Shown here: positions 1-64,000 of the stretch, in pieces
Numbering within the stretch: position 1 is the stretch's first letter
How the letters are laid out: each line of letters opens with the position of its first letter
Virus record (IMG/VR): IMGVR_UViG_3300024270_000052
Reading direction: 5' to 3' (one strand)
Source of the DNA: a virus
Lineage: Duplodnaviria; Heunggongvirae; Uroviricota; Caudoviricetes
Length of the DNA stretch: 64,000 nucleotides
Notes under the pieces: model-generated
Database searches by the model: none
The model's input: only the letters and a program-made list of their open reading frames with translations
Told to the model about the DNA's origin: nothing
Made by a program: the position numbers and the translations under genes

Positions 1-1183
1 CTTATTAATACTAATTTATCTTTAGCTCTTGTGATTGCTGTATATAACCATTTTTGATGTTCTTCTTTATTGAATGGAAATCTTTCTTCAAATACTAAAA
101 CTTTATTCCATTCACTACCTTGTGCTTTATGACAGGTAATAGCATAAGCATATGCAAAATCATATGGTGGCTCTAAATCACAATTTTTATTTTTTTTCAT
201 TTTATATATTTCAATTGGAGTTAATGTTGAAGTATTATTAACTAAATAATTATAATCAATTGGAATATTCATAAAAGTATCATCTTCAAAATCCATATGA
301 GTCATCATATATTCAATTGGTGCCGTTCTAATATATCTAAATGTATATTTATTTTGTTTAAAAAAAGAATCTATTGTTCCAATAGAGCCATTTGTGAGTG
401 GCCAATTTCCATTAGCAGAATAGAATTCCCAATGATTAGATAGACTGATAATCTTATCTCCGACACATGGCTCTGGGCCATATCCCTTTTTTTCTCTAAT
501 AAAATTATTTATGTAATTTCTTGTATCATTAGTGGCGCAAAGAATTTGGTCTGCCCAATCATACATTCCAGTACAAATTTCGTTTTTAGAAAATAATTTT
601 ACTTGTTCTCCTAATGCTTGAAAGCTACTTAAAGGCTTACCCTCTCTTACATGCATTGATAGTCTAATAATTTCACTATCTTGCGCTTGCCGCATAATTT
701 CATCAAGAAAAATATGCGGATTATCTAATACATGATTATTGTCTTCTGGATTTACAGGTGGTAACTGGCCGGGGTCGCCGCAAGCTAATACATATATTTT
801 ATGACTTAATAACAAATCCCACATAGGCTTAGGTAACATAGATACTTCATCAACAACAATTACTTTATAAGCATCTTCTAAGTTTTTCCGTGGTTCATGA
901 ATAAACTTTCCACTTGGTAATTGTTTAGAATAATAAAGTAATTTATGCGCAGTAGTAGCATTATAGCATCCTTTTTGTTTAAGAACAGTAGCTGCTTTAC
1001 CAGTAAAAGCTATATAACAAACTTCAGTTACTGGGTCTACTGGTAAAGCTGAAATAATATATTTAATTAAAGTACTTTTACCACTACCAGCATATCCTGA
1101 AATTATAGTATATGGTTCTTTATCAAAATATCTTTTAATAGAAATAGTTAAACCTTCTGTTTGTTTATTTGTTAATATCATTT
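1..1183 (-). CDS. SF1 DNA helicase, Dda/RecD-like (C-terminal part; continues beyond the window start)
   Basis: Minus-strand reading frame open to the window edge, start ATG near 1183. Walker A 'GYAGSGKST', Walker B 'VIVVDEVSM', motif VI-like 'ITCHKAQGSEW'. Absent from the ORF track only because it has no upstream stop inside the window. Confidence 0.7.
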
Positions 1184-1417
1184 TTAATCCTCTTTATTAT
1201 TTACATGAGCATGTACTAATTGTTCTAAACAATTATAAAAGTGCATTTTTTGAGTTTCTGCTTGATTATGTTCTTGTTCATAATCATGACTACGCTCTGC
1301 TTTTAATCTAGCAACTTCGTCACAGAGAATAGCATATCTAAAATAAATGCTATCAAAACCAAAATCTAATCTATCTTTATATAAATTTTCTAATGCTTTT
1401 TCCTCTATTGTAATCAT
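1184..1417 (-). CDS. hypothetical protein (77 aa)
   Basis: Complete ORF in the track, in the operon-like minus-strand series. No recognisable motif. Confidence 0.4.
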   Translation of the reverse strand: MITIEEKALENLYKDRLDFGFDSIYFRYAILCDEVARLKAERSHDYEQEHNQAETQKMHFYNCLEQLVHAHVNNKED

Positions 1418-1773
1418 AAGTTAAACTCCTTTATAAAATTTTCGTACCATTTATCAATTTGCTCAAAAATTTCTAAATCACTTTTTTCTTTTGGTTTCTC
1501 GGTCTCAGCTTCCAACACCGGCCGGAGCAATTTTTCCTCCATTAAATAGACAGTATTCATTATATGGTCATATGTAAGCAATTTATTTTCAGTATCATTA
1601 ATCCTAGCATCTAAATTTCTCACCTAATCTTCTATTGTGTCTATACGACCGTAACGACCAAGTGCTTTAACTATATCTGTAACTTCATATAATGAAATTC
1701 TATATTTATCTTCAAATTGATTTTCAAACCATGTGAAATTATCTTCACCAAGCTTTATTTGAGTTTGTATCAT
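1414..1773 (-). CDS. hypothetical protein with one in-frame TAG
   Basis: ATG at 1773; the frame runs through CTA at 1624-1626 (TAG on minus) straight into track ORF 1414..1623. Upstream part reads MIQTQIKLGEDNFTWFENQFEDKYRISLYEVTDIVKALGRYGRIDTIED(TAG)VRNLDARIND... Confidence 0.45.
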
Positions 1774-1800
1774 AAATATATTTACCCCTCACTTATTATT

Positions 1801-1842
1801 ATTTCTATATATATTATATCATATTTTTTTATAAAAATCAAA
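1801..1842 (-). promoter_or_regulatory. conserved sigma70-type promoter cassette (copy 1)
   Basis: Plus-strand 'tttctatatatattatatcatatttttttataaaaatcaa'. On the minus strand: -35 TTGATT (1836-41), 17-nt spacer, extended -10 TGATATAAT (1813-21). Confidence 0.6.
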
Positions 1843-1844
1843 AA

Positions 1845-1864
1845 GGGAAGATTTTATTCTTCCC
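1845..1864 (-). terminator. rho-independent terminator
   Basis: GGGAAG..(8)..CTTCCC stem followed by a T-run on the minus strand; fused to promoter copy 1. Confidence 0.5.
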
Positions 1865-2684
1865 TTACAAAATATTCATATGCTTTTAAAGCATTTGTTT
1901 TTCTTACAGAATAATAAGCAGAATTGCAACGTTCATAACTTTTAGCAAAAGCTAGTGCTACTTCTTGAGCATCTTGTAATGCTAAAAACTTTTCATATGA
2001 AAAATCTTTTTGATAAGCGCGCCCAAAAGTATTAATTTCATATTCAATAGTATCTCTTAAAAAATCACATTGCTCTTGTAAACTTCCACCCACAATAGAA
2101 CTATAATATGTGGTATTCCATTGGCACATTCCATAATGAACTTTGCCACCATATAGCCAATATTGAATATCTAAAGTATTACCTCCAACTTCAGCCATTA
2201 TATTTCCTAAAATACCAGCAATTACATAATTATTATATCCTAAATTTTTTAAATATAACCAAATTTCTGTTGCTACTGGATAATCTGTTTTTCTTTCTAA
2301 CCAGAAATTATAATCATTTGTATATTTAGTATATAATTCATGTGCTTCTTCCCATTCTCTTTTGGCTAATTGAATAATTAAATGATTATCTTCATATCTA
2401 AGAGCCCGAGCCATTTCTGCCATTTGATGAGCAATTTCTTTTTTATCCTGATAGTAAGAAATTTTTGTTGTTAAAATTTCTAAATCATCGGTTTCAATAT
2501 ATTCATGTGGAATAGTTTTTTCTGTTGAATATACTGGTTCACATTCTTCAGCCGGTACATCAGCTACACAAGTTGAAACTGGTGATAATATAATTGGTTC
2601 ATCAGCTTTAATTAAAGTAGTATTTGGATTTATGTGAAAGAAAATAGATAAAGTTAAAGTGAATACAATAATATATTTTTTCAT
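1854..2684 (-). CDS. secreted protein with lysozyme-like domain (putative peptidoglycan hydrolase)
   Basis: Likely start at internal Met (MKKYIIVFTLTLSIFFHINP, signal-peptide-like). Motif 'AGILGNIMAEVGG...GMCQWN' resembles phage tail-lysozyme / lysozyme-like families and the N-terminal domain of ORF 22390..23063. The call rests on motif resemblance only. Confidence 0.4.
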   Translation of the reverse strand: MKKYIIVFTLTLSIFFHINPNTTLIKADEPIILSPVSTCVADVPAEECEPVYSTEKTIPHEYIETDDLEILTTKISYYQDKKEIAHQMAEMARALRYEDNHLIIQLAKREWEEAHELYTKYTNDYNFWLERKTDYPVATEIWLYLKNLGYNNYVIAGILGNIMAEVGGNTLDIQYWLYGGKVHYGMCQWNTTYYSSIVGGSLQEQCDFLRDTIEYEINTFGRAYQKDFSYEKFLALQDAQEVALAFAKSYERCNSAYYSVRKTNALKAYEYFVREE

Positions 2685-2722
2685 AATTTTTCTCCTAATA
2701 TTTCTATTAGGTCTATCGTGTT

Positions 2723-3067
2723 TTAAAAATAGTATGTTTGTTTTCCTGTAATTTCGTAATCTTCTATAATAATTTGCGGACTTACAATACCATTCCAAAT
2801 ATTTCGCTCGCATTTGCCAACGATATTAATTGTTACACAACCTAAATTAGAATATAAAGATTCATATTCTTCTTTAGACGACCTGAATTTAATTAAACTC
2901 ATCCCATTTGGAAGTGTAATCTTTAGAGTAGGATTTTTATCTTCAGACATTAACTTTAAATTTTCATTATTAATTTTAATATTTTCAATCGCAATTAATG
3001 GTTCTTCTACTCCTTGACCCCAAATTGTTTTTAAGTTGGCTAATTCTAAAACATCATTAACATTCAT
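2723..3067 (-). CDS. hypothetical protein (114 aa)
   Basis: Track ORF directly downstream of the DHH gene on the same strand. May be a separate OB-like accessory protein. Confidence 0.35.
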   Translation of the reverse strand: MNVNDVLELANLKTIWGQGVEEPLIAIENIKINNENLKLMSEDKNPTLKITLPNGMSLIKFRSSKEEYESLYSNLGCVTINIVGKCERNIWNGIVSPQIIIEDYEITGKQTYYF

Positions 3068-4467
3068 GTCATTATGATTAAAAATATAATCAACTTTATA
3101 ACAGGGATAAACTCAAAATCCTTTAAATTATCATTAGCATATTCAATAAACTTATCAATTCTATCATTTGTAAAAGCGCATCCAAAGGCTTGAGCATGAC
3201 CTTCCGCAAATTCGTCAAGATGGCTTGATATAATAAATTCTCTAAAATTATCAAATTTAGAATTACTTAAACCTCTACCAGAACCTTCCCAAGAATTATC
3301 ATCTTGTTCATTTAAAAGTAATACTGGCTTTTGATATTTAGACATTAATTGATTTGCGATTAAGCCTGTTAAATTCTTATCAATAGAATATTTTTTTGGT
3401 AATTGAATTACTAAAATTTTATTTTTTAAAAGATTTTGTTCTTGAATGAGATTTTCAATTATTTCCAAGCTCGTGTCTCTTGCTTTAGTTTGTCTATTTT
3501 TAATATTAGAGCAATTACGACAAGCTTGTTCTACCCTTGTCTCTGTTTGACCTTGACATCCACGCTTAGTTGAAGAAATCATTTTATAACCTAAATGGTC
3601 TAACATAGATTCAAATAGAATTAGCTTTTCATTTTGCGTGCCAACCCGAATGGTTGCGTTGACATAAGGAGCAATATAAAAAGCTATACCGAATGGTGTT
3701 AACTCACCTTTTAATGAAAAGGCTTGTTTATCTACCATTCCTTTAAAAAATGGATTACGAACTTGTTTAATACCACATCTAATTAAATGTGTAGTTTCAA
3801 AATCTCGTAAATCCATCATATCTGCTACCATACCAAGAGCAACTAAATCAAGAAATTGATTAGCATAATCTACATCTAAAAGTTCATCAATATATGAACA
3901 AAATTTATAAACCATACCAACACCAGACAGTGATTTTGTAGGATAATCACATAGTTGATTATTAATTACGCAGGCATCTTCACATTCATATTCAGCTTCA
4001 TGATGGTCAATAACTAATACATCTATATTTTTAGATTTTAATTCTTTACATTCATCATAGCTATTGGAACTAGAATCTGGAGCAATAACTAATTTAATGT
4101 TATTAGTAATAGTTTCTGGAATTATACCATGCTGTTTTCCAGTATGTAATCTATAGTAGATATGATTTGACACAAAAGATGGAAATAAACAATTTAAATA
4201 GTTTATAAGAGCGGCAGCGCTTGTGAAGCCATCAGCATCACTATCTACTTGAATCATTATATCATCATTTTGTGCTATATGTTTAATAAGCATTTTAGCT
4301 CCATTATTAATATTTTTAATTAAAGAAGGAGATAAAATGTCATTATCAGTTGTATTGAGGTAATGCTATACCTCTGCCAGAGGAATTCCTCTATTTGTTA
4401 ATACTCTCTATACCGCAGTTAATTTTATTTTTTGTGGAATAGATGAATCTATAAGCTTATATTCCAT
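3064..4467 (-). CDS. DHH-family phosphoesterase (RecJ/NrnA-like) with two in-frame TAG codons
   Basis: DHH motif 'VIDHHEAEYE' and DHHA1-like 'AEGHAQAFG'. The ATG at 4467 is in frame with the track ORF through CTA at 4408-4410 and 4366-4368 (N-terminus MEYKLIDSSIPQKIKLTAV(TAG)RVLTNRGIPLAEV(TAG)HYLNTTDNDILSPS...). Confidence 0.65.
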
Positions 4468-4483
4468 ATTTATCACTCCTATT

Positions 4484-4786
4484 TTAATAGAAATTATAAG
4501 CAGTAAAAGGAGGAGCGCTTGTACTAGGTCTAATGATATTATGTCTTATTTCTACTGGAATATTATTATCTATATAAGATATATTACATTTAACGCCACG
4601 ACTTAATTCAGTAGCTTTTTTTACCATCCAGTAATCGCCATTAGTAAAATGTACTTCATATTTATATTTATTACATTGTACATCTTCAATAATATTTTCA
4701 CCATAATATCGTACATAACTGTCTATAATTTCAGTTAATTTATTACAAGCATATTCAAATGTATTTCCCCAAACTATACCTTTCAT
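4484..4786 (-). CDS. hypothetical protein (100 aa)
   Basis: Complete track ORF between the primase and the DHH gene. Confidence 0.4.
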   Translation of the reverse strand: MKGIVWGNTFEYACNKLTEIIDSYVRYYGENIIEDVQCNKYKYEVHFTNGDYWMVKKATELSRGVKCNISYIDNNIPVEIRHNIIRPSTSAPPFTAYNFY

Positions 4787-5883
4787 AAAATTATTCTCTC
4801 CTTAAACAATTGTAAAAATTTATCCATTCCTTCATCTATTGGACTTGCTTTATAATTAGTTATCATATTTTTATCAAAAATAAATGAAATATTTACAAAA
4901 TTCTTATATTTAGAATATAATTGTAATAAATTCTTTTTTAAGTGTTTAAATTCATCATCGCCTATTTGTTGAAATTGTCTGTCAAAAGCAACAATAATTT
5001 CTTGCACTCCCATTTCTATTAATAATTGAATTTGATAAGATGAAATACTACTACCACAACAAGAAACACTAATATCATTTTCTTCACCGAAATAAGAACG
5101 ATATAAAAGATTAGATTTTTCGCCTTCAAACACAATAGCTTTTTTCATAATTTTAATATTATCTTTACTGTGATTTAAATTGTATAAATTCATTCCAAGA
5201 GGATGATTATATAACTGTTTATTAACTTTAATTGGCCTATATTTTCCATATCGTTCAGCATCATCGGCGCAAAGTGTGCGGCCGCGCAGCCCCACGAATC
5301 TATTATCTTTATCAAAATGAGGAATCGTGATTTGGTCGCCTCCTGGATAATAACCAATACGAGCATTTTTCATTGTCTCTAAACTAATTCCTTCTTTAAT
5401 CCAAGGACTAATTATTACATTATAATTAAATCTATCAAGAATATTATTATCATATTCTTTTAAAATAATATTATTAGTTTTTAATTCAATTTCTTGAATT
5501 CGTTCATAATTAGAAAAATATTTCCAATCTTCTAAATCAGATTGATTATCTTCTTCTATAGAACCAGAAATACCAAATTTTTGAGCAATCCAACGAATAG
5601 CATCATTTAAATCAAATACTTGATTATGTTGAATTTTCATAATTTTTATAACTAATTCAAAAATATCAAAATAAGCATCACAACCAGTATAACATTTAAA
5701 TAAATTACTATTTTCATAATAATATAATTTTCTACTTCCTTCTCCGGGGTAATTATGGCAAATGGTGGAGGATAAAATGCCAAAATTTGAATATTCTGGT
5801 TCTCCTCCCCATTCTTGTAATAAATCATATATATTATGAATTGTTAAATTATCTCTAATTTCATTCTTATCAAATACTATCAT
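4783..5883 (-). CDS. DNA primase (DnaG-like zinc-binding + TOPRIM)
   Basis: CHC2-type zinc ribbon 'CHNYPGEGSRKLYYYENSNLFKCYTGCDAYFD'. TOPRIM-like 'AIVFEGEKSN' and 'IIVAFDRQ...GDDE'. Adjacent to a DnaB-like helicase. Confidence 0.5.
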   Translation of the reverse strand: MIVFDKNEIRDNLTIHNIYDLLQEWGGEPEYSNFGILSSTICHNYPGEGSRKLYYYENSNLFKCYTGCDAYFDIFELVIKIMKIQHNQVFDLNDAIRWIAQKFGISGSIEEDNQSDLEDWKYFSNYERIQEIELKTNNIILKEYDNNILDRFNYNVIISPWIKEGISLETMKNARIGYYPGGDQITIPHFDKDNRFVGLRGRTLCADDAERYGKYRPIKVNKQLYNHPLGMNLYNLNHSKDNIKIMKKAIVFEGEKSNLLYRSYFGEENDISVSCCGSSISSYQIQLLIEMGVQEIIVAFDRQFQQIGDDEFKHLKKNLLQLYSKYKNFVNISFIFDKNMITNYKASPIDEGMDKFLQLFKERIIL

Positions 5884-6056
5884 TAAAAAGTTAATACGCG
5901 GGTAACAGGTCTAAGAAGACCATATTGCTCATTGACTACCTTACAAAGATATTCATTAGGACGCATTTTCTTATCAAGCCCATCACGACTTCTTAAAAGT
6001 TCCTTAGCTAATTCTTCAGGCATCTTATACTCAAAATAAGCATTCTTGTTTTCCAT
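5883..6056 (-). CDS. small hypothetical protein (57 aa)
   Basis: ATG at 6056; its TAA overlaps the primase ATG (TAATG). Below the track's 60-aa cut-off. Confidence 0.3.
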   Translation of the reverse strand: MENKNAYFEYKMPEELAKELLRSRDGLDKKMRPNEYLCKVVNEQYGLLRPVTRVLTF

Positions 6057-6070
6057 AATTATTACCTCTC

Positions 6071-7612
6071 TTATTCATTATATTCAAAAGCTGATTCTTC
6101 ATCTAATTTAATTTTGATATCTTTCATATCTATTAATTCATAATCATATGAAGTACAAAACATAGGTTGAATTCTACAACAACCCAAATCTGCTTTACAC
6201 CATAAATAAACACCTTTATAACGTCCTCGTCTATTTTTATAAACAGACAATTTAATTGTGGGTTTATCAAAAACATTAGTTGCTAAAATTGTTTCTAAAG
6301 CTTGAATATCTTCTTCTTTTACATTTAATAAAATCGCACCCACGTCAATTTTATCGGCAATTGCTTTAGCACCTCTCAGTAATGTTTGGTCTGGAGTTTT
6401 TGATTCGGCAAAATCACCATTTAACTGCGTTGCTGACATAATAAACACTCCATATTGATTACAAATATCTTTTAATCGTGTAGATAACATAAATAAAATA
6501 TTATCTTCACGCAATTTAATACCGCCACTTCTTCGCGTTATTTCTTCAAGAATTTTTAAACTTGTATGAATATAGTCATGAAAAATATAATATACATCAT
6601 GGTCACGAATATTTCTTTTAATTGTATTTTCTACATCTTTTAAAGAAAAATCTGGCAATTCTTCTACATAAAGTGGAGCATTAGATAAGATTTTAGCTGC
6701 TTCTAAAACCCTTTCTTCTTCATTACCATCATATTGACCATTTAAAATATGCTCTTCATTAACATTAGATATAAAAGCTAACATCATAGTTTGAACTTCT
6801 TCAAGTTCCTGTTCTGTTGTAATGAACAATACTGGTCTATTAACACCACAACTAATCCATCCAAAAGATTCATCATAAATTTTATTACAAGCAATATAAC
6901 AAGCATCAGCTATCATACTTCTTGTTTTTCCAACACCTGTAGCTGCTGAACGCAAATAAAATTTTTTTAATCTTGCTCCACGAGTAACTGTATTAATCAA
7001 TGGTCCATATAATGGAACACCAACTTCTGGATGTTGTTTAAATTTATCAATCAATTCAAAAATTCCATCGGCGGCTTGACTGGCTTCTCCATCACTATCA
7101 TCCACATATTGAAGTCTAATATTATCAATTTTTTTATCAACTTGGTCAGCAATCTCTTCAAGATTTACATTATCCAACCAATCTTCTTGAATTTGTTTCT
7201 TTTTTACATCAAGAATATTATTTGGGTCATATAAATCAGAAATATCAATGCCGCAATTATCATAAGCTCTTAAAAGAGTGAACTTTTTTAATCTATTATA
7301 ATAATAATCAAATGTTGAACTCATACAAGTTTCAGCAGCTTTTAAAATCCACTCTTCACCTTTTTGTTGTTTATATATTGCCGCACTTTTTGGTCTATTG
7401 GATAGAAAATCTGATATATTTTCTAATGTAATTTTTTTTGCTCCCAATTCATAAATTTTATAAATTGCTCCAAAAATTATACGATGGAATTCATCTGGAA
7501 AATCTTCATCTGTAATAATATATTTATCAGTAAAATCTAAAATTTGCGGTGTATTATATACACATCCAATTACTTGAATAATTGCTTGTATATCTACATA
7601 TTGTGATGCCAT
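6071..7612 (-). CDS. dnaB: replicative DNA helicase, DnaB-like
   Basis: 513 aa. DnaB N-terminal domain-like start, RecA-fold core with Walker A 'SAATGVGKT'. No TAG codons. Confidence 0.75.
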   Translation of the reverse strand: MASQYVDIQAIIQVIGCVYNTPQILDFTDKYIITDEDFPDEFHRIIFGAIYKIYELGAKKITLENISDFLSNRPKSAAIYKQQKGEEWILKAAETCMSSTFDYYYNRLKKFTLLRAYDNCGIDISDLYDPNNILDVKKKQIQEDWLDNVNLEEIADQVDKKIDNIRLQYVDDSDGEASQAADGIFELIDKFKQHPEVGVPLYGPLINTVTRGARLKKFYLRSAATGVGKTRSMIADACYIACNKIYDESFGWISCGVNRPVLFITTEQELEEVQTMMLAFISNVNEEHILNGQYDGNEEERVLEAAKILSNAPLYVEELPDFSLKDVENTIKRNIRDHDVYYIFHDYIHTSLKILEEITRRSGGIKLREDNILFMLSTRLKDICNQYGVFIMSATQLNGDFAESKTPDQTLLRGAKAIADKIDVGAILLNVKEEDIQALETILATNVFDKPTIKLSVYKNRRGRYKGVYLWCKADLGCCRIQPMFCTSYDYELIDMKDIKIKLDEESAFEYNE

Positions 7613-7626
7613 TAAACATCATCCTC

Positions 7627-8142
7627 CTATTCTTCATCCAAAAACGTAAATAATTTTCTTTTTGGCTTAATTTTTCGTTTTGGAATTGGAATAATTATTT
7701 CTTGTACTTCCGGCACATATTCTTTAATTACTTTATTTTCATTTTTTTGTTTAGCTTCCCATAAGCTATAATAATAATTAAAAGCATTTTGATACACATA
7801 TGGAACTATACCTATACCACCATTTGCTTTTTCAATATCACCATTTTTAACTTCATAATGATAAACTAATGCTTTTTGAATTCCAGAATATGTATATTTA
7901 TAATTATTTATATATTCATTAATTTGTTTACGAATACGAGCATCCACATATGAAATATTAAATAATTTCATAATATAATTTTCTAAATCATTTTTTTCTT
8001 TTTCAAGTTGTTCTTGTTCTTTTTGCTTTAAATCAAAACAATTTTTATGAGCATACCGACGAGAACTAGTATTTATATATTGTTCTGTATTAGCATCAAA
8101 TTGCTAACCGCAAATAGAACATTTTACTAAATGTTTAGCCAT
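7627..8142 (-). CDS. zinc-finger protein, one in-frame TAG
   Basis: ATG at 8142; CTA at 8104-8106. N-terminus MAKHLVKCSICG(TAG)QFDANTEQYINTSSRRYAHKNCF shows a C2HC-like arrangement. Continuous with track ORF 7627..7971. Confidence 0.4.
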
Positions 8143-8162
8143 TGAATACTCCTTTCATTTTT

Positions 8163-8207
8163 ATATTTTATATAAATATTATACCATATTTTTATATAAA
8201 AATCAAG
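8163..8207 (-). promoter_or_regulatory. promoter cassette (degenerate copy)
   Basis: 'tatattttatataaatattataccatatttttatataaaaatcaa'; -10 TGGTATAAT. Confidence 0.45.
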
Positions 8208-8239
8208 GCAAGATTTTTCAACCTTGCCTTTTATATTTA

Positions 8240-9229
8240 TTAACCAAGTAATTCGTCTTTAATTTCCAAAACAATCAAATGAATAAATTCAGCTTGGTCT
8301 CTAGTTGTTTCAGCAATTTTCTTACCCTTACCAAGATATTTATCAATAATCTGAGTAATACGAGGACCAAAGAAATTGGGGTCTTTATTCATTAAATCAC
8401 CGACAATAGCTTGGAATTCAGCCATAAGAGCATCGTAATCATATTCATTAAGAATTACATCAGCATTTCTCTCATTTGTAACATAAGCATTGTTGGTTGC
8501 GGCGGCTTCCTTATCAATAGCCTCAGTAAGAGCAGCGGTAAGTGCGTCATAAGTAAAATCAATTTCAGAAGCAATATACTTAAAACGACAACCACAGCGG
8601 ACACTATTATCACTAGAACGAAGCGTTAATACCATACGAGTATTTCCGTTATCATCAACTTTAGGATGCGCATAACCAATAATGTCACTCATATTTTCAA
8701 TAATAGCAAGAGCAGAAGACTGGATAGAAGAACCAATTTGCTGATATTCTTTAGAATTCTGCGGAGAAATTGTCTTTTCTTTATCATGAGAAATAAATAC
8801 TACCGCATAACCCAATTGAGTTAAAGTTCTAAAAACATCTTCAAATTCTTTCTTATACTTAGACCAACCATTGGTACTCCAACCGCCATCACCAATATTT
8901 TCAATACCAAGCTGATTACAGATATATTTCTGACAGCATTCAGCAGCAATATCGGCAGTATCAACAATAATACTCTTATAAACTTCCTTTACTTCTGGCC
9001 TCTTTAATTCACGAACTACCTACTTCATATCGCCCCAGCTAGTAATATCCTGAGCGATTACACCAGGTAGAGCATTATATCCTCGCTCAAAAGCAAGAAG
9101 TAGTGCTCCAGGCATCTTTGAGCCAAATGTGGTTTTACCACACTTGGCAGGCCCATAAATAAAGGTAATATAGCCACTCAAATCGCGGCTTACTTTGTGA
9201 GGAGTCAAACCTAAAAGATTAATAGCCAT
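8240..9229 (-). CDS. RecA-like AAA ATPase (AAA_24 / Sak4-like), one in-frame TAG
   Basis: Walker A 'IYGPAKCGKTT', Walker B 'IIVDTAD'. Track ORFs 9020..9229 and 8240..8815 are joined in frame through CTA at 9020-9022 (...WGDMK(TAG)VVRELKRPE...). GGAGG RBS before the ATG at 9229. Confidence 0.7.
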
Positions 9230-9249
9230 TTTTAATTACCTCCATTTAA

Positions 9250-10182
9250 TTAAAACTTAAAAGTATCATTAGAAGCAGCCTGCGGAATCGCATTCTGACT
9301 AGCCTTATATTCTTCCTGACGCTGCTTAACAGTAGCCAGATAAGTTTCACGAGCAGCCATTGCTTCCTTCAATTCAGTAGCAGTAATACCACTATCATCA
9401 TCCCAAAGATAAGGCTCCTTGGCAGCACCAGTAATTACAAAATCACGATGAGAAGTAGGCGTTTCCTTAACGAGAGTATCACCAAACGCAGATTCCTCAG
9501 TAGTCTTTTTTACAATAGTTTCAGAAATCTAACGACCCCAAATCTTTGTAAACACAGGATTACTCTTAGAAGCATTCAAATCTTCAAAATAATTCATTGC
9601 ATTAGGATTAAGTGCAGTAAATTCAAAAGGAAGAAGTGCCTTACTAAAATCAAAAATATAACCCTTAACAACTACCTTTTCAGGCTGCTCCTTTTCAGGA
9701 TTTGCTTCAATACGTGCCGCACCCTCAATAAGCATATCGCATTCAAAAGTATTGCGAGTCTTTTCATCTTCTGCCAAACTATCAGTAAGATGTACAAAAC
9801 CGCCTTCATTGCGCTTAGCACTTACCAATTCATCTGTTCCATTTCTATTGGAATAAAATTCATTCAGTCCAAGAGCAGAATCAATTCTTACCTTACCTGC
9901 CTTATCAGGACCATCCTTCATATAAGTTCCAATAGCACCATCAATAATTGCTTTAAGAGTTGTATAGGTGGCATTCGGAGAACCCTTCTTTGTAGTTGCA
10001 GTTACATATGAAAAATGAACAGGAACAACATTAGTTACTGCGTTATCAGTTGCTACACTCAAAGTACCGGAAATAAATTCAGTTCCAGGATTCTTAGACT
10101 GCTTTCCAGAAACCTTAACTTCAAGAGCGTGTTCATAAATAATACCTTCAATATGTGTCTTATTAATAAGATTAGCTTTCAT
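9250..10182 (-). CDS. hypothetical protein (possible ssDNA-binding/recombination partner of the Sak4-like ATPase), one in-frame TAG
   Basis: Track ORF 9529..10182 continues through CTA at 9529-9531 to TAA at 9250-9252 (hand-verified codon by codon). Function inferred only from position next to the AAA_24 ATPase. Confidence 0.35.
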
Positions 10183-10213
10183 AATTTAATTTTCTCCTTA
10201 ATTAATACATTTT

Positions 10214-10579
10214 TTAATTAATTTCAATATTTTTTCCATTTTCAGTTAAAGAATAAATTGTGGGGTCTTGACCTACTTTTTCTACAAAGCCATCTGTTAC
10301 AAGTTTTCTCATAGCTCCTGAAACTGTTTTTGAAGAAATAAAAAGTCCTTCTCCAATATCCTTTGCTTTCCAATTTTCAGTATCAAGATTATCTTTCATA
10401 TACTGAAGAACAAGTTTACCATTGTCTGTAAACATTGGCTTCTCAGTTACCTCAATATTTTTAAATACTTTCCAATAAGCCAATGCTTCTTCGTTCATTG
10501 GAGTAGGATATGCTTCAATTGCCATTTCAACATACTTAATAAATTCTGCTTTTTTAGACATTTTAAAACTCACTTTCAA
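10214..10579 (-). CDS. winged-helix DNA-binding protein (putative regulator)
   Basis: 121 aa. C-terminal 'SSKTVSGAMRKLVTDGFVEK' HTH-like segment. Confidence 0.4.
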   Translation of the reverse strand: MKVSFKMSKKAEFIKYVEMAIEAYPTPMNEEALAYWKVFKNIEVTEKPMFTDNGKLVLQYMKDNLDTENWKAKDIGEGLFISSKTVSGAMRKLVTDGFVEKVGQDPTIYSLTENGKNIEIN

Positions 10580-10592
10580 ATTATCTTTTTTA

Positions 10593-10634
10593 ATTTTCTA
10601 TAAATATTATATCATATTTTTTTATAAAAATCAA
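10593..10634 (-). promoter_or_regulatory. promoter cassette copy
   Basis: 'aattttctataaatattatatcatatttttttataaaaatcaa'. Confidence 0.55.
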
Positions 10635-11459
10635 TTAAGAGTTTTTTAATTCATCAATAAAGATAAATTGTTGAGCATATGGAAGTGAGCGAGCCATTTT
10701 AATAAAACTTTCAGTTATAAAATCATCTCCATCGCCAGACCATTCAGTTAATTTGTGAAATCTACGCTGACTAGGAGAGCACATTGCATAAGCATTTTCA
10801 TATGTGAATGTACAAGTGCGTGTTTGAAGCCATGCTTGAGAATTCCATCTAACTAATTCTTTCCAATATCTTTTATCATTTGTATCATTATATCGCTGAC
10901 GTAAAAATTCAAGAAATGGAATTAAATGATTCTCTGCCATTAAGGCAATATCTGTATCTTCAATTTGAGGATTATAATCATCAGTTTCAAAGCAGTCAAT
11001 TGTAATTGGTTTGCTCGTAAGTTTATGCATAGTGCTTGTTGAATTAGCTACCGTTCCTACTTTGTAGGTGTCATATTCTTTCCACCAATATAGAGGAGCA
11101 GTAATGTCAACACAAACCATGATTTGCCGCATAAATTTACGGTGTTCAGAACCTGCTTTAATCAAAGTTTGCGCAAGTTTCATATCTTTTGGTCCAATAG
11201 CAGCATATTCATAAAGACCTCTATCTTCATATATAACTACATCTTTTAAAAATTTATCTAAATCTACAGAAGTAATAGTAGAACATTGTAATTCTTCATT
11301 GTAATTATGCTTATTTAAGACATCGGTTGCTACATCTACTACATTATCCCAATTACCTAAACCAAACTAACTATCACTTAAATGCCAAGACTCTTTAGGG
11401 TTGCGCATTCCACGCAGTGCGCCTTCAAAATTAAATACTCTAATATTTTCAAATTTCAC
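10635..11459 (-). CDS. hypothetical protein, weak ThyX-like resemblance, one in-frame TAG
   Basis: GTG at 11459 (AGGA upstream); CTA at 11367-11369; continuous with track ORF 10635..11183. Segment 'GSEHRKFMRQIMVCVDITAPLYWW' loosely resembles the ThyX core, but the RHR/SQRY motifs are not conserved. Confidence 0.3.
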
Positions 11460-11461
11460 TG

Positions 11462-11764
11462 TTAATCATCCTCACTTAAAGTATATCCAGCAATAGAATT
11501 TTTATAACAATAATGTTGAGTTAAACGTTTCATAAACATTTCTAATTCATCAATATAAAAAATTTTATCTTCTTCCCATTCATCTAAATGGTCTTCAATA
11601 AAATCTGAATAAGAAACAAATTCAATACCAATGATACCATAAGCTTTAGCCTTTTCACTTAAAGCAATTGGATTTGCGCAAATAATTGCGCCATTTGTTT
11701 CTTTTGCTTTAAGCATAAGCTTTTTTGTCTTTCCACTTCCGCGGGAATCAATAACTCTAAACAT
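11462..11764 (-). CDS. hypothetical protein (100 aa)
   Basis: Track ORF with a P-loop-like 'SRGSGKTKK'. Confidence 0.35.
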   Translation of the reverse strand: MFRVIDSRGSGKTKKLMLKAKETNGAIICANPIALSEKAKAYGIIGIEFVSYSDFIEDHLDEWEEDKIFYIDELEMFMKRLTQHYCYKNSIAGYTLSEDD

Positions 11765-11765
11765 A

Positions 11766-12755
11766 TTATTTGTTACCTCGTGTCATATTATAACCAAATG
11801 TTTCACTTTGATAATATTTAATCCAAAATTTTTCTTTTTCATTAAGTTGCGTTCTATCACATTCTTCAAGAATTTCAAAAGAGAAATTTTCTACTTTATC
11901 ACTTTTCATAGCAGTATATAATTTATTGTTTGAACCATCAATACCTAAACCAGCTTTAATATGTGTTTTAAATCTATCAGCAATATTAACTGATTGTCCT
12001 ATATAACACATTTGATTATTTAAATTAGTAATTTTATAAATACCAATTTTATTTTCTGTACCTATTAATCTGCCAATTAAATCACTTGTAGGTTTTTCAT
12101 AATAAGTTTTCCAAATAATTTTATTTAATGGTTCTTCATTTCTTAAATAAGGAATTATTGAACGCAATTTTTCAATTTCATTTTTATCTGTATCAGATAA
12201 TTGTATTTTATAAAATTCTTTTTTATTGTTTTCTTCTAAAGTTCTTTTATTCGCTTGAATAGCCGCATTTACAATAGAAGTCTAATCATTAATTTTTTGT
12301 TCCAAAAGAGATAAAGTATCCTAATGCTATTTTATAGTTTCTGCGGTTTGCTGCGCAAGTTCTTCCATTAAATTAAAATATTCTTCTTCACATTGCTTTT
12401 TATTCTTTTCAAATTCAATTCGCATATTTTCAGTAGATAATTCAAATTCTTTTTCCGCAATCTATTTACTTTGTTTATAAATAACTTCTCCAGCTTGCTT
12501 TGCCTATTCTTCAATTAACATAATACTTTTCTATGTCTCTTCTCTTTTGGATTCTAAAAATTTTATATTTCCTTTTAAATTTAAAGAATCTAATTTTAAT
12601 GATTGATTTTCATTTGTCAATATTTCATTTTCTTTTTGTAATTCTTCGTTTTTAAATGCTATTTCTTTATTATAAGTAATATTTTTTTTACCTTTTAATA
12701 AATAAAAACAAAGCATTCCAAATAGAAAACTTAAAATACATAAAAATATTGTCAT
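11766..12755 (-). CDS. T5orf172/GIY-YIG-like nuclease with N-terminal TM helix and coiled coil, seven in-frame TAG codons
   Basis: Track ORFs 12531..12755 (TM helix + coiled coil) and 11766..12167 (GIY-YIG-like 'IGIYKITNLNNQMCYIGQS...RFKTHIKAG') lie in one frame. The intervening 363 nt has no TAA/TGA, only CTA triplets (TAG x7). Confidence 0.5.
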
Positions 12756-12775
12756 ATTTTAGAAAAATTAAGGGA

Positions 12776-12800
12776 TAGATGTTTAGTCTATCCCTATATT
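12776..12800 (-). terminator. rho-independent terminator
   Basis: gggatagatgtttagtctatccc hairpin after the 12811 gene. Confidence 0.45.
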
Positions 12801-12810
12801 TATATTATAA

Positions 12811-13080
12811 TTATTCTGCTTCCTCAGCATCAGGGTCAAAACTCATACCTGCAGGAGTAAGGGACAAGAACTTAACTGCCTTGTGAGTACCATCATCCAA
12901 CTCAATTTCAGCAGGAGTACGAAGACCAAGACCCTTTCTCTGGATAGCAGAGGTAAAAATGCCATCTACCTAACGCTTTTCAATACCAAGTGCCTCTGCA
13001 ACATCAGCAGCAGTAACATTAGCACCATTAACTTCCTTCAAATAATTAAGAACCTTCTTAGAATTTTCCTTCATAGCCAT
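12811..13080 (-). CDS. small acidic hypothetical protein, one in-frame TAG
   Basis: Translated codon by codon: MAMKENSKKVLNYLKEVNGANVTAADVAEALGIEKR(TAG)VDGIFTSAIQRKGLGLRTPAEIELDDGTHKAVKFLSLTPAGMSFDPDAEEAE. TAG at 12970-12972. Terminator hairpin downstream. Confidence 0.35.
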
Positions 13081-13150
13081 AATAGTAAAATCTCCTTTAA
13101 ATTATAAATATTTTTTTAATTTTAAATTTTTTAATTAAGCTTTTTGCTTA

Positions 13151-13187
13151 TGTAAATATTATACCAAAAAATTTTTTAAATGTCAAA
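13151..13187 (-). promoter_or_regulatory. promoter cassette (variant, -35 TTGACA)
   Basis: 'tgtaaatattataccaaaaaattttttaaatgtcaa'. Confidence 0.45.
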
Positions 13188-13379
13188 TTTTTTTGACGAT
13201 AAAATCTCTTGAACCATTTCATCAATAATGGTCATATCTTCAAGTTTATCTACATGACTTGATAGATTAAAAATTTCTGCTTCTGCTTTTTTTACTTTTT
13301 GTGGGTCATTACTATTTTGAATAATCCATTCAGCTTTAGCAATTTTATTTGCGAGATTTTTACGTTCTTTATTTTTCAT
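13176..13379 (-). CDS. hypothetical protein (67 aa)
   Basis: Track ORF flanked by two promoter-motif copies. Confidence 0.35.
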   Translation of the reverse strand: MKNKERKNLANKIAKAEWIIQNSNDPQKVKKAEAEIFNLSSHVDKLEDMTIIDEMVQEILSSKKFDI

Positions 13380-13403
13380 AAAATTTTCTTCCTTAATCTT
13401 TAC

Positions 13404-13440
13404 TATATATATTATATCATAAATTTTTTAAAAAGTCAAA
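13404..13440 (-). promoter_or_regulatory. promoter cassette copy
   Basis: 'ctatatatattatatcataaattttttaaaaagtcaaa'. Confidence 0.5.
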
Positions 13441-13450
13441 AAATTTTGAT

Positions 13451-15403
13451 TTATTTTAAAAAATTTTTTTCAAATTCTTCTTCCGTAATAATCGGAATAC
13501 CAAGCTTTTGAGCAGATTGATTTTTTCCAGTAGTAGAAGCAATATCATTATTAATTAAATAACTTGTATTTTTGCTTACACTATCCATTACTTTTCCGCC
13601 CATATTTTCAATAATTAATTTTAAATCATCACGTTTTTTATAATTATTTAATTTACCAGTAATAACAAACTTTAATCCATCGCAAGTTTTTTCAATTTCT
13701 TCATTAATTATAGTATTTTGAATTGGAGGACAAATATATTTTTCATATATTTCATCTGCTTCACTATAATCAAAATTCCAAATAGCTAAAGTTTTTGATT
13801 CCGCAAAACCATCTAATTTAGAAAAATCAAATTTTTCATTTATCATATTCCTAAAGTTTAAATAAGTAGAACATTTCTCTATTAAAATTTTAGCTACAGA
13901 ATTTCCAATAAGAGGAATACCAAGAGCAGATATAAAAGAAACATCATCACATATCTTAGCTTCTTCAATCGCATTTAAGATTTTATCCACAGAAGCGATT
14001 CCAAAACCTGGTTTTTCAATCCATTCATCTCTATAATCTTTTAATGTAAAAATATCTTTTATATTTTCAATCCAATTCCAATCAATTAATTTTTCTAAAG
14101 TAGCTTTAGACAAACCTTTAATATTTAAACCTTTTTTTGAACAAAAATGGTCTAATTTATTAAGAAATTTACCTTCACAATTAAGATTATTACATACTAA
14201 TACAGTGGAACAATTTTCTGTAACTGTAATAGTTTCTCCACCACAAATAGGACATTGTCTTGGAATATCAATAATTAAATCTTGAATATAACAATTATCA
14301 CTTTTTTCTGCTCGTTCAATTTGAGGAATAATCATATTTCTTTTAGAAACCCAAATTTTTTGATATACTTGCGGCATATCACCTAAAGTTTCTTTAAGAA
14401 TACTAAGATTATGAAGATTTGCTCTTTCCACCATTGTACCATCAATTTCTACTGGATTAAATACTGCTACTGGTGTTAATACTCCTGTACGACCCATTGT
14501 ATATTCAATATTTAATAATGAGGTTTCATATTCTTCATCATAGAATTTAAATGCCATAGCATTTTTAAAATGGTGGTCAGTAGCTCCTAAACTTTTTCCA
14601 TATTCAATATCATTAAATTTAAAAACTATTCCATCAATAGGATAATTTAAATGATGTGCGGCTTCAATAATTTCATCATCAATTGTTTCCCAATTGAAAT
14701 CATTGTCATATCTATAAGGAACAATAGAAAAATTTAAAAAAGATAATTTTTTTAATTTTTCTGATAATAATTTAATATCATTAAAACCTTCAATAACATC
14801 CCAAGCAATAAAACATAAATTACGTTTAGCACATTCTTTGGAATCAAGTAATCTAATACTACCTGCCGCAAAATTACGAGGATTTTTATACATTGTTTTA
14901 AATAATTCATTAAAAGTATCAAGAGGGCAAATAATTTCTCCATCAACAATTAACTCATCTTTATAATCAATATATTTAGGGATATTATCAACAACCCAAG
15001 CATTATGAGTTATATCTTCTCCCTCAACTCCATTACCACGAGTTTCTGCGGAAACCAATTTACCATTTAAATATCGTAATGAACAAGTTAAACCATCCAT
15101 CTTAAACATACATAAATAATTTTTATTTTGTTTAAGAAAATTTTTAATTACATTAATATCTTTAGTCTTATCAAGTGAAAGCATTAAATGATTATGTTTA
15201 ACTTTTTTTAATTCATTTATTACATTATAAACGATTTTTTGTGTGGGTGAATCATCATAAATAATTCCAGTCTTTTCTTCTAAATGAATTAATTCAAAAA
15301 ACTTATCATCATATTCTTTATCAGAAATAGTTGGATGACCTTCATCATATTCTTTTGTTCTGGCATTTAAATAATCAATCAATTCTCTGATAATTAATTC
15401 CAT
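13451..15403 (-). CDS. ligA: NAD+-dependent DNA ligase
   Basis: 650 aa. Adenylation motif 'KMDGLTCSLRY' (KxDG), C-terminal zinc-finger cysteines (CPICGGE...C) and a BRCT-like C-terminus. No TAG. Confidence 0.85.
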   Translation of the reverse strand: MELIIRELIDYLNARTKEYDEGHPTISDKEYDDKFFELIHLEEKTGIIYDDSPTQKIVYNVINELKKVKHNHLMLSLDKTKDINVIKNFLKQNKNYLCMFKMDGLTCSLRYLNGKLVSAETRGNGVEGEDITHNAWVVDNIPKYIDYKDELIVDGEIICPLDTFNELFKTMYKNPRNFAAGSIRLLDSKECAKRNLCFIAWDVIEGFNDIKLLSEKLKKLSFLNFSIVPYRYDNDFNWETIDDEIIEAAHHLNYPIDGIVFKFNDIEYGKSLGATDHHFKNAMAFKFYDEEYETSLLNIEYTMGRTGVLTPVAVFNPVEIDGTMVERANLHNLSILKETLGDMPQVYQKIWVSKRNMIIPQIERAEKSDNCYIQDLIIDIPRQCPICGGETITVTENCSTVLVCNNLNCEGKFLNKLDHFCSKKGLNIKGLSKATLEKLIDWNWIENIKDIFTLKDYRDEWIEKPGFGIASVDKILNAIEEAKICDDVSFISALGIPLIGNSVAKILIEKCSTYLNFRNMINEKFDFSKLDGFAESKTLAIWNFDYSEADEIYEKYICPPIQNTIINEEIEKTCDGLKFVITGKLNNYKKRDDLKLIIENMGGKVMDSVSKNTSYLINNDIASTTGKNQSAQKLGIPIITEEEFEKNFLK

Positions 15404-15424
15404 AATAAAATCCTTTATGATTTA

Positions 15425-15467
15425 TTTTCTATATATATTATATAATATTTTTTTAAAAATATCAATA
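15425..15467 (-). promoter_or_regulatory. promoter cassette copy
   Basis: 'ttttctatatatattatataatatttttttaaaaatatcaa', followed by hairpin aaggaagct..agcttcctt. Confidence 0.55.
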
Positions 15468-15478
15468 TAAGGAAGCTA

Positions 15479-15751
15479 TTAAGCTTCCTTATAAATTCCA
15501 TATTTCATATCCTCTAATAATTGTTTATAAAAATTACAAAATGGAGAATCTGAAAAAGATATAACACTATCATTTATAAATAAAATACCTTTTATATTAG
15601 CATTCCCATTTGTAATAGTTACAGATTCTGAAGTAATATATTTATTTTTTATTTCTAAAAAAGAAATATCGTCTTTGTAATTAGGACAATTGTCTTCCCA
15701 CAAATCTAAAATATGACGAAAATCTTTATTTGTATAAATTATTTTTATCAT
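15479..15751 (-). CDS. hypothetical protein (90 aa)
   Basis: Track ORF. Confidence 0.4.
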   Translation of the reverse strand: MIKIIYTNKDFRHILDLWEDNCPNYKDDISFLEIKNKYITSESVTITNGNANIKGILFINDSVISFSDSPFCNFYKQLLEDMKYGIYKEA

Positions 15752-15753
15752 TT

Positions 15754-18147
15754 TTATACTTTACTCACTGAAATAATTTTATTATTTTTGATAATTTGAT
15801 TACCAACTGAAACCCTTCCAAGAGTTGGAATTTCATTAGATTTTATACAAATTGAATTTTTATCACCGCAGATTAAAATGTTATCTTCATTAGATAACAA
15901 GGCGGCCGCAGATACAAAACCTGTCGTTGTGGTAGGTTTATAACATAACAAACCTTTACCACCCTTCTTTTGGATAGGAGTTTCACTAATTAAGTATTTT
16001 TTACCTAATCCATTTTCAGTAAAGATAGCAATCATATCTTTTTCATCTCTAATGACAAGAGTAGTAATTACATTATCATCTTTACTTAAATTAATTCCTT
16101 TAACTCCTTGAGTTATGCGTCCCATAGCTCCAACTTCCATAGAATTAAATTTAATTGTATAACCATTTTTCGTGACAATAATGACAGGTTCATCTTTAAT
16201 TAAATTGACAGAAACTAATTCATCATCATCTTTAATATTAATTGCCGCAATTCCACTCTTTTTTGAAGTTTTAATATATTCGTCAAGCGCAGTTTTCTTT
16301 ACTAAGCCATTCTTTGTCGTAAATAATACATATTTAGCATCAGTATCTCTATAAATAGAATAAATTACTGTAGGATTTTCATTTGGTTCCATTGTAACCA
16401 AAGACTTAATAGATTGACCTTTTGCCGTATTATTTCCAACAGGAATATCGTTAACTAATAAACGATACATTCTTCCTTTATCAGTAAAAATCATTAGAGA
16501 ATCAATTGTATTAGTGCGGATTACCATTGAAGTAATATCATCTTGCGTGCGCACTCCTACACCATTTCTTCGTTGTGTACGGAAAGAAGAACTAGGAACT
16601 CTTTTAATTAAGCCACTTTCTGTCATAACAACTACACATTTTTCAGGCTCAACAAATTCAATTTCTTTTTCTTCTTTATTTTCAGAAATATTATTTAACT
16701 TTGTCCTTCTGGCATCACCATATGCGTCCCGCAAAGAAGATATTTTTTTAATTAATATTCCATCACGATAAGATTTATTTCCAATAATACGATTACATTC
16801 TTCAATAAAAATTTCCTTTTCTTGCTTCTCTTGGATAAGTTCATTTTTATCAATACGAGTTAATTTTACTAATTTCATATCTAAAATAGCATCTGCTTGA
16901 ATTTCATCTATATTCAAGAAAGAAACAAGACTTGTACGAGCAATATTTTTATTTTCTGAATTTTTAATTAATTTAATTACTTCATCAATTTTATCAATAG
17001 CAATAATTAAACCTTCAATAATATGTAATCTTTTTTCAGCTTTATCTTTATCAAAATATGTGGCATTAAGTAATACATCTTCTTGATGAATTACATAATA
17101 TTTAATTAAATCATAAAGAGAACAAAGCTTTGGTGTTCCATTTACAATAAAATTCATATTAAATGATAGAGTTGTCTGTAAATCAGTTAAAGCAAATAAT
17201 TTACTTAAAGCAGTTTGGATACATCCTTCATCTTTTACTGTGAATACAAGTCTATTAATACCAACTGATGATTCATCATCAAAATCAATAATACTTTTTT
17301 CAAGTTCTTCAATATTATCGTTAATTTGTTCTTTAATTTTATTTCTATATGTTCTATATGGAATTGAATTAAAAATAATTTTATTATTTTCAATTTCATA
17401 ATCACCACGAACTTTTAACGAAACATTTGATTTACCAGTAGCATATGCTGAACGCACTTCTTTAATATTGATGATTTGACCTCCTAAAGGAAAATCCGGT
17501 CCAGGAATATCTTTCATTAATTCATCAATATTAATATTTCCTTCATTTTCAATATAATGAATAATAGCATTACAAACTTCTGTTAAATTATGAGGAAGTG
17601 AATTGTGTGCCATTGAAATACCAATAGCCTGTCTACCATTACAAAGAGCATTTGGGAATAAACCAGGAAGAACTACAGGCTCCATAAATTCACCATTATA
17701 AGTCTCTTTTTCTGGAATAACTTTCTTTTTATAATCATTCATCATTAAATCAGTATATAAAGAAGGTTTTGCTTCAGTATATCTGGATGATGCTACCATA
17801 TCATTAGATTCTTGAGTTCCTAATGAACCTTGTCCTTTAACAAGTGGATATCTCATTAAAAACTCTTGTGACATTTTACATAAGACTCCATAACAAGAAA
17901 TATCACCATGAAAATATGATGTTGCTAACGTGCTACCAACGATAGCATTACATTTCTTTGTTTTTCCTTTAGAATCCATTTTAAGATAATCTTCCATAGT
18001 CCAAAGAATTTTTCTTTGGGCACTAAGTAAACCATCTTCTACTGCTGGAATCGCTCTATCAGTTAAAACTTCTTCCGCATAAACTAAGAAATTATCTTTA
18101 GCTTCATCTATAATATCTATTTCTGTAATAAAATTTTCTTTTTCCAT
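15754..18147 (-). CDS. type II DNA topoisomerase subunit A (GyrA/ParC-like)
   Basis: 797 aa. 'YFHGD' (HPHGD-like) and catalytic-tyrosine region 'ASSRYTEAK'. Lies next to the GyrB-like gene. No TAG. Confidence 0.8.
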   Translation of the reverse strand: MEKENFITEIDIIDEAKDNFLVYAEEVLTDRAIPAVEDGLLSAQRKILWTMEDYLKMDSKGKTKKCNAIVGSTLATSYFHGDISCYGVLCKMSQEFLMRYPLVKGQGSLGTQESNDMVASSRYTEAKPSLYTDLMMNDYKKKVIPEKETYNGEFMEPVVLPGLFPNALCNGRQAIGISMAHNSLPHNLTEVCNAIIHYIENEGNINIDELMKDIPGPDFPLGGQIINIKEVRSAYATGKSNVSLKVRGDYEIENNKIIFNSIPYRTYRNKIKEQINDNIEELEKSIIDFDDESSVGINRLVFTVKDEGCIQTALSKLFALTDLQTTLSFNMNFIVNGTPKLCSLYDLIKYYVIHQEDVLLNATYFDKDKAEKRLHIIEGLIIAIDKIDEVIKLIKNSENKNIARTSLVSFLNIDEIQADAILDMKLVKLTRIDKNELIQEKQEKEIFIEECNRIIGNKSYRDGILIKKISSLRDAYGDARRTKLNNISENKEEKEIEFVEPEKCVVVMTESGLIKRVPSSSFRTQRRNGVGVRTQDDITSMVIRTNTIDSLMIFTDKGRMYRLLVNDIPVGNNTAKGQSIKSLVTMEPNENPTVIYSIYRDTDAKYVLFTTKNGLVKKTALDEYIKTSKKSGIAAINIKDDDELVSVNLIKDEPVIIVTKNGYTIKFNSMEVGAMGRITQGVKGINLSKDDNVITTLVIRDEKDMIAIFTENGLGKKYLISETPIQKKGGKGLLCYKPTTTTGFVSAAALLSNEDNILICGDKNSICIKSNEIPTLGRVSVGNQIIKNNKIISVSKV

Positions 18148-18159
18148 ATTTATAACCTC

Positions 18160-20055
18160 TTAATCAAAATTAAATCCTAATTGTGTAGCATTTTCATAGA
18201 TAAATTTCTTGCGAGGTTCTACAGCTTGACCTTGTAAAACTTCAAGAAGTTTTGTTGTTTCTACAGCATCAGATACTGTAATTCTTTTAAAACGCTCATT
18301 TTCAAAACATACTTTTCGTAAATCGGCAGGATTTAATTCGCCAAGACCTTTTGCTCTAAGGATATCATATCCAGACTTTGCTGTCTTTTTCCAATCTTCT
18401 AACTCTTTATCACTATAAAAATACAATTCATTTTTGCCAGTTCTTACAATGTAAAGAGGAGTTACAGCTCTATATAACATACCTGCGTCAACCAAAGGAC
18501 GCATATATGTATAGAAAAATGTAATAAGAAGAAGTTCAATATCAGCACCATCGCTATCTTGGTCACTTGTAATTACAATTTTATTAAATTGACATTTAGA
18601 AACATCAAAATCTTTACCAAATCCGCAACCAATTACTTTAATAATATCTGACATTTCTTGATTGGTAAGAATTTTATCTATAGATGTTTTTAAAGGAGAA
18701 ATAATCTTTCCTCTCAGCATATAGATACAGTCAGTTTTGACATTTCTTGCTTCAACTGCCGCACTACCTGCGGACAATCCCTCAACCAAAAGTAAATTTC
18801 TTTCCTTTGGGTTTTTATTAACACAATCAATAAATTTATTACTAATTGACATTTTTGCTTTTAGACCTTTTGGAGCATTTTTATCTCTAACAGCATCTCT
18901 GGCTTTCTTAGCCGCTTCTCTTGCTTTACGAGCATTAATTGCCTTATCTGCGATTTCTTTAATTGCTTTCTCATTATTAGAAAGCCAATTCCGCAATTCA
19001 TCAGCAATAACTTCTGTAAAAGGAGTCATATCTAATTTTACAATTCTACTCTTGGTTTGCGCATCATAACTAACACCAGGAGCAGTAATATTAAATACAA
19101 GATACATTCCTTCTTGACAATCATCACCAGTTAAATTTTCATCTTTATCTTTTAACCATTTTTTTTCTCTAAAGAATTTATTCATTTCTCTAGTAATGAT
19201 TGTTTTCATTTGTGTGATATGCGGACCGGAATCAGTTAAACCTGTATTTACATATGGCACAATTGAAGTAGAATAACTATTAGTATAAGTTAAAACCAAA
19301 TCAATTTTATTTTTATTATTTTCAAAATTTATATTTAATCTATTTTTAATAATTTCCGTATCTTTAACAGATTCATTTACTAAATCAGTTAAACCATTTT
19401 TTGAATAATATTCTTCATTATTAAGAATAATTTTTAATCCGGGACATAAACAAACTATTACTTTAAAAAGTTTTTTAATTACATTAATATCCACTTCTGG
19501 ATTGTTAAAAAATTCTTCACTCGGCTTCCATTTAACTAATGTTCCTGATGGTGTAATATTATTTTCCCATTTTCCAACATCTCTTTTTTCAAAGATTCCT
19601 TCTTTAAACCAAATGTGCTCATATTTTCCATCTCGCCAAGAAATAACTTCCAACCAATGTGAAAGATAGTTAGCAAGTTTAGAACCAATACCATTCAATC
19701 CAAGAGCTGTTCCTTCATAAACCCCATCTTCAGAATATTTACCTGAAGTATTTAATACACTAAAAGATGCTTCAAGAACAGTTTTTCCATCATCTCTCAT
19801 AAGATTAGGAATAAAACCTTGACCATTATCTTCTACAATAATTGTATTATCATCCAGAATATCTACTTTAATTATATTACCATGTCCAGCTTTAAATTCA
19901 TCAACCGCATTTGATACAATTTCAATTAAAAGTTGTGTTGAATATTCAGTTGAACCGACATACACTCCAGGCCGCAATCTTGTAAATTCAAGTGGTGATA
20001 GTGATTCAATACTATTCTCATTATATAATTTTTTATTTTCCATTTTTAACCTCAC
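18160..20055 (-). CDS. type II DNA topoisomerase subunit B (GyrB-like ATPase + TOPRIM)
   Basis: 631 aa. GHKL ATPase N-terminus, TOPRIM 'LLVEGLSAGSA' (EGDSA-like) and 'DQDSDGADI'. No TAG. Confidence 0.8.
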   Translation of the reverse strand: MRLKMENKKLYNENSIESLSPLEFTRLRPGVYVGSTEYSTQLLIEIVSNAVDEFKAGHGNIIKVDILDDNTIIVEDNGQGFIPNLMRDDGKTVLEASFSVLNTSGKYSEDGVYEGTALGLNGIGSKLANYLSHWLEVISWRDGKYEHIWFKEGIFEKRDVGKWENNITPSGTLVKWKPSEEFFNNPEVDINVIKKLFKVIVCLCPGLKIILNNEEYYSKNGLTDLVNESVKDTEIIKNRLNINFENNKNKIDLVLTYTNSYSTSIVPYVNTGLTDSGPHITQMKTIITREMNKFFREKKWLKDKDENLTGDDCQEGMYLVFNITAPGVSYDAQTKSRIVKLDMTPFTEVIADELRNWLSNNEKAIKEIADKAINARKAREAAKKARDAVRDKNAPKGLKAKMSISNKFIDCVNKNPKERNLLLVEGLSAGSAAVEARNVKTDCIYMLRGKIISPLKTSIDKILTNQEMSDIIKVIGCGFGKDFDVSKCQFNKIVITSDQDSDGADIELLLITFFYTYMRPLVDAGMLYRAVTPLYIVRTGKNELYFYSDKELEDWKKTAKSGYDILRAKGLGELNPADLRKVCFENERFKRITVSDAVETTKLLEVLQGQAVEPRKKFIYENATQLGFNFD

Positions 20056-20503
20056 TCGGTTTTATTTTACCTGTTGCTAATTTATCTGCTAATTCATTTC
20101 CTTTATTTCCATTATGACCTTTAATTTTTCTTAAATCAATTCTATAACCTTCTTTATATAAATTATAATATGCTTTGATTAAATCAAGATTTTCTGGAAT
20201 TTGACCATTTGACTTAATCCAACCATTTCTTTCCCAATTAAACATCCAAGTATTAAATGTATTAACTGCATAAGAAGAATCACTATAAACAATTGGGGGC
20301 ATCATAAAACCTGTTGTACTTTCATGAATACCATAATTAATCATAGTATATAATATTGCTTTTAATTCTTGAATATTATTAGTTGTTTCTTTTTCTTGAT
20401 GTGAATAAGTTGCCATAATATTATTCACATCATCACATATGACAACTCCATAACCTCCTGGTCCAGGATTAGGATGAGCTGAACCATCTGTATATATAAT
20501 CAT
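20033..20503 (-). CDS. rnhA: ribonuclease H
   Basis: 156 aa. RNase HI catalytic pattern (MIIYTDGS...ELKAI...SDSSY...KGHNGNKGNELADKLA). Confidence 0.8.
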   Translation of the reverse strand: MIIYTDGSAHPNPGPGGYGVVICDDVNNIMATYSHQEKETTNNIQELKAILYTMINYGIHESTTGFMMPPIVYSDSSYAVNTFNTWMFNWERNGWIKSNGQIPENLDLIKAYYNLYKEGYRIDLRKIKGHNGNKGNELADKLATGKIKPSEVKNGK

Positions 20504-20615
20504 ATTATTTTCCTTTTGAATAAAAATAGTAAATATATATATTAATATTTATATATTATTTAATTAATTTATATATTAATATTATATTTACTATTCTATA
20601 TTTTATTTTATTTTA
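20504..20615. repeat. AT-rich iterated 'tatatattaatatt' repeat region
   Basis: About 110 bp of above 90% AT with direct repeats 'atatatattaatatttatatatta' and 'tttatatattaatattatattta'. Non-coding; flanked by the RNase H/topoisomerase replication genes. Confidence 0.35.
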
Positions 20616-20653
20616 TATATATATATTATATCATATTTTTTTTATATTGTCAA
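20615..20653 (-). promoter_or_regulatory. promoter cassette copy (-35 TTGACA)
   Basis: 'tatatatatattatatcatattttttttatattgtcaa'. Confidence 0.55.
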
Positions 20654-20660
20654 GTAAATC

Positions 20661-20945
20661 TTACAAAGTACTTAATGTAATATCTTCTAATTTATTTGCT
20701 GTAATAGCGACACCATCGCAATTATTATATGGATAAGATGTTAAAGATGTCTATAAAAATTGATTATCATTATGAATAATAGATATATTATTAATGCATC
20801 CATTACGAATAGCCATTAAATTAATTGAAGGAAATAAATCTTCAAGACGTTTCATAATATCATTAGCTGTTTCTCTATCTATATTCTAATCAAAAGAAAT
20901 TAATAAAGTATCGCCATCAGAAATATTTAAATGATTAATATTCAT
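20661..20945 (-). CDS. hypothetical protein with two in-frame TAG codons
   Basis: ATG at 20945; MNINHLNISDGDTLLISFD(TAG)NIDRETANDIMKRLEDLFPSINLMAIRNGCINNISIIHNDNQFL(TAG)TSLTSYPYNNCDGVAITANKLEDITLSTL; TAA at 20661-20663. Confidence 0.3.
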
Positions 20946-20967
20946 TTTATTTTCTCCTTTTTTATTT

Positions 20968-20998
20968 TTATTATATCATATATTTTAATAAAAGTCAA
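20968..20998 (-). promoter_or_regulatory. promoter cassette (short variant, -35 TTGACT)
   Basis: 'ttattatatcatatattttaataaaagtcaa' + hairpin gggctaaagatt..aatctttagccc. Confidence 0.45.
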
Positions 20999-21118
20999 TA
21001 AAAATAAAAATGGGGCTAAAGATTTTAATCTTTAGCCCTTATATTAAATTCCATAATTAATATCTGGAATGTAATCATTTAAATTTTCTTCTGTAACAAT
21101 ATTAGAATTTATATTCTA

Positions 21119-21448
21119 CTATTCTTCATTTACTCCCCAATCAATTTGTGGAACAGAATTACCATATATAGCATTTACTTCTGCCATAACAGATTCAAAC
21201 TTTATACCATCTTTAGAATTTTCTACTGTACTTTTTTTATAATAGAATACTTGACTTACTCCATAAGCGGTCCACGGAAAACTTATCATTGCCGCTAACC
21301 AAGGTAAAGAACCCATATAACCGCAAAAAATACAATAAAATGCTAATCCTATAAAAGACAAGGTCAATATCCATAATAATGCTGACTCTTGGATTAATAG
21401 CACTTTAGAAAATTCTTTTTTTTGATTTTTATTATTTTTCTTGCCCAT
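21119..21448 (-). CDS. small membrane protein, holin/lysis-accessory candidate
   Basis: 109 aa with two predicted TM helices. Its start overlaps the endolysin stop. Confidence 0.4.
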   Translation of the reverse strand: MGKKNNKNQKKEFSKVLLIQESALLWILTLSFIGLAFYCIFCGYMGSLPWLAAMISFPWTAYGVSQVFYYKKSTVENSKDGIKFESVMAEVNAIYGNSVPQIDWGVNEE

Positions 21449-22361
21449 GTAATCTATAAATTAAAGTAGCGGCTTCTTCTCTTGTTAAAAATTTACGATA
21501 CATACCATTACCTGTCATATCACCTTTAATAATACCATTTTCCTCACACCATTTTCGCGCTTCTTCAGACCAACTATTTGGTGGCTATTTAGCTAAATTA
21601 ACAAGATAATTATTCATCATTTTATTAAACTATTCTTGTGTTAAACTATTGGATTGATTTGGTAAAGTGACTGGTGTAGAGGGAATTGGGTCTGGTTGCG
21701 GTTGCTAAATTTCAGGTTGTACTGAATTTAAAATAGATTGTACATCATTTTTAACTGTTTCCATATTTTTTCCATATTTTGGAAACCAGTGCATTACATC
21801 TCCATGATTATTGCCCATTCCAAGAGCATGGGCATCTTTATGACAAAGAATTGTAGGAATTTTTTTCCCATTAACTTCAACATAACCATGCGGGTCTATA
21901 TTAAATGTTTTGCATAAATAAGCTGTTAATTCACAAGCTTCTTTATATACTGTATCAAAATATTCTTTATTTGTTAAATCATCTTCACAAATTTCAAATT
22001 GAATCCATCCATTATTACATGAACCATTTTCACCACTGCCGCAACCCCATGGACGATAAGTCCAAGGTAAAGTCTATAAAGTGGTAACACTTCCATCTGC
22101 TAATTTACCAATCCAAGCATTTAAACCAGACTAAATATCAATTTGATTATAACTATTATTATATTTATTAGTTCCAATCATTGTCATTAATTCTTCATAT
22201 TTAGGGTCAGTTTTACTTGGCTAAACATATCTTTTTAAAGTAGGATTATTTGCGCCAGTACTATGCCATAATACACCTAAAACAGTCATAGGTTTTGTCC
22301 CTTTATAGCAGGTACTATCTGTTAAAATACATTGTGTTGGGGTTTGATTTAAATATTTCAT
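21432..22361 (-). CDS. endolysin: N-acetylmuramoyl-L-alanine amidase (Amidase_2/PGRP-like) + C-terminal SLH domain, six in-frame TAG codons
   Basis: GGAGG RBS + ATG at 22361. 'VLWHSTGANNP', 'NGWIQFEICED', 'ILCHKDAHALGMGNNHGDVMHWFP' fit Amidase_2. C-terminus 'SWSEEARKWCEENGIIKGDMTGNGMYRKFLTREEAATLIYRL' fits the S-layer-homology motif. CTA (TAG) occurs six times in frame; TAA stop at 21432-21434. Confidence 0.6.
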
Positions 22362-22385
22362 ACCTATTTCCTCCTTCTCTTTTTT

Positions 22386-23063
22386 CTATACTTTTATTGG
22401 TGATGGGCTAGTAATTTCAGAAACTCCGATTCCAGGTTCTTTTAAGAGAGGTCTTAAAATTTCTCTTTCACCAGCCGCAAATCCTTTTTTATATCTATCA
22501 TGTGTTACTAGTTGATATTTTTTATCATAAAATATATCAAATAATCTTTCATGTGAAATTGTTTTTATATTAATAAATTTAATACAATCTAAAAATTCTT
22601 TGTAAGCTCCATTGATTCCTCTAGCAATTGCCCACGCCCAAAAACATTCCTAAAAAGCTCTGTTAGTTTTATCTAAATCTATATATGATATTATTTTATT
22701 TTTTATCTAATCATAATAAATAGATTTCATATACTTATATTCACATTCAAAAAAATAATTATTACCATATTTATTATAGCATTCAGTCCATACTTCTTTT
22801 ACTTCTTCTGGACTTGAACAATAATTACTACCAGGCCAAGTTTTACTAACAAAATCTTTAGTTGCTCTATAATATAATTTATTTGATTCGTTAGGAAAAT
22901 ATTTTTTTAAAAAATTAATACAATTTCCCCAACGTAATGTAAGCTAATATGAGCCGCAAGACAATCCCCAATCATAGCCGCAATTTCCAAAAGCCATTGA
23001 ACCTAAATTACCAGATTCAAACTATTTGATATATTTACCTATATAATCGGTCAATATAATCAT
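22386..23063 (-). CDS. lysozyme-like domain protein, at least four in-frame TAG codons; in frame with the downstream endolysin
   Basis: ATG at 23063. 'FESGNLGSMAFGNCGYDWGLSCGSY' resembles the lysozyme-like domain of ORF 1854..2684. The only candidate terminator is TAG at 22386-22388, and the frame is continuous with the endolysin ATG at 22361. Confidence 0.35.
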
Positions 23064-23107
23064 TCCTTTCTTGAGAAATAAAAAAGGAGGAATATAAAAT
23101 TCCTCCG

Positions 23108-24388
23108 TTATAATGCTTCAGCTAATTGAGCTAATTTACTTCTATGTATATTTTTTAAAGTAATTTCACCATATACGTCGTGATTTCTAAATACTTGAGA
23201 TACACGACGCATACCATTATTATCTCCAGAAAAAGCATCCATATCCAATTGCGTTTGATAATCACCATCAATTATACAAACACTATCTTCTCCAATGCGC
23301 TGAAGACCCAATTTCATTAAACTAATATCTAAATTTTGCGCTTCAGTGATATATACTCCAGCTTTCATGCCAGAAGTATCATAACCTCTAATATCACTAA
23401 AAGGCAATAAAATGAGTTTTTCTTGTTGAATTAATTGTTCAACCGCAATTCTTCCACCTAATTTACTACTTAAAAAATTACCAATTTGCGAATCTAATAA
23501 TTTTTCTTCTCGTGTGCCAGGATAAAATCCTAATTTAGCTGAATTTTTAGTAGCTACAGTGTTACAGAAAATAATAATTTTATCAATATGATTGCGCTCT
23601 AGCTCATGGAATAAGTAAGCTAAACTTAAAAAACTTTTACCTGTACCCGCAGGTCCTTTAACCATAGTTAAAACATTATGGGTAAGACTGTCCGCAAATA
23701 ATGCTTGATAAACATCATTTTTTATAGGTTTAATTTTTCCAAAATAATTAGATTCAAAAACATCGTAGTCCAAATGTCTATATCCTTCACCAGTCCAGCA
23801 CAATGTATCTACAATATCTTCAGTTTCATCACGAATAATTAAATATTCATTAATATTTAAATTATAAATATTTTCATTAAAATTCTAATAAAAATTAGCC
23901 ATTTCATCTTCATTAAGAACTAATTCCTTATACCCATCATATTCTACTTCTTCTTTTGGAATTACACTTTTTATTGAATCATTTCCAAAAAATAAATTAG
24001 CAATTTGTTTTAATGCTAAATCATTAGTATAAAAAATTGTTTCATCAGGATGAATTAATCTATCATAAGCTACAGCAGATGCTAAAATTTTAATATCATT
24101 TGTTAATTCCCATTGAGAATAGCTTGGAAGATTTAATGTAGAATCTTGTTCTAGCATATCTTCTCTAAATACCCAAACTTCATACTTATCAGGATTTTCT
24201 TCTAATAAACGTAAAATTTTTCTTGCTGATTTTTTTATATCAATATCTTTATTATAAGCACTTTTAATATTTTCTAATTCATTTAAAGTAATAGATGAAA
24301 TTACTACGTCTTCATCTATCTTAAATAAATCATTTTCTCGTAATAAAAGACTGCTTGTATCATAAAAATTATAATTCTTCATTATCAT
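23108..24388 (-). CDS. phoH: PhoH-like ATPase with N-terminal PIN domain (YlaK-type), one in-frame TAG
   Basis: Track ORFs 23885..24388 (PIN-like N-terminus) and 23108..23803 (PhoH: 'VKGPAGTGKSFLSLA') are joined through CTA at 23885-23887. Confidence 0.7.
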
Positions 24389-24620
24389 CGTCCTCTTCTG
24401 TTGGAATTACAAATCCAATAGGATTAGATGATGATTCTCCATCTAATTCACCTGATAGTTTTTGGATTTGATTATTAATTTTAGTGATTTTAAGTGTTGT
24501 TTCTCCCTTACACCATTCTATAAGAGTTAAGATTAGATTTAATAATTCTTCTAAAAATGGCATAATAAATGATATAAATAAAATACCACTTAAAAAGTAT
24601 TTAAATTTAATAATAATCAC
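24369..24620 (-). CDS. small membrane protein (83 aa)
   Basis: One TM helix and an acidic C-terminus. Confidence 0.35.
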   Translation of the reverse strand: MIIIKFKYFLSGILFISFIMPFLEELLNLILTLIEWCKGETTLKITKINNQIQKLSGELDGESSSNPIGFVIPTEEDDDNEEL

Positions 24621-24674
24621 CTCTTTAAAAGATTCTTCTCAATAAAATTTAAAAAAATTAACATATAATATTAT

Positions 24675-25109
24675 TTATTTTTGACCTGCGCGACCCGCAC
24701 GGACATATTTATAAAAAATTTCTTTTCTTTCAATGTACTGTTTTATCATTTGCTCTCTGTCAGCTATTCTATTGTTAACTGTAGCTAAATCAAATTTAAT
24801 AAGGTTTATCTGTCTTTGTAACATTTTATTTTCATAAGATTTTTCATTAAATTTATTACTTTTATTAATAGAATAATAAAGTTGATTAAGCGCAGCTAAT
24901 CGTTCTTTTAATGTATTGCGATAATGTTTAAGAAGTTTAATATAGGCTCTATTCAGAGCAATTTCGCAACCGGTTTTTTCACTACACATATCAGAATCTT
25001 GTGGAGCACATTTAGCAATTCCAGTAAAGGAATATCCATCATTTGTATTAATTGTACAAGTTGCAACTCCATTATCTTTATCCCAATTAAAAATAGGTTC
25101 TTGTTTCAT
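24675..25109 (-). CDS. hypothetical protein (144 aa)
   Basis: Track ORF preceded by a promoter-motif copy. Confidence 0.4.
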   Translation of the reverse strand: MKQEPIFNWDKDNGVATCTINTNDGYSFTGIAKCAPQDSDMCSEKTGCEIALNRAYIKLLKHYRNTLKERLAALNQLYYSINKSNKFNEKSYENKMLQRQINLIKFDLATVNNRIADREQMIKQYIERKEIFYKYVRAGRAGQK

Positions 25110-25135
25110 AATTATTCTCCTTTTTTTAAATTTAT

Positions 25136-25173
25136 TCTATATATATTATATCATAAAAAATAAGTAAAATCAA
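25136..25173 (-). promoter_or_regulatory. promoter cassette copy
   Basis: 'ttctatatatattatatcataaaaaataagtaaaatcaa'. Confidence 0.5.
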
Positions 25174-25257
25174 GTAATGTACTTTTTGGTAAAAAAATTG
25201 CTATAGGCGCAGAGTTTTGAAACTACGAGCGTGGCGAGACAAAGGATAAAAAAAGAA

Positions 25258-25282
25258 GGTATGAAATTTTCATACCTTCTAA
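25258..25282 (-). terminator. rho-independent terminator after the flotillin-like gene
   Basis: aaggtatgaaaattttcataccttc hairpin. Confidence 0.45.
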
Positions 25283-25285
25283 AAA

Positions 25286-26749
25286 TTACTGAGCAGCCTT
25301 ACCACCAAGATAACCAGAAATTACTGACTTAATATCAATACCGGTAGATTCGGTAAGAGCCTTAATAATCTGGTCACTGGTCTGCATTACATCACTAACA
25401 AGCTTTGTGGTTCCATCAGAGCCGTACATGGTAATGGAATCAACAGCAGAGAGAGGAGCTGCCGCATTCTTAACTACTTCGGGGAGAGCGTTAAGATACA
25501 TTTCCAGGATAGAAGCTTCACCCATCTTCTTCTGTGCTTCAGCCTTCTTATCAATACCTTCGGCTTCAGCAACACCGGTAGCACGAATACCTTCTGCTTC
25601 TGCCTTCTTAATAGCCGCAATACCTTCCGCTTCAGCCAGAGCAGCATACTTATCTGCTTCAGCCTTAGCTCTAATAGCTTCTGCTTCCTGAGCTGCCGCA
25701 TACTTATCTGCTTCAGCTTTCTGCTCTCTTTCATAGCGTTCAGCTTCTGCTTTTCTCTGACGAACTACAAGCTCAGCGGCTGCTTTCTGCTCTGCGGCAT
25801 ACTTATCAGCATCTGCCTGCTTACGAACAAGAGCATCAAGTTCATACTCACGCAGTTCAATTTCCTTCTGTCTAAGTTCTGCCTCACGTTCAGCCTTAGC
25901 GATTTCTGCGTCAGTAGAAGCAATATTCTTCAGCTTGCGCTGATTCTCTGCTTCAATCTCCATAGCAGCTTCAGCCTGCGCCTTCTGCGTATCTGCACTC
26001 TTCTTCAGTTCAGCCTGACGAATTTCAAGAGCGTTATTGCGGACGGCGATTTCTTCAGCGGCCGCAACCTTAGCGTCATTGGCGCTCTTGGCGTTTTCTG
26101 CCTCAGCAATAGCAATTTCTCTCTGTGCGTCAGACTTAGCAATAGAAGCCTTCTTACGAATTTGTTCTACGTTATCAATACCAAGATTATTGATAACATC
26201 ATTATCATCTACGAAATTCTGAACGTTAAATGAAATTAATTCAAGTCCAAGACGCTTAAGGTCGGGAACTGCGTTTTCCTATACCTTTTCAGAGAATGCC
26301 TTTCTATTACTTACCATATCAGTAAGTTTCATCTGGCCTACAATTTCTCGCACATTACCTTCAAGCAGACAAGAAATCTTTTCATTAATTACATTTTTCT
26401 TTACTCCAAGGAAGTTCTGGCAAGCAAGTTCCATCATTTCGGGGGTCTGACCAATACGAACATTTACATTGGAATCAACTCGTACATTAATGTATTCTGC
26501 TGTTGGAACCGCAGATGAAGTTTTTACATCAATCTGAATTACACCAAGTTCAAGCTTGTCAAGACGTTCAAAGAAAGGAATTTTAATGCCGGCTCTACCA
26601 ATAAGAATTCTTGGCTTCTTTCTCAAACCAGAAATTACATATGCCATATCCGGAGGAGCTTTCACATAACCACTCATAAGAATGAGAAGAAGAGCAACAA
26701 TTCCAATAACGGGGATAAGAAAAGATGCGGAAGTAATAAATTCTAACAT
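25286..26749 (-). CDS. flotillin-like SPFH/Band-7 protein, one in-frame TAG
   Basis: N-terminal TM + SPFH domain (track ORF 26279..26749). C-terminal flotillin-type Ala/Glu repeats 'KAEAEAERYEREQKAEADKYAAAQEAEAI' (25286..25963). The parts are joined in frame through CTA at 26279-26281; the intervening 315 nt has no stop. Confidence 0.65.
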
Positions 26750-26789
26750 TTTTTTCTCCTTATTTTATATAAATTTTTAAATGAACAAA

Positions 26790-27371
26790 TTAAAGATATT
26801 TAATACATTTTTCTACTTCATTTTTACATCTATTAATTACTGATTCAATATTAATAGGAAAATTGAGTAAAGAATCAACTCCACAATGAAACATAAAAGG
26901 TCTATCTTCATAGAAATCTGTCTGCTGATGTGTATGTCCATAAAGATTAATTTCAATCTGTTTTAGACTATCTTTTTCAAAATTAGAAGTAATAGTGGGA
27001 TAATGAGAACAATAAAAATTATATCCTTCACTTTTAAAACGAAGAGCATCTCCCATTTCAACTACATTAGGAAGATTTTTATAAAGTTCCCAACGTGGAT
27101 TTGTGTCATGGTTTCCTCTTACAATATGTAGTCTGCCTTTAAGATTTTTAAGCATTCCGATACCATAATTATTATCACCAAGCATTAAATCACCAAGAAT
27201 ATATACATCATCTTCATCATTTACTGTATTATTAAAATTTTCTACAATAGATTCATCATGGTGAGCAATGCAAGTAAATCCGCGAGGTCCCCACACAAAT
27301 TCTCTATCATGCCCAATGTGGAGGTCACTTGTAATCCAGATATTATTCATTTTCATCCACTCCTTTATCAA
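26790..27371 (-). CDS. calcineurin-like metallophosphoesterase (candidate 2',3'-cyclic phosphodiesterase/3'-phosphatase)
   Basis: 'DLHIGHD', 'GDLMLGDNN', 'GNHD' motifs. Overlaps and is co-oriented with the Pnk-like kinase. Confidence 0.65.
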   Translation of the reverse strand: MIKEWMKMNNIWITSDLHIGHDREFVWGPRGFTCIAHHDESIVENFNNTVNDEDDVYILGDLMLGDNNYGIGMLKNLKGRLHIVRGNHDTNPRWELYKNLPNVVEMGDALRFKSEGYNFYCSHYPTITSNFEKDSLKQIEINLYGHTHQQTDFYEDRPFMFHCGVDSLLNFPINIESVINRCKNEVEKCIKYL

Positions 27372-27930
27372 TTGAAATCATATAATTATTATCTTCATTA
27401 ATATTTAAAATATAAGTATAATTATGTTTTTCTCCATAATTAGCAGGATTATATTTATTAAACATATTTTTAATTACATTATCAGGAACATTTGCTCTCC
27501 CAGAACGAAATGAATTACGATAAACACAAGTATCTACTGAAAGATTAAAATTTACAGGGACAACAGAAATAGAAGATAAATTGAGTTTATCCAACACCTT
27601 ATTCCTTGCGGCCTCATTTAAATGAGTAGCATCAACAAAAATAATTTCTTTATCAGTAGATTTAATACTTTCGTTAATTTTATTAATAAATGTATTAAAC
27701 ACTAAATTTTCTTTAGCAAAATAATCATCATTATCTTTCAAAAGAGAAAAACGAATTTCATCTCTGCTGATATGAATACTATTATCTAAATATTCCTGCT
27801 GATTTTTCACCCAAGTAGTTTTTCCTGAACCAGGAATGCCGCAAAGTAAATAGAGAGTTTTATTCATTATATACTCCTTTCGCAAAATCAATTTTAAATT
27901 GTTCAACTTCTTCCATTGAACGACATTCAA
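27343..27930 (-). CDS. polynucleotide 5'-kinase (T4 Pnk kinase-domain-like)
   Basis: 'LLCGIPGSGKTTWVKN...ISRDEIRF' closely matches T4 Pnk 'IGCPGSGKSTWAREF...INRDDYRQ'. Confidence 0.7.
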   Translation of the reverse strand: MNVVQWKKLNNLKLILRKEYIMNKTLYLLCGIPGSGKTTWVKNQQEYLDNSIHISRDEIRFSLLKDNDDYFAKENLVFNTFINKINESIKSTDKEIIFVDATHLNEAARNKVLDKLNLSSISVVPVNFNLSVDTCVYRNSFRSGRANVPDNVIKNMFNKYNPANYGEKHNYTYILNINEDNNYMISIDKGVDENE

Positions 27931-28105
27931 TATGATTTATTTCATCGCCGCAATATAAACAAAATAATTTCTTTTTATGAAATTTTTCTCGTTCACATCC
28001 ACGTTTTCTTACTATTGGAATACCCTTATTTCCACATTTTGTACAATAAAAATCATGAGTATTACTTTTTACATTTTGACGCGCCATTGCTTTAGTCCTT
28101 ATCAT
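27860..28105 (-). CDS. zinc-ribbon protein (81 aa)
   Basis: CTKCG...CLYCGDE four-cysteine pattern. Confidence 0.35.
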   Translation of the reverse strand: MIRTKAMARQNVKSNTHDFYCTKCGNKGIPIVRKRGCEREKFHKKKLFCLYCGDEINHIECRSMEEVEQFKIDFAKGVYNE

Positions 28106-28307
28106 TAATATTAATATTACCGATATTTAAACATTTAAACAACCAAAGAATTCCATACATTTGCCAAAAAGTTAATGTTGGAGCAGAAAATACTGGAACA
28201 ATAATTGTAGACCAAAGCCAGCAAGCAATAAGTGCGCCGGGAACATAAACTAACATATAAATTAAAAATACTAATAGAGCAGCAAAAACTCCAGATAAAA
28301 ATTTCAT
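28092..28307 (-). CDS. small membrane protein (71 aa)
   Basis: Two hydrophobic helices. Confidence 0.35.
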   Translation of the reverse strand: MKFLSGVFAALLVFLIYMLVYVPGALIACWLWSTIIVPVFSAPTLTFWQMYGILWLFKCLNIGNININDKD

Positions 28308-28330
28308 TTATAATTTATCTCCTTTCTTTA

Positions 28331-28372
28331 TTTTCTATATATATATTATATCATATTTTTTTATTATTTTCA
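28331..28372 (-). promoter_or_regulatory. promoter cassette copy
   Basis: 'ttttctatatatatattatatcatatttttttattattttcaa'. Confidence 0.55.
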
Positions 28373-29053
28373 AATTTGAAAAATATGTTCATCAAAAGTA
28401 TCTAAATCTAAAAGTACTGTCATTCCAGTAGCAAAAGCTCCACAATCAATACATACTTTTTTATCATTACAATACCAGAAAGCACCTTCAAATTCAGCTT
28501 CTCTTATACCAAGGTCTTCGGCAAGATAAGGGATTGGAGTGTGTCCATGAACCATAAGTGTTCTGCCTTCTGGAGGGACATCAAGAAAATGTTCTCTACT
28601 CCAAAGTAAATCCTCTTCACAAGGAATAGTATCATTATAGTTGGAATAACCAGCATGGCACATTATAATTTCAATATCTTGATATTGATTATAATAAGAT
28701 TTAATTGTTGGAAGTTTAGATAAATAATTCATCCATCCCATATCGGCGCCATCAGTAATCCAACCAAATAAAGTTGATTCTCCTCCATTAGAGAAAAGAA
28801 GATGGCAATTTTTTCCCATATATTCATCTCTACCATACTCACACATAGCTTTTACAAGCATATCTTCATGGTTTCCTTTAAGATAAATAAATTGCGGGTC
28901 GCATGCAACTGCTTTAATTAATTCCCAACTTGCGGGACCGCGGTCTCCGCAATCTCCAAGACAATATACAATATCATTTTTTTTAAGAAATGTTTTAATT
29001 TGCTTATATAAATCAATCTGACCATGTAAATCAGATACAGCATATATATTCAT
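28370..29053 (-). CDS. Ser/Thr-phosphatase-like metallophosphoesterase (lambda-PPase family)
   Basis: 'SDLHGQ', 'GDCGDRGP', 'GNHE', 'GHT' motifs. Confidence 0.7.
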   Translation of the reverse strand: MNIYAVSDLHGQIDLYKQIKTFLKKNDIVYCLGDCGDRGPASWELIKAVACDPQFIYLKGNHEDMLVKAMCEYGRDEYMGKNCHLLFSNGGESTLFGWITDGADMGWMNYLSKLPTIKSYYNQYQDIEIIMCHAGYSNYNDTIPCEEDLLWSREHFLDVPPEGRTLMVHGHTPIPYLAEDLGIREAEFEGAFWYCNDKKVCIDCGAFATGMTVLLDLDTFDEHIFQI

Positions 29054-29342
29054 TTAAATGCCTCCTATAACTGAAAGAATAATTACAGCAAATAAAATAC
29101 ATACTACAATTACGCTTGTGCCGCCAATTAAACCAAGTATAATTCCACTCATTAGTCTAATCTCTCCACATAAATTTCATCTACTGGGTCAGTTACCCAA
29201 GAAATATCATTTTCTTTATCAGCATCCATGTCAAAAGCAATATTTTCCGCTTCATCTACGTTTTCTGCATCTACATAATAAGTATGAACTTTTTTAAAAA
29301 CTACAGCATATTTATGTTTCATATATTTTATTTCCTTTCTTA

Positions 29343-29383
29343 TTTTATATATATATTATATCATATTTTTATAATAAAATCAA
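29343..29383 (-). promoter_or_regulatory. promoter cassette copy
   Basis: 'ttttatatatatattatatcatatttttataataaaatcaa' + hairpin aagcccttctattctaaatagaagggctt. Confidence 0.55.
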
Positions 29384-29417
29384 ATAAGCCCTTCTATTCT
29401 AAATAGAAGGGCTTATT

Positions 29418-29906
29418 TTATTTAAAATTATATGTTCCGGTTGTAATAATAATATTATCTAAACTAAATGTTTCACTAATTTCAATTTCTACAGGATTTT
29501 TTGTATCACGAAGTTTAAAGAAAACCATAACTTCAAGTGAAGCGCCTGGTCTTAAATCAAGGTCACTATTTTCATAATATTTATAATATTCATTATCAGC
29601 ATCGGGCCAAGTAACTTCCAATTCAACTCCATTTTGAAAAGCTTCATTCATTAAATTTAACCAATAAGAACAAGTCTCTGTACTATTATTAGTCCATTTA
29701 ATTTTAACACCAAGACTAGGATTATCATCCCAGTCTTTTGTAAGAATACATCCTAAAATTTCAGCATTAAAATCACTTTTTAATTCATTAATTGTAGTAT
29801 CAATAGTTGGAAGCTCACTTTGGTTATTAATAACACCAACAGTAAAACACCCGACAAAAATAAGAAAAATTGCTAAACAAATTACAATAATTTTACTCTT
29901 ATCCAT
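29418..29906 (-). CDS. secreted/lipoprotein-like hypothetical protein
   Basis: Signal peptide with Cys (LIFVGC). Confidence 0.4.
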   Translation of the reverse strand: MDKSKIIVICLAIFLIFVGCFTVGVINNQSELPTIDTTINELKSDFNAEILGCILTKDWDDNPSLGVKIKWTNNSTETCSYWLNLMNEAFQNGVELEVTWPDADNEYYKYYENSDLDLRPGASLEVMVFFKLRDTKNPVEIEISETFSLDNIIITTGTYNFK

Positions 29907-29950
29907 TTATTACCTCAAATTTTTACTTGCTTATATTGTTCATGTAATGT

Positions 29951-30412
29951 CTACAAATTAGCTTCAGGACAACTTTGTAGAAATTCTCTTAACTCCATTA
30001 GACATTTTCCAAGCATATTGTGTCCAATATTATTACATACACCCCAATACGTATCATTCCAAGTATTACCTTCAATTAATTCACTATCTCCAGTAGCAAT
30101 AAGTTTATCTCGTAATTCTAATGAAGTTGTAAATTTAAGATAAAGACCCAGTTTCATTACCATTACACGAGCAGTATCCCAGTCAGCGCGTAATTTTACA
30201 CCTCGGCCTAAATATTTAGCTCTACCTGGAGTAGCGGCTGCGGCGATTCTTTTTCGTTCTTCTATATCAGATGTTTTCATTGCTTGAAAGAAATGTTCAT
30301 TAGTAGGATAAATAATTCCATCATATTCAAATGGTGAATTATAAAAATTACTTAAAAAAGCATATTCTCCATTAAAACAATCAATTCTATTTCCCATTTT
30401 TAAAAACTCCAT
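29951..30412 (-). CDS. NADAR-domain protein (YbiA-like)
   Basis: 'FYNSPFEYDGIIYPTNEHFFQAMK...AKYLGR...DW...YWG' is the canonical NADAR signature. Confidence 0.75.
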   Translation of the reverse strand: MEFLKMGNRIDCFNGEYAFLSNFYNSPFEYDGIIYPTNEHFFQAMKTSDIEERKRIAAAATPGRAKYLGRGVKLRADWDTARVMVMKLGLYLKFTTSLELRDKLIATGDSELIEGNTWNDTYWGVCNNIGHNMLGKCLMELREFLQSCPEANL

Positions 30413-31235
30413 TCATCTTGGACATAATGCCGACAAAAGGAATATTAATATTATCTTTATGTCTACTAATGCTATGAAGATGTTTAATTGCGGCAAGAGT
30501 ATTTACATCTTCTGGAATAATTCTATATCTAATATAATTATCCAACTCTTTATAAGTAAATCCAAAATTTTCTTCATCAGTTTTACCGCACATACCATCA
30601 TCGGGAGCTTTGCCTACAATATAATCCGGTAGACCAAGAGCATAGCCAATTTGACAAACTTCTGTAGCAGTATAATCTGCTAAAGGACTAAAATCACCTA
30701 CGCCATCGCCATACTTTGTAAAATATCCAATATAATCTTCAGATAAATTACAAGTATTTACTACTCTACCTCCATTTTCAAGGGCTGCCGCAATTGCATA
30801 AAGAGTAGTCATACGAATTCGTGCGGGTAAATTTGTTGTAACAACAGAATTATCCTTGAAATTAATTTTATAATCAATTGGTGTGGGACAATAATCACAA
30901 AATGTATTATCAAATGCGTTATAAATGGCTTTAGTTGTGTCGCCAATATTTACTGTAAAATAATTAATTCCAAGAATATTACAGACATCTTTAGCACAAT
31001 CTACATCACATTTTCGCATATTACCATCGGGAATAATAATACCATATACTCTATTTTTTCCAAGAGCGGCGGTACAAAGAGCAGCACAAACCGCAGAATC
31101 CTTACCGCCAGACATTCCAATTACTGCTGGAGAATTCGGTCCATTATCAGCAAAATATTCCTTAATCCAATCAATAATTTTATTTTTCTGAAGTTCAGCA
31201 TCAAACACATAATCTGTATTAAAAATAGTACTCAT
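30387..31235 (-). CDS. nadE: NH3-dependent NAD+ synthetase
   Basis: PP-loop 'GMSGGKDS' and 'GYFTKYGDGVGDFSPL', matching E. coli NadE motifs. Confidence 0.8.
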   Translation of the reverse strand: MSTIFNTDYVFDAELQKNKIIDWIKEYFADNGPNSPAVIGMSGGKDSAVCAALCTAALGKNRVYGIIIPDGNMRKCDVDCAKDVCNILGINYFTVNIGDTTKAIYNAFDNTFCDYCPTPIDYKINFKDNSVVTTNLPARIRMTTLYAIAAALENGGRVVNTCNLSEDYIGYFTKYGDGVGDFSPLADYTATEVCQIGYALGLPDYIVGKAPDDGMCGKTDEENFGFTYKELDNYIRYRIIPEDVNTLAAIKHLHSISRHKDNINIPFVGIMSKMNGVFKNGK

Positions 31236-31238
31236 AAT

Positions 31239-64000: not shown

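Follow-up and report, generated by a model that had tools for sequence, protein, structure and literature searches.

TAG codons concentrated in the lysis, nuclease and tail-fibre genes of an uncultured phage

In gut and rumen phages that use genetic code 15, lysis and structural genes are preferentially recoded, according to a survey (Borges et al. 2021, 10.1101/2021.08.26.457843) that covers crAss-like phages and the Lak, Jade, Sapphire, Agate, Garnet, Amethyst and Topaz clades. The same preprint (10.1101/2021.08.26.457843) reports TAG- or TGA-rich homing endonucleases in other recoded phages, to which the same timing model is applied, and describes accessory genes for release factors or aminoacyl-tRNA synthetases as a property of some recoded clades only, not an obligatory one. 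That TAG would delay lysis until a suppressor tRNA accumulates is a hypothesis, in this literature and here alike. In two further papers, code 15 is confirmed by metaproteomics for crAss-like phages (Peters et al. 2022, PMC9523058), and the Phassvirus group, with the 136-kb phAss-1, is described as having TAG within many characteristic phage ORFs as well as suppressor tRNA genes (Babkin et al. 2023, PMC10607447).

The DNA analysed here (the window, 64,000 nucleotides) is part of an uncultured phage with an estimated genome of ~186 kb. Together with a further ~8.8 kb of flanking sequence from this phage at either end, it provides 81.5 kb with 92 curated genes, which is 44% of the estimated genome, the remaining ~105 kb lying outside all counts. 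As in the surveyed phages, recoding is partial (26 of the 92 genes, or 28%, carry TAG, compared with 26% in the least-recoded clade), GC content is low, the phage has its own suppressor tRNA, and recoding is among the heaviest in an amidase-type lysin and a transmembrane lysis protein. Recoded endonucleases are likewise shared (the Agate example being a TGA-rich intron endonuclease), as are a variable recoding of replication genes and alternatively coded modules scattered over a large genome. This phage differs from the surveyed ones in that Pfam scans and precomputed gene tables yielded no release factor or aminoacyl-tRNA synthetase gene, and hence no ‘code-change module’, in the 81.5 kb. It also differs in the extra arm in the variable region of its suppressor tRNA and in its lysis cassette, which is promoterless, bracketed by terminators and situated inside the early-gene region; the words ‘promoter’ and ‘terminator’ are absent from the text of the preprint (10.1101/2021.08.26.457843). 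Its size and 28% of recoded genes are compatible with several of the large named clades, a comparison made without terminase placement. It resembles crAss-like phages (PMC9523058) in that TAG is read as glutamine, here as judged from sequence, and resembles the Phassvirus group (PMC10607447), by description only, in having TAG inside ORFs and a suppressor tRNA. An independent large-phage lineage with Gram-positive-style signals is added to the evidence that recoding tracks lysis, fibre and nuclease genes. The crAss-like phages, which infect Bacteroidota and have genomes of ~100 kb, are another lineage.

TAG as a sense codon and the predicted suppressor tRNA

In-frame TAG occurs 57 times across the 92 curated genes, which end in TAA (79) or TGA (13), none requiring TAG as a stop. 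Stop-to-stop ORFs of ≥100 aa cover a fraction of 0.839 under the standard code, which becomes 0.929 if TAG is treated as sense and 0.863 if TGA is. In-frame TAGs lie inside the conserved VgrG3-like and Amidase_2 domains of the lysin, and also in the fibre and GIY-YIG genes. The lysin columns of TAG codons 281 and 330 hold glutamine in 117 and 118 of 120 homologues, respectively. In two relatives of the phage, L013 and L015, 6 of the 11 lysin TAG sites have CAA or CAG as the orthologous codon and the other sites mostly have AAA, with TAT, CCT and ACA at one site each and serine or leucine codons at none. Together these observations indicate that TAG is a sense codon for glutamine in this phage, only partly reassigned from its role as a stop. 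Serine or leucine, candidates raised by the long extra arm of the suppressor tRNA, were rejected because the aligned residues and codons point elsewhere. The base following TAG did not differ from that following CAA or CAG (p = 0.24).

The window contains no tRNA(CUA) gene. One lies 1.2 kb past its right end, at positions 7401–7495 of contig L002, which is 100% identical to the window over 12.8 kb. The phage genome thus encodes its own tRNA(CUA), a predicted suppressor, behind a perfect consensus, early-type promoter (TTGACA-17-TGnTATAAT). The suppressor and the phage tRNA-Gln have in common a mismatched 1:72 pair and G73, and the variable region of the suppressor contains an unusual insertion of ~20 nt, the extra arm. 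Orthologous tRNA(CUA) genes are present in relatives, and similar promoters precede the suppressor genes of L033 and L093. Expression signals in this phage are in general Gram-positive in style, with strong Shine–Dalgarno sites and sigma-A-type extended −10 promoters at consensus.

Distribution of TAG among gene classes

TAG density is highest in the lysis genes (19 per 1000 codons), followed by the GIY-YIG endonuclease genes (12), those for tails and fibres (4), those for replication (0.9) and those for auxiliary metabolism (0.67; 3 TAGs in 4451 codons). Counted gene by gene with TAA and TGA as the only stops, the density is not uniform across the 92 genes (Monte Carlo, p ~2e-5). Late genes (lysis and tail) carry 32 TAGs in 4992 codons and early genes (replication and auxiliary) 10 in 12264 (odds ratio 7.9, Fisher p = 3e-10), ‘late’ here covering lysis and fibre genes only, with capsid, portal and terminase outside the sample; the concentration in lysis and fibre genes that a preliminary description of this DNA had proposed is borne out. 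Among glutamine-type codons TAG makes up 32 of 143 in late and 10 of 358 in early genes (p = 3e-11), rising to 13 of 29 (45%) in the lysin and holin, which exceeds the share in fibre genes (15%, p = 0.0016). The tail and fibre genes, with 16 TAGs in 4028 codons, themselves differ from the early genes (p = 7e-5). In frame 0, TAG occurs 0.86 times per 1000 positions in early and 6.41 times in late genes; in frames +1 and +2 the values are 18.4 and 16.1 (early) and 23.2 and 19.6 (late). With the noncoding frames so alike, composition does not account for the skew. Statistical support for the bias towards lysis and fibre genes is strong, and the bias agrees, as the preliminary description had noted, with the pattern and proposed rationale published for other recoded phages (Borges et al., 10.1101/2021.08.26.457843); since such a pattern was described there in 2021, it is already known.

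The replication genes include two blocks free of TAG, both on the − strand. One, at 13451..20503, comprises RNase H, topoisomerase II B- and A-like subunits, a small ORF and an NAD-dependent ligase (Pfam assignments; 2320 codons, 0 TAG); its RNase H, GyrB-like and GyrA-like operon is headed by a perfect consensus extended −10 promoter at 20625..20653 (− strand; TTGACA-17-TGATATAAT). The other, at 4783..7612, comprises a primase (PHROG 47 DNA primase), a small ORF and a DnaB-like helicase (Pfam DnaB and DnaB_C; 936 codons, 0 TAG). The auxiliary operons for NAD salvage and RNA/tRNA repair (26790..45757, − strand; Pfam), laid out as terminator–promoter–operon modules, are almost free of TAG; they encode NadE, PncB, NADAR, macro, nicotinamidase, NMNAT-like, Thg1-like, RNA ligase and phosphoesterase proteins. 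A complete absence of TAG from the replication core, as first described, is too strong: the class is TAG-poor, with TAGs in RecJ-like (2), YorH-like (2), AAA_24 (1), YorF-like (1) and PhoH (1) genes. The individual genes listed as TAG-free, namely primase, DnaB, both topoisomerase subunits, ligase, RNase H, PncB, NadE, Thg1-like and RNA ligase, hold 1 TAG in 4555 codons where the overall rate would give ~11, the single exception being the penultimate codon of NadE. Six of the 10 TAGs in replication and auxiliary genes fall within the first 35 or last 12 codons and four are clearly internal, so that early and replication genes would for the most part be translatable under the standard code. A few genes with early promoters have TAGs inside the coding sequence, at codon 5 of the MVP-like gene, codon 70 of AAA_24, codon 218 of the YorF-like gene and codon 168 of PhoH. 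TAG is missing from Phage_lysozyme2 and NAGPA+SPOR, both of them cell-wall-related.

The tail-fibre block (51768..61117, + strand; Pfam Mtd_N and Phage_fiber_2), with Mtd_N-type N-termini, has 0, 0, 0, 4, 1, 3 and 1 TAGs gene by gene. The range of 1–4 TAGs given earlier for each fibre gene holds for those at 53822–56353 (4), 56436–58133 (1), 58219–60471 (3) and 60536–61117 (1), and does not extend to two more genes of the block, at 52070–52426 and 52426–53802, which have none. No early-type promoter was seen upstream of the block. A tail fibre-like gene (542 codons, 3 TAGs), probably starting with GTG at 48638, and a tail protein gene (371 codons, 0 TAG) follow each other at 45893..48638 on the − strand (PHROG tail families), behind a terminator-like hairpin after the MVP-like gene.

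The lysin–holin cassette and its transcriptional setting

Classical holin–endolysin cassettes of Gram-positive phages include endolysins with internal translation starts. The cassette described here resembles them in pairing a small membrane protein of two helices with an adjacent multidomain peptidoglycan hydrolase, and in an in-frame internal Shine–Dalgarno sequence and ATG at a domain boundary. It differs in its multiple amber codons and terminator insulation, which as proposed controls are outside the classical model.

The endolysin is a single two-domain ORF of 543 codons (21432..23063, − strand), composed of a VgrG3-like lysozyme domain (PF21277, residues 9–186), an Amidase_2 domain (PF01510, residues 294–409) and a wall-binding-like C-terminal tail; a PDB sequence search with the amidase domain gave no match. 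Its 11 TAGs, at codons 14, 40, 119, 138, 226, 281, 311, 330, 453, 478 and 493, account for 48% of its glutamine-type codons. The interdomain junction (22359..22388, − strand) consists of TAG at codon 226, AAGGAGG, 8 nt and an in-frame ATG at codon 235, and is the only in-frame AGGAGG-N5-10-ATG within any of the 92 genes. An equivalent Shine–Dalgarno sequence and ATG are kept in L013 and L015, with the sense codons AAT and AAA in place of TAG. These sense codons, together with 28 database homologues that are full-length fusions of 500–590 aa, rule out two separate lysis ORFs. An internal start at Met235 would be likely to yield an amidase-only product of 309 codons with 6 TAGs. The preliminary description had counted 6 TAGs in a 310-codon endolysin and at least 4 in an upstream lysozyme-like ORF of 225 codons; the first fits the part from Met235 and the second the N-terminal part, both belonging to the one 543-codon gene.

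The holin-like protein (21044..21448, − strand; 134 codons) overlaps the 3′ end of the lysin gene and is assigned by position and topology only, its translation containing two hydrophobic helices and having no Pfam or PHROG match. A TAG–TAG pair at codons 110–111 lies in its C-terminal tail. The orthologues in L013 and L015 have 2 and 3 TAGs, mostly in the tail, and the orthologue in one relative has none. Between the PhoH stop and the lysin start an intrinsic terminator (23086..23106, − strand; GGAGGAATTTTATATTCCTCC followed by a T run) is present, with no early promoter between it and the lysin. A second hairpin terminator (21013..21038, − strand) closes the unit, with equivalents after the holin gene in L013 and L015.

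The gene for a membrane-anchored coiled-coil GIY-YIG nuclease (11766..12755, − strand; PF01541, E = 1.4e-9; PHROG homing-endonuclease families) is directly preceded by an intrinsic terminator (12795–12771, − strand) without a promoter between, an arrangement conserved in L013 and L015. It had been labelled a T5orf172 gene with 7 TAGs in 330 codons; the count is 6 in 329 codons, at codons 75–158, and at E ≤ 0.001 Pfam gives PF01541 GIY-YIG only, with PHROG matches to homing-endonuclease and GIY-YIG families. The T5orf172 domain is a related GIY-YIG-type domain. Syntenic orthologues of the gene carry 5, 6, 9 and 3 TAGs.

Of the 11 − strand terminators, nine have an early promoter after them; the two that do not lie ahead of the lysin and GIY-YIG genes. 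This terminator-without-promoter layout of the two most TAG-rich units, conserved in both relatives, is new here. Units without an early promoter have 6.6 TAGs per 1000 codons and those with one have 1.1, by a classification made post hoc. TAG is nearly excluded behind the repeated early promoter cassette, from replication, NAD-salvage, RNA-repair and SPFH genes, and is concentrated in the early-promoter-less units, namely the lysin–holin cassette, the GIY-YIG gene and the tail fibres. Position after a terminator was also considered as a correlate by itself and was judged too weak, without a formal test (TAG in 5 of 11 such genes, 26 of 92 overall); what discriminates is a terminator that no promoter follows.

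A scan of metagenomes for the early promoter cassette returned 120 mixed loci, from relatives, other phages and bacteria, none of which extended this phage. Downstream of the lysin–holin unit is a 94-codon ORF with 2 TAGs (20661–20945; with its promoter 20661..20998, − strand) and no PHROG match. It has its own sigma-A-type promoter (TTGACT-17-TGATATAAT at 20998–20970), counter to the general association of such promoters with low TAG.

Relatives, timing and alternative explanations

L013 and L015, whose lysins are 58–61% identical to that of this phage, show the same gene-level TAG skew at other codon positions, with no TAG in GyrA, GyrB or ligase. In pooled relatives, deduplicated because L014 equals L013 and L016 equals L015, TAG makes up 12 of 55 glutamine-type codons in lysis genes and 73 of 1109 in replication, auxiliary and SPFH genes (p = 3e-4); the fibre orthologues are too divergent for pooling. 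RecJ-like (up to 21 TAGs per 1000 codons), primase and SF1 helicase genes are TAG-rich in some relatives.

Database searches yielded no annotated relative. No match to window positions 13000–37000 was found by megablast among 50,697 GenBank phage records, tblastn with the GyrA-like protein gave only matches of ≤35% identity, mostly gyrase-like, and the NAGPA protein had no relative in IMG/VR. The only match to the AAA ATPase was a representative of 96% identity, located on a short contig; upstream of it in relatives lie fibre-like and endonuclease genes and no capsid genes, and four steps (~38 kb) through IMG/VR relatives past it led only to fibre-like genes, followed by small accessory genes that mostly lack TAG. 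A query with NrdD recovered 4.3 kb more of this phage, with NrdG and dUTPase and nothing structural.

The arrangement probably reflects a temporal programme, in which TAG-free early operons would be expressed first and TAG-rich lysis, nuclease and fibre products would rise with the suppressor. After infection, host RNA polymerase and ribosomes would express the TAG-free operons and the tRNA array. Host release factor 1 would at this stage still terminate at UAG, and leaky mRNA for the lysin, holin or nuclease would therefore give truncated products only. Read-through would climb as the suppressor tRNA is processed, charged with glutamine and accumulated. The yield of full-length protein would scale roughly as the read-through per TAG raised to the power of the TAG count, so that the 11-TAG lysin would be held off longest and switched on most steeply, and fibre genes with 1–6 TAGs would come on earlier. 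Terminator insulation would add a second, transcriptional lock on the lysis cassette. The strong early-type promoter of the suppressor gene leaves no room for late tRNA transcription as the source of any delay, which would have to arise from accumulation, processing or charging of the tRNA, or from competition with release factor 1. Counting against the programme are the internal TAGs of a few early-promoter genes, the promoter-bearing 94-codon ORF with its 2 TAGs, the TAG-rich replication genes and TAG-free holin orthologue seen among relatives, and the two cell-wall-related genes that lack TAG.

In its most elaborate form, which we regard as doubtful when taken whole, the scheme is a conserved two-key lock of terminator read-through transcription and a suppressor threshold. 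As the cassette is promoterless between two terminators in the early region, its mRNA would arise only by read-through, and its protein would appear only after suppressor tRNA, driven from its early promoter, had passed the threshold. Products would appear in a graded sequence set multiplicatively by the TAG count of each gene (11, 6 and 1–4). Through the TAGs of its tail, the holin gene would give a truncated product early and a full-length one late, in the manner of an antiholin–holin pair, and this lock would also hold back a third dangerous effector until late, the membrane-anchored GIY-YIG nuclease.

The timing hypothesis is testable at this single locus: gene-level skew is kept as codon positions turn over, evolutionary rate does not explain it, the TAG-rich units lie immediately after terminators and lack an early promoter, and the suppressor has a consensus early promoter.

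Transcription may instead be the main setter of timing, by terminator read-through, antitermination or an unrecognized late promoter, with the TAGs only as leak-proofing backup that keeps read-through transcripts silent at early stages; this is a real possibility, less probable than a programme driven by suppression. It draws on the lysin–holin and GIY-YIG units being, in three phages, the only ones directly behind a terminator without an early promoter, and on the early-type promoter of the suppressor tRNA. The fibre genes, however, bear TAG without an equally tight terminator-to-gene junction, and no antiterminator or late sigma factor was identified. The proposal is compatible with suppressor-dependent timing and differs from it only in which layer dominates.

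Somewhat less likely again is a passive constraint, by which TAG is barred from genes translated before the suppressor is available and drifts neutrally in later ones, with no timing function or selection. Such drift would accommodate the free turnover of TAG sites among relatives, the frequent exchange of TAG with CAA, CAG and AAA, the differing sets of TAG-bearing replication genes across the family, the holin orthologue without TAG, and the near-C-terminal TAGs of early genes, which resemble legacy stops now read through. Drift predicts a single level for late genes, however, and lysis and fibre genes differ in their TAG share of glutamine codons. The lysin, holin and GIY-YIG genes also remain TAG-rich in independent lineages despite the turnover of sites, and the TAG-rich units coincide with the terminator-insulated ones, which points to deliberate tight control of their products.

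Lysins, fibres and homing endonucleases are the phage modules most often exchanged, and L015 and IMG/VR relatives contain additional inserted endonuclease-like ORFs that are rich in TAG, as would be expected if TAG-rich genes were fast-evolving or recently imported from more recoded phages and the skew reflected ancestry, not function. Against this very improbable and largely refuted origin, synteny with relatives is seen for the lysin, holin and GIY-YIG genes, at 40–61% identity, and with a GC content of 0.29 the lysin is typical of the low-GC genome. The lysin is as well conserved as GyrA and ligase, and amino-acid divergence is uncorrelated with TAG density (rho = 0.19, p = 0.27), so divergence does not explain the skew.

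An artefact, with standard-code translation and with pseudogenes or faulty gene models behind the TAG-interrupted ORFs, as the JGI calls (table 11) could suggest by splitting TAG-bearing genes, is refuted by a single frame with 11 TAGs that spans two conserved catalytic domains and has glutamine at conserved columns, by the same pattern in at least 6 assemblies of identical sequence and in relatives, and by a tRNA(CUA) gene alongside curated genes none of which needs a TAG stop. Table 11 annotation of this phage family breaks lysin and fibre genes into fragments.

Sequence, gene content and decoding of TAG

The window has a GC content of approximately 30%, with genes on the minus strand from position 1 to approximately 51.5 kb, followed by a plus-strand block at 51.8–61.1 kb. 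At least six metagenome assemblies contain the same sequence; these match the window with 100% identity on its right side, and on the left side large JGI and ENA contigs differ from it by a single 1-nt indel. In sample 3300029705, two JGI contigs, Ga0224414_10002244 (99,463 bp) and Ga0224414_10002824 (87,327 bp), share 136 bp at window positions 20501–20636, implying a genome of approximately 186.6 kb; contigs of the relatives measure 183 and 186 kb, and complete IMG/VR relatives of roughly 190 kb include IMGVR_UViG_3300045988_118370, _126226 and _118866. The JGI assembly breaks at 20501–20636, within AT-rich promoter sequence that separates the lysis cassette from the RNase H gene, and synteny in relatives supports continuity of the window across it. 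At window position 3103, one T is missing relative to the other assemblies covering the site, frameshifting a RecJ-like DHH gene (2723–4467, minus strand) in the window only; elsewhere this gene is intact, with 581 codons. The sequence analysed spans 81.5 kb (the window with 8.8 kb to its left and 8.7 kb to its right), or approximately 44% of the genome, over which 92 genes totalling 24,053 codons were curated, guided by ENA table-15 gene calls. Capsid, portal and terminase genes were found neither in these 81.5 kb nor by several walks outward.

Pfam and PHROG scans bore out nearly all gene labels of the preliminary description. The replication and repair genes comprise those for primase, a DnaB-like helicase, NAD-dependent ligase, topoisomerase II A- and B-like subunits, RNase H and PhoH, and the auxiliary-metabolism genes those for NadE, PncB, a Thg1-like protein and RNA ligase; tail fibres carry Mtd_N-type N termini. 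Also encoded are two SPFH/flotillin proteins and a major-vault-protein (MVP)-like protein (48761–51223, minus strand), which matches the vault-protein shoulder and repeat domains (PF11978, E = 4e-20). The MVP-like gene has its own strong promoter, and homologues at 40–67% identity occur on 27 IMG/VR contigs of 13–226 kb. The region 26790–45757 is dense in genes of NAD salvage and RNA/tRNA repair, encoding PncB, NadE, nicotinamidase-like, NMNAT-like, NADAR, macro, Thg1-like and RNA ligase proteins, an AAA_33-type kinase, a nucleotidyltransferase, a cREC_REC domain protein and several phosphoesterases, a set compatible with the countering of host attacks on NAD or tRNA. To the left of the window, on contig L007 of the same phage (11688–16748; window-equivalent −5330 to −270), a GIY-YIG/NUMOD3 endonuclease gene (260 codons, one TAG) divides the gene for DNA polymerase III alpha into a PHP part (474 aa) and a C-terminal part (770 aa).

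Stop-to-stop open reading frames of at least 100 aa cover a fraction of 0.839 of the sequence under the standard code, 0.929 with TAG as sense and 0.863 with TGA as sense. When 120 lysin homologues are aligned, Gln lies opposite TAG codons 281 and 330 in 117 and 118 sequences, respectively, and is the commonest residue opposite codons 311 and 478; at codon 138 it is the commonest among those homologues that align there. As database proteins of other recoded phages may carry Gln at TAG by translation convention, codons were compared directly in two relatives. These have CAA or CAG at 6 of the 11 lysin TAG sites and mostly AAA at the others, with no Ser or Leu codons at any of the 11, and their own TAGs correspond to CAA in this phage. 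Alignment and codon comparison together show TAG to be a glutamine codon in this phage.

Distribution of TAG and the lysin gene

The 92 genes contain 57 in-frame TAGs, confined to 26 genes (28%). Per 1,000 codons, the lysis class has 19.2 TAGs (45% of Gln-type codons), the GIY-YIG endonuclease class 11.9 (24%), the tail and fibre class 4.0 (15%), the replication class 0.9 (2.9%) and the auxiliary-enzyme class 0.67 (2.6%). Density is not uniform across the 92 genes (Monte Carlo heterogeneity p ~2e-5), and the proposed enrichment of late over early genes is borne out, with an odds ratio of 7.9 (p = 3e-10) for lysis and tail against replication and auxiliary genes. In frames +1 and +2, TAG density is alike in late and early genes, and in frame 0 it differs 7.5-fold; the skew is reading-frame specific.

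The TAG counts previously reported from the sequence alone were essentially right, including one to four in each fibre gene (4, 1, 3 and 1 here). The GIY-YIG gene (11766–12755, minus strand), formerly labelled T5orf172, is TAG-rich as described, with six TAGs rather than seven. Genes listed as TAG-free contain, over 4,555 codons, a single TAG, at the next-to-last codon of NadE, against approximately 11 expected at the overall rate. The ten TAGs of replication and auxiliary genes comprise four that are clearly internal, three among the first 35 codons, for which the assigned start is possibly wrong, and three within the last 12 codons. The last group, in NadE (codon 283/284; 30387–30389), NADAR (154/165; 29948–29950) and a YorH-like gene (172/176; 7624–7626), look like legacy stops past which translation now continues to the following TAA or TGA.

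Codon usage is bimodal, with one group of genes encoding Gln almost only by CAG (0 CAA and 26 CAG in one case). It comprises the MVP-like (48761–51223), flotillin (25286–26749), SPFH (38044–38991), DUF2828/vWA (61180–62697), PncB (31239–32462) and RNA ligase (39521–40927) genes, has a GC3 of approximately 0.3 (genome median, 0.16), and contains essentially no TAG. The preference is kept in relatives (MVP-like, 109 CAA and 577 CAG; DUF2828, 7 and 162).

The two separate lysis ORFs of the preliminary description are a single lysin gene (21432–23063, minus strand), whose 28 best homologues all join a VgrG3-like lysozyme domain to Amidase_2 in one full-length protein, and whose junction TAG is replaced by sense codons in relatives. 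Its 543 codons include 11 in-frame TAGs: four before Met235, one at the junction and six after, the last being the six earlier counted for the endolysin. The holin-like gene (21044–21448, minus strand) and the adjoining 94-codon ORF (20661–20945) have two TAGs each. A strong ribosome-binding site, AAGGAGG-N8-ATG, lies in frame at lysin codon 235 (22359–22388, minus strand), in the interdomain linker, and is the only internal site of its kind among the 92 genes. Equivalent internal Shine–Dalgarno sequences with an in-frame ATG occur in the lysins of the relatives L013 and L015, three phages in all, making a second, amidase-only product plausible, within which six TAGs would still lie.

Transcription units and the suppressor tRNA

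The minus strand is organized as terminator–promoter–operon modules. An early-promoter cassette, TTGAnn-17-TGnTATAAT-ATATATA, occurs in approximately 20 copies at the heads of minus-strand operons (among them 13158–13186, 20625–20653, 28345–28373, 51268–51296, 51599–51627 and 62778–62806); an exact 25-mer of it was also found in more than 120 metagenome contigs of relatives, other phages and bacteria. In 9 of 11 minus-strand intrinsic terminators, an early promoter follows approximately 30–110 nt downstream. The two exceptions lie 22 nt before the lysin start (23106–23086) and 15 nt before the GIY-YIG gene (12795–12771), and the units behind them are the two richest in TAG. A second terminator (21038–21013, minus strand) ends the insulated lysin–holin unit, and a perfect promoter (20653–20625, minus strand) restarts transcription for the RNase H and topoisomerase genes. 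Units without an early promoter have 6.6 TAGs per 1,000 codons and those with one 1.1 (p = 2e-11), a grouping that is independent of gene function but was chosen post hoc. The layout of terminators and promoters is the same in L013 and L015.

No tRNA genes lie in the window; 14 form an array in the extension to its right. The array includes a tRNA(CUA) gene 1.2 kb past the window's right end, on contig L002 of the same phage (7401–7495, window-equivalent 65203–65297, minus strand), with its own perfect promoter, TTGACA-17-TGnTATAAT. With an inserted stem-loop of approximately 20 nt in its variable region, the tRNA reaches 95 nt; suppressors of relatives are 71–77 nt, and that of relative L091 occupies the same place in the tRNA gene order. 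A mismatched 1:72 pair and G73 are shared with the phage tRNA-Gln(UUG) and the relatives' suppressors, and CCA is not encoded. Inside the array lies a tail-fibre paralogue of 462 codons and six TAGs (L002 4737–6125; window-equivalent 66573–67961), the C-terminal domain of which resembles that of the fibre gene at 58219–60471.

Conservation of the skew and a proposed timing model

L013 and L015 (GC 0.38 and 0.34) share the gene order PncB, NadE, flotillin, PhoH, lysin, holin-like, RNase H and Gyr genes, ligase, GIY-YIG. The gene-class skew is conserved: respectively, they have three and four TAGs in the lysin, two and three in the holin-like gene, and five and at least six in the GIY-YIG gene, with none in GyrA, GyrB, ligase, NadE or flotillin. 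The same TAG positions almost never recur in different phages. Deduplicated pooled relatives have, per 1,000 codons, 0.3–0.65 TAGs in auxiliary, 0–0.35 in SPFH and 8.3 in lysis genes, and 19.8 in the GIY-YIG gene. Their replication genes are heterogeneous, with PolIII alpha, ligase and Gyr near zero and RecJ-like, primase and helicase genes at 4.4 to 21 across two pooled sets, matching a remark on variable recoding of the replication machinery by Borges et al. (10.1101/2021.08.26.457843).

Early in infection, host RF1 would terminate translation at UAG while the suppressor builds up from its early promoter, and the full-length yield should drop as a power of the number of TAGs. With 50% read-through at each TAG, simple arithmetic gives approximately 0.05% full-length product for 11 TAGs and 12% for three, and at 90% approximately 31% and 73%. 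Lysin, holin and nuclease would thereby be kept off early and rise steeply late. The main alternative, that late genes merely tolerate TAG, is weakened by the excess of TAG in lysis over fibre genes (p = 0.0016) and by the conservation of enrichment at the level of the gene. Sequence divergence as the cause of the skew was rejected, as the lysin (58–61% identity to relatives) is as conserved as GyrA (53–54%) and ligase (57%), and divergence does not correlate with TAG (rho = 0.19, p = 0.27).

The same timing model is proposed in the preprint of Borges et al. (10.1101/2021.08.26.457843), which describes partial recoding and suppressor tRNAs in phages, preferential recoding of amidase and transmembrane lysis proteins, and recoded structural genes and a homing endonuclease; this phage is therefore a further example of a known pattern. 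The words promoter and terminator do not occur in that preprint, and the terminator and promoter architecture, also absent from the preliminary description, is an incremental addition. A cell-wall-related NAGPA+SPOR gene (L002 1747–2607; window-equivalent 70091–70951) has no TAG in this phage and carries TAG in 9 of 9 IMG/VR relatives, at 7 per 1,000 codons.

Follow-up and report, generated by a model that had tools for sequence, protein, structure and literature searches.

The locus described here raises the question of whether two open reading frames (ORFs) are two genes or one. Within a 64,000-nucleotide stretch of DNA from a member of the Caudoviricetes (the window), a lysozyme-like ORF is followed in the same frame by an amidase ORF with its own ATG, the two being separated by a TAG codon and both being interrupted by others. 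On the evidence set out below, we are likely to be dealing with the lysis cassette of a code-15 Clostridia gut phage, with one dual-enzyme endolysin made as two isoforms, a holin-like gene, and lysis gated by amber codons. The features are listed in Table 1.

Table 1. Features of the lysis cassette, in positions of the window.
Feature	Position	Strand	Remarks
Terminator-like hairpin	23086..23106	-	GGAGGAATTTTATATTCCTCC + T-run; directly 3' of the PIN/PhoH gene, 23 nt before the endolysin ATG
Endolysin CDS	21432..23063	-	543 codons + TAA; a second TAA adjoins
N-terminal VgrG3C-like domain, lysozyme/chitosanase fold	22419..23051	-	PF21277, profile and fold match
Junction TAG, codon 226	22386..22388	-	Within a low-confidence interdomain linker; read as Gln
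Internal start	22359..22377	-	GAAGGAGG, 8-nt spacer, ATG 22361 = codon 235 (MKY...)
Amidase_2 (N-acetylmuramoyl-L-alanine amidase) catalytic domain	21699..22331	-	Pfam, PHROG and fold
C-terminal wall-binding module (putative)	21444..21650	-	Conserved helix (TQEQFNKMMNNYL), then one SLH-type motif
Holin-like gene	21044..21448	-	134 codons; 17-nt overlap with the end of the endolysin gene
Terminator-like hairpin	21013..21038	-	Right after the holin-like TAA; closes the two-gene cassette

The minus-strand frame 23117..21432 contains 11 in-frame TAG codons and neither a TAA nor a TGA across its 562 codons. Numbered along the endolysin, the TAGs are codons 14, 40, 119, 138, 226, 281, 311, 330, 453, 478 and 493, which makes this the most TAG-loaded gene of the window, in keeping with the heavy punctuation noted in a preliminary description of the locus. 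That description let the stretch end at 21119; the real stop is the TAA TAA at 21434..21429, and position 21119 belongs to a tandem TAG TAG (21121..21116) inside the overlapping holin-like gene. When the fused sequence of 543 residues is used as a query it recovers about 28 single proteins of 500-590 residues with 98-100% coverage, all of which carry PF21277 together with PF01510. By comparison with its relatives the pair of ORFs proves to be one conserved dual-enzyme endolysin gene with a predicted internal second start, an arrangement of a known type. The bifunctional lysozyme-amidase-SLH protein expected from read-through is thus supported by the domain matches, the SLH-type part by family profile, with the correction that the fusion is 543 and not 544 residues long. 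For the first start there are two candidates, ATG 23063 and TTG 23054, the latter giving MTDYIGK, which matches the orthologues. Since the Shine-Dalgarno sequence (SD) here is weak or ill-spaced, with AAAGGA abutting ATG 23063 and lying 9 nt 5' of TTG 23054, it is uncertain where the protein really begins and how much of the full-length form is made.

The polypeptide would run from the VgrG3C-like lysozyme-fold domain through a disordered linker to the Amidase_2 domain, and through a second linker to a helix and a single SLH-type wall-binding motif. An AF2 model, built on P0001, which is 97% identical to the window endolysin, has three folded blocks with low-pLDDT linkers between them, one linker corresponding to residues 225-233 of the window protein. 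The N-terminal domain matches PF21277 (T6SS_VgrG3-like_C) with 35 bits against a cut-off of 27, its family profile matches the VgrG3C structure 4NOO (E 3e-5), and the model of the domain matches 4NOO/4NSO in Foldseek (E 6e-4, TM 0.64), all of which bears out the naming of the upstream part as lysozyme-like. Two invariant residues, E16 and D31, match a Glu and an Asp of VgrG3C at the same 15-residue spacing. We take these counterparts to be the catalytic residues of VgrG3; a literature search for the VgrG3 catalytic residues gave no confirmation. VgrG3C itself (4NOO, 4NSO; PF21277) is a type VI secretion effector of Vibrio cholerae with a homologous fold and the identically spaced Glu and Asp. 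It is, however, a toxin domain at the C-terminus of a secretion-system spike, whereas its counterpart here forms the N-terminal catalytic module of an endolysin from a phage, with no immunity protein involved.

The assignment of the downstream part as an Amidase_2 endolysin passed the Pfam check, PF01510 being matched with 39.3 bits against a cut-off of 26 (E 9.7e-10). PHROG endolysin families are matched with E-values down to 1.7e-37, and the predicted model resembles AmiE, AmiA, PlyL, PlyG and LytA (E 1.6e-6 to 1e-4, TM 0.55-0.74). Across 22-35 homologues H267, H408, H420 and D422 do not vary, and they may include the metal-ligand His residues of the fold. Counted from ATG 22361, this part contains six TAGs, as described earlier, at its codons 47, 77, 96, 219, 244 and 259.

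The single SLH motif proposed for the C-terminus holds as homology of the family and not as a match of the sequence itself. As a single sequence, the C-terminus gave no match to Pfam SLH even at E<=10. PF00395 is nevertheless matched by 21 of 29 aligned homologous C-termini that are 41-68% identical to that of the window (best E 3.5e-8), and the family profile matches the Sap SLH structure 3PYW (8.9e-9), 6BT4 (~9e-9) and further chains annotated as SLH-domain-containing, such as 8BZ2. The motif follows the pattern W..A..W....GII.GD......LTREE...LIYR, in which TREE is the TRAE-like sequence. There is one such motif per polypeptide, as against the three tandem motifs of the pseudo-trimeric unit, and only a few homologues have two; function would therefore require oligomerisation. 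Oligomerisation of single-SLH proteins has been reported for LysBT1 and SlpA (PMC12285257). LysBT1, from a prophage of Brevibacillus thermoruber, consists of an amidase with one C-terminal SLH domain and forms trimers (PMC12285257). The window endolysin likewise places one SLH-type motif, with a TRAE-like sequence, behind an N-acetylmuramoyl-L-alanine amidase. It differs in that its motif is too divergent to be found by the Pfam SLH model by itself and in adding both a conserved helix before the motif and a second catalytic domain. By analogy, the SLH motif here may oligomerise and bind a wall polymer; while trimerisation is reported for LysBT1, oligomerisation and ligand binding are putative for the window protein.

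Between the two catalytic domains lies a perfect Shine-Dalgarno stretch (GAGAAGGAGG) in front of the in-frame ATG. Among VgrG3C-type fusions, 11 out of 14 have a GGAG or GAGG 4-12 nt 5' of an in-frame ATG where the domains meet, and two more have a TTG or GTG in that position. Where the amidase is joined in frame to other N-terminal domains, 33 of 36 fusions, many of which contain no TAG, likewise retain the SD and ATG; as a benchmark, the true starts of stand-alone genes show the motif in 39 of 46 cases. The linker peptides vary (KEEIG, TGGSLK, KGA, KKGGSS and others) while the nucleotide motif persists. Comparative analysis shows the SD and ATG at 22377..22359 to be a conserved candidate internal translation start, and we infer that it is in use. 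The most likely outcome would be two isoforms, the full-length enzyme and a short form of 309 residues with the amidase and SLH parts, the latter corresponding to what in other phages is an entire stand-alone endolysin. Endolysins with internal starts are common (Pinto et al. survey, PMC9430671). In Ply2638A of the staphylococcal phage phi2638A, a full-length M23-amidase-SH3b protein is accompanied by a short amidase-SH3b form (PMC12203907). Both genes have a first catalytic domain, a linker with SD and ATG, an amidase and a wall-binding domain, and the short form predicted here, with its amidase and binding domain, is arranged like the short variant of Ply2638A. In the window, however, a VgrG3C-like domain stands in place of M23 and an SLH-type motif in place of SH3b, and the isoforms are predicted ones, of which the full-length one would need amber read-through at 11 codons and the short one at six.

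It might be argued that only the full-length fusion is made and that the internal SD and ATG are an unused relic of the fusion or a by-product of a linker rich in Gly and Glu. Gly-Gly and Glu-Glu are natural residues of linkers and GGA-GGN automatically spells GGAGG, so GGAGG or GAGG can arise without selection for a ribosome-binding site. The motif is also missing in three of the 36 fusions and in orthologue L103, and the two isoforms are for this phage a prediction from sequence. On the other hand, the motif persists in 33 of the 36 fusions, across three families of N-terminal domain, as often as at genuine starts. In L101 and L185 the start and its SD shift together (MSNKLKY, MLKMKY), and in the window the SD reads GAG-AAG-GAG, placing two of the gene's three GAG codons and one of its two AAG codons consecutively, so that rare G-ending codons are clustered exactly there. 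With the experimental precedents for internal starts in endolysins (PMC9430671, PMC12203907), we consider an unused start unlikely.

The view of the in-frame ATG 22361 as an accident of two adjacent genes finds no support, the codon being a conserved internal start. The case for two genes nevertheless deserves to be set out, namely a lysozyme-like gene that ends at the junction TAG, followed by an amidase-SLH gene in its own right from ATG 22361, the shared frame being taken as a coincidence (1 in 3). The amidase part does own a perfect SD and an ATG, and stand-alone endolysins of the amidase-SLH type that start at the same Met exist. Loci L159 and L160, rejected as fused homologues, have the VgrG3C-like enzyme and the amidase as adjacent separate genes, each with its own SH3 domain. 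Intermediate suppression combined with internal initiation would, moreover, favour separate products over the fusion. Against this, the junction is a run of continuous sense codons, without any stop at the DNA level, in eleven orthologues (L003, L090, L091, L093, L101-L104 and L185-L187). The junction TAG was found in only two of the approximately 12 lineages examined and is elsewhere replaced by sense codons, often an equivalently placed CAA for Gln. Two genes would further require that four upstream TAGs are read as Gln yet the fifth as a stop, when its context (TAG-A, as at two other sites) does not distinguish it. A separate pair of genes is on these grounds highly improbable.

For the single dual-enzyme gene, a special role of the junction TAG is not supported. 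The preliminary description had correctly placed the lysozyme-like ORF at 23063..22386, ending at a TAG in the frame of ATG 22361. Its statement that this ORF stops only there does not hold, because the upstream part has its own internal TAGs at codons 14, 40, 119 and 138. Nor would termination at TAG give two separate products: unsuppressed, translation of the first part would end at codon 14 and that of the second at its codon 47, and these early TAGs mean that nothing functional would be made without suppression. A junction stop of a special kind was rejected, as the codon has no distinguishing context, is not conserved as TAG, and is replaced by uninterrupted sense codons in the other orthologues.

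That TAG is a sense codon, as had been suggested, is apparent from the orthologues. Codons 40, 138, 281 and 330 of the window gene stand opposite a Gln encoded by CAA/CAG, or another TAG, in all 11 orthologues, and Gln makes up 24% of the residues facing TAGs compared with 3% in the background. These alignments show TAG to be read as Gln here (genetic code 15). A tRNA scan of the 64-kb window and of six orthologous loci (68 kb) gave no suppressor tRNA, so the decoding machinery is assumed rather than seen; a suppressor tRNA-Gln(CUA) or a manipulation of release factor would have to lie outside the window. Some recoded phages have been reported to be without genes for suppressor tRNAs or for changing the code (PMC10607447). 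A decaying, pseudogenised region with TAGs as ordinary nonsense mutations, to which the fragments of at most 46-109 residues left by the standard code might point, is scarcely conceivable and effectively refuted, given that TAG is the sole interruption (no TAA, TGA or frameshift in 562 codons of a 32% GC genome), that the protein sequence is conserved across every TAG, that the TAGs align with Gln, and that other genes, those for tail fibres included, show this pattern too, as do all relatives.

The second gene of the cassette encodes a protein of 134 residues. Its N-terminus is basic and its tail acidic, and of two hydrophobic segments the one at about residues 22-44 is strong and the other weaker. 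The protein has no Pfam match and no PHROG match at E<=0.01; three weak PHROG matches (E 0.04-0.3) are to families of unknown function. The ORF recovers its conserved C-terminal ...D(I/L)(N/D)YGI only after read-through of the tandem TAG TAG, and the gene adjoins the lysin in all relatives. It would seem to encode a holin or holin-like membrane protein. The lysis cassette is composed of these two genes and is bracketed by terminators, and comparable T-rich hairpin tails are found upstream of the orthologous lysin genes. A scan for sigma-70 promoters did not rise above the shuffled expectation and gave none between the upstream terminator and the endolysin start.

The density of amber codons in the endolysin stands out. 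This gene has TAG and CAA+CAG in a ratio of 11:12 (TAG is 11 of its 23 Gln codons, or 48%), against 40:525 in the remainder of the window (Fisher p=4.4e-7). The genes for gyrA, gyrB, ligase, RNase H, DnaB and NAPRTase are free of TAG, and TAGs are also found within tail-fibre genes and a homing-endonuclease gene. Recoding is not strictly confined to late genes, since the PhoH, Band_7, RecJ-like and Sak4-like genes have one TAG each. The enrichment in the lysin is mild and not significant in relatives L003 and L101 (3:14 and 4:19; p=0.10 and 0.53), and the lysin gene of L090 carries no TAG at all; the heavy load is therefore lineage-specific and not required.

With 11 amber codons in the endolysin and two in the holin-like gene, neither protein would reach a functional length until suppression is established in the infected cell, and the lysis proteins would be held off until late in infection. 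The amber load may thus act as a timing gate for lysis. Such gating fits the data and is plausible, and the hypothesis has already been published: for recoded phages, Borges et al. proposed that no lysis proteins can be produced until the code has switched (bioRxiv 10.1101/2021.08.26.457843). One may go further and suppose that the amber codons and the internal start together form a rheostat of isoforms, the full-length form requiring 11 read-throughs, the short form six, and a lysozyme-only form arising by termination at the junction. Rising suppression would then shift the mix from nothing, to mostly short products, to the full-length enzyme, and the single SLH motifs of the isoforms might assemble into hetero-trimers with a composition, and hence a lytic power, set by the code switch. 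We regard this extension as quite improbable. As nearly half of the endolysin's Gln codons are amber, the cassette is a convenient construct for testing recoding-gated lysis.

The source is probably a large gut phage (>150 kb) of Clostridia. Orthologues of the lysin (P0004, P0016 and P0028) are encoded on contigs of 157-332 kb. The best full-length matches to the amidase and its binding domain are in genomes and phages of Oscillospiraceae and other Clostridia, and the host is probably a member of one of these. Binding to pyruvylated wall polymers of a Bacillus/Clostridia/Negativicutes-type envelope, read earlier from the SLH motif, is reasonable in the light of these matches. Among deposited phages, DNA similarity was limited to short PhoH-type matches, and a protein search of deposited phage genomes gave no close relative (gyrA <=35% identical) and no fused lysin. 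The window phage resembles the code-15 gut phages (Borges et al.; crAss-like, Lak and phAss-type, PMC10607447) in reading in-frame TAG as Gln, in having TAG-free replication genes alongside TAG-loaded lysis, tail and homing-endonuclease genes, and in its low GC content and large genome. It differs from them in that no suppressor tRNA or code-change module lies within the window, and in a lysin amber load that is extreme here and weak or absent in sister lineages.

The lysis cassette reveals no new mechanism, both the arrangement and the gating idea being already known. What it adds is a widespread family of amidase endolysins of Clostridia phages that keeps an internal start whatever the upstream catalytic domain, which bears on the design of enzybiotics against Oscillospiraceae and other Clostridia. 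It also matters for annotation: gene callers using code 11 shred the endolysin gene, and those using code 15 hide the short isoform.

The minus strand carries a frame (23117 to 21432) in which 562 codons are interrupted by nothing but 11 TAG codons and which ends in TAA TAA; with the standard code the lysin region falls into fragments, the longest of 109 aa. As the GC content of the window is 31.6%, a chance run of 562 codons free of TAA and TGA can be excluded. From ATG 23063 the lysin has 543 codons. The preliminary description had placed a lysozyme-like ORF upstream of an amidase-SLH ORF with six TAGs, a count that is correct from ATG 22361; the upstream part holds four internal TAGs and one more at the junction (22388..22386). 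The end proposed for the endolysin, 21119, falls in the next gene, which is holin-like.

Features of the lysin region and genes open on both strands
Feature	Minus strand	Plus strand	Remark
N-terminal domain of lysin, PF21277 (T6SS_VgrG3-like_C)			35 bits vs cut-off 27
Central domain of lysin, Amidase_2			E 9.7e-10
Holin-like gene	21448..21044		17-nt overlap with endolysin end
Tandem TAG TAG within holin-like gene	21121..21116		
Both-strand-open gene	48761-51229	48779-51289	
Both-strand-open gene	61180-62700	61135-62829	
Both-strand-open gene	25286-26764	25328-26233	
Both-strand-open gene	9250-10185	9250-10011	
Both-strand-open gene	38044-39054	38020-38817	

The lysozyme-like and amidase “ORFs” are a single gene. 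Searching with the fused translation gave ~28 single proteins of 500–590 aa, 53–97% identical to the query and covering 98–100% of it, all with PF21277 and PF01510. The bifunctional endolysin proposed earlier, with PF21277 and Amidase_2 in one frame, is borne out. Because these homologues come from other TAG-recoded phages the junction was checked in the DNA, where sense codons run unbroken across it in related loci L003, L090, L091, L093, L101, L102, L103, L104, L185, L186 and L187; the L090 lysin has no TAG in 517 codons. A TAG in the linker is found only in L092 and in the lineage that the window shares with L001 and L002, the others often having Gln there, so the junction TAG is simply one of eleven Gln codons. 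Two Lachnospiraceae MAG contigs (L159 813-2681; L160 1890-3746) carry an amidase and a VgrG3C-like enzyme as two neighbouring genes, arranged the other way round and each with an almost identical SH3 domain at its end; here the two-enzyme lysis set is unfused.

A codon-aware alignment of the window lysin with 11 orthologues at the DNA level indicates that TAG is read as glutamine. Opposite TAG codons 40, 138, 281 and 330 all 11 have TAG or a Gln coded by CAA/CAG, and across the 36 TAG-containing columns Gln is the commonest partner (24% vs 3% background). The positions vary between lineages, with 0 to 11 TAGs per orthologous gene, as would be expected from synonymous exchange of TAG, CAA and CAG. 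The same appears to hold for the holin-like gene, whose conserved C-terminal ...D(I/L)(N/D)YGI is reached only through the tandem TAG TAG and whose terminator-like hairpin comes after the TAA (21044) rather than after the TAGs. The read-through suggested earlier is upheld.

For the N-terminal domain the family profile matches the VgrG3C structure 4NOO (E 3e-5), and PHROG endolysin families match the central domain, down to 1.7e-37. An AlphaFold2 model of P0001, a fused homologue 97% identical to the window protein (mean pLDDT 79.6), folds into three blocks with low-confidence linkers between them, one of which corresponds exactly to window residues 225–233; in Foldseek the N-terminal block matches VgrG3C and the amidase block AmiE, AmiA, PlyL, PlyG and LytA. 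The SLH motif reported earlier stands only at the level of the family. While the C-terminal 72 residues of the window lysin gave no match to Pfam SLH even at E ≤ 10, they belong to a well-aligned family in which 21 of 29 members individually match PF00395 (best E 3.5e-8) and whose profile matches the Sap SLH structure 3PYW (8.9e-9) as well as further chains annotated as containing SLH domains. On these family matches the C-terminus is a single divergent SLH-type motif that has TREE in place of TRAE and follows a conserved helix. A single motif would imply oligomerisation, by analogy with the amidase-SLH endolysin LysBT1, for which oligomerisation was shown and SlpA oligomerisation cited (PMC12285257).

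Eight nt before ATG 22361 lies GAAGGAGG, a Shine–Dalgarno sequence (SD) spelled GAG-AAG-GAG. The lysin uses GAG for 3/37 Glu codons and AAG for 2/49 Lys codons, and three of these five rare codons stand consecutively here. Of 14 VgrG3C-type fusions, 11 have an in-frame ATG where the domains meet, with GGAG/GAGG 4–12 nt ahead of it; in two the start at this place is TTG or GTG, and one has no such start. In L101 and L185 ATG and SD are shifted jointly by 3–4 codons. In a survey of 82 distinct amidase loci in IMG/VR and GTDB genomes, 36 were in-frame fusions with 120 or more codons upstream and 46 stood alone. Many of the fusions lack TAG altogether, and their upstream domains include PF18013 (phage tail lysozyme), peptidase M15 and PF21277. 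In 33/36 fusions SD and ATG are kept, preceding the STCY motif by exactly 16 codons, compared with 39/46 for genuine starts of the stand-alone genes; the linker peptides are diverse, and the nucleotide motif persists. This pattern argues that ATG 22361 is a conserved internal translation start; in-frame internal starts with this signature have been described in many endolysins of Gram-positive phages (PMC9430671). Its short product, predicted to comprise the amidase and the binding domain, would share the layout of the short variant of Ply2638A (PMC12203907).

Many orthologues (L003, L090, L091, L092, L102, L103, L186, L187) have a second in-frame SD and start opening the wall-binding module, the SD being a Glu run GAG GAG GAA GAA GAA (GAGGAGG) 8–9 nt before the ATG/GTG of ‘MTQEKFN’, which would give a binding-domain-only third isoform. 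In the window (21650..21640) this site is absent, with Leu (TTA) and no SD.

The preliminary description, largely real as an observation and partly right in interpretation, had suggested a possible lysis-timing switch, low suppression giving two separate products. That mechanism is wrong, since unsuppressed the parts terminate at codon 14 and, in the amidase, codon 47. For an efficiency p per TAG we infer yields of p^11 for the fusion, p^6 for the short form and p^4(1-p) for the lysozyme alone; at intermediate suppression the separate products could transiently exceed the fusion. As the junction TAG is not conserved, there is no evidence of selection for separate products. The broader idea that synthesis of lysis proteins has to await the decoding of TAG fits the data. 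TAG makes up 11/23 Gln codons in the lysin against 40/565 elsewhere in the window (p=4.4e-7), and 2 of 6 in the holin-like gene. The tail-fibre and GIY-YIG endonuclease genes have 2–6 TAGs, the PhoH, Band_7, RecJ-like and Sak4-like genes single ones, and gyrA, gyrB, ligase, RNase H, DnaB and NAPRTase none. This pattern is shared with crAss-like, Agate and other recoded phages, for which the lysis hypothesis is already published (bioRxiv 10.1101/2021.08.26.457843). Enrichment in the lysins of two relatives was not significant, and no suppressor tRNA was found in the window or related loci. The GIY-YIG protein (11766-12755, minus strand) has an N-terminal hydrophobic segment, a long coiled-coil-like region and a C-terminal homing-endonuclease domain, with 6/6 TAGs within codons 75–158; its L003 relative (20268-21215) has five.

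The first start of the lysin has a weak or badly spaced SD: AAAGGA directly abuts ATG 23063 and is 9 nt upstream of TTG 23054, a start that would yield the orthologue-like N-terminus MTDYIGK. Terminator-like hairpins (23063-23106 and 21013-21044, minus strand) flank the two-gene cassette, and the 23 nt between the upstream one and the ATG leave no room for a promoter-like site, so transcription may depend on terminator read-through or antitermination. Orthologous lysin genes are likewise preceded by similar T-rich hairpin tails. The order Band_7, PIN/PhoH, lysin, small membrane protein, RNase H/gyrase, ligase is common to the window and 157–332 kb contigs.

The amidase plus SLH-type module is matched over its full length in genomes of Flintibacter, Acutalibacter, Colidextribacter and further Oscillospiraceae, as well as in Oscillospiraceae/Evtepia phages, and the host is likely a member of the Clostridia. 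No close relative was found among deposited phage genomes. The region combines three known kinds: a lysis gene recoded at amber codons, an endolysin that has two catalytic domains and an internal start, and an amidase with a single SLH-type binding motif. The amidase domain also has 34–37% identical matches in Microviridae/gokushovirus records, small ssDNA genomes from pig and human faeces.

Several window genes are open on both strands over 250–840 codons (see table). These have ~40% GC, code Leu by CTT and all but avoid TTA, CTA and TCA, in contrast to gyrA and the lysin (28–29% GC, TTA used), which indicates two sharply different codon-usage classes in the phage; expression class, tRNA dependence or foreign origin could be the cause. 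An 815-aa protein (48761-51208, minus strand) has matches to PF11978, the shoulder domain of the major vault protein (E 3.5e-20), and to the vault repeat PF17795, unusual for a phage, and a 505-aa protein (61180-62697, minus strand), from a gene of the TTA-avoiding class, has DUF2828 and DUF7788 domains.
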